Source: an uncultured virus (IMG/VR IMGVR_UViG_3300022178_000001)
Lineage: Duplodnaviria > Heunggongvirae > Uroviricota > Caudoviricetes
Strand: one strand, 5' to 3'
DNA: 35,729 nt
Virus record (IMG/VR): IMGVR_UViG_3300022178_000001
The notes beneath the pieces were generated by a model, which saw only the letters and a program-made list of their open reading frames with translations, was not told where the DNA came from and ran no database searches. Positions 1 to 35,729 of this stretch are shown here, piece by piece; positions within the stretch are counted from its first letter, which is position 1, and the number at the start of each line of letters is the position of its first letter. The translations under genes were made by a program, and so were the position numbers.

Positions 1-877
1 TTCCGCCTGTCATTTGTTTAACGGAAGATTTTGCTTTAGTTCTCACCCTGCCTTTTATTTTCTTTTTAGGGTCAATCATAGCTAAACTCTGTTCTGTGAG
101 TTCTTCGATAATACTAGGAGAACCTTTCAGATTTGCTATATTCTCAAAGCCTGGGCTAGACGTAAGATCAAAAGAAGCGTCTGTAACTACTTTTCTAAAT
201 AAATCCCCTACCATACCGGCTAGTCTACCTTTAAATTGGTTTATATCTTTTGGCTCAAACTCTAGCTCTAAAGTGCCTTTAATACCTGTTAGTAAATGTA
301 CGTCTTTAGTGTATTGTGATTTTACATTATACCCTGAGTTAATAGAGTTCTCTAATTTATCAAGTATAGTATCCCACGCATCCTCACCTTTTTCTGTTAA
401 ACTATCAATTTCTTTTGCTACAAAATATAGAGCTTTTACAGAGTCCCTTCTTGGGTCACCCTTATCCATAGCGCTTAATGTAGCAGATAAAGAAGCTCTA
501 AGAACACTTATATTTTTATGCCCCAACTCCTGACCTTCCGCTATTTCAGGAAATAATTTTTTTAAAGTATATGCTTGTTGTTTAAAATTAGCTCTACCAA
601 ATTCTGAGTGAGACCTATTGTTAACAGAGGCTGCCGTTCTAAGGGCGCTTCTAGGTTGGAACGTTTGACCTTCAAATTTAAAAGTATTAGCACCCGCCTT
701 ATGCGCTTTATTAGCCGCAAGTGTAAATTCTTTAAATCTCTTTACATATTCTTCTTGTAATTCGAATTTTTGTCTTATTAGCTTATTTTGGTCAATAGCT
801 CTTCGCCAGTATTTAGCTCTAATATAGCGACCCCCTATCATTTGGGCAACTAGCTGATTTAAAGTTTGCGTAGCCAT
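1..877 (-). CDS. Partial ORF (runs off window), probable tail completion/neck protein (T5 p143 position)
   Basis: Not in ORF track. ATG at 877 overlaps the upstream TAA (TAATG). Frame MATQTLNQLVAQMIGG...ELGHKNISV... stays open to the window edge. Product inferred from synteny only. Confidence 0.6.
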   Translation of the reverse strand, partial: MATQTLNQLVAQMIGGRYIRAKYWRRAIDQNKLIRQKFELQEEYVKRFKEFTLAANKAHKAGANTFKFEGQTFQPRSALRTAASVNNRSHSEFGRANFKQQAYTLKKLFPEIAEGQELGHKNISVLRASLSATLSAMDKGDPRRDSVKALYFVAKEIDSLTEKGEDAWDTILDKLENSINSGYNVKSQYTKDVHLLTGIKGTLELEFEPKDINQFKGRLAGMVGDLFRKVVTDASFDLTSSPGFENIANLKGSPSIIEELTEQSLAMIDPKKKIKGRVRTKAKSSVKQMTGG

Positions 878-1455
878 TAAAAATTCTTATATAGGTCTAA
901 GACTCTTTTTATATGATCTGGAAATGCTGGGTTGTTTGCATTCCCCCCAGAGCGAGCATTTTCAATACTAGCCCCTTGCAATGTTTGTCGTTGCTTATGT
1001 TCATCTTTCAAGTAGTATGTAACTAAATCTGCTACTGCTAATAGTAAATCAGCAGGAGTAGCTGCATATCCAGCACTATAAGTGACTAGTACGGATCCTG
1101 GACCTTGGGGCCAGTATTGGTACTTTGTAGGAATACGTATAACACTATCTGTTTTAGTATCTAAATAATATTCGTTAGAGTCTAAAATAGAGTAATTTTC
1201 TGTAGGACGCCTCCTTTCTTGAATTTCAACTATTGTGTTAACAGGACTTTCAGTAAGTTGAAGAAAAGTAGAATCCCATGTTAAAGAAAAGTCTTCTACT
1301 TTGTTCACTGTAAAATAGTCAAGAATAGAGTTACCACAGTAAGTTTTTACTAATTGACTCACAGAAGGAATGAAAATTTCCAGCTTTACATCTTCTTTCG
1401 TTGATGATATGCCTTCAATTTCTTTATATTTATCTATAGTAATTAAATCAGTCAT
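877..1455 (-). CDS. Head completion / head-tail connector protein (T5 p144-like)
   Basis: 192 aa, LITIDKYK...SQLVKTYCG...VTYSAGY..PADL..A..DLVTYY...FPDHIKRVLDLY; immediately after the capsid gene as in T5. Confidence 0.85.
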   Translation of the reverse strand: MTDLITIDKYKEIEGISSTKEDVKLEIFIPSVSQLVKTYCGNSILDYFTVNKVEDFSLTWDSTFLQLTESPVNTIVEIQERRRPTENYSILDSNEYYLDTKTDSVIRIPTKYQYWPQGPGSVLVTYSAGYAATPADLLLAVADLVTYYLKDEHKQRQTLQGASIENARSGGNANNPAFPDHIKRVLDLYKNF

Positions 1456-1473
1456 AATATATAGTCAATTAGT

Positions 1474-1506
1474 AAAAACTTGGGGGGACAATAGTTGTCC
1501 CCCGAA
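1474..1506 (-). terminator. Intrinsic terminator after major capsid gene
   Basis: Minus strand GGGGGACAA-CTA-TTGTCCCCC hairpin followed by AAGTTTTT. Confidence 0.8.
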
Positions 1507-1526
1507 GTAAAAAGTTAATTTTAGTT

Positions 1527-3563
1527 TTAAGATGCAGCGTTAAAAATTGCTTTAGTAACAGCAGCTTTACCACCAGTTGAGGCAAACAACTCATCAAAGC
1601 CCAAGTGTTGCGTAGCAACAAGCACTCGACGCTGTGCAGAGACTTCATAGTCTTGCTCAACAGTGATTCCACGAAGACGTGGAATAATGAAGTTAGAGGT
1701 GTTAACACAAAGTGCACCACCAAAAGTATCTTCAACATCAGCGCCCATGTTGTCAGAAAGTACAACAGGAGAACCATACACACGACCAACTTGACCAGTC
1801 AAACGCACAGCCAAATCAGAACCGACTTCATCAACAGTTTGGAAGTCAGGATCTTCTAAGAGGTCATAGTATTTATCTTGAGAAACAATATAAACTACAT
1901 CTTGAGGGTTTAAGCCATAAACACCCATATTTCGACGGCACTTAACAAGCACATCAGCGCTGAAAGTAAGGTTAGCAGCAACTTGTGCACCCCAGCTCGC
2001 GCCAGGTGCAGCCATAGCTTTCAAACCAGCGATATTTGCGCCGTTACCGCCAATAATGGCACTATCAACAGAACGAGCATGTGAACGTGCGATACCAGCA
2101 GTCAACATAGGCATAATGTTAATCAGTACTTTCTCATCGATATAGTTATCGAGGAAAGAAGTAGAGATCAAACGATCTACTTGAACAACCTTTTGCTTTG
2201 CTTCGTAAGTATTGTTAGAGTTACCACGGTTAGCGATATCACTACCAGTACCATTGTCAGCAGCATCACGTGCATTGCCCCACTTAGCCAAATTAGTATC
2301 AGTCTGAAGCGGCAATACTGTAGATTGACTTTCGACCTGCATTTCTTTAAATAAAGCAGCAGTACGTAGCTCTAACATGATTTCCTTTTCGATTTGAGTA
2401 GAAACTACTACATCGATACCTGGCTCATTTTGTCCGCCCGTAGCTGTGTAAGTAACACCAGCTTTTTCAAGAACAGACTTACCATAGTCGGTGTTAAAGC
2501 CCTTGCCAGTGATAACACCAACAAGATGAGCTTGCATCAATTCTTTAGCATGGGGCTCAAGACCTTGCTTAGAAGAACGATCAGCAAAAACGCCTTTTGA
2601 TTCACGCATTTTAGTGATTTCTTCTTCTTTTTCTAAGAGGTCTTTTTGAAACTTAGCAATAACTTCAGCTTGGTTAGCCTCTGAAGAAGCCATTTTTGCT
2701 TCAAAATCAGCCATCAATCGTTCAGCACCAGACTGTACACCGGAAGTAATAGCAGATTTAACTTGCTCTTCTTGTGCTGCTTTAGCATCTGCTTCTTGTG
2801 CTGCTTTTTCTGCAGCTTCTTGTGCTGCTTCTTGTTCAACAGCTTTAACCTCGGCTTGCTTCATTGCAATTTTAGCAGCGGTTTCTTCCGCTACCTTTTT
2901 AGCAAAAGCTTCCAAGTCAATTTCTGAGTTTTTAACGTCAGACATTTCTATCTCCTTTTGTGCGCTTTGCGCGGGTTCCGGTGTGTCACTAGCTACGCTA
3001 GAAGTATTAACTTCGTCTTTAGCCAGAGACTGACCGGCTAGATCCACACTATTTTTAAAAAAAGTTTTTTTGAATTCATCATATTCATCAATAGAATCAA
3101 ATGATTTCGCTAGCGAAAAAGTAGCTGCCTGATTGCAAGGTACGGAAACTACCGATACCTCGAACAACTCAGCGTCCTTAATCTGTAATCCATCGGTTTC
3201 TTCTAGGTAATCCGCATCCTTGACTCGGAAACCAACAGAAAAAGCTCCAAGAATGCCTTCCTTAATCAACATAGCTACATTATCAGGAGCAGACTTACTT
3301 ATTTTCGCTTTAAGTTCCAAACCATTGTCTGTAACTTTAAGACCAGTAGCACGCCCGATCGGTTTATTGTAGTCGTGATTAAACAAAATTATAGGGTTTT
3401 TCTCAAAATTATGAAGGCCCCCTTTAGTCCAAGCGCTCGCATCAATTATATCATTTGCACGATCAGTATCATTTGTACTTGCCATTCCACAAATGTGAAC
3501 GCCATCGTCATCTTCGCTTAAAGATTTAAACGTAGATGTAAAATTAAAAATCTTATTCATCAT
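1527..3563 (-). CDS. HK97-type prohead protease fused in frame to delta domain and major capsid protein
   Basis: Likely start ATG 3563/3560 behind GGAGA. Protease motifs ILFNHD, GAFSVGF, ELFEVSVVSVPCN, then coiled-coil scaffold and HK97-fold capsid (GRVYGSPVVLSD). Internal RBS AAGGAGA plus ATG at 2945 gives a 472-aa capsid alone. Confidence 0.92.
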   Translation of the reverse strand: MMNKIFNFTSTFKSLSEDDDGVHICGMASTNDTDRANDIIDASAWTKGGLHNFEKNPIILFNHDYNKPIGRATGLKVTDNGLELKAKISKSAPDNVAMLIKEGILGAFSVGFRVKDADYLEETDGLQIKDAELFEVSVVSVPCNQAATFSLAKSFDSIDEYDEFKKTFFKNSVDLAGQSLAKDEVNTSSVASDTPEPAQSAQKEIEMSDVKNSEIDLEAFAKKVAEETAAKIAMKQAEVKAVEQEAAQEAAEKAAQEADAKAAQEEQVKSAITSGVQSGAERLMADFEAKMASSEANQAEVIAKFQKDLLEKEEEITKMRESKGVFADRSSKQGLEPHAKELMQAHLVGVITGKGFNTDYGKSVLEKAGVTYTATGGQNEPGIDVVVSTQIEKEIMLELRTAALFKEMQVESQSTVLPLQTDTNLAKWGNARDAADNGTGSDIANRGNSNNTYEAKQKVVQVDRLISTSFLDNYIDEKVLINIMPMLTAGIARSHARSVDSAIIGGNGANIAGLKAMAAPGASWGAQVAANLTFSADVLVKCRRNMGVYGLNPQDVVYIVSQDKYYDLLEDPDFQTVDEVGSDLAVRLTGQVGRVYGSPVVLSDNMGADVEDTFGGALCVNTSNFIIPRLRGITVEQDYEVSAQRRVLVATQHLGFDELFASTGGKAAVTKAIFNAAS

Positions 3564-3888
3564 CTTTCTCCACCTTCTTACTAGCAGTAAATCGCTTAGT
3601 AGGAGCAGGCTTAGCTGGAGCTTTTTTAGGGGCAGGCTTAGCTGGAGTCTCCGCAGGAGTATGAGCAATGCTAGCTTGATCATATACCAAAGGGTGTCTC
3701 CTAATAAGAGCAGTTAATACTCTTGCCCACCTACCATTAAAAATTTGAGCTAATTCTCTTCGTGTCATAGGACCGCTAGTCCCTAGGGCTAGATACTCGT
3801 CATACGTAATAGGTTTTGTTACCCCATGCTGAATAAAATGAGCATAGAGTTTGTCTAAGGACGCAGTTGTTTGTCGTCTAGTAGCCAT
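3553..3888 (-). CDS. Hypothetical protein with Lys/Pro/Ala-rich tail, between portal and protease
   Basis: 111 aa, tightly coupled to both neighbours; PAKPAPKKAPAKPAP tail. Confidence 0.7.
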   Translation of the reverse strand: MATRRQTTASLDKLYAHFIQHGVTKPITYDEYLALGTSGPMTRRELAQIFNGRWARVLTALIRRHPLVYDQASIAHTPAETPAKPAPKKAPAKPAPTKRFTASKKVEKDDE

Positions 3889-3890
3889 TA

Positions 3891-5084
3891 TTAATTTTCC
3901 TCATCTTGTGTTACAGGTCTTCCGCCTTCTGACGGGTCTACTGCACTTCCCGCAATGTTTGCGGGTACTCTTAGATCATCATATCCTTCTACTTTTTCAA
4001 ATCCTAGATGTTCTCGTGCCTCATTAGGAGAGATAATGCCAGTATTAACTAAGGAAGAATAATATTGAGCTGAATCACGCAGCTCTGGTTGTAATGCAGG
4101 TATATTAGTTGCATCTTCTGTTATTTCGAATCCAAAAAATCTTTCAAAAGCAAAGTTAATTTTGCGTACTATAGGAAGTATAGTTTCTAGATAGTATAGT
4201 CGCATATTTGGACGAAGATTAGCATTGTTGCCAGAATCTAGTAAAATAGGGGGTACACCTAAAGCCTTTAAAATAATTTTTTCATTTTCAGAAATAGCAG
4301 ACTGAAAATCTAATTCTTTAAAGTTTACATTTGAAATTGCATCAATCTCAATTCCTCCATCTAAAATTAGAGGGCGTCGGCCTCCTGCATCAGGTCTGTA
4401 CCTTTGCTGCCAAGAAGCTAGCATTCTCTCTTTAATTTTCTCGGATAGAGTGTTAGGGCTTTTTAATACTAATCCTGGTACTGCTCCATTTTTAAAAAAA
4501 TTATCTTGAAAGTCCCGCATAGACTTAGTTAATACCATAGTACGTAAAGCAGGCTTCAGTCTAGAAATACCTCTATAGATAGAATAGAAAGAATTGTCTT
4601 TAATGTGAATAATTTCATTTGGGTTATAGCGAACATTTTCGTTGAATGTGTAGTGGTCTACATAAGTAGTCTCACTAGAGTGTATAATCATTTTGCTAGC
4701 GGGTAGATGATACATGTGTACGCCATCAAAATAAATAAATATATTGCCGTCTAATAAAAAGTCTGTAACTAGATTTCTTTTAAAGGAGCTAATATCCTGA
4801 AAAAGATTGGGTTCTTTATTCAAAAGCAAAGTCAGCTTGGCTCTTTTTACTCCCTTATAAGGATTATTAATAGGAATGGGCGGGCCAACCTTGGTAGTAA
4901 TCTCAGACACATCATCAACTATCATATTTACTCCTCTATTGACAATTTCTAATTGCTCATATGCGAGCTCATAGGAATATGTCATTTCACGTGAGGATTC
5001 TACTTTATGATCGTAGTATGGCTGAGCAGGATTAAGTTTTTCTTCAACCTCTTCCCGACCAAGAATTTTATTATACCAAGCCAT
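3891..5084 (-). CDS. Portal protein (HK97 family, T5 pb7-like)
   Basis: EKLNPAQ N-terminus, NEIIHIKDNS, FFKNGAVPG, ALGVPPILL, GIISPNEARE. Confidence 0.95.
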   Translation of the reverse strand: MAWYNKILGREEVEEKLNPAQPYYDHKVESSREMTYSYELAYEQLEIVNRGVNMIVDDVSEITTKVGPPIPINNPYKGVKRAKLTLLLNKEPNLFQDISSFKRNLVTDFLLDGNIFIYFDGVHMYHLPASKMIIHSSETTYVDHYTFNENVRYNPNEIIHIKDNSFYSIYRGISRLKPALRTMVLTKSMRDFQDNFFKNGAVPGLVLKSPNTLSEKIKERMLASWQQRYRPDAGGRRPLILDGGIEIDAISNVNFKELDFQSAISENEKIILKALGVPPILLDSGNNANLRPNMRLYYLETILPIVRKINFAFERFFGFEITEDATNIPALQPELRDSAQYYSSLVNTGIISPNEAREHLGFEKVEGYDDLRVPANIAGSAVDPSEGGRPVTQDEEN

Positions 5085-5436
5085 TTTTTTCTCTTTGAAT
5101 CTCTACCCATCTCTGCTGCTTTTTTGCCGTGTGCAGAGGGGGATTTCTACCGTATATACTATGTAACTTTAAATGGTGCATGTGGCAAATAGTTACAGTA
5201 TAATCGTATAATTCTTCAATGTGTTCATTAATAAACTCATCTCTAAACTCTCTTATATCTTCTTCGAAGTACCCTTTTTCCTTCATCCAACCTTGTAATA
5301 GAGGGCTAAGGCTGTAAAAATGATGAAAATCTAATTTTACAGTATCCCCGCAAATATAACACTCCGAGCCTTTATCATATCTAGCTTTGGCTTTATCTCG
5401 AATATATTTTATCGGGTCTCTTTTTAATTTCTCCAT
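5071..5436 (-). CDS. HNH-type nicking endonuclease (T5 gene between TerL and portal)
   Basis: KRDPIKYIRD..K.RY, CYICG, LDFHH, TICHMHH..LH..YG, KQQRWV; ATG 5436 preferred over TTG 5451. Confidence 0.85.
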   Translation of the reverse strand: MEKLKRDPIKYIRDKAKARYDKGSECYICGDTVKLDFHHFYSLSPLLQGWMKEKGYFEEDIREFRDEFINEHIEELYDYTVTICHMHHLKLHSIYGRNPPLHTAKKQQRWVEIQREKNGLV

Positions 5437-5465
5437 TTTATAAAATACCAATTTTTACTTCCGAA

Positions 5466-5494
5466 ATTATAACGTGTACCAGGTACATTGTCAA
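5466..5494 (-). promoter_or_regulatory. Sigma70 promoter for HNH-portal-capsid operon
   Basis: TTGACA-17 bp-TATAAT, exact consensus, AAAAATA tract upstream. Confidence 0.85.
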
Positions 5495-5518
5495 CTACTA
5501 TTTTTAAGCAGGTGCTCA

Positions 5519-6823
5519 TTAAAACCCCGAATTGCTAGTTTCGAATGAATAGAGAGCATACCTTATAGCATCCGACATATGAGAAGCCCTATTATGCTTA
5601 GGTTTTTCTCTAAGTAAATTAGGGTTAGGGTCCCACTGGTACTGGTCTAAAGCAGCTAAGGACTCTAAACATTTTTGAGATACTAATAAGTTATCATTAT
5701 CTACTATAGCTGCTACATGTGATATACCATCTAATAATGATTTTTTTGCATTAATAGTACTAATATCATAATTCTGTGCAAAATCAAATCTAGTTTGCTG
5801 AGCAGCTGAATCTATATAAATATAATCAATATCCCACTTTTGAATTAATTGCTGAATTTCAATAGCATGCTGCTCTGTAGTTTTTTCAGCGTCCATATAT
5901 TCGTCTAGTAGGTAATATTTCTCTTCGTCCCAATCATATCCTATAACGCAAAAAGCAGTAGGATCCCTGTACCCTACGTCTAATCCAGCAAAAACATCCA
6001 TATATCTAGTATTAATTCCCTCTAGATTTACTGTACATTTTTCATAATCGAATTTCCAAACCTGACCCTCGTAAGTATTAAAGTCTGCCTCATACTCCTG
6101 TCTAAATTCTGCATCAGACATACTTTTTCGAGCTTCGTTAATATCACTCTCTGTCATTCTGGGGTTATCTAGATAGGTAGCCTTTACGGAGGCCCACTCT
6201 AAGAACTCATCATTGTACCCTCTATCAAAAAATTCTGCGAACCAATTGTTACGACCCCGAGGGGTAGAAATAAACAAAGCTTTAGAGTTGTCTTTATCAA
6301 GAGTGGGCCGAAGTGCGACATTAAAGGCATCCCTGCCATCTGCTAACGCTGCTTCGTCAAATATAATAAGGTCGTAACTTCGACCCACGCATGAATCAAC
6401 TTGATTTACAGACCCCATTCTAATAGTAGAGCCGTTTGATAGTTCTATAACTTTGTCTTTTGCGTTGTCTTTTGTAACCTCGAGATCAAAGTGTTTTATA
6501 AGGTTTCTCTGTAAATCAAAAGAAATTTGAGATAGAGCATAGTTAGGAGACATAATTAATATATTAGAGCTAGGGACTAAAGAAACTAATTGCCCAATAA
6601 TATTAGCTATATAAGTTTTACCCTGGCGCCTAGAAACAGCTGCGCAAACAAATCGATACTTAGGATTATTTATAGCATTAATAATTGCCATTTGTGAGGG
6701 TAATGCGGACACCCCCAACATCTCTAAATAAGGATCTATTGGCAGTTTTAGAAACCTAGTTGTTTTTTCGAGTTCAACTATTGAGTCTGTTATTACATCC
6801 TGTCTACTGACCTGTACTGTCAT
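5519..6823 (-). CDS. terL: Terminase large subunit (T5-like)
   Basis: Walker A SRRQGKT, Walker B LIIFDEAA, coupling motif FISTP, nuclease GLDVGYRDPTA and SHMSDAIRY. Confidence 0.97.
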   Translation of the reverse strand: MTVQVSRQDVITDSIVELEKTTRFLKLPIDPYLEMLGVSALPSQMAIINAINNPKYRFVCAAVSRRQGKTYIANIIGQLVSLVPSSNILIMSPNYALSQISFDLQRNLIKHFDLEVTKDNAKDKVIELSNGSTIRMGSVNQVDSCVGRSYDLIIFDEAALADGRDAFNVALRPTLDKDNSKALFISTPRGRNNWFAEFFDRGYNDEFLEWASVKATYLDNPRMTESDINEARKSMSDAEFRQEYEADFNTYEGQVWKFDYEKCTVNLEGINTRYMDVFAGLDVGYRDPTAFCVIGYDWDEEKYYLLDEYMDAEKTTEQHAIEIQQLIQKWDIDYIYIDSAAQQTRFDFAQNYDISTINAKKSLLDGISHVAAIVDNDNLLVSQKCLESLAALDQYQWDPNPNLLREKPKHNRASHMSDAIRYALYSFETSNSGF

Positions 6824-6865
6824 TTTAGTTATCTCTCTTTAGTTCTCTTTTTATTTTATATAGCT

Positions 6866-6894
6866 ATGCTATCACTTATTGACATAATTGTCAA
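6866..6894 (-). promoter_or_regulatory. Sigma70 promoter upstream of terL
   Basis: TTGACA-17 bp-TAGCAT; -35 lies within inverted repeat TATTGACA-TAAT-TGTCAATA (6877-6896). Confidence 0.6.
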
Positions 6895-6931
6895 TATATA
6901 TTTTTGAACACCTTTAGGCATACCTAGGTGT

Positions 6932-7237
6932 TTACCATTTGACCTTATTAGCCCAGTAAGCTGCGGAGAGTTTACCCTTTGCTATATTACGAGCATGACG
7001 AGCCTTAAAAGATCTTCGCCTAGCCGCGTAAGAAGCACTTTCCCCTTTCTTTTTAGGGGAACCACTAACTCCTTGCTGACCAAAGCGTATTGTTTTAACT
7101 TTGGTACCTACTTTAGCAACAACTACATGAGACTTTTTAGGGTGTTTTGGAGTTCTTTTTGCTTTATTAAATTTACTTACTCCGGCTCTTTTTAATGCCG
7201 GGTGTTTCTTTTTAACGCTTCTTTTTTTTCTTGCCAT
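6932..7237 (-). CDS. Small very basic protein
   Basis: 101 aa Lys/Arg-rich, KTIRFGQQG...RRRSFKARH...SAAYWA..VKW; resembles a family I recall from marine phage genomes. Confidence 0.8.
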   Translation of the reverse strand: MARKKRSVKKKHPALKRAGVSKFNKAKRTPKHPKKSHVVVAKVGTKVKTIRFGQQGVSGSPKKKGESASYAARRRSFKARHARNIAKGKLSAAYWANKVKW

Positions 7238-7373
7238 TTTTCTTTTTCCTTTTTTTAAACCCCGCCTTCATAAAAGAGTAGGCTTTAGCAGATATAGTAG
7301 ATTTCTTTTTAGATCTACTTATTCCTTTCTTTTTCCTACGATTTATATTTGCGTACAAACCCCGAGAAGCCAT
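7212..7373 (-). CDS. 53-aa very basic peptide
   Basis: Hand-translated MASRGLYANINRRKKKGISRSKKKSTISAKAYSFMKAGFKKRKKKNGKKKKKR; RBS AAGGAGA upstream. Confidence 0.75.
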   Translation of the reverse strand: MASRGLYANINRRKKKGISRSKKKSTISAKAYSFMKAGFKKRKKKNGKKKKKR

Positions 7374-7454
7374 CTATTTTCTCCTTTTTTTAGTTTTACG
7401 TTTTTTCTTTTTACCACAAGGTTTTCCATTATGATATTTATTAAGTAAGGTCAT
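7374..7454 (-). CDS. 26-aa basic peptide
   Basis: MTLLNKYHNGKPCGKKKKRKTKKRRK; TAATG coupling upstream, stop abuts the next ATG. Confidence 0.5.
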   Translation of the reverse strand: MTLLNKYHNGKPCGKKKKRKTKKRRK

Positions 7455-7720
7455 TAAAAAATGTTTCCTTTACCAAAGTCAATATTATTACCGATATTAA
7501 TATTAACATCACTAGTAACAGCTTTGGGCTTTTCTTTTTCTATAAAACATTCACAAGGTGCGCAAGCACACGTTTCACATAAGGCTTCCTCAGTGGGATG
7601 CCCCGCATATTCTTTCGCAGCCTCTTCAGACTTAAAAAATACAGTGGAGCCCTTACCATCTGATACATGCCATCTATTTCTAATTTTTTGAATATTTTTC
7701 ATATCAAAGTCCTTATTCAC
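7454..7720 (-). CDS. Hypothetical protein with CETCACAPCEC Cys cluster
   Basis: 88-aa ORF overlapping the upstream stop. Confidence 0.65.
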   Translation of the reverse strand: MNKDFDMKNIQKIRNRWHVSDGKGSTVFFKSEEAAKEYAGHPTEEALCETCACAPCECFIEKEKPKAVTSDVNINIGNNIDFGKGNIF

Positions 7721-10343
7721 TTATCAGCAATTCATAACTGCCGATTCCGCCCCCAAATATGGGGAATATAACAAAATCGCTTTCAATACCAAATTGAGTC
7801 TTTCCACTTGAGTCTTGAAAGAATACAAGATTTGAAAGCTCTTGTGTAAATATAAGTGTTTCTGCCACCCTTGGTTGAGTAATTGTTCTAAAATACGATA
7901 TTCTATCTAGTCCTATAATTATATCTATAGTACCAAAATCTACCGTTCCTAGAGTTAGAGTCTCAAAATTATTATTTTCGATAGGTATTGTTATATCTAC
8001 AGAGCTAAATTGAGTTAGTATTGTGAAAAAATATCTATCGAATCCTGTAGTTATGGAAGTTTTACTAGTATCTAATATTGCATTATTATTAATTATATCC
8101 TGCCCAGACCCCCCACCTAAGTAAGTACTAGAATTTTCAATTTGAATTTCAATTTGGGCAGGTAGTATATTATTTGTAAAATTTCTTTCATATGTAGGCC
8201 GAACTTTAGTCTCTATTAGTACTCTACTCTGTAGAGGAGAGGGGCTAAAAAATTCTCTTGAAGACACGGCTACCCTTAAGTTTTGTAGCTCTGGGCTTTC
8301 TCCCATAGGTATAATTGGACGAAGTACTGTAAAATCTATACTGGTAGGCTCTCCAATATGAGTAGCTCGATGAGATATATCAATAGGCACAGGAATACTA
8401 GCTATTGGTAAGTAATCGTATTTAAGTTTGTTTGAGCCTAATTGATCTCCTAGCCAAGGTCCCTTTATCTCAAATTTAACAGGTTGTAGCATTATAACTT
8501 TTCCAAGATCTGGTTCCGGAGCTTTAGAGAGGTCATAATCGATGGCGGGAGTAGTAGGAAGATCTAACTGCCCGAATATCTCTATTCCTGCTTGCTGATT
8601 ATCACTTAAAATATTAGTGTTTTGATCTTCATTATTTTCCCAGCTTCTAAGTATTTGCTGATACTGTCCTGTAGGCTCTGCTTCTGGGTCGAGCAATATA
8701 TCAGAAGTATCCCAAGTATCCGCTATAGTTATTTTAAAGAAACTCATATAGAGATTCTGACACATTGCTTCACGATCTTCAACAAAAGGGCTTATATTCC
8801 AGGATAAATAAGTATCTTTATTATGATCATAGTTAGTTATTCCAGAATTTGCTGAACAGATCTGTTCCATAGTAGTCTTTAACTCAAGATTCTTAGAGAA
8901 AAAATAATGTAGTCCTGTTTGAAGGTCTAGAATATAGATAGTCTTAGCTATTTTAGAGTTTGTAACAGGAGGGAAAAAATCATCTATATCTGATACAGTC
9001 GCCTCATCAAAGACAGCCATATTATTAAAAGGATTATTACTATCCTCTATAGCCCTTATATCAGAAGTCTGTACTCCTGTACTTAGGAGGCATGCAGAGC
9101 TTTCTCTCTCAACCTGACCAGTATCTCTAACTCTTCGCCTTAGTTGAGCCCTCCCATCATGATTTAAATCTGGGAAAGATTGAGGCACATCCCCTAATCG
9201 AGGGATAGGAATTCCAGAAAACGTAGTAGACATACCTATGATAGCATCAAATGTAAAAGGATAATCTCCCTCGTGGGATGAGGTATTAGTAGTTTTCAAA
9301 TGATCGAAAGCTACTCTAAGGTACCTACTCCTCATAGCAGCTCCCGGAATTTTTACCCCCATACCATGATCTTGAGGGTAAGTTGAAGTATTACCAATAA
9401 AAAGTACTCCATATTGTCCAGATTCCTCTGTATTAAAGCCGTACCCAGTACCAAGATATTGTCTCGAAGGCCTCGCCCCTGGATTCTGACGAGACATAGT
9501 GTATTCTAGTCCTCCTACAATACTACTAGGCCTAAGTAAGGGCTCTACTGCAAATTGAATATTATCATATAGAAGGGATACAGGACCATCCTGCCACGAA
9601 TAATCTCCATTAGGATAAGTCGTACCAAAAATGTCTGCATTATTAGTCAATTCTACTATTCTATAATACTCTGTAGTAGTTCCTACTGCTGCACTTGGTA
9701 CGTACCCTGAAGGCTGTGGATTTGCTGTTTGAGCCCACGTTGCGTCATAAGAAACAGATATATTTACACTTGAGGGAAATGATTGCGTAATATCAGGGGG
9801 TATCAATTCTCCATCCATAACCTGAATAGTTGTTAAACCTTGAATAGCTTCTGGGGACCCAAACTCTAAGACCGAGAAACTTACAAATCTAGTAGGATCC
9901 TTCTGTGTAATAATATCAGAGTACTGATTATTCCAAGCAGTATAAGATACATCTGCAAAAACATCTCTTACATTTACTAAAGACTCTCCTGACTTAAAAG
10001 CATAAGGAGAAAATACTCCGTGACGAGCATAGCCATAGCCAAGTGAGATAGTGTCGAACTCTACCTCAATTGGGGTCTGAGTACTTGCGGAACTAAGCAC
10101 ATTAATCTGAGCTTCAGTGGTGGAATAAGAATTAATAAATCTAATAGAACTTGCTCCAGTAACTACTTCTGTACTACTAAACTCTGTCTGAACTGACTCT
10201 CTCGCATCGGGACTTGGAACTACTAATATCGTAGTTTCCGTATTACTCCAAGTATTTGGGCGATCAAGAGCTGACGGAGCGTATTGCTCCGTCAGAATAT
10301 CGATTTGAGTTATTACTTTAGAAGTAGCTACTGAAATAGTCAT
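7713..10343 (-). CDS. Putative virion structural protein
   Basis: 876 aa, acidic, S/T/I-rich, in operon with the adhesin; no family recognised. Confidence 0.65.
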   Translation of the reverse strand: MTISVATSKVITQIDILTEQYAPSALDRPNTWSNTETTILVVPSPDARESVQTEFSSTEVVTGASSIRFINSYSTTEAQINVLSSASTQTPIEVEFDTISLGYGYARHGVFSPYAFKSGESLVNVRDVFADVSYTAWNNQYSDIITQKDPTRFVSFSVLEFGSPEAIQGLTTIQVMDGELIPPDITQSFPSSVNISVSYDATWAQTANPQPSGYVPSAAVGTTTEYYRIVELTNNADIFGTTYPNGDYSWQDGPVSLLYDNIQFAVEPLLRPSSIVGGLEYTMSRQNPGARPSRQYLGTGYGFNTEESGQYGVLFIGNTSTYPQDHGMGVKIPGAAMRSRYLRVAFDHLKTTNTSSHEGDYPFTFDAIIGMSTTFSGIPIPRLGDVPQSFPDLNHDGRAQLRRRVRDTGQVERESSACLLSTGVQTSDIRAIEDSNNPFNNMAVFDEATVSDIDDFFPPVTNSKIAKTIYILDLQTGLHYFFSKNLELKTTMEQICSANSGITNYDHNKDTYLSWNISPFVEDREAMCQNLYMSFFKITIADTWDTSDILLDPEAEPTGQYQQILRSWENNEDQNTNILSDNQQAGIEIFGQLDLPTTPAIDYDLSKAPEPDLGKVIMLQPVKFEIKGPWLGDQLGSNKLKYDYLPIASIPVPIDISHRATHIGEPTSIDFTVLRPIIPMGESPELQNLRVAVSSREFFSPSPLQSRVLIETKVRPTYERNFTNNILPAQIEIQIENSSTYLGGGSGQDIINNNAILDTSKTSITTGFDRYFFTILTQFSSVDITIPIENNNFETLTLGTVDFGTIDIIIGLDRISYFRTITQPRVAETLIFTQELSNLVFFQDSSGKTQFGIESDFVIFPIFGGGIGSYELLISE

Positions 10344-10346
10344 TTA

Positions 10347-12278
10347 TTAAATATCCACACTTGCAGTAATGTTAGAGAATCCTGCACTATTAATAAATAT
10401 ATCAACATCGATAGGGTCAGATGCACTCGTGGTAACAGTAGTAATAGTAGTACCTCCAGTGAAAGTCATACCAGTTCCTTCAATTAGCAATTTAACATCT
10501 GTAGAAATTCTAGCCCCTTGTGCATTGTACGCACTAACTGCTACCGTACTCGCAATCTGTGCTCCTGCGTACGTGTAGCTAGTAGCAGCCGGAGTTACTG
10601 TTACAGTAAGAGGCAAACTAGGAGTTAGCAAGTGCAGTTCTGGATAATTTGTGCTACCTAAAGAAGTACTATCTTTAGTGTACCAAATTCTATCAGTACT
10701 GTCTCTACCAATACTGGTTATTTTATAGGATAAAGTATTTGCTGTTTCCCATCCAGTAGCTGAGTTAAAAGAAATAATTAAAAAACTATAATCGTCATTA
10801 AGACCTATAAGCGTTTCTTCATCGTTTAAAAATATATGCGACTGCCAAGGAAATGGTAATACCTTCTTACTATGAAATGTAAAGAGCCGAGGATCTGCAG
10901 CATCAATTTTCCAAGTTAATAGGGTTTTTATTGTATCATTAGTGGCATAATACCTAGGAGCATCAACCCAGATAAGCGTAATATATCTTTCCCCATTAAA
11001 TTCAAATAAATGATGAGTAACGATAGAAGTGTTGTTATAAGAATTGTTCTCCCTAAACATCCCCGGATATAGACTATTGTTAATGACAGCATTCCAAGCA
11101 TCAACACCGCTGGATTTACCAGTAAATCCTACAGATTGTCCTGCTCCTGCCTGCATTATAACATCAGTTTGTACAGTGAAGGAATCATCCGTAGTATCCC
11201 ACGTCCATAGATCGGGGTGATAGTCACTATTATCGTCAATATAAACGGCGTACCAAAGTTTTGTGTTTCCTGTACCATCTCTAGGGTCAGTCATAGTTCT
11301 ACTAGGTTTAGTAGGCACATGATATGGGCTGGAGTTAGCAAAGTTTCCTCCGGATGTAGTACCATCACTCGTTAAATCATTTACATCTAGTCCTCCGGCT
11401 GATCTGGCCGTCGCCGACATCGCAGAACCAGTTATCATGGTAGTCACGGTCTGCTGGTTCGTGCCCGTACACTTATATATGGTCGTCCGATAGGCGCTGC
11501 TCACGTTGCTGCCGGGGCTATAAGAGTTATAAACGTTCACAAATATAGGCTGAGCATCAACACTGCTTATTCCTAGGAAAGAAGTAGAGGTATAGTTAGT
11601 AAAAGCATAGCCTGAGGTGAGGTTTTGAACGCCTGGCCAGTTAATATTGTACCCTCTCATTATCCTATCGGTGTACCATTGATTAGTGGTATTATAGAAC
11701 CTATATAGACCCCCTATCTCATTACCCGGACTGTGATAATATAACCAATAAGAAGAATTTCCCGGTCGAACGATGCTGGTCAGAGAGGGTTGATAACTCA
11801 CGCCTCCGGAAAAAGCAATATCAGTTAAGTCTTGAGACTCAGATACTCCGAGACTCGTCAAGGTTACCGTGGCGCTCTCGGCCTCAGTGCCGGTCCAGGC
11901 GAAAACTGCATCAGAGGACCCATTATTCATAACAAATACGTCAGCTTTAGCTTTATAATTTCTATCCATAGACATCCAAAACTTATGCTGATGCAAATTT
12001 AGATAGGTCGTGGGGGTCGTGTTGGTATAATTATCAAAACCCACGTAGTCTTTTGATAGAGCCATCTGGTAGCCCGGCCTATTATAAGACTGCCTGTTAC
12101 TACTTGCTATACCATTTGAATTAGAGGTGGTGGTTGCAAACTTTTTATTGTAGATAGGGCTTAGAGTAGAAAAGTCATGCTTATAATCAAATAAATATAA
12201 ACCATCATTTGAAACTCGTGGGTCTTCTAGGATTACGAACGCGGCGCTTGATCCTTTATAATCATAAATTTTAGCCAT
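10347..12278 (-). CDS. Putative virion/receptor-binding protein with C-terminal Ig-like segment
   Basis: 643 aa S/T/N/Y/G-rich; C-terminal TVTVTPAATSYTYAG...TVTTS beta-sandwich-like region. Confidence 0.65.
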   Translation of the reverse strand: MAKIYDYKGSSAAFVILEDPRVSNDGLYLFDYKHDFSTLSPIYNKKFATTTSNSNGIASSNRQSYNRPGYQMALSKDYVGFDNYTNTTPTTYLNLHQHKFWMSMDRNYKAKADVFVMNNGSSDAVFAWTGTEAESATVTLTSLGVSESQDLTDIAFSGGVSYQPSLTSIVRPGNSSYWLYYHSPGNEIGGLYRFYNTTNQWYTDRIMRGYNINWPGVQNLTSGYAFTNYTSTSFLGISSVDAQPIFVNVYNSYSPGSNVSSAYRTTIYKCTGTNQQTVTTMITGSAMSATARSAGGLDVNDLTSDGTTSGGNFANSSPYHVPTKPSRTMTDPRDGTGNTKLWYAVYIDDNSDYHPDLWTWDTTDDSFTVQTDVIMQAGAGQSVGFTGKSSGVDAWNAVINNSLYPGMFRENNSYNNTSIVTHHLFEFNGERYITLIWVDAPRYYATNDTIKTLLTWKIDAADPRLFTFHSKKVLPFPWQSHIFLNDEETLIGLNDDYSFLIISFNSATGWETANTLSYKITSIGRDSTDRIWYTKDSTSLGSTNYPELHLLTPSLPLTVTVTPAATSYTYAGAQIASTVAVSAYNAQGARISTDVKLLIEGTGMTFTGGTTITTVTTSASDPIDVDIFINSAGFSNITASVDI

Positions 12279-12279
12279 T

Positions 12280-12618
12280 TTATTGTACCTCCTCTAATTC
12301 AGCATCTGGAAAAAGATCTAAAAAAATCTCTACTCCTTGCTCTTTTGATGTGATAGGATTCTTATAGGTTGCTCCTCTACGTGGATCGTACATAAATCCT
12401 TGCATCGAACCAAAAGGACAGGTATGCTCTTCGTGCTCTTCATCATCGGCCTCTGTTAAAGGACTAAAATGTATCTCCCATAAACCATCGGTTAAACTTA
12501 CAGTTGCTAAATGGTCGTGAGTACAACGCTCTATAGCAGCACTGCCGTCCTCTAATATCTGTACTTGTCCATCTTCTCCTAGGACTGGTACAGGGTAACT
12601 TATAGTATAATTGCTCAA
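12280..12618 (-). CDS. Small acidic protein, possible fibre assembly chaperone
   Basis: TTG start behind TAAGGAGA; directly follows the giant adhesin. Confidence 0.65.
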   Translation of the reverse strand: MSNYTISYPVPVLGEDGQVQILEDGSAAIERCTHDHLATVSLTDGLWEIHFSPLTEADDEEHEEHTCPFGSMQGFMYDPRRGATYKNPITSKEQGVEIFLDLFPDAELEEVQ

Positions 12619-12629
12619 AATTGATCTCC

Positions 12630-15600
12630 TTATGAGTAAATGAACTTAATGGACAGGTTAGTACCTGGCCCAGATATTATGTCAACAGTTATTTCATCCG
12701 CAGGCCCCACTACAACTCCCGCAGTAAAAGCAGCTTCAATGAAGGGAGCCGCGGGGGGTATAACAAATTGCTGAACCTCAGCACCACTTCGCATCACAGA
12801 AAATATTAGAGAGGCACCAGAAGGTTGATCAACTTGTGCTCGTATCTCATGTAATGTTATCGTTTGTTGAGGTTGAAATAACTGTGTTCCAGTTAGTGGT
12901 CCTGTAAACTGTCCGGCTCTAACCAAGTAGAACGCATTGGTTCTCTTTAAGTTATACCATATAGTTCCTTCCCACACATATAAAACGCCTGTGTCTTGTG
13001 CAAAAGATAAATCCCCTAAGTTCCCTATTGCAGGAAAAGAGTTTCTAGTTGCATATACAACGGCAGGACTAGGAGTAGGCGTAGCTTCCCAAGTATCTGT
13101 GTTCCCGTTATATTTTAATACATCCCCATTATTGGGGGTTGTTGGTATTGAAACATTAGATAGGTCTTCTAATGTATCCACATTAGATGTACCTACTATT
13201 GCTAATTCAAATTTATTTGTTCCAGTATCGTATATTAATCCTTGACCTTGAGTAGCTCCTACAGCATTCACATCTGTTAAGTCTGTTAGTGCAGCCGCGA
13301 ACTCTATAGTTGTAGGAACCCACTTATCTTGATCATTGTATACTAAGTACTGTCCTTCTGTAACTCCAGTCAAATCTACGTCTGTTAATTCTGATACGGC
13401 TGTTGCTACGGTTCCGGGCTCCCACTCACTACTTGTGGAATTATACTGCAGGAATTGATTATCAGTAACTCCCTCTAGATTTACATCGGTTAAGCCATCT
13501 AAACTAAACTCATTATCTACTGCGCTCCATTGATCTCCAATAGTATTGTATACTAGTATCTGACCTGTAGTTGGAGTAGATACACTGCTACCCATATTAC
13601 TTAAAGAATCAAGAGCTCGTTCAGGTATACCCGCCTCCCACTTAGAGGTATTCTCATTCCAAATTAAAGTTTGAGATGCTGTAGGAGCTACAGTAGTATC
13701 TATATCTGATAGATTAGTAGTTGCTAAAGTCCCATTTGACCATATTCCTTCAGAGTATAATAAAAGATCGTTGTTTTCAATGTCAGCTAAACTAATATCT
13801 GTTAGACTGGGAAGAGACACATCTCCAGGAGACCAAGTACTAGTAACACTATTATACTGTAGGTATTGTCCATCTGTAGGAAATAATGTAAAAGTGTCTA
13901 CATCTGTTAAATCTCCGATACCTGCAATAAGTGACGCAGTGCTATCAGAGTCAAGGTCAATATTACTAGTATTAGAACTTACTAAAAGCTCGGTTTCAGA
14001 TACAGCTCGTCCTATCTTTCCGAAGCCTGTAGCTCCAGGGAATAAGGTTCCATCTACAGCTACGTAGTAATTAGCCCCGGGTATAAGCCCTGATAGTGCA
14101 GAAACAAAACCAGAACCTGTAATAATAGTAGTAGTATCTCCAGCTAAGTAAGCACCCTCTGAAATACCTACCCAATCTGCGGCCTTGCTAGAAATAGATA
14201 TATCATTCAAATTATAAGTTATTGCCTGATATCCTGTAGAGTATACTAATCTAGTTTTAAAGAGGGATGCACAGCTGCCTACACTTGAAGTAGTCTCACT
14301 TGCTAGTAGAATTCTCGATGCGATATCAAAAACTCTGAAACCCTTATTAGACCCGTATGTTACAACTAAAGTTTTTTCATTCGCAGAAAGAGACTTCTGC
14401 CCATAATCTAAGTAAGCAGACCCAGAAGTATATAAAAGTGTGCCATCCAGCAGGCTATGAATGTACAGGTAGCCTGAATAAGTACTAGCTACAATTAAGT
14501 AATTACTATTTATCGCGATAGTATCTGCATTGTAATGAGGTACTTCTATAGTACTTACTAAATCATAGGCATAATCATATATATAAGCAGTTGCAGAATT
14601 AAGCCCGTCCTGTAAGACATCATATATGAGAATTTTACTACCGTCATCAAGCATAGCTACTTGTGTGCCAAAACTTCTAGAATTTACGGCAGAGGAATTA
14701 GGATGTTCAAAAGTATGTACTAGGTTTCCTGTATACGCATTAAATAAGAACGCCCTACCTAGAGATGCATTACTAATAGGATCTCTATAGTTTTTGTCCC
14801 CCACTAAAAGGAAGTTTCCTTGAAAATCTATAGACTTTTGATGGTAGCCAAAGCCATTTGAAGTAGTTCTAGAGGGATCGGGGTGCTCAATTGATCTTAA
14901 GTACTCTCCAGTAGTACCTTTATAAATATGAACCTTACCCTTGCCATTAGCATAAGGATTTTCAGCTGCTATAATAGCTACTAAGTCCCCGTTTGTGGCA
15001 ACAGTATTACCAAACTGCTGGTAGGTATAGCTAGTAGGAGGATATAGTACCTGTAACAATTCTCCGGAACTAGCACTATATACAAATGCTTTTCCTGTAT
15101 TTGTAATTCCTGGTAGGTCAAATTCAGGATTACCTGCTACTATTAAATCTTCATATATATCAATTGATCTACCGTAGCCTGAGAGAGAAATATCCTGAAA
15201 GAAGTCATTTTCGAATACTGCAGTCCCTGTTATTTCCTCCGTACCCCGTATTTGAGCTACTTTAGAGTTATTAGTTATATAGACGGGCTCGCCCGCAGCA
15301 ATAGAGCCTTCAGCCTCTATATTTATAAAGTTTCCGAAAACATTTCTAGCTACTGTCCACTCAAGCGCTTCACCGTCCCATTCAAGAATATCTCTATCAG
15401 TTTTAAATACATTTGTATTTACATCAGTTAATTCATCGAGAGTTGATACTTGGGAAAAAGTTTCAGGCACCCACTGTGAGCCGTTCCAAGAAAGACTTTG
15501 CCCAACAGCTACATTAGAAATACTAACATCATTTAAGTCATTAAAAGCAAAAACATTAGAGTACCCAATATCGGTAGCTTTCCATTTTCCACTCAAAGAC

Positions 15601-18600
15601 TCAAATACCAAAGCTTGGGTATCTTCTGGAGGTGTATCAATCAAAGATACATCATCTAATTCAGTTATACTAGTTATAGTAGATACGAACTTACCTTCCC
15701 AGAATTGACCATTCCATGTTAAAGCATGGGAGGGGGTAAGACCACTAGAAAAATCTACGTCGCTAAGGTCTGGCATAGTAGCTACGCCAGAAATACTGCC
15801 GAGTATTAATAGTTGTTGACTATTTGTTGCAATACCTACTAAGCCATAATCAGTTGTATTTGTCGTTAGTGTACCGTCAAAGTTCGCGTAGTAATAGGTA
15901 GCAGGAACTAATCCTGAGTATACGAATGGAGTAAGCCCCCCAAGAATAACAACTTCCCCAGTCTCTCCTTGAGTCATAGTACCCGCTGCGATACCTATCC
16001 ACTCACCTGCATCAGAACTAATAGCAGATTCACTTACATCGAATAGATGTACAGCTCCACGATCAATTGCAGGATTTTGCTGACTACCAGCGCTGAGATC
16101 ACTATAAGGAGCGCCTGCTATAGCTTTTCCTGCGGGGGTTATAGCAACAGCCGTTCCCATTCTTTCTCCGGAAGGAGATACATTGTATCCAGGGTTATCA
16201 AAACCTCCATAATAAACAGGGGGAGCAGCATTAGAGTATACATGAATTTTTCCGGAATCAGGATAACCCTCTTTGCCAGTTTCTGAGCCTATTACTATCT
16301 GGTACTCCCCAATAGCTACGGAAACGCCAAACCTATCACCTATTGCTTCTGGGCTTTGAATAGTATGTAGTAGGGCCCCTGTAGTAGCTGAAAAGATATA
16401 AACTATGCCTTGATTTGCATTGTATCCAGGTGCTCCGACTATTATTTTTTCTGGCCAGTAAGCTAGTACTGTTCCGAAGCCTTCTGAATCAATATTAGGA
16501 TTTACTAAAGTTGCGATACTAGCAGTAGTTACACGATTTCTTATATAGATTCTACCAGTACTTAGAGTACCTCCGGTGTCCTCGGAGGGAGCAGAAATAA
16601 TTACGGACGAAGGCGTGATACTAACTACAGAACCGAAAGCATCTCCAGCGGGGGTACCCTCATCGTTAGAATTTTCAAATATTTTACTAGGAGGAATAAT
16701 TGGCCATTCCTCCTCTTCTACGTCATATGAGTAACCATCAAGGTCATTAAAATCATATAAATAGGCTCTTCCCGTATTAAAGCTAGTAGGGCTATCGTAG
16801 CCTGGTGATCCGATTAAAATGGCAGTGTCATCTATAGATACAGACGCTCCGAAGTTGTCATTTGCATTTTGATTAAAAGGGCAGGGTATTATGTATACTA
16901 AACTACCAGTAGATATTCTAAAAACATATACTATGCCTGTCTGCACGGCTCCATTTATTGTTCCCTTAGGCGCACCTACTGCTAGGTAATCTCCGTAAAT
17001 ACTTATAGACTCTCCAAAGTATTGATTGGAAACATTTGCAATAACTTGGTAGCCCTCACGCGGGGGATAGAAAGTTCTAACAGGAGCGTCAGTAACTGCA
17101 TCATATACAGTTACAACTCCGAAGTAACTTCCAACACCCTGTGCTGAGGCTCCTGGAGCAGAGACTGCGTAATAATCACCCTGATGTGTAATAACTGAGC
17201 CAAATAACGCATAGTTACTTGGTACAGATGCAGGTATACTTGCAAGGAATGCGCCAATAGATATTTCTACATTTTTAAATTGTCCTGTATTTCCATATAG
17301 TACTATGCTTCCTTCAGTTATATTTTCGGAAGCTACTCCTGTAATTCTCTGTCCTTCGGGTAAATCTGTTGGTCTCCATGTTGCCCCATCGAATTGTAGT
17401 ACTTGATCTTCTAAAGGTGGGATAGTATCTAAGTCTACGTCTGTTAAATCATTTATTATAGCTACATTACTAGACCCCGTAGCTGCATTAACCCATGACT
17501 GGGCTACTCCATTCCAAGTTAGAACTTGCCCTGACTGAAGTAAATTAGGTACTGGTAAAAATACATCATCCAGCTCTCCAATATTTGAGACCCCGCCAGA
17601 AACTGCGCCTGTTACCCAGCCTGAACCATTCCAAACTAATCCATCTCCAACTTGTGGGGTAACACTTGTTACGTCGTTTAAATCATTAAGTACATTTACT
17701 TGATCAGCAGTATTAGACTCTACGTCACCTGTTATAAGTAGTGTATTTGGACTAAGCGCCTTTCCTATAATTCCATAAGGAGAAAGTGTGAGGGTATATC
17801 CTCCGTCTACTTGCAAATAATAATTACTGCCTGCTTCCAGCCCAAATAAATTTTTTGCTACTCCTCCGAATAGCGTAACGTTCCCAACCTCTCCATCAGC
17901 AATATCTTCAAACGCTATACCTATCCATGCGTCAGCATTGGTGGTAATTTGAGAATCAAAAGTTACAACAGCGCCAGAATTAAAATCACTACTAATTGTA
18001 TTTCTAACATAGGGAGTACCTACATGATATAAGTCATTAAAGCCCTGACCTCCAATAGCTACTGAGTAACCGAACTGCTCATTAGTAGAGTCCCCATATA
18101 TATTAGGATTAGAGAAGATAGCTTCTAATTGACCTGAAGTAGCATCCAGTAAATAAGCTTTACCAGCATTAGTATACTTCCCGCCAACATAGCCCTGCTC
18201 TTCATAAGTTGCTCCAGCTAAGAGCTTGCCCTCTTTCATATCTACGGACCAACCAAATCGATCTCCGGTTGTAGGGTTATTATAACTATTAGGATTAGTA
18301 ATTACAGTTCGGAAATCTAGTGTATTCAGATCCCATATAAATACTCTGCCCTGGTCGTACCCCTCAGGGTAATCTGTATCCGAATCATAAGATCCTATAG
18401 CTAAAAGATTTGGATAAACTTGATCCCACTTTAAAGCACTTGCGAAATTATAACTAAAGCCGCCACCTAATCCAGGATTTGCTATATAGGCTACTTGTAC
18501 AGGATCGATTTCCTCGTTAGAAATATCAAATATATATACGCCACCCTTGGTAGAACTTGGCCCTTCGTTCTTGCTAGCAACTGCAAGGTATTGTCCAGTA

Positions 18601-21600
18601 CTATTTAAAGCTACTTTCGTACCAAACTGGTCATTATATGAGCCGCCGGTCTCATTAGGATTTGTTATAATATGAGGAAATTGGGCCTCGCCAACAGCAG
18701 GAGACGGATTAACTATGTATACTACTCCGCTATTGATAGCTATGTTACCAGAATCAAAGGGAGCTCCGACTGCTAATCTTTCACCTCCAAGAGATATTGA
18801 ATGTCCAAATTGACTGTTATTGGGGCTATAAGACTGTACGGACCCAAATGTTGCTAGGCCGGGGTGTACTATTTGGCTAGTTATAGCATTAGTAGTACGA
18901 TTATAAAGATATACTGCTCCAGTTTGGTAGTTTAGTCCTGAATCTTCGAAAGGCGCACTAATCGCAAATAAATTACCATGTATTGCTAAGCTAAATCCAA
19001 ATCTATCATTTGCTGGGGAGGCGTTTATATTATTATTATTAATAGTTGCTTCTAGAAATCCAAGCGCATCATATACATATACTTTACCCGAGTCGATCTC
19101 GCCTGTCTCATCTTCTCTATCCGCCGATACGAGCAGCTTATCAGTACTTGCTGCAAGACTATAGGCAAAAAAGTCATTTGAAGCAGTACCAAAAGGAGTT
19201 GGATTTTCTTTGTACCAGGCAGGCTGAAAAGGAGACTGGCCTGTTCTACTAACAGAGCCATTCAAATTGATAGAAACTACCTCTCCCTGTAGAATGTCTC
19301 CTTCGGCTATAAAGTCTTCAATGCCTCCTGAGTGCCCGTTTCTAGGATACCATCTATTAATGGAGGAATCCCAGGTAAGTACTTGTAACTCTTTAGGAGG
19401 GTAAGAAATAACATTGACATCTACTAAATCGCCAATGAAAGCTGCGACAGCATCCCCTGTAGGTCCAGGAACCCAGTTACTGCCATCCCAAAATAAGCTT
19501 TCGCCAGCCTCAGGTACATTTCCTCCCGTAGTTGTATCTACATCTCCTAAAGAGCCTAAACTGATTGTATCAAGACTGGGAGACCCCGGTCTAAAGACGG
19601 AATCAATAGCATTCCATACTAGTGTTTCACCCTCTAAGGGATTATTACCAAGACTCGTAATGTCTACCTCATCTAAACCGCTTAAACTTGTTACTGTAAT
19701 GTTGGCAATGAGTTGAGGTTCCCACTTACTTGTAATAGAGTTATAAGCTATTACATCAGCCTCAGTTGGAGCCTGGGTTTGTAAATCTACATCTGTTAAA
19801 TCATCAAGTGAAGCAACCCTAGATACCGCCCCTGGAATCCATTTATCCTCCTCAAGATTATAAACTAAAACATCGTTACTTACTGGCGTAATCTCTTGTA
19901 AGTCTACATCTGTTAAATCATCAAGTATAAATACATTTGAAGTTCCAGTCTGTTGAGGTATCCATTTATCTAAAATAAAACTATAGACTAAAGAGTCTCC
20001 GTGCTCTAACCCCGCAGTATTAACATCACTTAACTCATTAAGAACAAAAGATCCTTGAGGAATATAATTCGCAAGAGCCCAATGAGTTCCAGTCCATTGT
20101 ATACTTTGACCAGGAGTAGGGGAGGCTACAGAAGTATCCGATAGCCCACCAAACGTAGTAATATTACTATATCCAATTGTTTTTGGAGACCATCTATTAT
20201 TTGCACTATCCCACACCAATCCTTGGTTATTAGCCGGAGGCTTAGAAACAGTATCCACATCTCGAATATCGTTTAAGTAGCTTACACCGGTCTCAGCGCT
20301 TACTACGTTACCTGTAATTAAAAGCTCAGTTTCTGCGGTAGCTTTACCCAAAACTCCGTAATCTGTTTCGGTAAGAGTTAAAAAGCCTCTACCATCTAAA
20401 TAATAGTTTTTATTAGTTTCCAGCCCTGATACAAATTTATTAACAGAACCTACTGTTGTAACAAGTACATCTTTATTATCTGCTACTAGTCTATCTTCTT
20501 CTACTATACCTACCCAATTGTCTGCATTACTAGTTAAGAATGAAGAACTTGAAAAAGTATGAATTTCTCCTACCCCTGCAATAGTTAAGCGAGGAGCTCC
20601 AATAATAGTATAGTCATTAGTTACTGCAAGACTGTAGCCCCAATTAATATTAGTGTCTGTAGGATTTTTAAACTCATTTAAGAATCTCCCAGTGTTTACA
20701 TCAAATATGTAAACAGTACCCCAGCTAGTGCCTATGGTTCTTTCATCAGTAGCTGATGCTATTATATAGTCGTTAGATATAGCTACTGTATTACCGAACT
20801 TATCTGCTCCTCCTGATATATTCCTATCTGGATTTGTTATAGTGTAGTTAAAGTCTCCGGTAACAAGGTTATATACAAATATTTTACCCCCTTCTGAATT
20901 AGGGGCTCCTACAACTAGCCTACCGCTAGTTGATATACCCATCGAATTACCAAAGTTCCCTTCAAAGTTATTCGGGCTGGTTAAGGTATAGAGTAATCCG
21001 GCTGTAGCTGCTTGGTATACTCTGACTTCATTATTTAAGGGATGGCCTATAGCTATGTAGCCAGAAGCACCTACAGCTACAGACTGGCCCCATCCTGTAA
21101 TAGAAGGAGTAGGGCTTTGAATAGAGTGTAGTAGGTTGCCTGTTGCAGGATTGAATATATAAACAACCCCCGTATTATTATCAGATAAATTTATAGGCTC
21201 TTCAGTTATAGCTGAGACAACAATATAATCGTTGGTAATTTGTACTCTATTACCAAATTGGTCATCTAGAGTGGACGTAGATAGATTAGGATTTTCAATA
21301 GTTTCTGATAATGTAAATCCAGGTAAATCATATATGTAAATTCGTCCAGCATTGCTATTATAGCCAGGAGCACCTACTACAAAGAAATTGTCTGAGATAG
21401 ATACTGATTCACCAAATTTTGTTGCAAGCCCTGGAGTTGGATTAGTAATGACCTGTAACAGTGAATTAGTAGAAGTATCGTATATTTCAATTTTACCCCC
21501 AGTAGTTGAGTTTTCAAACCCGGGAGCTCCAACAATATAGTAGTTATCTGAAACGTATACCGATTTTCCATAGTAGTCAGAAGCTGAAGAAGGAGTAGCT

Positions 21601-24600
21601 GTTGTGGTAAATAAGACTGATTCAGAACTAGAAACTTCTCCTACTTTCTCTACCTTTCCATCTGACCGAAGAGCAACTAAATCTCCTAGAACTAAGTCTT
21701 CGTGAGGTACATAGTGTGCCAAGCCTTGGCGCTCTGTAGGTCTCCACTGTCCTGTAGGCTCATCGTACTCTAAAGTATTTCTGCTCTGTGGAAGAACGGT
21801 TTGAAGGTCTACATCGCTTAAGACAGTTAGACCGATATCAATTACTGCCCCTTCTACGCTTCTAGTAATCCACATCTGTGTTTCTGGATCCCAGGATATA
21901 AAGTCCGCAGTATACGGATTTTCGAGGTTAACATCGTCTAGATTTTCTAGTTTAAGCCCAATTCCATAACCGTCATCATTATTAAATCGAGTTGTTATAA
22001 AACCACTACCGGTCCATTTTACAAATCTTGAAGTATTTGCTGTTCCAATAGGAACATCCGTAAAACCTCCAACAGGAAATTGATCTAACTCAAATACATT
22101 TAAGGCATTAAGATCTTCTAAGGCTCTTGGTATTTCAGCACTGTTCCAGCTACTACCGCTCCAAATCAGAGCATCTAATGTAGATGGGCTAGCGGCATTA
22201 ACATTTAATAAATCGCCAATCTCATCGGGAAAATTCTGAGCAGTCCACGCCGAACCATTATAAACAAGACCCTGGCCTGAAGTAGCGCTGAGTACACTAA
22301 CATTAGAAAGATCTGTAAGTTCTAAAGTGTTTACACTCTTGATAGTCTCAACTATATCTTTTTGTATCCACTGTCCGTTATTGCCTGCTAGTACCGAATT
22401 TTCTGCGACAGTACTATAATCAAAATCTTGTAAATCGTCAGCAGTCCAGGAGGGGGTTATGTTCTCCATTCGAATACCAAACTCTACATTATCTACATAT
22501 CGAAGAATTTGACCTGTATCACGATTGTCTATACGAACATCAGTTAGTGAATCAAGGGAAGTTGCAAGTTGAAGATCTTTAGTTGTCCATTTTTCAAGTT
22601 CTGCATCCCATACTAAAAGCTCTCCATCTCGAAGCAATCCTGGTTCAATAGCTGTATCTTTTAATTCATCTAAGCGAATATTTACTTCTATCGCTTTATC
22701 TACGCTTTCTCCGAAAGTGACAAAATCCCCGTGCTCTAAAACATCAATATTCTTGTTTACAGTAACATACAAAAGATTAATATCTATGCTTGTAACTTTA
22801 GGCGCATCAATAAGTCTTGGTGAGATTACATAATCACCAATTTTTACTTCGTCATCAATTTCGGACTGAACTCTTATAAGGGTCCCATTTGTTTGCCCCT
22901 TCGAGGCTTGATTTTCAAAGTATACTTCCTGTCCTACAGATAAAAGCTCTGCGGCGCGAGTGGGATTGGTAATATTAACAGAGTCAGTACTGCCGCCGTC
23001 AACCCCGTATATATAGACATACTCAACCTCACCAAGCTCATCGTATGCTATAATATTCATACCCGAGTCGACTAAGGGAAGACGATCCTCTGTGAAATTT
23101 ATTGTTACTCCGCCAGCACTAAAAGAAGCAATAGTCATAGGGCCTATGGGACCCGCGTCTTGGTCATCAAGAACTAAAGTGCCCTCCCCTCCTGTGGTCT
23201 TTACAGGTATAACTATATTAAAAGTTATTACTTCTCCGGGGATTACTTGAATTGGGTAGGATACTGTTAAACTTAAGCGATCTGCTGAAATACCCGTAAT
23301 AACAGGATATTCTGTAATGCTTGATACGTATACTGCAACGCCCGGTACCACGCCTTCGGGAAGAGCAGGTTGTGTAAGAATAGTATCATATTCTCCTGGA
23401 GACATAGTAGGAGATACTACTATTCCCTCTGTACCCGCTACGTTTTGAATAACAGGAGGGGTACCAAAAGCACAAACAGCTCCTTGAGGGATTGACACTG
23501 AGCGGGAAACCGTAACAGATAGGCGATCTTCAGCAATTGATAGTATAATTGGAAAAGGTTTCGGTAGTAAGGCAACGTTATCTACAATGTCACCTGGATG
23601 AACATTTCCTGAAATTACGTCGGTAAACCCAATTATTGTACTATTACTATAAGTTTGATCAACAATACCTTGCCCTGTCAAGATTGCGTCGTCTATACTA
23701 TCTCCCTCTTCAAGAGGAGGAATTACAATAGTATCGCCATCTTCTGTTTCAACAGTTCCCTCACTACTTCCTCCACCAGGAAGAGGCCCTACGGGGGAGC
23801 CCTCATTATTGCCACCACCACTACCGCCTCCGGAAACAGTACCAGGTACCCATTTCGCCGCCTCGCTATTCCATACTAGTGCCTGACCATTTATTGGAGC
23901 AGTAGCTGTTGTATCTACGTCGGAAAGACTGTTTAAGTTTCCTGCAATTGAAATAAAACTATTTACCCACTTTTGAGTGGTTCCGTTCCATACCAGTGCC
24001 TGACCTGTTATAGGGCTGGCCCCTATAACTGTATCTGGGAGCGCGGAGATTGGAGGTATTGAGGGCGCATTTGGTACCCATTTTTGACCCTGCCACTGCA
24101 AAAAATGGCCTGTGGATCTAGGGTACGATTGATCATCCATATCAACATCTAAAAGGTCTTCTAGTTTAGAGGTTAATTCGAGGGACTGAGACAACCATTG
24201 TCCGGCTTCGCTTGAATAAGTAAGCACATGTCTATCTTGCGGAATTAGGATATTAACGTCATTCAGCTCATTAATGCTTACGCCGATTTCGGCAATAATA
24301 TCATTAATAAGTTTTGGAACCCATTCTGTATTAAAGTCGTCCCATGCAAATAAATGAGAGTTTGGAATACCCGTATTGTAATTAGTAAAAGTATCTACAT
24401 CAGAAAGATTATTAATTTCTCCCTGTACCTCTGCGTAGGCTGGAACCCAATTTTGTTTATTAGTATTCCACTGCAAAAATTGTTGAGACTGAGGAGCTAC
24501 AGATTTTGTGTCTACGTCTTCAAGCTCATTTAAGCTTTTGGGTACACCACTAACATCTGGGTTTGGCTCAATATCTCCAGTAACTAATACTTTATTACCT

Positions 24601-26837
24601 GCAACAGCTATTCCTATAGCACCACTGCCCACATCACTAGTACGTAGAGCCCCTCTATATATACGAGAGTTATCAATATAAATTTTGGTTCCTGGTACTA
24701 GTACTCCCCCAATACCTCCTGCAAAAGAGGTTGCCTCGGAGGTTCCACCAAGAATAGTAATTTGTCCAGTATTCCACTCAGGAAAGCCACTCTGCGGGTT
24801 AATAGGAGAGCTAAAACTTTCGTCTGCTATGCCGAACCAATCTCTAATATTAGTTATAGGATTAGTACCAAAAGTAATAGCTTTAATACCGCCTGGCTGA
24901 GTTAGAGGAATAAGCATACGGCTTTCCTCTTTATTAGTTAGCAATACAGGCCATAGTTGGTCTGTAATCAAAAATTCAACGTTAGAGTCATCAGAAGCTT
25001 TAATTGCGTCGTCCGTATCTACAATAGGGTAGCCACCGAATTCGGAGAAAGTAAGAAGCGTAGAATGTAAAGATACATTCCCGAGTTGGTCTTCTCTTCC
25101 CCATACAATAGTAGCACCTCGGGTGTCTTGAGACCCTATAATTGCTGGATCTATATTACTCATCTTATAAGGAGTTTCTACAGAATCCTGGCCATTTTCA
25201 AAGGGATAGTGAGTGTATTGCGCGCCTGTATAGTTTGTGTTAGTAGTACCATTATTTGAGTTAGTAAATCGAGTTATCCATCCTTGAGCAGGTACAGTAT
25301 TTGTTCTTCTATAGGCTACCCAACATTCTGAACCACCCTTCATGAGAGTGACAAATGGGGTAGTCATATTATCCCAAATACCGCGCGGAGTTCTAAAAGT
25401 GAGGAACAAGCCACTGACGATAGTGACAAAAGACCACCCAGTACCAAGCTCGTCAATAAATACACTTACATGACGATTTCCGATACTATTGTAAACAGTA
25501 TGAATCTGATATACTTCTTTTGTCGTAAATGGAATAGGCGGCTGAAAAAGCAGGTCTAAGCCATCGAGTTCTGCCAATCTTCCCACACCAGTACCAAGAC
25601 TCTCTTGGTCCGCATAATGAAAGACAACATTTCCACTCGCTGTATCACAAGATACTGAATGAGTACCAATAGGGGAAGATAAGGAAAAGTCAATTGGAAA
25701 CTCAGACATAGTTACTGAGAAGCCTGCGAGAGTAATTACTCTTGCATACCCTATATTCGTAATTGAGTCTCTCCATGCAAATACTGTTCGTGTAGTTGCA
25801 ATATCGTAAGAGACTGAAAATTCTCCACCAATGTTTTCACCAAAGTAGTGTATAGTAGGGTCGAGAGTTATTTCTATGCCTTGGTCATCTAATTCCCCTA
25901 CTCGAAACTCTCCGTCTCCTGTAGTATCATTGATGTACGCAATAATATACTTTTCTTGGGCTGTGCACCATATTGAGTGAGATTGAGAGCCTACTGCGGC
26001 TCCGAGACTTATACTCTGCCCAAATTCAGGATCAGCATATTGAATTGGAAAAGCTACAGTTTTACTAGTATCCTGAAGTCCGATGGTAACAGCACGACCT
26101 GCACTAATAGTTTCTCCAGCCGCAGCATAGACTTCCATTTTTCCTACAGTAGATGGAGTTCCTGCTACCCAAGTGCCAGCATCATAAATTAAGCTTTCAC
26201 CATCAACAGGAGGATTAGTTGTAAGATCTACATCTTGTAAACCATCAAGGTTTAAAATTGGAGTTGCTGGTACCCATTCAGAGCCATTAAACGAAAGAAG
26301 ATCGTTTGTAATGGGAGGAGTAGTTGTAAGGTCTACATCTGTAAGGCCTGCAAGGTAAATATTACTAAGTGCGCCTGTAGTGACAGTCGTCCACATCTCG
26401 CTATCAGCATCGTAAGCAAGAATCTGACCGTCAGAAACGGAAGATACGTCCACATCTTGAAGAAAAGACATGGTAGGAACTGTAGGGATATACTCACCTA
26501 AGCCATCGTAAACTAATACGCCTGTATATGTTCCAGACGCAGAAACGTCTGTGAGGTCGCTGGTAGAATAAGGATTTGCTGCATGATATGCGGCAATGTA
26601 TGAAGTGATCGCAAATTCAGTAGGAACTACCTGCTCAGGAGTTTGAGAGGATAGAGTAACATCATTTGTAAAGGCGATTACATCTAGAACTCCATCTGTA
26701 AGAGTTCCAAAAGTGAGTGTACCAAACTGAGCGTCATCGTTAGCTTCATACTTATTTGCATTTAAATAAGTAAAGTTTTCATCGAGCTCATCAAAAGTAA
26801 GTTCAGTACCTTTTACAAGGCGGAGGGTTAAAGCCAT
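12630..26837 (-). CDS. Giant modular fibre/adhesin with FG-GAP beta-propellers and LxDLxDV repeats
   Basis: 4735 aa. N-terminal LRLVKGTELTFDELDENF fibre-type motif; dozens of L..L.DV...G..L.(W/Y)....W repeats; FG-x-VAI...VGAP...G.VY(I/V)F blades; five copies of a split W.G.A...GL..G..YY...G module. Confidence 0.85.
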   Translation of the reverse strand: MALTLRLVKGTELTFDELDENFTYLNANKYEANDDAQFGTLTFGTLTDGVLDVIAFTNDVTLSSQTPEQVVPTEFAITSYIAAYHAANPYSTSDLTDVSASGTYTGVLVYDGLGEYIPTVPTMSFLQDVDVSSVSDGQILAYDADSEMWTTVTTGALSNIYLAGLTDVDLTTTPPITNDLLSFNGSEWVPATPILNLDGLQDVDLTTNPPVDGESLIYDAGTWVAGTPSTVGKMEVYAAAGETISAGRAVTIGLQDTSKTVAFPIQYADPEFGQSISLGAAVGSQSHSIWCTAQEKYIIAYINDTTGDGEFRVGELDDQGIEITLDPTIHYFGENIGGEFSVSYDIATTRTVFAWRDSITNIGYARVITLAGFSVTMSEFPIDFSLSSPIGTHSVSCDTASGNVVFHYADQESLGTGVGRLAELDGLDLLFQPPIPFTTKEVYQIHTVYNSIGNRHVSVFIDELGTGWSFVTIVSGLFLTFRTPRGIWDNMTTPFVTLMKGGSECWVAYRRTNTVPAQGWITRFTNSNNGTTNTNYTGAQYTHYPFENGQDSVETPYKMSNIDPAIIGSQDTRGATIVWGREDQLGNVSLHSTLLTFSEFGGYPIVDTDDAIKASDDSNVEFLITDQLWPVLLTNKEESRMLIPLTQPGGIKAITFGTNPITNIRDWFGIADESFSSPINPQSGFPEWNTGQITILGGTSEATSFAGGIGGVLVPGTKIYIDNSRIYRGALRTSDVGSGAIGIAVAGNKVLVTGDIEPNPDVSGVPKSLNELEDVDTKSVAPQSQQFLQWNTNKQNWVPAYAEVQGEINNLSDVDTFTNYNTGIPNSHLFAWDDFNTEWVPKLINDIIAEIGVSINELNDVNILIPQDRHVLTYSSEAGQWLSQSLELTSKLEDLLDVDMDDQSYPRSTGHFLQWQGQKWVPNAPSIPPISALPDTVIGASPITGQALVWNGTTQKWVNSFISIAGNLNSLSDVDTTATAPINGQALVWNSEAAKWVPGTVSGGGSGGGNNEGSPVGPLPGGGSSEGTVETEDGDTIVIPPLEEGDSIDDAILTGQGIVDQTYSNSTIIGFTDVISGNVHPGDIVDNVALLPKPFPIILSIAEDRLSVTVSRSVSIPQGAVCAFGTPPVIQNVAGTEGIVVSPTMSPGEYDTILTQPALPEGVVPGVAVYVSSITEYPVITGISADRLSLTVSYPIQVIPGEVITFNIVIPVKTTGGEGTLVLDDQDAGPIGPMTIASFSAGGVTINFTEDRLPLVDSGMNIIAYDELGEVEYVYIYGVDGGSTDSVNITNPTRAAELLSVGQEVYFENQASKGQTNGTLIRVQSEIDDEVKIGDYVISPRLIDAPKVTSIDINLLYVTVNKNIDVLEHGDFVTFGESVDKAIEVNIRLDELKDTAIEPGLLRDGELLVWDAELEKWTTKDLQLATSLDSLTDVRIDNRDTGQILRYVDNVEFGIRMENITPSWTADDLQDFDYSTVAENSVLAGNNGQWIQKDIVETIKSVNTLELTDLSNVSVLSATSGQGLVYNGSAWTAQNFPDEIGDLLNVNAASPSTLDALIWSGSSWNSAEIPRALEDLNALNVFELDQFPVGGFTDVPIGTANTSRFVKWTGSGFITTRFNNDDGYGIGLKLENLDDVNLENPYTADFISWDPETQMWITRSVEGAVIDIGLTVLSDVDLQTVLPQSRNTLEYDEPTGQWRPTERQGLAHYVPHEDLVLGDLVALRSDGKVEKVGEVSSSESVLFTTTATPSSASDYYGKSVYVSDNYYIVGAPGFENSTTGGKIEIYDTSTNSLLQVITNPTPGLATKFGESVSISDNFFVVGAPGYNSNAGRIYIYDLPGFTLSETIENPNLSTSTLDDQFGNRVQITNDYIVVSAITEEPINLSDNNTGVVYIFNPATGNLLHSIQSPTPSITGWGQSVAVGASGYIAIGHPLNNEVRVYQAATAGLLYTLTSPNNFEGNFGNSMGISTSGRLVVGAPNSEGGKIFVYNLVTGDFNYTITNPDRNISGGADKFGNTVAISNDYIIASATDERTIGTSWGTVYIFDVNTGRFLNEFKNPTDTNINWGYSLAVTNDYTIIGAPRLTIAGVGEIHTFSSSSFLTSNADNWVGIVEEDRLVADNKDVLVTTVGSVNKFVSGLETNKNYYLDGRGFLTLTETDYGVLGKATAETELLITGNVVSAETGVSYLNDIRDVDTVSKPPANNQGLVWDSANNRWSPKTIGYSNITTFGGLSDTSVASPTPGQSIQWTGTHWALANYIPQGSFVLNELSDVNTAGLEHGDSLVYSFILDKWIPQQTGTSNVFILDDLTDVDLQEITPVSNDVLVYNLEEDKWIPGAVSRVASLDDLTDVDLQTQAPTEADVIAYNSITSKWEPQLIANITVTSLSGLDEVDITSLGNNPLEGETLVWNAIDSVFRPGSPSLDTISLGSLGDVDTTTGGNVPEAGESLFWDGSNWVPGPTGDAVAAFIGDLVDVNVISYPPKELQVLTWDSSINRWYPRNGHSGGIEDFIAEGDILQGEVVSINLNGSVSRTGQSPFQPAWYKENPTPFGTASNDFFAYSLAASTDKLLVSADREDETGEIDSGKVYVYDALGFLEATINNNNINASPANDRFGFSLAIHGNLFAISAPFEDSGLNYQTGAVYLYNRTTNAITSQIVHPGLATFGSVQSYSPNNSQFGHSISLGGERLAVGAPFDSGNIAINSGVVYIVNPSPAVGEAQFPHIITNPNETGGSYNDQFGTKVALNSTGQYLAVASKNEGPSSTKGGVYIFDISNEEIDPVQVAYIANPGLGGGFSYNFASALKWDQVYPNLLAIGSYDSDTDYPEGYDQGRVFIWDLNTLDFRTVITNPNSYNNPTTGDRFGWSVDMKEGKLLAGATYEEQGYVGGKYTNAGKAYLLDATSGQLEAIFSNPNIYGDSTNEQFGYSVAIGGQGFNDLYHVGTPYVRNTISSDFNSGAVVTFDSQITTNADAWIGIAFEDIADGEVGNVTLFGGVAKNLFGLEAGSNYYLQVDGGYTLTLSPYGIIGKALSPNTLLITGDVESNTADQVNVLNDLNDVTSVTPQVGDGLVWNGSGWVTGAVSGGVSNIGELDDVFLPVPNLLQSGQVLTWNGVAQSWVNAATGSSNVAIINDLTDVDLDTIPPLEDQVLQFDGATWRPTDLPEGQRITGVASENITEGSIVLYGNTGQFKNVEISIGAFLASIPASVPSNYALFGSVITHQGDYYAVSAPGASAQGVGSYFGVVTVYDAVTDAPVRTFYPPREGYQVIANVSNQYFGESISIYGDYLAVGAPKGTINGAVQTGIVYVFRISTGSLVYIIPCPFNQNANDNFGASVSIDDTAILIGSPGYDSPTSFNTGRAYLYDFNDLDGYSYDVEEEEWPIIPPSKIFENSNDEGTPAGDAFGSVVSITPSSVIISAPSEDTGGTLSTGRIYIRNRVTTASIATLVNPNIDSEGFGTVLAYWPEKIIVGAPGYNANQGIVYIFSATTGALLHTIQSPEAIGDRFGVSVAIGEYQIVIGSETGKEGYPDSGKIHVYSNAAPPVYYGGFDNPGYNVSPSGERMGTAVAITPAGKAIAGAPYSDLSAGSQQNPAIDRGAVHLFDVSESAISSDAGEWIGIAAGTMTQGETGEVVILGGLTPFVYSGLVPATYYYANFDGTLTTNTTDYGLVGIATNSQQLLILGSISGVATMPDLSDVDFSSGLTPSHALTWNGQFWEGKFVSTITSITELDDVSLIDTPPEDTQALVFESLSGKWKATDIGYSNVFAFNDLNDVSISNVAVGQSLSWNGSQWVPETFSQVSTLDELTDVNTNVFKTDRDILEWDGEALEWTVARNVFGNFINIEAEGSIAAGEPVYITNNSKVAQIRGTEEITGTAVFENDFFQDISLSGYGRSIDIYEDLIVAGNPEFDLPGITNTGKAFVYSASSGELLQVLYPPTSYTYQQFGNTVATNGDLVAIIAAENPYANGKGKVHIYKGTTGEYLRSIEHPDPSRTTSNGFGYHQKSIDFQGNFLLVGDKNYRDPISNASLGRAFLFNAYTGNLVHTFEHPNSSAVNSRSFGTQVAMLDDGSKILIYDVLQDGLNSATAYIYDYAYDLVSTIEVPHYNADTIAINSNYLIVASTYSGYLYIHSLLDGTLLYTSGSAYLDYGQKSLSANEKTLVVTYGSNKGFRVFDIASRILLASETTSSVGSCASLFKTRLVYSTGYQAITYNLNDISISSKAADWVGISEGAYLAGDTTTIITGSGFVSALSGLIPGANYYVAVDGTLFPGATGFGKIGRAVSETELLVSSNTSNIDLDSDSTASLIAGIGDLTDVDTFTLFPTDGQYLQYNSVTSTWSPGDVSLPSLTDISLADIENNDLLLYSEGIWSNGTLATTNLSDIDTTVAPTASQTLIWNENTSKWEAGIPERALDSLSNMGSSVSTPTTGQILVYNTIGDQWSAVDNEFSLDGLTDVNLEGVTDNQFLQYNSTSSEWEPGTVATAVSELTDVDLTGVTEGQYLVYNDQDKWVPTTIEFAAALTDLTDVNAVGATQGQGLIYDTGTNKFELAIVGTSNVDTLEDLSNVSIPTTPNNGDVLKYNGNTDTWEATPTPSPAVVYATRNSFPAIGNLGDLSFAQDTGVLYVWEGTIWYNLKRTNAFYLVRAGQFTGPLTGTQLFQPQQTITLHEIRAQVDQPSGASLIFSVMRSGAEVQQFVIPPAAPFIEAAFTAGVVVGPADEITVDIISGPGTNLSIKFIYS

Positions 26838-26840
26838 TTT

Positions 26841-27128
26841 CTATCCAGTAATTACTAATGCTGCTATTCCAGCGGTAATCAATCCTGTCACAGCGATCCA
26901 TAATAATTTAGTAATGCTCTGCAGAATGCGGTCATGAGAATCAAGGTCTCGTGAAGTGACCGATTGCATAATTTCTAAGTCGGTAAGTCGTGATTCAATT
27001 TTGTCTCTTGAACTTCCGAGGTCTGAAATTTGCTCTTCTATCCTTGCTAAAGCAACTACAAGCTCTGTGAGCTTATCAATTTTATTCTCTATGCGGTCTA
27101 TACGGTTATTCTGTAGTTCCAGCTCCAT
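26841..27128 (-). CDS. Coiled-coil protein with C-terminal TM helix (XhlA/holin-like)
   Basis: RIDRIENKIDKL heptads plus LLWIAVTGLITAGIAALVI. Confidence 0.6.
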   Translation of the reverse strand: MELELQNNRIDRIENKIDKLTELVVALARIEEQISDLGSSRDKIESRLTDLEIMQSVTSRDLDSHDRILQSITKLLWIAVTGLITAGIAALVITG

Positions 27129-27576
27129 TTAATAGTTTTTCCATCAACTTGCCGTAGTTGCCTTGCCCAAAAGGGATTCCTTCATTTATCTGAACATTGG
27201 TTTGACTACGAATAGCCGTTGATTGAGCTTTCTCAAGCTCCGCGAGTGCTTTAATCTCGTCCATTCTCATTTTATGTGCCATCATCATAAGATCCGCAAG
27301 GTCTTTTGATGTGTACATTCCACTTTCTTGAGCTTCTTCAAGCTTTGCACTAATAATTTCATCAAGTACTGAGGCTATATTCCCTCTGTTTCGATACCCC
27401 ATGTCTAGATATACAGTATCAACGTATTTTTTTACTTCTCGAGTATTTAAAATTTCTACAATTCGTGACTCTGGTACCGACATATACGCACATACGTCTT
27501 TAATGTTACCGTATTGTAGGTAACAATTAGCTACTTCAACTCCTTCAGGAGATATTGTGGAAACTTCTTTTGACAT
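27106..27576 (-). CDS. terS: Terminase small subunit (T5-like)
   Basis: ISPEG..V...YLQ.G, EVKKY, GYRNR, LDEII..KLEE, AHKM.MDE.K, QTNVQ match recalled T5 TerS; ATG at 27576. Confidence 0.88.
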   Translation of the reverse strand: MSKEVSTISPEGVEVANCYLQYGNIKDVCAYMSVPESRIVEILNTREVKKYVDTVYLDMGYRNRGNIASVLDEIISAKLEEAQESGMYTSKDLADLMMMAHKMRMDEIKALAELEKAQSTAIRSQTNVQINEGIPFGQGNYGKLMEKLLNGAGTTE

Positions 27577-27583
27577 GACATAA

Positions 27584-27612
27584 ATTATACAGTAGGAGAT
27601 ATCCGTTGTCAA
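27584..27612 (-). promoter_or_regulatory. Sigma70 promoter of terS-adhesin operon
   Basis: TTGACA-17 bp-TATAAT, exact consensus. Confidence 0.85.
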
Positions 27613-27627
27613 GAAATATTTTTAAGA

Positions 27628-27655
27628 TGGTGGAGGCCCGAAGGCCCCCAGACCA
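27628..27655 (-). terminator. cUUCGg hairpin after barrel gene (terminator or stability hairpin)
   Basis: GGGGGCC-TTCG-GGCCTCC on minus strand; weak U tail. Confidence 0.55.
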
Positions 27656-27656
27656 A

Positions 27657-28235
27657 TTAGAAGTTGTAAGAGAGTTCTACAACGTGTGTTTCTTCCGCTA
27701 CACCAGTATCAAACTTGTATCCGAGGGAGAAGTGCTCAAATGAACGTGCAATTCCTACACCGGAATGGTCAGTACCTGCGAAGGCAGTAACATCGAAGTC
27801 CGCAATTTTTCTAGAAACGCTTCCCACGTAGTATTCAGCCTGTGTTTCCAGGTCATGATAGACGTATGCAGAAAACATACCATAACTTGCGCCAAAGTAG
27901 AGCTCCTGTGCTTCGTCGCTCAACTCTACCGCGTCACCGTAGTAGTCATACTGTAGGTATCCAAAGTCAACCGACAGGGAATCCGTAAGTTTGGGGGCGA
28001 AACCAACGAGGTAGTTTGCCTCCGTAGAAGCTTCAACACCTTTCAAGGTTGACGCCCAGAAAGTTCCATACAATCCGGCATCACTTTTCGCTGTAAGAGA
28101 GACTTGGAGCGCGGGGTCTTCCTCCGTTTGCGTTACTCCTCGAAAAACATATTGTGAACTTAAACCAATGCTTCCAGAAACTTCAGCAAGTGCTTCGCCT
28201 CCGAAAATCAACAGTCCCATAATTAAATACTTCAT
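27657..28235 (-). CDS. TorF/Gcw_chp (TIGR02001)-like outer-membrane beta-barrel protein
   Basis: Signal peptide, SQYVFRGVTQT...PALQ, GLYGTFWAS, DFGYLQYDY, ELYFGASY, C-terminal LSYNF (BAM signal). Confidence 0.85.
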   Translation of the reverse strand: MKYLIMGLLIFGGEALAEVSGSIGLSSQYVFRGVTQTEEDPALQVSLTAKSDAGLYGTFWASTLKGVEASTEANYLVGFAPKLTDSLSVDFGYLQYDYYGDAVELSDEAQELYFGASYGMFSAYVYHDLETQAEYYVGSVSRKIADFDVTAFAGTDHSGVGIARSFEHFSLGYKFDTGVAEETHVVELSYNF

Positions 28236-28295
28236 TAACTTCTCCTTTTTTACTTTCTCGAGAAATTCATAGTTTCTCCATTATTATTAAAAAAT

Positions 28296-28324
28296 AGTAT
28301 ATAATAAAATTTTTCGAAAGTCAA
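28296..28324 (-). promoter_or_regulatory. Sigma70 promoter for barrel gene
   Basis: TTGACT-17 bp-TATACT. Confidence 0.75.
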
Positions 28325-28576
28325 GAACAATTTTTCCAATCTTCCGAAGTCTCTTTCCCTCTTCCAGATAGTTTTTTCTCGTTTTTTCGAAATTGGTTAA
28401 TTTTTTCCAGGGGACTTTCAAAAAATACGAAAAAACGCACCCGTATCAGCTTTTTCGATTTCGATTTTTTGGATTTCTCTTTGTGGTTTACGTGAGGATG
28501 GGCGCGAGCGCGACCATTATCACTGGGTCTTATAACCGCCCCCGCCTACTATCATTCACAATGATGTAGCAAAAAG

Positions 28577-28593
28577 TTGGCACGGTCTATGCA
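28577..28593 (+). promoter_or_regulatory. Sigma54 (-24/-12) promoter motif 1
   Basis: TTGGCACGGTCTATGCA, GG-N10-GC. Confidence 0.7.
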
Positions 28594-28602
28594 TAGAGGG
28601 GG

Positions 28603-28640
28603 CGCACCACAATGGTGCAACGACGCACCATAATAGGGCG
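28603..28640. promoter_or_regulatory. Tandem NtrC-type boxes
   Basis: CGCACCACAATGGTGCA (28603-28619) and CGCACCATAATAGGGCG (28624-28640), 21 bp apart; consensus TGCACCA-N3-TGGTGCA. Confidence 0.75.
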
Positions 28641-28644
28641 GCCC

Positions 28645-28657
28645 TAACCTGTTGATA
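28645..28657 (-). promoter_or_regulatory. IHF site 1
   Basis: Reverse complement TATCAACAGGTTA matches WATCAANNNNTTR. Confidence 0.7.
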
Positions 28658-28700
28658 TTGTTAGAGTTTTTCTAAATTACTATCATATTGATTGAAATCG

Positions 28701-28717
28701 TGCTCCATTATGGTGCA
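28701..28717. promoter_or_regulatory. NtrC-type box 3
   Basis: TGCTCCATTATGGTGCA, about -110 from motif-2 start site. Confidence 0.75.
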
Positions 28718-28759
28718 GCCACACCCCTAAAATAAGGCTCTATCCTGGGCAGGCGCGCG

Positions 28760-28772
28760 TAACCTATTGATT
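28760..28772 (-). promoter_or_regulatory. IHF site 2
   Basis: Reverse complement AATCAATAGGTTA matches WATCAANNNNTTR, about -50 from motif-2 start site. Confidence 0.75.
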
Positions 28773-28790
28773 TATAAGGGAAAGCAAAAG

Positions 28791-28807
28791 TTGGCACGAC
28801 TCCTGCA
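28791..28807 (+). promoter_or_regulatory. Sigma54 promoter motif 2, upstream of first pre-early gene
   Basis: TTGGCACGACTCCTGCA, GG-N10-GC; predicted TSS ~28818, then RBS and ATG 28847. Confidence 0.8.
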
Positions 28808-28846
28808 TATATATAGATAGAAAGAAAAATTAAAGGATATAAAATC

Positions 28847-29041
28847 ATGACAAAATATACACTCTGGAGTGAGGTACAACGCGCTGATTTCTTGCCAGAA
28901 GACGGCAAGAGCTATCGCAAAATCGGGCAATATGTTGTTGCCTGTTCATTCGATGCTATAGATGCGGCCGCGGTCGCTGGCTACAATGTCAAGGCAGGCG
29001 ATAAAATATCGCTGGCTAACGGCTTCGAGATTACGCTATGA
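28847..29041 (+). CDS. Hypothetical pre-early protein
   Basis: 64 aa with AAGGA RBS. Confidence 0.7.
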   Translation: MTKYTLWSEVQRADFLPEDGKSYRKIGQYVVACSFDAIDAAAVAGYNVKAGDKISLANGFEITL

Positions 29042-29148
29042 TAGCTGAAGCCGCTGTTCAAGCAGGCTTCGGTATTCTTGGCATGATAATTGCCTTTGCA
29101 ATTATCTTGCCACTTGCAGGGTTACTCCTGCTCAACCTTATACCTTAA
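29038..29148 (+). CDS. 36-aa membrane peptide
   Basis: MIAEAAVQAGFGILGMIIAFAIILPLAGLLLLNLIP; ATGA overlap with upstream gene. Confidence 0.55.
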   Translation: MIAEAAVQAGFGILGMIIAFAIILPLAGLLLLNLIP

Positions 29149-29185
29149 TCGCATATCGTTATGCTATTTCGGTATATAAAAAGAC

Positions 29186-29214
29186 TGGACAATTACAGGA
29201 TACCCCTGTAAAAT
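29186..29214 (+). promoter_or_regulatory. Sigma70 promoter with overlapping palindrome, upstream of A2-like gene
   Basis: TGGACA-17 bp-TAAAAT; TTACAGG-N5-CCTGTAA at 29193-29211. Confidence 0.65.
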
Positions 29215-29260
29215 CCTACCCATGCAATCAAGCATAACACTACTAGAAAGGAAATAAATT

Positions 29261-29557
29261 ATGTCTACTTACACTGATAAAATGGTCAAGCGAATGCGCG
29301 ATATGGCCCCGCTTGATCTTGATAAGGCTAAAAAACTTGCCGACGAATTCGGTTCTGTATCTTATCGCTCTATCATCGCAAAGGCTAAAAGCGAGGGCGT
29401 TGACTATATCGCTAAAGCTCCTGCTTCAAAGCGGCCCAAAGGCCCAACCAAGCGCGAGCTAGTTGGTGCTATCGAAAAGTCTCTTGGACTGCCTCAGTCA
29501 GATCGAGAAAACTTAACGGTTGACGCTCTTAACATGGTTTTAGCTAATCTTGGATAA
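29261..29557 (+). CDS. T5 A2-like DNA-binding protein
   Basis: LA.EFG..SYRSIIAKA...Y..K...G.TK..LV..I resembles recalled T5 A2 (IAKAVG..SPVSVRSKL..AY.K...RK...VR.I); pre-early context. Confidence 0.65.
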   Translation: MSTYTDKMVKRMRDMAPLDLDKAKKLADEFGSVSYRSIIAKAKSEGVDYIAKAPASKRPKGPTKRELVGAIEKSLGLPQSDRENLTVDALNMVLANLG

Positions 29558-29756
29558 GATCGCAATAGGTTGCGGTTGGATTGGGGCGGCTTGTATGTCA
29601 GTCGCCCCTTTCATTATCGACACGCCAGCAGGTAAGGCTCTGGCAATTGTAGGGCTTGGACTCTTAACGGTGCAGGCTATTTGCAACCGGACAATAAATC
29701 TGGTATGCTTAAATCTCATTTCAATACTTGGATTTTCTTATGCACTTTATTTTTGA
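29550..29756 (+). CDS. Small multi-TM membrane protein
   Basis: 68 aa, 2-3 hydrophobic stretches, overlaps both neighbours. Confidence 0.6.
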   Translation: MDKIAIGCGWIGAACMSVAPFIIDTPAGKALAIVGLGLLTVQAICNRTINLVCLNLISILGFSYALYF

Positions 29757-30201
29757 TTTAGATGAAACGGTTATCGACTCAAGCCACCGCCAAGGTGAAA
29801 CGCTTGCGGAATGGATAGCCTTAAACACTCCCGAAAATGTGGCTAAGGATACGCTTTTGCCTCTGGCCGACCAGATGCAAAAAGTTTATGATGCTGGTCA
29901 CACCGTGACGGTTTGCACTAGCAGGGTATTATCTGACCACGATTTTGATAGCTTTCGAGCCTTGGGATTACGATTCGATAACATGCTTTCACGCAGTCTA
30001 TTAGATGGCAATGAAAACCCAGGATCTCTAAAATTGAGATTGTTGCAAGGCCTTGCAAAACGTCAAGGTATATCATGGGCGCGCTTTTGTCGAACGGCTA
30101 TGATGTTCGATGATAATCAAGACGTTATTGATACGCTAAAAAACAATAGCCTCCGCGTTATTAATCCGGTAAACTACAACTCACGAAATAAGGCGGTATA
30201 A
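29740..30201 (+). CDS. dmp: HAD-family deoxynucleoside-5'-monophosphatase (T5 Dmp-like)
   Basis: FDLDETVIDSSHR, DTLLPL, VCTSR, K, MFDDN; matches recalled T5 Dmp (WDLDGTIINSFHR, DTLLPL, ICTAR). Confidence 0.8.
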   Translation: MHFIFDLDETVIDSSHRQGETLAEWIALNTPENVAKDTLLPLADQMQKVYDAGHTVTVCTSRVLSDHDFDSFRALGLRFDNMLSRSLLDGNENPGSLKLRLLQGLAKRQGISWARFCRTAMMFDDNQDVIDTLKNNSLRVINPVNYNSRNKAV

Positions 30202-30205
30202 AAAA

Positions 30206-30937
30206 ATGACTAAACAATATTTTGCTACAATCGACAGCGAGACAACTCAAAACGAAAAAGTTGCGGATTTTGCTTGCGTTATCACCGACCGGAAAGGCCG
30301 CATTCATGCACAGTGCGCTGTTTTGGTTGACGGTATTTTTACCGATTCCGAAAATCATCCGCTCTTTTTTGATAAATCAGCGCCTCGCGATGCTCTATGG
30401 TCTAAGGCTTCGGCGGATCGTCGTTATGCCAAATATTCTAAAATGGTCGCAGATGGCTCGCGGATGGTCGCCTCGGTCGCGGCGATTAATCGCTGGCTTG
30501 AACGTGCCGTCGGAAAATATGACCCGATTTTAACCGCGTATAATCTTGCTTTCGATGCTGGCAAAATGTCAAATACTGGCATTGATCATACTATTTTTTC
30601 TCGCCGCTTTTGCCTCTGGCAGACGGCTTGCGTTAAATGGGCTTCAACAAATCAATACAAGAATTTTGTGATGCAAAACCATGCCTTTAATGCGCCCACA
30701 AAATTCGGCAACATGACCTATAAAACCAATGCCGAGGTGATGGCGCGATTCGTTACAGGTCAAGACTTGCCAGATGAACCCCACACGGCGTTGGAAGATA
30801 TTATCGATTATGAATTGCCAATTTTAAATGCGCTGGTAAAGCGCGGCAAAATGCAAGATATTATCGATTCGGGTGTGGGCTATAGCTGGAGAGATTACCA
30901 AGCAAAAAATCATTTTACTGCAAAAAAGGTTGCATGA
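30206..30937 (+). CDS. DEDDh 3'-5' exonuclease
   Basis: ExoI IDSETT, ExoII AYNLAFD, ExoIII HTALED. Confidence 0.88.
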   Translation: MTKQYFATIDSETTQNEKVADFACVITDRKGRIHAQCAVLVDGIFTDSENHPLFFDKSAPRDALWSKASADRRYAKYSKMVADGSRMVASVAAINRWLERAVGKYDPILTAYNLAFDAGKMSNTGIDHTIFSRRFCLWQTACVKWASTNQYKNFVMQNHAFNAPTKFGNMTYKTNAEVMARFVTGQDLPDEPHTALEDIIDYELPILNALVKRGKMQDIIDSGVGYSWRDYQAKNHFTAKKVA

Positions 30938-30938
30938 T

Positions 30939-31046
30939 ATGAAAACGAAAATTCTAGCACTTGCGTTTAAACTTTATATTGCCTATTCCATCACCGCCGA
31001 TTTTCTGTTAATCTGTGGCATTATCTACTTAATCATTGGGGCTTAA
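30939..31046 (+). CDS. 35-aa membrane peptide
   Basis: MKTKILALAFKLYIAYSITADFLLICGIIYLIIGA; AAGGT RBS; exactly fills the intergenic gap. Confidence 0.6.
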   Translation: MKTKILALAFKLYIAYSITADFLLICGIIYLIIGA

Positions 31047-31047
31047 C

Positions 31048-31662
31048 ATGAATCAAATTGAGACTTTACAGGCTGAGTTAAATGAGATTGTCGAAGGGTT
31101 GACAGGGCCGGTTGCGGTTCTGTTAGAAGGGCGCGACACTGCCGGAAAATCCAGCACGATTCGCGAGGCCACGCATTATTTGCCCATGAATCGCTTTTCT
31201 GTTCATTTGAGCAAAAAGCCTAGCAAGCGCACCATGAAAAATTGGCTTGCTTATTGGGCGCACAAAATGCCACGCGGAAATCAAATCGTTTTTTATGATC
31301 GCTCATGGTATTCTCGGGCGATGGTTCAGCGCTTGAATGGCTGGTGCTCACCTAAGCAATACGACAATTTTATCAAATCACACAAAATCTGGGAACGTGA
31401 TCAGAATGTCACTATGATAAAAATGTGGTTATCGATTACTGAAGCTGAACAACACCGGCGAATTGAAAAGCGCAAAAAATCACCCTTGACCTATTGGAAA
31501 TTTTCGCCCAATGATGAGCGCGCGCTTTCCTACTATGATGAGATGACCGCGCTTAAAAATGCTTGCATCGATGACGATTGGATTCATGTTGACTACAATA
31601 ATAAAAAGACTGGTATTGAGAATTTTTTGCGAGAATTAATATTTGCATTAGGAGAACAATAA
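31048..31662 (+). CDS. ppk2: Polyphosphate kinase 2
   Basis: Walker A EGRDTAGK, Walker B YDRSWY, KMWLSI...EQ..R, PL..WKFSP.D. Confidence 0.93.
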   Translation: MNQIETLQAELNEIVEGLTGPVAVLLEGRDTAGKSSTIREATHYLPMNRFSVHLSKKPSKRTMKNWLAYWAHKMPRGNQIVFYDRSWYSRAMVQRLNGWCSPKQYDNFIKSHKIWERDQNVTMIKMWLSITEAEQHRRIEKRKKSPLTYWKFSPNDERALSYYDEMTALKNACIDDDWIHVDYNNKKTGIENFLRELIFALGEQ

Positions 31663-31671
31663 TCGTGCCAA
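31655..31671 (-). promoter_or_regulatory. Third, convergent sigma54-like motif
   Basis: AAAAGTTGGCACG shared with motifs 1 and 2; -12 element is GT instead of GC. Confidence 0.5.
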
Positions 31672-31680
31672 CTTTTTCCG

Positions 31681-31736
31681 CGTTTCACGTGAAACATTTT
31701 TTAGCGTCAAAATTTTGGCGCGTTTCACGTGAAACA
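31681..31736. promoter_or_regulatory. Two parS-consensus palindromes
   Basis: CGTTTCACGTGAAACA at 31681-31696 and 31721-31736; each 15/16 to TGTTTCACGTGAAACA. Confidence 0.75.
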
Positions 31737-31796
31737 TTTTTTGTGAAAAAAACGAAAAAAAGCTTGACATGCCGAAAATTTCGGCGCGGGGGCGCC

Positions 31797-32042
31797 AGTG
31801 CGAAAGCGAAGTGCAAATCCGATTGGTGTTACGCTCTTGCGGGTCCGAGTACGGGTGTGAGAACCTTAGTCTCCGCACACGATTGCGAAAATTTCTTTTT
31901 GATTTTCAGCGCCGGACCGAAAGTGAAAAAGCGATTTATATTTGACCCCGTGCGCCGTTCCACGAGTGCAAAAACGAAGTGTAAAAGCTACCGCGCGGGG
32001 ATGTGGCAAACCGAACTTAATTTGACTTAATTGAACTTAATT
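31797..32042. repeat. Injection-stop-like repeat region: five 13-bp and three 10-bp repeats
   Basis: AGTGCGAAAGCGA-like units at 31797, 31810, 31922, 31965, 31978; (GA/TG)ACTTAATT x3 at 32013-32042. Confidence 0.75.
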
Positions 32043-32102
32043 GAAGCAAATAGCCCCCAACCCCGCTCGCCCCGAGCATGAACACGGACTCCCAGTAGGT
32101 AC

Positions 32103-32131
32103 ATTATAGCGGGTTTTGCAGCAAATTGCAA
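32103..32131 (-). promoter_or_regulatory. Leftward sigma70 promoter into the repeat region
   Basis: TTGCAA-17 bp-TATAAT. Confidence 0.65.
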
Positions 32132-32293
32132 GAGATTTATGGTGGGCAGGGGACAAAAAGACCCCGTACGGGGTTACACTTAATTTGAAAAAATTTTGCG
32201 CCGAGTCTGCAAATAATTCTTGACCCCGAAAGGGCAAGAGCGGCCCCCGGGAATTAATTTGCGTCTTTTTATGACCAAAAGAGAAGTAAATAT

Positions 32294-32347
32294 TTGACAA
32301 CCCAAACAAAAGGTATTATAATATATCCCATGTTAAGGAGAATTATA
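32294..32347 (+). promoter_or_regulatory. Early sigma70 promoter/RBS cassette copy 1
   Basis: TTGACA-17-TATAAT...TAAGGAG; 32304-32347 identical to 32630-32673. Confidence 0.9.
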
Positions 32348-32544
32348 TGTGTAAAAATGAGATAAAATACTTCCGACCAGCAGGGTGGGACTATAAAGAA
32401 ACTACAGTTAAGTGCGGTCGTACCGATTTCTTTGGGGATAAGCGTCTGTGTGATAGCTGTATTGATTTGGCTAGAAGCCAGCATGAATATGATATGGAAG
32501 CTGATAATGCTTGGCTCCGCTCTGCGGGCTGGGGAGAACTATGA
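32347..32544 (+). CDS. Small Cys-containing hypothetical protein
   Basis: 65 aa, strong RBS, four Cys including CDSC. Confidence 0.75.
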   Translation: MCKNEIKYFRPAGWDYKETTVKCGRTDFFGDKRLCDSCIDLARSQHEYDMEADNAWLRSAGWGEL

Positions 32545-32612
32545 TTACCAGTTTTGATTTCTGGAAAGTTGTGACCATATTAATTGGGCTAATATATTTC
32601 ATTGTAGGGTAA
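32541..32612 (+). CDS. 23-aa membrane peptide
   Basis: MITSFDFWKVVTILIGLIYFIVG; GGGGAG RBS, ATGA overlap. Confidence 0.5.
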   Translation: MITSFDFWKVVTILIGLIYFIVG

Positions 32613-32619
32613 AAAGTTG

Positions 32620-32673
32620 TTGACTCTAAAAACAAAAGGTATTATAATATATCCCATGTTAAGGAGAATTATA
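32620..32673 (+). promoter_or_regulatory. Early sigma70 promoter/RBS cassette copy 2
   Basis: TTGACT-17-TATAAT...TAAGGAG. Confidence 0.9.
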
Positions 32674-32674
32674 G

Positions 32675-32839
32675 ATGAAACCAGGAACTTTTCGTAGCTG
32701 GTTGGAGCGTAAGTGGCAAGAACATATTGATGAAGTTGATATGTTTGAGGGTACAATGCCCAACTACAGTAAAAAATGTTACTTTAATAAATACAAGTAT
32801 TGGTTGGTTCGTGAATTTAAGCATGAGATAGGGAGATAA
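32675..32839 (+). CDS. 54-aa aromatic-rich phage protein
   Basis: MKPGTFRSWLERKWQEH...YFNKYKYWLVREFKHEIGR behind promoter and RBS. Confidence 0.75.
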   Translation: MKPGTFRSWLERKWQEHIDEVDMFEGTMPNYSKKCYFNKYKYWLVREFKHEIGR

Positions 32840-32840
32840 T

Positions 32841-33281
32841 ATGAATACAATGGACAAGATGGATTTGTGTTTATTAACTATTGATGTAGTTAACGATTAC
32901 TTCCAAAAAAGCGTAGATAGATGGCAGAAAGAACAACAGTTCGAAGTGCCTCGCATTAATTTAGCAATATCTGAAATGGATGCTGATAGATATGCAGAGC
33001 TAGATACAGTAGATGCATTTCACGAATATACAGTTACACTGAATAAGTTGTGGATGCTTGAGAAAGATTTAGACACAGAACTTCTAGTAGGTATTGTAGC
33101 GCATGAATGTGTACATGCCTTCCAACTAACTAGAGAAGCTATAGAAGAGTTTCCTAGTAGTGGTAAAAGTGGTAATCCTTATTGGTTTTGTGAGTATGAG
33201 ATAGAGGCACGTGGGTATGAGAGAGCATTCGTATGGTTAGTAAATAAAAAAGTTAAGAAGCTTAGAAAAAAAAGTTCTTGA
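32841..33281 (+). CDS. Zincin-like (HExxH) metallopeptidase
   Basis: IVAHECVH...Q...PYW...YEIEAR. Confidence 0.75.
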   Translation: MNTMDKMDLCLLTIDVVNDYFQKSVDRWQKEQQFEVPRINLAISEMDADRYAELDTVDAFHEYTVTLNKLWMLEKDLDTELLVGIVAHECVHAFQLTREAIEEFPSSGKSGNPYWFCEYEIEARGYERAFVWLVNKKVKKLRKKSS

Positions 33282-33306
33282 CATTTAACTAAAATGCTAC
33301 TATAAT
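33278..33306 (+). promoter_or_regulatory. Sigma70 promoter
   Basis: TTGACA-17-TATAAT. Confidence 0.88.
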
Positions 33307-33348
33307 AGTTTACATAAATTAAAGAAAAAACAAAAAACAAGGAATTTT

Positions 33349-33648
33349 ATGATGAGTAATTACACAGTAGAGCAAGTTGAAGAAATGGTAGCAGCATATA
33401 GCGAGAACCCTTCACGAGAAACAGTTTCTTTCTTCGCAGAGAAATTTGAAAAGACAGACCGCAGTATCATTGCTAAGTTAGCACGAGAAGGCGTATATCA
33501 AGCACAAGTTGCTGTAAAAAAGACTAGTGGAGTAACTAAAGACTCTTTAGTACAAACTATTGAAGCTCAATTAGGTGTAGAACTGCCTTCACTAACAAAA
33601 GCTTCCAAAGTAGATTTAGAGGCCTTGGTACTTTCCATTGGTAACTAA
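33349..33648 (+). CDS. Second A2-like protein (paralogue of 29261-29557)
   Basis: Shares MS.YT...V..M, RSIIAK...EGV, G.TK..LV..IE..LG with the first copy. Confidence 0.7.
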   Translation: MMSNYTVEQVEEMVAAYSENPSRETVSFFAEKFEKTDRSIIAKLAREGVYQAQVAVKKTSGVTKDSLVQTIEAQLGVELPSLTKASKVDLEALVLSIGN

Positions 33649-33949
33649 GCTTAGAAAATCTACTTCTCTAAAGAGCTTTGACCTAGAGGAAGCTGTACGT
33701 CAGAAAGGCTACGGCTTCCAAATAGAGTTTGAGGGAGATATTGACTCCTCGGAGCATCATGCAAGAGATACCATTGTGTCAAACGTATGCTTTTGGAGTA
33801 ACATACCTCAGTTTGATTTAGAGCAGTTAGCATATAAGGCTCCTAGCCAGATGGGAAACCTCTCTAGAGTGCATTGTAAGGTGTTATCAGTATGGGATCG
33901 GCCCTCGGTTCAGTATATTGTGATCAATACATGGAAAAAGGAACTGTAA
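33638..33949 (+). CDS. Hypothetical protein
   Basis: 103-aa ORF coupled to both neighbours. Confidence 0.6.
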   Translation: MVTKLRKSTSLKSFDLEEAVRQKGYGFQIEFEGDIDSSEHHARDTIVSNVCFWSNIPQFDLEQLAYKAPSQMGNLSRVHCKVLSVWDRPSVQYIVINTWKKEL

Positions 33950-34188
33950 TGGAAAGACAGTGGGAAATTAGAGTTATTGAAGAAGACGGGATACTATCTC
34001 TTCGAGAGATAACTTTTCATCTAGGGCAGCCATATATGGTAGCTACTAAACAGTCTCAATGTTTTTTGACTATTGGAGAATCTGAAGGAACATGGAGATC
34101 ACTTATAAAGAAAGCTTGTGAGCTTCCGACTATCGCATACCCTTTTAATGAGTTTGTACAGTTAGATCTTTTTGACAGCAGAGGCTAA
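33949..34188 (+). CDS. Hypothetical protein
   Basis: ATG 33949 (TAATG overlap, AAGGA RBS), MERQWEIRV...; 79 aa. Confidence 0.65.
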   Translation: MERQWEIRVIEEDGILSLREITFHLGQPYMVATKQSQCFLTIGESEGTWRSLIKKACELPTIAYPFNEFVQLDLFDSRG

Positions 34189-34356
34189 GGCCTCGGGGAG
34201 TAGCGGGCCGCCTCACAAAAAAGGGCCTCGCACTAATATTTATATAAATCATATATCCACATATGCTTTATATAAGTAAGTAGTGTTACTGCTCAGTTTT
34301 AGGCCAGGTTTCTGAATATCAAAAAACCTCCAACAAATTAAATAAGGAGAAGCTTA

Positions 34357-34575
34357 ATGGCTGTTAAATTTAAACCAAATGAAATTATTCTGGATAGAGC
34401 TACGAAAGTAAAGACAAAGAAAGTTTTTCCTATAGCAGGAGTTAAAGCTTCTGAGCTCCTAGAACTATGTGCAAAACCTGAATCTGACTTACGAAGAGGG
34501 GAACGAAAAACCCGAGCAAAAGCACGAGTAGAACTAGCAAAACGAGGTATTGATTTCTCTAGGTCTGTAGTGTAA
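34357..34575 (+). CDS. Small basic hypothetical protein
   Basis: 72 aa, TAAGGAG RBS. Confidence 0.75.
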   Translation: MAVKFKPNEIILDRATKVKTKKVFPIAGVKASELLELCAKPESDLRRGERKTRAKARVELAKRGIDFSRSVV

Positions 34576-34634
34576 CTACGTGAACACGCTAGTTTCCAAA
34601 ACTAGAAATTGCGGTGCAACCCCGTACGGACCTG
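34561..34634 (+). tRNA. tRNA-Trp (anticodon CCA), 3' CCA not encoded
   Basis: Acceptor AGGTCTG/CGGACCT, D stem GTGT/ACAC, anticodon stem CTAGT/ACTAG with loop TTCCAAA, T stem TGCGG/CCGTA; A1-U72 and G73 Trp identity elements. Confidence 0.85.
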
Positions 34635-34673
34635 CCTATTTTTTAATTTTTTAACCTTTGGTTAAAATATTTC

Positions 34674-34702
34674 TTGACAAATATGGTTAGTCGAAGTATA
34701 AT
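34674..34702 (+). promoter_or_regulatory. Sigma70 promoter for ncRNA
   Basis: TTGACA-17-TATAAT. Confidence 0.88.
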
Positions 34703-34708
34703 ATATAC

Positions 34709-35085
34709 TTATTCAAAAGATAGTTCCATGCCTGAAATATGGTTGGATGGTCACTCGGAAGACTATAAAAACCGTATCTTGTTTATGGGCTTTATAAACA
34801 GGACGTCTGCCCCTTAAGGATTGGGGACTCGATAATGTATTAATCCCTAAGTCTTGCAGGACACTTTGAGTCCCTAAGGAGTTATGCATCACTGGAAACC
34901 TCCTACAATTAAAAAAGTTCCGGGTGGGTTACTCCTATTATAGCCCTACCAAGTGTGACGGGAGTAGCAAGTATGATCGTAGGATGGGGTTCATACAACC
35001 CTCTCGTAAAGAGAGGAGATAGACTCGATAAATTGCTAGTAATTGCTAAGAGTCTTTAAAACAATAGCTCATTGAACTATGTTTA
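34709..35085 (+). ncRNA. Large structured non-coding RNA, family unrecognised
   Basis: Own promoter and terminator, no ORF of 60 aa or more, end-to-end helix, at least seven internal stems, two loop-mediated long-range pairings. Confidence 0.75.
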
Positions 35086-35086
35086 T

Positions 35087-35125
35087 GGCCCTCACTGGAG
35101 TTTTCTCCTCTGAGGGTCTTTTTTT
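35087..35125 (+). terminator. Intrinsic terminator
   Basis: GGCCCTCA-ct-GGAG-TTTT-CTCC-tc-TGAGGGTC followed by T7. Confidence 0.9.
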
Positions 35126-35149
35126 ATGCCACCTATCTGTAAAAAGTTC

Positions 35150-35178
35150 TTGACATTCAATCCAAAATCTCTTATAAT
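35150..35178 (+). promoter_or_regulatory. Sigma70 promoter
   Basis: TTGACA-17-TATAAT. Confidence 0.88.
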
Positions 35179-35214
35179 TCATTTTTCACCTGAAAAATAT
35201 TTTTGGAAAATTTT

Positions 35215-35379
35215 ATGACTACGAAATATTCATACTCCTATGAGGAGCTATTTGAAGATATTCCTGGGGACGATGAGCATATTGCTTTTATTGTACCCGC
35301 AGAGATTTTGGATGAGGTAGCTGACTCTTCTTTTAAAGTTAAAGTAGAGAAAGGTATTGTAGTAATCCAAATCACATAA
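35215..35379 (+). CDS. 54-aa AbrB/SpoVT-like protein
   Basis: MTTKYSYSYEELFEDIPGDDEHIAFIVPAEILDE...FKVKVEKGIVVIQIT; I.P.EI...VE...+VI pattern. Confidence 0.55.
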   Translation: MTTKYSYSYEELFEDIPGDDEHIAFIVPAEILDEVADSSFKVKVEKGIVVIQIT

Positions 35380-35389
35380 GAGAGAAATT

Positions 35390-35686
35390 ATGTCCAATAT
35401 ACTTGAATTTCCTATCGAACGAACCCTAAAAAACAGACTAGACGTAGCATCTTCTCAGCTAGAGGAGTACTATGATGCTCTTGGCAGAATGGAGATGCTA
35501 GCATATACCCTTGAGGAGCAAGCTTTAGAAGTTGAAGAAGGCTATAAGCATTTGCTGAATCGGTATATAAAAATTGTAGGGCTTGAGAATACGGAAGCAC
35601 GATACCTAGAGTACGGGGTCGTAACAGTTTATTCAGATGAAGAAGGTAACTTTACCTTAGAAGCACCACTTAACCCTAACGACTAA
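35390..35686 (+). CDS. Hypothetical acidic coiled-coil protein
   Basis: 98 aa, MSNILEFP start, RBS present. Confidence 0.7.
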   Translation: MSNILEFPIERTLKNRLDVASSQLEEYYDALGRMEMLAYTLEEQALEVEEGYKHLLNRYIKIVGLENTEARYLEYGVVTVYSDEEGNFTLEAPLNPND

Positions 35687-35729
35687 AGGAGAGAAGGATG
35701 AATTATAGTCAGGAGGAGTCTCAGGTACT

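Follow-up and report, generated by a model that had tools for sequence, protein, structure and literature searches.

Virulent phages are held to have strong early promoters of the sigma-70 type, which fire unconditionally; a sigma-54 promoter needs an ATP-driven activator. In IHF-assisted sigma-54 promoters such as those of glnHp2 and nifH, an activator box is followed by an IHF bend near -50 and then by the -24/-12 element. Cyanophage genes are known that carry sites for host nutrient regulators (pho boxes for PhoB, and NtcA sites), and these genes use the main sigma factor. In phage T5, all three gene classes are reported to use sigma-70 (PMC7472727). We found no exact sigma-54 core in the T5 terminal repeat, and a literature search, largely among open-access journals, yielded no paper on NtrC sites or sigma-54 promoters in virulent phages, T5-like or other.

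We analysed a stretch of 35,729 nucleotides from an uncultured virus (IMG/VR record IMGVR_UViG_3300022178_000001), hereafter called the window. It is the DNA of a marine phage, T5-like as judged from its two terminase subunits. The large terminase (TerL) shares 51% identity with its counterparts in Vibrio T5-like phages and 47% with that of Pectobacterium phage My1; for the small terminase (TerS), the identity to T5-like phages is 37-45%. The cultured relatives that we found all infect Gammaproteobacteria. Two genes of the window were searched for clues to the host and gave none: the homologues of a porin-type moron are located on phage-size contigs or are ~38% matches in Xanthomonadales, and the best genomic matches of a PPK2 polyphosphate kinase, at 36-38%, are in unrelated MAGs. 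No particular NtrC or RpoN protein can thus be named, which is a point against the NtrC reading put forward below. A blastn search with positions 28200-29600 gave no match among cultured phages.

The segment of interest lies in a 610-bp gap between divergent genes. On its minus-strand side are the genes of the porin moron, which is of the Gcw_chp/TorF type, of the small terminase, of a 4,735-aa protein, of the large terminase, of the portal and of a protease-capsid fusion. The plus-strand side codes for a 64-aa orphan, a 36-aa membrane-type ORF, a 98-aa protein, a 68-aa membrane protein, a HAD phosphatase, a 243-aa protein and the PPK2 polyphosphate kinase. The 64-aa orphan (28847-29041, plus strand) has a conserved core, ACSFDAIDA. 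It matched no family, and its AlphaFold model (pLDDT 62, pTM 0.39) is uninformative as to fold. The 36-aa ORF (29038-29148, plus strand) holds an inverted pair of sigma-54-like sites, at 29078-29094 on the plus strand and 29097-29113 on the minus strand, of which the former is TTGGCACGATAATTGCC (13/14) in 14 of the 21 distinct relatives that were aligned (see below). No terminator-like site was detected between 29041 and 29260.

A sigma-70-type promoter, TGGACA-17-TAAAAT (10/12), is found at 29186-29214 on the plus strand. It precedes the conserved pre-early genes and is kept in a clade of relatives with 85% identity, in agreement with an earlier note on this DNA, according to which a sigma-70 promoter at 29186 may drive the downstream genes. 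The first pre-early gene that is present family-wide (29261-29557, plus strand) codes for the 98-aa protein. Its alignment with the DNA-binding protein A2 of T5 is weak (hhalign E 0.0025, probability 12%, 87 colinear columns; pairwise E 0.045 over 18 residues), and we keep A2 homology as a lead only, because Pfam gives no match even at E 10. The gene of the HAD phosphatase (29728-30201, plus strand; PHROG 415) is a homologue of T5 dmp: in tblastn searches it matched the T5 dmp region (35% over 85 aa, E 2e-7) as well as My1 (E 6e-5).

The flanks of this group of genes resemble the DNA ends of T5-like phages. The first ~45 nt of T5 and My1 align with positions 28499-28543 of the window and with the same spot in six relatives (alignment A1), and the invariant columns of the alignment are GTCT..T.ACCGCC. 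The putative left terminus in the window (28499-28543, plus strand) comprises a variable box, followed by AACCGCCCCC at 28534-28543. The relative L038 and the My1 end have in common a block of 27/28 nt, as counted by hand. On the far side, a TTGACA followed by ~20 nt (31764-31790, plus strand) aligns with the annotated repeat ends of T5 and My1 (alignment A3), and two parS-type palindromes (31682-31695 and 31722-31735) are located just before this predicted right end. As these signatures match those of T5 and My1, we infer by homology a short terminal repeat of ~3.3 kb, spanning about 28500-31790. The motif cluster described below would be ~80-310 bp inside the left end of this repeat, which includes the Dmp homologue. 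The corresponding end is annotated in the T5 record as entering first. If the same holds here, the cluster probably lies within the first few hundred bases to enter the cell. The earlier note had located the cluster at the head of a pre-early-type module, and both the Dmp homologue and the terminal signatures support this. Assemblies are collapsed or broken in this region, with G001 ending and G002 starting near 28840-28960. Contig ends as such were considered as evidence for a physical terminus and discarded: by eye, the breaks of several contigs fall 80-500 nt ahead of the 64-aa gene, but not at the predicted end.

The earlier note had listed two sigma-54 sites, three NtrC-type boxes and two IHF sites in this gap. 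Re-reading of the sequence found all seven where it had placed them, in a cluster that spans 28577-28846. We scanned the window and shuffled versions of it for these motifs; the sigma-54 and NtrC-type sites occur above chance, and the IHF consensus alone does not. The two sigma-54 promoter-type sites, called P1 (28577-28593) and P2 (28791-28807), are both on the plus strand. They contain exact TGGCAC-N6-TGCA cores (28578-28593 and 28792-28807), and no other zero-mismatch match is present in the 35,729 bp. Each scores 13/14 against the extended consensus YTGGCACGR-N3-TTGCW, with GG and GC at the 10-nt spacing. With up to one mismatch allowed, the window has five cores against 1.27 expected, a number reached in 1 of 100 shuffles; sites scoring 13/14 number three in the window and zero in each of 30 shuffles. 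We considered whether sigma-54 could be the general promoter type of the phage. This was rejected, since exact sites are confined to this region in each record.

The palindrome GCACCA-N3-TGGTGC is found at 28604 (no mismatch), 28625 (two) and 28702 (one). These are the only NtrC-type palindromes with up to two mismatches in the window, for 0.61 expected, and none of 100 shuffles reached three. They define box 1 (28603-28619), box 2 (28624-28640), spaced 21 bp from box 1, and box 3 (28701-28717). Compared with the 17-bp NtrC consensus TGCACCAnnnTGGTGCA, as it is given in PMC8743547, boxes 1 and 3 have one mismatch each. Box 2 has a good left half-site and four mismatches overall, and it is in effect a half-site. 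The IHF consensus WATCAANNNNTTR is matched exactly on the minus strand at 28645-28657 (IHF1) and 28760-28772 (IHF2). By itself it is not enriched, with five matches in the window for 3.13 expected and five reached in 16 of 100 shuffles.

The geometry around P2 is the one that the earlier note had described. Its putative +1, at 28818, is 29 nt upstream of the ATG of the 64-aa gene (28847), which is preceded at 9 nt by AAAGGA; relative to this +1, box 3 is centred at -109 and IHF2 at -52. Farther upstream, IHF1 is centred at -167, box 2 at -186 and box 1 at -207. An NtrC enhancer is expected to have two or more sites, at about -100 to -140, that permit oligomerisation; P2 has box 3 in this range, and no partner box is found 32 bp from it. 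In its motif matches and in the P2 geometry, the architecture is of the type proposed earlier, that of an NtrC/IHF-assisted sigma-54 promoter. P1, whose +1 would be near 28604, is ~79 bp from the predicted DNA end, and box 1 is only 19 nt downstream of it, which is not an enhancer geometry. A small RNA or riboswitch in this segment was looked for and rejected: Rfam returned for 27600-29400 only one miRNA match, at E 0.73, and the 246-nt P1 leader folds like shuffled sequences (z -0.52).

For comparison, the script was also run on the E. coli glnA upstream region. The NtrC sites of glnAp2 have one and two mismatches, as against one each for boxes 1 and 3, and its sigma-54 site has two, as against one each for P1 and P2. 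The distance between the proximal box and the promoter is 81 nt at glnAp2 (site 2) and 82 nt in the window (box 3 to P2). However, the two best boxes are 98 bp apart in the window and 32 bp apart at glnAp2, and the IHF consensus that stands between boxes and promoter in the window has no counterpart at up to one mismatch in the E. coli glnA upstream region. Also unlike glnAp2, the element of the window belongs to a lytic phage and is located at a DNA end, with two copies of the promoter and one box abutting P1. In addition, eight other viral contigs were found to have an exact NtrC box and, 55-85 nt after it, an exact sigma-54 core; the control with a reversed box gave zero. One of the eight is T5-like, with a TerL 59% identical and a Dmp homologue; its two motifs, both without mismatch, are 70 nt apart and located among small early-type genes. 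This pairing, together with the glnAp2-like match, makes us more confident that boxes and sigma-54 sites are parts of one element. The activator domain PF00158 was found in none of five related records (relatives and fragments), including a 98%-complete genome of 95.8 kb, and the HTH_8 domain in none of four. With no activator gene in these relatives, a host activator would be needed.

We then looked at conservation. Viral contigs contain at least 587 relatives of the small terminase, of which 80 were kept. Nearly all those with enough flanking sequence have a common terminal "skeleton", which in most cases is followed by a sigma-70 consensus as the first promoter. An inward-facing sigma-54 site near this end is present in the clade of the window, in the 85%-identity clade and in the distant contigs L049 and L071. 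The 85%-identity clade has IHF at -49 of its sigma-54 site and GTCA-N6-TGAC palindromes at -100 and +19. L049 and L071 have 12/12 sigma-54 cores with an IHF block ~150 nt upstream, and L071 harbours a tandem duplicate. All six distinct sigma-54 sites fit YTGGCACGR-N3-yTGCW, and their 4-nt spacers differ. IHF2 of the window is within a longer block common to distant relatives. As this IHF block is kept in relatives with sigma-70 promoters only (L061, L075), it may serve the DNA end as well.

For a finer alignment we collected loci encoding the 64-aa protein, 5 of them viral and 31 metagenomic. The 26 loci with at least 300 nt upstream, together with the window, gave 23 distinct sequences, and removal of the distant L125 and L129 left 21. 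Loci with too short an upstream sequence (L094, L102, L103, L117, L118, L124 and L126-L128) were left out, and L095 is the same contig as L003. The full cassette, called variant A, was found in 14 of the 21 distinct close relatives. The other seven (variant B) have P1 only and are devoid of the NtrC boxes, IHF1 and P2. They have instead a sigma-70-like extended -10 promoter before the same 64-aa gene, and two of the seven also have GTCAA-type palindromes. P1 is present in 21/21, with variation only at spacer and -12-flank positions. The window can therefore be described as the layout of the 85%-identity clade with an inserted cassette of ~200 nt that comprises P1, box 1, box 2, IHF1 and box 3.

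Among variant-A sequences, substitutions affect 6 of 88 consensus-specified positions and 37 of 214 others (Fisher one-sided p = 0.011, with few substitutions and related sequences). The GCACC..GGTGC core of box 1 and the whole of IHF2 are invariant in 14/14, as are the GG and GC of the sigma-54 sites. The left half of box 2 is a perfect TGCACCA in 10/14, and the sole substitution in IHF1 falls in its N4 part. P2 reads TGGCAT and not TGGCAC in 9/14, and box 3 has a second mismatch in 8/14; selection on P2 and box 3 is thus not strict. The window carries the best-matching version of the cassette. The conservation in relatives, which the earlier note had named as a check, is partial: P1 is kept in all 21 and the sigma-54 site recurs across lineages, but among the 21 the NtrC boxes, IHF1 and P2 are restricted to variant A.

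On the basis of the motifs, their excess over chance, their pattern of conservation and their genomic position, we give about even odds (probability of roughly 0.5) to the reading that this 230-bp stretch is a genuine cluster of sites for host factors, maintained by selection, in which P2 would drive the clade-specific 64-aa and 36-aa genes as an enhancer-dependent sigma-54 promoter and so make an accessory function depend on the state of the host. As for binding, transcription, the activator and the end that enters first, the predicted course of events would be as follows. On the DNA that enters, host sigma-54 polymerase would form closed complexes at P1 and P2, and IHF would make the bend at -52. 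P2 would be opened by a host activator bound at box 3, with a contribution of boxes 1 and 2 through the second bend. The most likely activator is phosphorylated NtrC, which would imply nitrogen limitation. The 64-aa and 36-aa genes would be transcribed from P2, possibly with read-through into the Dmp-containing pre-early operon, and the conserved pre-early genes would be served by their own sigma-70 promoter at 29186. As for P1, an activator bound to the boxes at +7 and +28 would be likelier to block than to activate, given these positions.

The earlier note had suggested that the element tunes or gates takeover of the cell. Gating is not supported: the core pre-early genes keep a sigma-70 promoter, the cassette is absent from 7 of the 21 relatives, and the 85%-identity clade has no 64-aa gene at all. 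Because the core genes have a promoter of their own, the element would tune an accessory gene rather than gate takeover. A sigma-54 switch needs host proteins, and part of the earliest gene expression of the phage therefore probably depends on the physiological state of the host.

The sigma-54-like sites are distributed in a way that fits promoters and another explanation equally well. In the latter, the entering end might be bound by host sigma-54 polymerase, IHF and NtrC for a mainly non-transcriptional purpose, with transcription secondary. Candidate purposes are holding or protecting the first-transferred DNA, pausing its transfer, insulating transcription units or titrating host factors, as in the decoy alternative of the earlier note. 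Thus, five of the seven sites of the window that score at least 12/14 are inside the 3.3-kb repeat, including the face-to-face pair at 29078/29097 and a third site that points inward from the far repeat end (31655-31671, minus strand; GT replaces GC at -12), the latter being missing from the 85%-identity clade. Sigma-54-like sites are also found in inverted pairs and on the opposite strand, and L049, L071 and the cultured Vibrio phage vB_ValS_X1 have similar face-to-face pairs in their non-coding DNA. Phages My1 and Ceto have one exact core per repeat copy, in non-coding DNA and oriented against the annotated genes; this non-coding DNA presumably also carries DnaA-, LexA- and Fur-type boxes. 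The parS-type palindromes at the other end of the repeat fit such a role, as do the NtrC boxes that directly adjoin sigma-54 sites in several of the eight contigs. However, P2 is placed exactly like the promoter of an mRNA: an ATG equipped with a ribosome-binding site follows its +1 at 29 nt, and its distances to IHF and box are canonical. Natural variants replace P2 by a sigma-70-like promoter before the same gene, as expected of a promoter, and we know of no mechanism for anchoring by sigma-54 polymerase. Altogether, we regard a mainly non-transcriptional purpose as unlikely.

The identity of the protein that binds the palindromes is a separate question. It could be an enhancer-binding protein of the host other than NtrC, or a DNA-binding protein of the phage or the virion, in which case the likeness to NtrC sites would be convergent or come from a related Fis-type helix-turn-helix. 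Other lineages indeed have different palindromes in equivalent slots, some of them beside sigma-70 promoters. GTCAA-N4-6-TTGAC, which resembles a FleQ motif proposed in PMC6120874, is carried by the 85%-identity clade and by L097, L107 and L125. GGTAATATTACC is found in L038, L049 and L075; in L038 and L075 it accompanies sigma-70 promoters. In L076, four NtrC-like boxes occur together with a sigma-70 promoter and no sigma-54 site. The weak match of the 98-aa pre-early protein to T5 A2 might also designate a phage-encoded candidate, but this protein is 86% identical in a clade that has other palindromes, and only host or virion proteins would be around at time zero. The match to the specific 17-bp NtrC consensus is as good as that of glnAp2, the exact pairs of box and sigma-54 core recur in the eight contigs with none for the reversed box, and the relatives' records are devoid of HTH_8 (0/4) and activator (0/5) domains. 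A protein other than NtrC is thus a doubtful candidate, and P2 as a sigma-54 promoter opened by host NtrC is the reading that we retain.

Finally, that the motifs are functionless, either chance occurrences or a decaying relic of captured host DNA, is highly improbable: the IHF consensus shows no enrichment, many relatives have a degraded P2 and box 3, and the cassette is dispensable, but the shuffle controls, the conservation of the sigma-54 site across lineages despite a variable spacer, the low substitution rate at consensus positions (6/88 vs 37/214) and the recurrence of box/sigma-54 pairs in other viral contigs all argue against it.

A broader proposal, which we put forward as a speculation, is that the first-injected few hundred bases of T5-like phages form an exchangeable array of sites for global regulators of the host (sigma-54, NtrC, IHF and ParB/parS, and elsewhere Fur/LexA/DnaA-type sites). 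Through these sites the entering end would sense the physiological state of the host. Closed sigma-54 complexes might then act as a pre-commitment checkpoint, and the NtrC cassette would be one interchangeable "sensor" among others.

If P2 works as predicted, a lytic phage would have, on the DNA that enters first, a built-in conditional switch tied to the nitrogen status of the host. Such a switch would also explain the high modularity of the region between close relatives. Because Vibrio phage Ceto and Pectobacterium phage My1 have exact sites in their terminal repeats, the sigma-54 part is open to work in culture. For a T5-like phage of Salmonella, impaired infection of rpoN, glnDLG and himAD mutants is reported (PMC8744999). 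That report attributes the impairment to RpoS activity and glutamine limitation, not to phage promoters, and the same mutants affect an unrelated phage. We thus regard these data as a possible link, a pointer rather than support.

As far as can be read from the DNA, this is a known type of switch in an unexpected place, where it is modular and accessory. The locus resembles T5 in its terminal signatures, its dmp homologue and the pairing of a small membrane protein with a possible A2-like neighbour. As in the first-step-transfer repeat of T5, non-coding DNA is rich in protein-binding repeats. In contrast, the repeat is ~3.3 kb long in the window and 10.2 kb in T5, and the pre-early genes of the window run inward from the end, whereas those of T5 and My1 run toward it. 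With glnHp2 and nifH the window shares the order of activator box, IHF near -50 and -24/-12 element. Like the cyanophages, it would be a lytic phage with predicted sites for a host regulator of nutrient status before genes of its own. Unlike them, it would need the alternative sigma-54 factor and an ATP-dependent activator, on the DNA that is predicted to enter first.

A face-to-face pair of sigma-54-like sites is located at positions 29078-29113 of the window, inside the 36-aa ORF (29038-29148) that follows the 64-aa gene, and the two sites together make a 15-nt inverted repeat. At the DNA level, conservation is far higher around this element than in the 5' third of the ORF. The variable columns of the ORF number 18, 12 and 16 at the first, second and third codon positions, respectively, with no third-position bias. 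The 36-aa ORF may be secondary to the DNA element.

Two near-identical public viral contigs are broken close to the start of the 64-aa gene, at window positions ~28837-28959, with G001 ending at ~28959 and G002 starting at ~28837. Several metagenome contigs also have breaks 80-130 nt upstream of that gene. These breaks may reflect the polymorphism between variants A and B, i.e. relatives with and without the NtrC-box/IHF1/P2 cassette, or the repeated promoter copies.

A T-rich stretch (28300-28480) immediately beyond the left end inferred for the terminal repeat contains repeated TTTTTCGAAA and several inverted repeats, and relatives have a CCAAAGT.GTACGTG block in common there. The terminase cutting signal may include this T-rich stretch. 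Shortly before the inferred right end of the repeat, the palindrome GTTTCACGTGAAAC, which we take to be a chromosomal parS/ParB site, is present in two copies (31682-31695 and 31722-31735) that flank a GCGTCAAAATTTTGGCGC palindrome. One copy of GTTTCACGTGAAAC is retained in the 85% identity clade (near 8411 in its member L085).

Other genes of the window were also recorded. A moron coding for a Gcw_chp/TorF-family outer-membrane-porin-like protein (27657-28235, minus strand) is inserted between the small terminase gene and the DNA end; it has its own sigma-70-type promoter (28324-28296) and is missing from the 85% clade. A single ORF of 4,735 residues (12630-26837, minus strand), unusually large for a T5-like phage, contains many repeated segments that resemble beta-propellers or fibres. 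The gene for a PPK2 polyphosphate kinase (31036-31662, plus strand; Pfam E 9e-37) falls within the inferred first-entering repeat, and the enzyme is also found in several relatives, with 66-67% identity.

Repeats and boxes are found in relatives as well. The first ~150 nt of L076, a more distant relative (69% identity in TerS), contain four NtrC-like GCACC-N5-GGTGC boxes (2630-2761), one of which occupies the terminal variable-box slot; L076 carries a sigma-70 promoter and lacks a sigma-54 site. In two cultured relatives, both Vibrio phages, short iterons that share one orientation are located close to the sigma-54 site, as seven TGCACC-containing repeats in Ceto (L132, 154-309) and as GAATCCGCACTCACA repeats in vB_ValS_X1 (L135, 650-1150). 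Boxes presumably of the Fur, LexA and DnaA types are present beside these iterons.

Follow-up and report, generated by a model that had tools for sequence, protein, structure and literature searches.

Centromere sites on phage DNA are known from the plasmid prophages P1 and P7 (parS) and N15 (sop-type sites), which are temperate, encode ParA and ParB of their own and have their own site sequences. The borrowing of a host centromere protein by a virulent phage has, to our knowledge, been established only for the phi29-type Bacillus phages. For phi29, PMC2731898 describes five parS sites, host Spo0J as the protein concerned, and segregation into the prespore. Another described system to which the present locus can be compared is the injection-stop region (iss) of phage T5, which is annotated at 9140-10149, where the left repeat of 10,219 bp has its inner end; a major nick is placed at 9748/9749, and the first gene of this left terminal repeat is dmp. 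For this region, Davison's preprint (10.1101/866236) reports paired DnaA boxes, DRE repeats and nine DRD repeats, and proposes that membrane-bound DnaA holds the T5 DNA. An earlier examination of the present locus from its letters alone (the sequence-only reading) had described the T5 region as repeat-rich and as reported to contain DnaA boxes, and this description is correct: by the T5 annotation and the preprint, the iss is an untranslated stretch rich in repeats, with DnaA boxes in pairs.

The DNA analysed here, called the window below, is the whole stretch of 35,729 nucleotides of the uncultured virus record IMGVR_UViG_3300022178_000001 in IMG/VR. Its TerL is about 50% identical to those of Vibrio and Pectobacterium Demerecviridae, from which we assign the window to a T5-like phage; a near-identity search of the 5-kb region among cultured phages gave no match. 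The minus strand (1-28235) encodes a head-tail adaptor, a protease-capsid fusion, portal, TerL, a 4735-aa FG-GAP repeat protein and TerS, and the plus strand, from 29261 onward, a 98-aa ORF, a homologue of T5 dmp (a polynucleotide kinase-type protein according to its PHROGs name), a 243-aa ORF and PPK2. The 4735-aa protein is one ORF among the structural genes (12630-26837, minus strand) with many FG-GAP_2 repeats (E 3e-76), and the apparently fused protease-capsid gene is a 718-aa ORF (1527-3683, minus strand) matching prohead protease and major head protein. Beside TerS lies a phage-borne Gcw_chp protein (PF09694; 27657-28235, minus strand) of a family described as bacterial; its Atlas neighbours are viral clusters only, and when it was compared with genome contigs for inference of the host, only a 33% match, in an Acidobacteria MAG, was obtained. 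Two sigma-54-type promoter motifs, TGGCACG-N5-TGCAT (28578-28594 and 28792-28808, plus strand), lie in the gap from which the late genes and the dmp-PPK2 row diverge, and two such matches were found in 0 of 100 shuffles.

The dmp-PPK2 row is followed by a gene-free repeat region, and downstream of it three sigma-70 promoters head small early-type genes (Table 1). ORFs drawn over 31663-32293 have matches in relatives in several reading frames and on either strand, showing conservation at the DNA level rather than the protein level; the two ORFs drawn over the parS site, 31665-32030 (plus) and 31648-31878 (minus), were rejected as genes. A search of this region against Rfam gave nothing above threshold and only one sub-threshold match (E 0.16). 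Farther downstream, a 51-nt direct repeat (32304-32354 and 32630-32680, 94% identical) spans a consensus sigma-70 promoter together with Shine-Dalgarno sequence and start codon and serves two different small early ORFs, and a tRNA-Trp (CCA) gene lies among the small early ORFs at 34561-34636 (plus). There are twin IMG/VR contigs: G001 ends at window position 28959 and does not include the locus, and G002 starts at window position 28837 and includes it. Onward in G002 follow the T5-like early genes for lysozyme, ThyX, NAD ligase and a DnaB-type helicase. Its early region (L006, G002 17001-33627) also encodes ribosomal protein S21, Hsp20, ThyX, MazG-like proteins, a dATP/dGTP diphosphohydrolase N-domain protein and a sigma-70 region-4 protein.

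Table 1. Features of the predicted parS locus and its surroundings (window coordinates)
Feature	Position	Strand	Remarks
T5 dmp homologue	29728..30201	+	tblastn E 1e-7; E 6e-11 for relative G005
PPK2 (polyphosphate kinase 2) gene	31036..31662	+	PF03976, E 9e-37
Gene-free repeat region, PPK2 to first consensus sigma-70 promoter	31663..32293	.	opens with both predicted parS sites
Two 33-nt repeat units, each predicted parS + ATTTTTT	31670..31742	+	units 31670-31702 and 31710-31742
Predicted parS copy 1, CGTTTCACGTGAAACA	31681..31696	.	15/16 to TGTTTCACGTGAAACA; core palindrome 31682-31695
Predicted parS copy 2, same 16-mer as copy 1	31721..31736	.	40 bp from copy 1
Spacer palindrome GCGTCAAAATTTTGGCGC between both copies	31704..31721	.	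counterpart in L008 and L012
GC palindrome GGCGCGGGGGCGCC	31783-31796	+	kept across wider clade, parS-less relatives included
GTGCGAAAGCGAA and GTGCAAATCCGAT after the GC palindrome	31798-31823	+	GTGCAAATCCGAT at 31811 is the exact T5 DRD pattern GTGCRAATCCGAY
Consensus sigma-70 promoter, first of three	32294..32322	+	12/12; others 32620-32648 and 33278-33306

The 24-mer CGCGTTTCACGTGAAACATTTTTT occurs at 31679-31702 and again at 31719-31742, within a direct repeat whose two 33-nt units are 91% identical, and each copy contains the perfect 14-nt palindrome GTTTCACGTGAAAC, the second at 31722-31735. The 16-mer CGTTTCACGTGAAACA around this palindrome fits in full the V. cholerae chromosome-I parS consensus NGTTNCACGTGAAACN, as given in Table 1 of PMC7022226. 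When at most one mismatch to TGTTNCACGTGNAACA was allowed, the whole window contained exactly two matches, at 31681 and 31721, and dinucleotide-preserving shuffles of the window contained 0.00 on average (0 of 100 shuffles with any match), so that a chance match to parS is excluded. These coordinates and shuffles confirm what the sequence-only reading had reported, namely a 24-bp repeat at a distance of 40 bp with a 15/16 match to parS in each copy. The two copies represent one duplication and should be counted as one independent event.

We investigated with which genes parS is associated in related viruses. A scan of viral contigs for PPK2 gave 74 loci, or 73 besides the twin contig, and parS with up to two mismatches was searched for over 80 loci (656,954 bases). 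Twin contig aside, parS was found among the PPK2 relatives in L008-L012 only, in each case immediately beyond PPK2 or separated from it by one small ORF. Six loci have a PPK2 identity of at least 63%, and L008-L012 are five of them; L010 and L011 are near-identical to each other. At the same threshold, parS was found neither in L013, a close relative of L010, nor within 4 kb of PPK2 in 67 loci with PPK2 identity of 33-48%. One more carrier, L125 (PPK2 identity 47%), was added by the scan for exact parS described below. In the carriers, parS lies 20-270 nt past the end of PPK2 or past one small ORF, which differs from lineage to lineage, and the gene co-occurring with parS is PPK2 and no other.

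A scan with TerS matched at least 599 stretches, at least 587 of them encoding relatives, and among the best 80, which were kept, 31 have 3 kb or more of sequence on the side of interest. Of these 31 loci, five have parS: L223, L225 and L226, which are of one type, L231, and L243, in which the site is weaker. Thus parS was present in all PPK2-bearing loci (5/5) and in none of the others (0/26). Four loci of two TerS types (L257, L268, L290 and L294) have the dmp homologue and a GC-palindrome element (...TTTCGGCGCG..CGCGCCAGTAGTAG) without PPK2 and without parS; these are the informative PPK2-less loci, L254 and L265 stopping short of the locus, and the other 20 have neither homologues of the dmp-PPK2 row nor parS. 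On a TerS tree of 22 of the 31 rows (nine were left out, the complete relative G005 among them), the parS label needs at least two changes. The parS-bearing relatives represent few lineages, which partly depend on one another, and the tie to PPK2, strict as it is, could stem from common descent of the cassette instead of function. Judging from L013 and from the four PPK2-less relatives that keep the repeat region, parS is dispensable. The cultured T5-like phages X1, PG07 and D386 of Vibrio, My1 of Pectobacterium, and T5 itself had no parS at up to one mismatch (0/5); T5 has two 2-mismatch matches, both at unrelated places. The lack of the site in these five phages, of which X1, PG07 and D386 infect Vibrio and thus a host possessing ParABS, is a point against a reading in which host ParB is used.

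What has been kept at the locus was examined with an alignment of 12 sites from nine contigs, with 30 nt on each side; information, calculated on 11 sites (L243 left out), amounted to 1.80 bits per column for the 16-mer against 0.39 bits for the flanks, which are randomised. The sequence-only reading had named the same locus in relatives as the place to check its proposal, and it is the 16-mer that is kept there, not a mere hairpin. Positions 5 and 12 switch jointly from T/A to C/G in L010 and L125, and the variant so formed, TGTTCCACGTGGAACA, is exactly the Pseudomonas parS (PMC7022226, again from its Table 1). At the outer base, T, C and G all occur. These variable positions fit the known degeneracy of parS, and a palindrome with compensating changes is also expected of a hairpin or of an operator for another dimeric protein. 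The single site of L223 has the left flank of site 1 and the right flank of site 2 of L012, so that the one-site and two-site forms seem to interconvert by recombination between copies.

The alternative that the copies, singly or as a composite, are a rho-independent terminator of the dmp-PPK2 transcription unit and nothing else can be judged by these data and by predicted folds. The copies lie 19 nt past the PPK2 stop codon, both were listed as terminator-like in a consensus scan, and in RNA copy 1 is predicted to pair with copy 2 into a bulged hairpin of 21 bp ahead of AUUUUUU, with a folding energy of -28.3 kcal/mol (z -3.8) that none of 200 shuffles equalled. Each copy alone, however, folds weakly, one at -4.1 kcal/mol (as good in 15 of 200 shuffles) and the other at -3.9 kcal/mol (57 of 200), and the T-run, defined as at least six T in the nine bases past the site, is found only at the two sites of the window (6 and 7 of 9), the ten other sites having one to three T. 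Terminators constrain pairing and not the exact letters of parS, and the single-site loci L009, L010, L125, L223 and L231 keep the 16-mer, separate hairpin-plus-T terminators adjoining it (in L231 a GC hairpin and T7 before the site, in L009 a strong hairpin and a T-run after it). We therefore regard a terminator-only explanation as very unlikely: the paired copies may serve as an intrinsic terminator of the dmp-PPK2 row in this phage only, and a terminator role does not appear to be what selection maintains across the clade. The sequence-only reading had offered weak hairpin-plus-U terminators as its alternative, which has little in its favour for a single copy (about -4 kcal/mol) but some weight in this window because of the pair, whose strong fold is not conserved.

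That the palindrome is an operator for another dimeric DNA-binding protein, such as an early phage regulator or a host regulator, with a coincidental or convergent likeness to parS, seems to us rather unlikely. Most of the small early ORFs of the window and of G002 have no family assignment and could leave room for such a protein, and a second palindrome, CGTCAAAATTTTGRCG, lies between the sites in three lineages (the window, L008 and L012; the counterpart of the window's spacer palindrome is CGTCAAAATTCTGACG or CGTCAATATTTTGACG in L008 and L012), suggesting a control region for multiple proteins. On the other hand, the full 16-mer is matched, both natural parS variants occur among the relatives, chance was excluded by the shuffles, the small intervening ORF does not accompany the site as PPK2 does, and a canonical host ParB would be expected to bind such a site regardless. 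A neutral passenger, a parS that lay beside PPK2 in a bacterial or plasmid donor, was captured with it and has simply stayed in place, would explain why parS is found only with PPK2 in the TerS relatives, and the two or more label changes on the TerS tree are as for a mobile cassette. Yet the contrast between site and flanks holds across PPK2 identities down to 47%, and the 67 more distant viral PPK2 genes have no parS nearby; we consider this possibility highly improbable.

The sequence-only reading had also called the region injection-stop-like, and this label stood in part. In its favour are the dmp homologue before the gene-free stretch and the GC palindrome with an exact DRD copy; against it are the lack of A1, DnaA boxes that are not enriched, and the PPK2-less relatives, which keep the region without parS. 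The T5 DRD unit GTGCRAATCCGAC is present in T5 in eight exact copies and one with one mismatch; the pattern GTGCRAATCCGAY was matched in 0 of 100 shuffles, and the window has one exact and three degenerate copies against nine in T5. In relatives only, the T5 DRE core ATGAGAATCATT is located 10-12 nt upstream of parS, exactly in L008 and L009 and with one mismatch in L125, and shuffles of the L008, L009 and L125 loci gave such a match in 16/200 and 6/200; both the DRD and the DRE matches were found post hoc and are taken only as suggestive. Twelve-mers shared with the T5 iss were at chance level (122/200 shuffles), and DnaA boxes showed no enrichment in the window (one relaxed box at 31742 on the minus strand, against seven in the whole window). 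No homologue of T5 A1 was found in the window, G001, G002, G005, G007 or G016, and the single A2-like match was weak (E 2e-4) and 25 kb away. Contig ends were considered as boundaries of terminal repeats and rejected, the start of G004 being elsewhere and the ends of G005 being contiguous in G002.

The GC palindrome of Table 1 belongs to an element of the wider clade, TTT(T/C)GGCGCG..CGCGCC-AGTG/AGTAGTAG (window 31783-31900; L008, L009, L223, L257, L268, L290 and L294), which is kept with or without parS and is often preceded by TTGACA, although a suitably spaced -10 box is lacking. This element is similar to the palindrome found in T5 at the major nick, and it could be a nick, packaging or RNA element. 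We conclude that the gene-free region probably corresponds to a repeat region of T5, and that parS is an accessory of the PPK2 cassette and not a core part of the region. The injection-stop framing of the region is thus weakly supported, and a role in stopping injection is unsupported.

Genes that could read parS were searched for in the phage and its relatives. ParB_N (PF02195) was found in 0 of 7 records (G001-G007), among which G005 is complete (101,258 bp, CheckV 100%), HTH_ParB (PF17762) in 0 of 6, ParA-type AAA_31 (PF13614) in 0 of 5 including the twin contigs G001 and G002, and integrase (PF00589) in 0 of 6. A Pfam search of 48 ORFs (45 of G002 and three small ORFs of the window) gave no par family, and Pfam and PHROGs scans of 23-24 window ORFs found neither parA nor parB, just as had been stated from the letters alone. 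In all 101 kb of G005 there is exactly one parS, and it is located at the same locus. From the integrase result and from a TerL nearest to Demerecviridae, the phage is predicted to be of virulent type. Because it has no ParB or ParA, the only plausible reader of the sites is the host chromosomal ParB.

We judge it moderately probable that the parS copies are selected loading sites for host ParB, carried on a PPK2-parS cassette that is accessory within an uncultured clade of virulent T5-like phages; the identification as parS is supported by comparative evidence from the sequences of relatives, and from it we infer that ParB binds at the sites and has an effect there. A ParB-CTP clamp of the host would load at 31681-31736 and spread over the neighbouring phage DNA, making a nucleoprotein complex between the dmp-PPK2 row and the early promoters. 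Our best guess for the effect is that the phage DNA would be positioned or retained by the segregation machinery of the host, as in phi29; a secondary possibility is that transcription out of the PPK2 row would be blocked, and further options are insulation of the repeat region from this transcription, titration of ParB by replicated phage DNA and a hold on entering DNA. The sequence-only reading had proposed that a lytic phage would borrow host ParB/SMC to ratchet, pause or position entering DNA, or would sequester ParB. A 16-mer so near to the consensus would be bound in any host with a canonical ParB, and according to PMC7022226 only a few families, Enterobacteriaceae among them, lack par genes. 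A more specific version, which we think quite unlikely, is that a ParB-CTP clamp on early-entering DNA would replace Davison's DnaA in holding, pacing or positioning the genome, or that PPK2 and parS would form one cassette tying a polyphosphate-driven nucleotide supply to a CTP-dependent clamp. If true, it would provide a concrete host factor for the unexplained injection pause of T5-type phages, or for the use of ParB by phages in Gram-negative-type hosts.

The significance of these findings is that parS would be under selection in a widespread uncultured T5-like group, with at least 587 TerS-related IMG/VR contigs, and that the control region around it is similar to the injection-stop region of T5. 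Our literature search found no paper on parS sites in Demerecviridae or T5-like phages; what is new here is the tandem form, the linkage to PPK2, the finding that parS is missing where relatives have no PPK2, and the comparison of motifs with those of T5. The scan of IMG/VR for exact parS gave at least 126 stretches, from which 80 loci were taken, and single matches among these may be due to chance. On 12 contigs, 16 of the 80 loci have two to five exact parS within 3 kb, including L127, L130, L148, L097/L098, L107/L108 and L124, and these are unrelated viral contigs. Among the parS-bearing contigs of at least 30 kb (22, from the 80 loci of at least 126 stretches), ParB_N was found in one, and in none of the 11 that are at least 90% complete. 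The large parS contigs G015, G020, G024, G017 and G009 were considered as T5-like and rejected, having no TerL match. Orphan host-type parS may be common in phages, which hints at a general habit of using host ParB.

When the locus is compared with the known systems, it differs from P1, P7 and N15 in that the present phage has neither ParA and ParB nor an integrase. With the chromosomal ParABS centromere (parS, TGTTNCACGTGAAACA) it shares the same 16-bp palindrome, in the variants of Vibrio chromosome I and Pseudomonas, and the tandem clustering of sites as seen near bacterial origins; it differs in that parA and parB are not present in cis, the carrier is a lytic phage, and no origin or par operon adjoins. 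The likeness to the T5 iss consists in a gene-free repeat region near a dmp homologue, in a GC palindrome followed by a DRD-type motif, and in paired sites for a protein of the host origin region, which is DnaA in T5 and predicted to be ParB here; A1 was not found here. Phage phi29, a small protein-primed podovirus, has a spore-former as its host, dispersed sites and entrapment in the spore as their purpose, whereas the phage studied here is a T5-like phage of siphovirus type and about 100 kb, whose promoters are of sigma-70 and sigma-54 type and for which a dormancy route is not known; it has one or two sites at one locus tied to a PPK2 cassette. What it shares with phi29 and Nf is that a virulent phage without a ParB of its own carries chromosomal-type parS, to which, in phi29, the host Spo0J/ParB binds (PMC2731898).

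What the first reader, a model, noticed from the sequence alone, without database searches (positions are those of the whole stretch)
34674..35125. Stand-alone ~370-415 nt pseudoknotted non-coding RNA next to the tRNA
Seen: an exact sigma70 promoter and a strong terminator enclose a region with no substantial ORF. The ends pair (ATAGTTCCATG 34720 / CATTGAACTAT 35070, 10 of 11). Internal stems: ATATGGTT/AACCGTAT plus ATGGTC/GACTAT; CTTGTTTAT/ATAAACAGG; TTGGGGACTC/GAGTCCCTAA; GGAG/CTCC; GTTACTCCT/GGGAGTAGC; GTATGA/TCATAC; CCTCTC/GAGAGG; AGACTC/GAGTCT. The whole first loop ACTCGGAA (34753-34760) pairs with the linker TTCCGGGT (34918-34925), and loop CCTAC (34945) can kiss loop GTAGG (34979). Frequent G-U pairs argue for RNA-level structure. 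Known: large ornate phage RNAs such as GOLLD and ROOL occur near tRNAs. I cannot match this one to a known family, so it is a candidate new ribozyme or scaffold RNA.
Basis: partly seen in the sequence, partly recalled or inferred. Interest (0 to 1): 0.88.

Follow-up and report, generated by a model that had tools for sequence, protein, structure and literature searches.

The report
New structured RNA in uncultured phage
An uncultured T5-like phage carries a separately transcribed RNA of about 415 bases that folds into a conserved chain of hairpins and matches no known RNA family, so it is probably a new, narrowly distributed non-coding RNA whose job is still unknown.

Summary
The observation largely holds. 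A perfect TTGACA-17-TATAAT promoter (34674-34702) and a -21 kcal/mol terminator hairpin with a U7 tail (35087-35126) bracket about 415 nt with no conserved ORF. Rfam 15 and ARAGORN find only the neighbouring tRNA-Trp.

I found six distinct versions in two clades of one uncultured T5-like phage group. On their alignment, a curated structure of 12 helices plus one pseudoknot has 11 of 86 pairs changed on both sides (3.3 expected from shuffles, 0 of 500 reach it). G-U cells outnumber A-C cells 51 to 9, which favours a plus-strand RNA.

- The "ends pair" helix is not conserved and competes with a co-varying local hairpin.
- The 10-bp stem TTGGGGACTC/GAGTCCCTAA is specific to one clade.
- The first pseudoknot co-varies, but so does a rival local pseudoknot that uses the same linker.
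- The CCTAC/GTAGG kiss is not kept; a different register between the same loops is invariant.
- tRNA adjacency is incidental. The sister phage has no tRNA, only a permuted tmRNA.

Verdict: a real stand-alone structured ncRNA of a new, very narrow family. Its function is not shown. My best guess is an abundant early RNA particle that binds a protein.

The parts
34561..34636 (+). Neighbouring tRNA-Trp(CCA). It overlaps the last 15 nt of the 72-aa ORF at 34357-34575. It is not part of the RNA.
   Evidence: ARAGORN; Rfam tRNA 50.1 bits. It is absent next to the sister-clade copy.
34674..34702 (+). Sigma70-type promoter, TTGACA-17 nt-TATAAT. The inferred start is near 34708-34710.
   Evidence: 12 of 12 match. 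It is one of 6 perfect sites in the window against 0.06 expected. Both hexamers are kept in all homologues whose 5' flank is held.
34708..35126 (+). Inferred primary transcript, about 415-419 nt. The ends are inferred from promoter and terminator and have not been mapped.
   Evidence: MFE z = -3.67. There is no conserved ORF.
34737..34777 (+). Hairpin H1. The outer helix is 34737-44/34770-77 and the inner helix 34747-52/34761-66. The 8-nt loop ACUCGGAA (34753-34760) is the 5' strand of pseudoknot a.
   Evidence: -14.2 kcal/mol, z = -3.78. The outer helix has 2 pairs changed on both sides. The inner core GGUC/GACU is invariant.
34778..34802 (+). Hairpin H2, with a 9-bp stem and the invariant loop GGGCUU.
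   Evidence: z = -5.68. One pair is changed on both sides in the MAFFT alignment. By eye, four basal pairs are all exchanged in the sister clade.
34808..34856 (+). Variable domain. Each clade has a different hairpin here: UUGGGGA/UCCCUAA in this clade.
   Evidence: 43% identity between clades across this part; folds.
34859..34873 (+). Hairpin B, GGAC/GUCC, with the loop ACUnnGA.
   Evidence: 2 of 4 pairs are changed on both sides and 100% of cells are paired.
34877..34904 (+). Hairpin C, AGGAG/CUCCU. The 18-nt loop holds CACUGGAA, the 5' strand of rival pseudoknot b.
   Evidence: One pair changed on both sides in MAFFT columns. By eye the stem becomes UCCAG/CUGGA in the sister clade.
34905..34926 (+). 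A-rich linker followed by UUCCGGGUG, the shared 3' strand of pseudoknots a and b.
   Evidence: Pseudoknot a: 95.7% of cells paired, 1 double change. Pseudoknot b: 100% paired, 1 double change plus 3 wobble changes. Cognate loop-linker duplexes are more stable than cross-clade ones.
34928..34968 (+). Hairpin D, with a 9-bp stem plus 4 weak pairs. The loop holds the invariant UAGCCCUACC.
   Evidence: 100% paired in 5 distinct sequences on the model-guided alignment; -15.2 kcal/mol.
34971..34996 (+). Hairpin E, GUAUGA/UCAUAC. The loop holds the invariant AGGAUGGGG.
   Evidence: A-U changes to U-A at the inner pair. The D-loop x E-loop duplex is -11.1 to -12.9 kcal/mol in three versions.
35000..35016 (+). 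Hairpin X, CCUCUC/GAGAGG, of variable length.
   Evidence: U-A changes to C-G in L045. The sister clade has a longer hairpin on the same CCU/AGG base.
35021..35055 (+). Hairpin F, AGACUC/GAGUCU. Its 23-nt loop carries UGCUA twice, 10 nt apart.
   Evidence: A-U changes to G-C in 2 of 6 sequences. The same loop on a different stem (GUAUACUC/GAGUAUAC) occurs in the otherwise unrelated contigs L072/L074.
35064..35080 (+). Local hairpin G, AUAGCUC/GAACUAU.
   Evidence: 2 pairs changed on both sides in the MAFFT alignment (3 by eye). It is weak in the window itself, at -0.9 kcal/mol.
35087..35126 (+). Intrinsic terminator: an 8 + 4 bp hairpin and a U7 tail.
   Evidence: -21.2 kcal/mol, z = -5.97. 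91% identical between clades.
35150..35178 (+). The next perfect promoter, which serves the downstream small genes. It shows that the RNA is a separate unit.
   Evidence: 12 of 12 match; conserved in all homologues.

Best explanation
The region is an independent gene for a structured non-coding RNA of about 415 nt. It founds a new, narrowly distributed family in one group of uncultured T5-like phages. The host is probably an alphaproteobacterium, judged from the sister phage's tmRNA type.

Shown here: host-type consensus promoter, intrinsic terminator, no conserved ORF, a chain of about ten hairpins (H1a/b, H2, a variable hairpin, B, C, D, E, X, F, G, terminator) with compensatory changes, invariant loops, and one linker that co-varies with two alternative loop partners.

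Inferred: the RNA is made in large amounts by the host RNA polymerase at the start of infection. It folds into a compact particle held by loop-loop and loop-linker contacts. It acts in trans through its invariant loops, most likely by binding and titrating or scaffolding a protein (host or phage). It probably does not act as an mRNA, a catalyst or an antisense regulator.

I put the 'real new structured ncRNA gene' part at about 0.8 and the protein-binding-particle mechanism at about 0.3. The single figure given is a compromise between the two.
For: - Promoter and terminator.
- No known family: Rfam 15 gives only the tRNA at gathering score. At E<=10 there are four hits, all far below cut-off: 14-23 bits against 60-285 needed. 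The sister copy also has no hit at E<=0.01. ARAGORN finds no tmRNA.
- Homologues: 6 distinct sequences in 2 clades.
- Curated structure of 86 pairs: 93.7% of cells paired. 11 pairs are changed on both sides, against 3.3 +/- 1.3 in shuffles (0 of 500 reach it) and 1-4 in slid controls.
- Hairpins D and E are 100% paired, with 2 double changes, on the model-guided alignment.
- Not coding: 12 of 13 indels between clades are not multiples of three, and ORFs are not conserved on either strand.
- Strand: 51 G-U cells against 9 A-C cells in the helices.
- Linker co-evolution: cognate loop-linker duplexes (-7.0 to -10.6 kcal/mol) beat cross-clade ones (-2.2 to -6.1) for both alternative partners.
- Accessory nature: the RNA is absent from the syntenic spot in 23 related loci and from 4 related contigs of 44-60 kb.
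Against: - There are only two clades, and four of the six sequences are close to each other. Most covariation therefore rests on one comparison, and no R-scape-grade statistic is possible.
- The structure was derived from these same sequences, so the percentage paired and the G-U excess are biased upwards.
- Minus-strand folding is almost as stable (z = -3.34), and two homologues have weak z-scores (-2.44 and -1.92).
- I could obtain no expression data.
- No partner protein, repeated protein-binding motif or RNP gene was found nearby. GGA motifs are not enriched: 12 against 8.6 +/- 2.0, with 87 of 1000 shuffles reaching 12. Pfam and PHROGs matches to the neighbouring genes give no RNA-binding candidate.
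- The proposed tertiary contacts use invariant bases, so they carry no covariation support.
Confidence: 0.6

Rival explanations
1. The RNA self-assembles into an RNA-only particle, a homo-oligomeric cage or scaffold of the kind reported for ROOL and GOLLD. Intermolecular loop-linker and loop-loop pairing would hold it together.
For: One linker is complementary to two different hairpin loops, and both co-vary with it. One molecule cannot satisfy both pairings at once, but an oligomer could. The loops are invariant and complementary: H2 x D is -9.2 and D x E is -11.1 to -12.9 kcal/mol. The context is a phage next to tRNA-like genes, as described for ROOL/GOLLD (abstracts of 10.1101/2024.12.08.627333 and PMC5737381, seen in the search listing only).
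Against: There is no homology to ROOL or GOLLD. The RNA is smaller than I recall those RNAs being. The self-complementary CCUUAAGG is present in one clade only.
Confidence: 0.12
2. The RNA is a regulator that works by base-pairing or as a conformational switch. It could be an antisense or sponge RNA for phage or host transcripts, or a leader whose terminator read-through tunes the downstream early genes.
For: The two mutually exclusive, co-varying pairings of the linker look like a bistable switch. The terminator lies 24 nt upstream of the -35 element of the next operon.
Against: The downstream genes have their own perfect, conserved promoter, so a leader function is not needed. About 400 nt with ten conserved hairpins is far more than base-pairing regulators need. 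No target was identified. The T-box and riboswitch models do not match.
Confidence: 0.12
3. The RNA is a ribozyme, for example one that processes the phage's tRNA or tmRNA precursors.
For: The size, the pseudoknot and the invariant unpaired nucleotides are compatible with a catalytic core. Within this phage group the RNA was seen only in lineages that also carry a tRNA-like gene within about 2 kb: tRNA-Trp here and a permuted tmRNA in the sister. Four related partial contigs without the RNA have neither.
Against: No RNase P, group I, group II or small-ribozyme model matches even at E<=10. The co-occurrence rests on 2 lineages and 4 incomplete contigs. It is explained just as well by a shared early-gene module, since the 98-aa neighbour is shared by the same lineages only. 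Host enzymes normally process such precursors.
Confidence: 0.06
4. It is a DNA-level element, such as a replication origin or a protein-binding site cluster. The promoter would serve transcriptional activation and the repeats would act as iterons.
For: It is an ORF-free stretch of about 400 bp with a promoter. AATTGCTA occurs twice exactly 10 bp apart inside an inverted repeat. Both strands fold about equally well.
Against: Compensatory changes occur in many separate helices, and there is a strong excess of G-U over A-C (51 to 9). This points to selection on one RNA strand. A strong terminator is conserved. There are no multiple iterons: AATTGCTA occurs 4 times in the window against 2.55 expected.
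Confidence: 0.05
5. It is an mRNA for a small protein: the 34-aa GTG ORF at 34955-35059, kept as a 42-aa TTG ORF in the sister clade.
For: An ORF stays open in the same frame at both ends in both clades.
Against: There is no Shine-Dalgarno sequence, and the starts are GTG and TTG. The interior is frameshifted between the clades by +10 and -1 nt. 5 of 34 residues differ between two close variants, at sites that are compensatory stem changes. An open frame of this length is common by chance in 400 nt.
Confidence: 0.03

Closest known systems
ROOL (RF03087) and GOLLD (RF01998) large ornate RNAs
   Same: They are large, highly structured RNAs of unknown function encoded by phages or prophages, often beside tRNA genes, and are transcribed as separate units. 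This comes from the abstracts of PMC5737381 and 10.1101/2024.12.08.627333, which I saw only in the listing.
   Different: There is no sequence or structure match at E<=10. This RNA is smaller, at about 415 nt. It occurs in a T5-like phage group rather than in the lineages I recall for those families. tRNA adjacency is not conserved.
tmRNA and bacterial RNase P RNA
   Same: The size is similar (350-400 nt). They contain pseudoknots and sit in an RNA-gene neighbourhood. The sister phage carries a real permuted tmRNA about 1.75 kb downstream.
   Different: ARAGORN and every Rfam tmRNA and RNase P model fail to match. I saw no tRNA-like domain, tag reading frame or P4-type conserved core in the sequence.
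Abundant protein-titrating RNAs (CsrB/RsmZ, 6S RNA; adenovirus VA RNA as a viral analogue). These comparisons are recalled, not taken from any call.
   Same: They are stand-alone genes with a strong promoter and a terminator. They form chains of hairpins with conserved loops and act as folded RNA rather than as a message.
   Different: There is no repeated loop motif and GGA is not enriched. No Rfam match was found. The probable alphaproteobacterial host class mostly lacks CsrA, as far as I recall. No partner is known.
Small stable RNAs next to the tRNA genes of T4 and T5 (recalled)
   Same: They are phage-encoded stable RNAs of unknown function in tRNA regions of large lytic phages.
   Different: As I recall them, those RNAs are about 100-140 nt. 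I retrieved no sequence to compare. My literature search for T5 stable RNAs found 0 papers.

Membership tests
ROOL / GOLLD | A match to the family covariance model (Rfam RF03087 / RF01998) | tested here: not met
   cmscan of 34500-35300 at E<=10 lists neither family. The whole window at gathering score gives only the tRNA.
tmRNA (standard or permuted) | A tRNA-like acceptor/T-arm domain ending in CCA, plus a tag reading frame | tested here: not met
   ARAGORN finds no tmRNA in the window and the Rfam tmRNA models give nothing. The same tools do find the sister phage's tmRNA: RF04321 at 107.8 bits.
Bacterial RNase P RNA | A match to RF00010/RF00011, with the conserved P4 core | tested here: not met
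   No hit at E<=10.
Group I / group II introns | A match to RF00028/RF00029, and insertion within a host gene with splice sites | tested here: not met
   No hit at E<=10. The element has its own promoter and terminator and lies between genes.
T-box or other riboswitch leaders | A match to the family model, with a terminator controlling a downstream gene that lacks its own promoter | tested here: not met
   No hit. The downstream genes have a perfect, conserved promoter of their own.
CsrB/RsmZ-type CsrA sponges | Many GGA motifs, enriched and exposed in hairpin loops | tested here: not met
   12 GGA against 8.6 +/- 2.0 in dinucleotide shuffles, with 87 of 1000 shuffles reaching 12. No Rfam CsrB, CsrC or Rsm hit.
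New structured ncRNA family (this report) | A conserved secondary structure with compensatory changes in independent lineages | tested here: met
   11 of 86 pairs are changed on both sides, against 3.3 in shuffles (0 of 500) and 1-4 in slid controls. This rests on 6 sequences in only 2 clades.
New structured ncRNA family (this report) | Expression as a discrete, stable RNA | not testable with these tools
The ends are inferred from the promoter and terminator only.

The most novel reading that the evidence does not exclude
This is a new class of ornate phage RNA whose core is a co-evolving three-way pairing. One linker can pair either with a distant 5' hairpin loop or with an adjacent loop to form an H-type pseudoknot. 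The RNA would then be a bistable or self-assembling particle that the phage produces from its strongest early promoter, for example to neutralise a host RNA-binding defence or to take over part of the host's RNA machinery. One of its hairpins (F) would be a portable module shared with unrelated phages.
Probability: 0.15. Interest if true: 0.8.

Novelty: new variant of a known kind. Interest (0 to 1): 0.55.

Why it matters
Large structured RNAs of phages are few, and none has a known function. Each new family with a tractable size (about 415 nt), a clear transcription unit and a testable architecture is a possible entry point. This one is small enough for chemical probing and cryo-EM. It sits in an accessory early-gene module, the usual location of host-takeover and counter-defence functions. 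It also offers a concrete hypothesis to test: two alternative, co-varying pairings of one linker. The value is limited by the very narrow distribution, the absence of a cultured host and the lack of any functional clue.

Tried and rejected
KNOWN FAMILIES
- I ran Rfam at gathering score and at E<=10 on the window, on the sister locus and on the whole sister genome. The RNA was never hit.

WIDENING THE FAMILY
- blastn against 50,697 deposited phages with the whole RNA and with two conserved cores gave nothing meaningful.
- Five motif scans of viral contigs returned only the two lineages plus chance matches: 3 of 6, 1 of 4, 0 of 5, 7 of 10 and 19 of 22 stretches were unrelated (checked).
- One metagenome scan returned 31 stretches. 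Nine were homologues by nhmmer. I treated the other 22 as chance: I read the flanks of all 22, inspected 2 in full as coding or unrelated sequence, and 18 had no Rfam hit.
- One scan of bacterial genomes for the hairpin-F motif gave 1 chance hit.
- A covariance model of the 3' core matched only 1 of 5 related phage records.

HYPOTHESES TESTED AND DROPPED
- CsrA-sponge idea: no GGA enrichment.
- Codon-like loops pairing with the neighbouring tRNA-Trp anticodon: dropped because the sister phage has no tRNA.
- Tetraloop-receptor motifs (UAUGG/CCUAAG): not conserved between the clades.
- A T-arm-like reading of GGGGUUCAUACAACCC: it conflicts with the co-varying hairpin E and is absent from the sister clade.

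OTHER DEAD ENDS
- Neighbouring proteins offered no RNP partner, and the two flanking small proteins have no relatives in deposited phages.
- Earlier findings of this scan: nothing on record.
- Literature searches on T5 stable RNAs, T5-like non-coding RNAs and large phage RNAs found no description of this RNA.
Full report
WHAT IS AT THE COORDINATES

The sequence shows a 12-of-12 sigma70-type promoter at 34674-34702. It is one of six perfect TTGACA-N16-18-TATAAT sites in the window, where 0.06 are expected by chance. A second perfect promoter lies at 35150-35178.

Between them, 35087-35118 forms an 8+4-bp hairpin followed by seven U residues. It folds at -21.2 kcal/mol with z = -5.97. The simple terminator scan did not list it. 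The inferred transcript runs from about 34708 to 35126, roughly 415-419 nt.

ARAGORN finds one gene in the window, tRNA-Trp(CCA) at 34561-34636, directly upstream. It finds no tmRNA.

The longest plus-strand ORF inside the transcript is 34 aa. It starts with GTG and has no Shine-Dalgarno sequence.

The full transcript folds at -128.2 kcal/mol with z = -3.67, and 0 of 100 shuffles are as stable. The reverse strand is almost as good, at z = -3.34.

KNOWN FAMILIES

Rfam 15 at gathering score finds only the tRNA in the whole window.

At E<=10 on 34500-35300 there are four further hits, all far below their cut-offs:
- snoR13: 22.7 bits against 60
- MicX: 17.1 against 75, on the minus strand
- mir-1012: 15.4 against 70
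- GEBRO: 14.1 against 284.7

No model for RNase P, tmRNA, group I or II introns, T-box, 6S, CsrB, ROOL or GOLLD appears. The sister-clade copy is also unmatched at E<=0.01.

THE PHAGE

The window carries a structural module on the minus strand: adaptor, a 718-aa protein matching both head protease and major head protein families, portal, and large and small terminase. Small early-type genes lie on the plus strand from about 29.2 kb.

The large terminase is 47-51% identical to those of T5-like Vibrio and Pectobacterium phages. Like T5 as I recall it, this phage uses consensus host promoters.

HOMOLOGUES

Deposited phage genomes hold nothing similar.

Among 27 loci fetched through the flanking genes, the RNA is present only in copies identical to the window and in one diverged lineage, L026 = L027.

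The 23 loci that encode the upstream 72-aa protein (72-100% identity), apart from the window's own contig, lack both the RNA and the tRNA at that position and run straight into other genes.

A metagenome motif scan gave 31 stretches, of which 9 are homologues by nhmmer. I read the flanks of the other 22 as chance matches, inspected 2 of them in full as coding or unrelated sequence, and 18 had no Rfam family.

In all there are six distinct sequences: the window, L044, L046, L045, L049 (cut by a contig end) and L026. They fall into two clades. Further motif scans and a covariance model of the 3' core added no member. The family is real but very narrow.

STRUCTURE AND COVARIATION

Identity between the clades is uneven:

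| Segment | Identity, window vs L026 |
|---|---|
| 5' leader | 39% |
| H1-H2 | 62% |
| Variable domain | 43% |
| Linker-D-E | 73% |
| Hairpin X | 26% |
| F-G | 77% |
| Terminator | 91% |

12 of the 13 indels between the clades are not multiples of three.

It gives 93.7% paired cells. 11 pairs are changed on both sides, against 3.3 +/- 1.3 in shuffles (0 of 500 reach it) and 1-4 when partners are slid by 1-3 columns.

Double changes fall in H1a (2), pseudoknot a (1), H2 (1), B (2), C (1), X (1), F (1) and G (2). With a model-guided alignment, D and E are 100% paired in five distinct sequences and have one double change each. That alignment leans towards the structure.

By eye, the basal four pairs of H2 and three pairs of C are fully exchanged in the sister clade.

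In the helices, G-U cells outnumber A-C cells 51 to 9. 17 pairs show G-U in at least one sequence and 6 show A-C, out of 86. This favours the plus strand as RNA, with the caveat that the structure was derived on that strand.

ORFs on either strand are not conserved. The 59-aa minus-strand ORF of the window is absent (no ORF of 20 aa or more) from 2 of the 6 sequences, and a third (L046) keeps only a 20-aa remnant.

(a) The end-to-end helix ATAGTTCCATG/CATTGAACTAT forms in the window (10 of 11 pairs). Its 3' strand is also the 3' strand of local hairpin G, which changes on both sides at two pairs in the MAFFT alignment and three by eye: AUAGCUC/GAACUAU here, AUAGUUU/AAACUGU in L045, ACAGC/GCUGU in L026. 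The long-range helix acquires a G.G mismatch in L026 and is 81.8% paired overall. Hairpin G is weak in the window itself, at -0.9 kcal/mol, so the long-range helix may still form in this lineage.

(b) TTGGGGACTC/GAGTCCCTAA exists only in the window clade, with 6 of 10 pairs broken in L026. It excludes hairpin B, which co-varies. The same 5' strand can instead pair with a nearer UCCCUAA, which leaves B free.

(c) The loop ACUCGGAA does pair with UUCCGGGU, and the changes are all compatible: G-C to G-U, A-U to G-U, and C-G to G-U in L026. But the loop of hairpin C (CACUGGAA here, GUCGG in L026) pairs with the same linker equally well, at 100% of cells with one double and three wobble changes. 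This second pairing would give a classical H-type pseudoknot crossed by the conserved A-rich linker. Duplex energies show that both loops have followed the linker:

| Loop x linker | Cognate, window clade | Cognate, L026 | Cross-clade |
|---|---|---|---|
| H1b loop | -10.6 | -7.0 | -5.4 / -5.9 |
| C loop | -8.3 | -8.3 | -2.2 / -6.1 |

(Energies in kcal/mol.) The two pairings exclude each other within one molecule.

(d) The CCUAC x GUAGG kiss is broken in L026 (A.A). The invariant parts of the same two loops, GCCCUACC and GGAUGGGG(U), can form 8 pairs with one bulge, at -11.1 to -12.9 kcal/mol in three versions. The H2 loop GGGCU can also pair with AGCCC of the D loop, at -9.2 kcal/mol in all three. 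These contacts use invariant bases, so they are candidates only.

(e) tRNA adjacency is incidental. The sister phage record (95.8 kb, estimated 98% complete) has no tRNA gene at all. It has only a permuted, alphaproteobacterial-type tmRNA about 1.75 kb downstream of its copy of the RNA.

A weak co-occurrence remains. Both lineages with the RNA carry one tRNA-like gene nearby, and four related but incomplete contigs without the RNA carry none. The RNA, the 54-58-aa gene and the 98-aa gene form a module shared only by these lineages, which explains the co-occurrence just as well.

A PORTABLE MODULE

Hairpin F has a 23-nt loop with UGCUA twice, 10 nt apart. The same loop (34 nt, 91% identical) sits on a different, longer stem (GUAUACUC/GAGUAUAC) in an intergenic region of two contigs that share nothing else with this phage. 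No Rfam family covers it there. It was not found in bacterial genomes: one chance hit without a stem. This suggests that F is a self-contained recognition element.

WHAT IT MOST LIKELY DOES

Shown:
- It is an independent transcription unit with the strongest possible host-type promoter and a strong terminator.
- It has a conserved multi-hairpin fold with invariant loops.
- It has accessory, module-like distribution among early genes.

Inferred: it is an abundant early RNA that acts as a folded particle through its loops. I favour binding of a protein, by titration or scaffolding, at about 0.3. The architecture is hairpins presenting invariant loops, one of them portable, and early accessory phage genes usually serve host takeover or counter-defence.

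I found no partner and no repeated loop motif. GGA is not enriched (12 against 8.6 +/- 2.0). The neighbouring proteins give no hint.

The rivals are listed in their own section with odds: a self-assembling RNA-only particle, a switch or base-pairing regulator, a ribozyme, a DNA-level element and a small-protein mRNA.

COMPARISON AND NOVELTY

In genomic context the RNA resembles ROOL and GOLLD: large phage RNAs next to tRNA-like genes with unknown function. I saw those papers only as listings and abstract openings. It is not a member of either family.

It is a new family of a known kind, supported by modest comparative evidence. My literature searches found no description of it. I could not see journal content outside the held library.

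LIMITS

There is no cultured host. The full-length model was too long to build here.

Noticed in passing
L026:4491-4871 (= L080:12126-12506, minus strand): The sister phage encodes a circularly permuted (two-piece) tmRNA with the tag ANDVYEQELALAA. It scores 107.8 bits on RF04321 and 67.3 bits on the alphaproteobacterial tmRNA model. This points to an alphaproteobacterial host. A marine methylophage with a two-piece tmRNA is in print (PMC9004378; I saw only the listing and the start of the abstract).
   Followed up: partly
window 34357-34636: tRNA-Trp overlaps the last 15 nt of the 72-aa ORF. In 21 of the 23 related loci, which lack the tRNA, the protein match stops at residue 65 or earlier. 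It looks as if inserting the tRNA rewrote the C-terminus.
   Followed up: partly
window 5466-5494(-), 27584-27612(-), 32294-32322, 33278-33306, 34674-34702, 35150-35178: There are six perfect TTGACA-N17-TATAAT promoters against 0.06 expected. This is a T5-like reliance on consensus host promoters, including two on the structural-gene strand.
   Followed up: partly
L025:3650-4373 (just beyond the window's right end): This is a second ORF-free region of about 700 nt. L025:3918-4199 is 76% identical to L026:4007-4286, and the region contains a perfect 8-bp hairpin, GUGACGCC/GGCGUCAC. Rfam finds nothing. It may hold another non-coding RNA. In the sister phage the tmRNA gene follows this region.
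   Followed up: partly
window 12630-26837 (-): A single 4735-aa ORF with FG-GAP repeats (Pfam E = 2.6e-76, six stretches). It is probably a giant fibre or adhesin, and it is unusually large for a phage of about 97 kb.
   Followed up: partly
window 29728-30201, 30206-30937, 31036-31662: The early region encodes a polynucleotide-kinase-like protein (PHROG 415), an adjacent 243-aa protein of unknown function, and a polyphosphate kinase 2 (PPK2, Pfam E = 9e-37).
   Followed up: no
L072:780-835 and L074:780-835: The hairpin-F loop (AAAUUGCUAGUAAUUGCUA) recurs on a different stem inside a larger inverted repeat, between small membrane-protein genes of an unrelated, lower-GC phage contig.
   Followed up: partly
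L049 and L067 (the two ends of one 98.6-kb metagenome contig): The same contig carries the RNA locus at both ends. One end is identical to the window and the other is a variant that scores lower against it (nhmmer 346.5 bits over the shorter stretch held, against 503.1 for the identical copy). This suggests a circularly closed or terminally redundant assembly of about 97.6 kb built from mixed strains.
   Followed up: no
window 1527-3683 (-): A 718-aa ORF matches both head-maturation-protease and major-head-protein PHROGs, so it may be a protease-capsid fusion.
   Followed up: no
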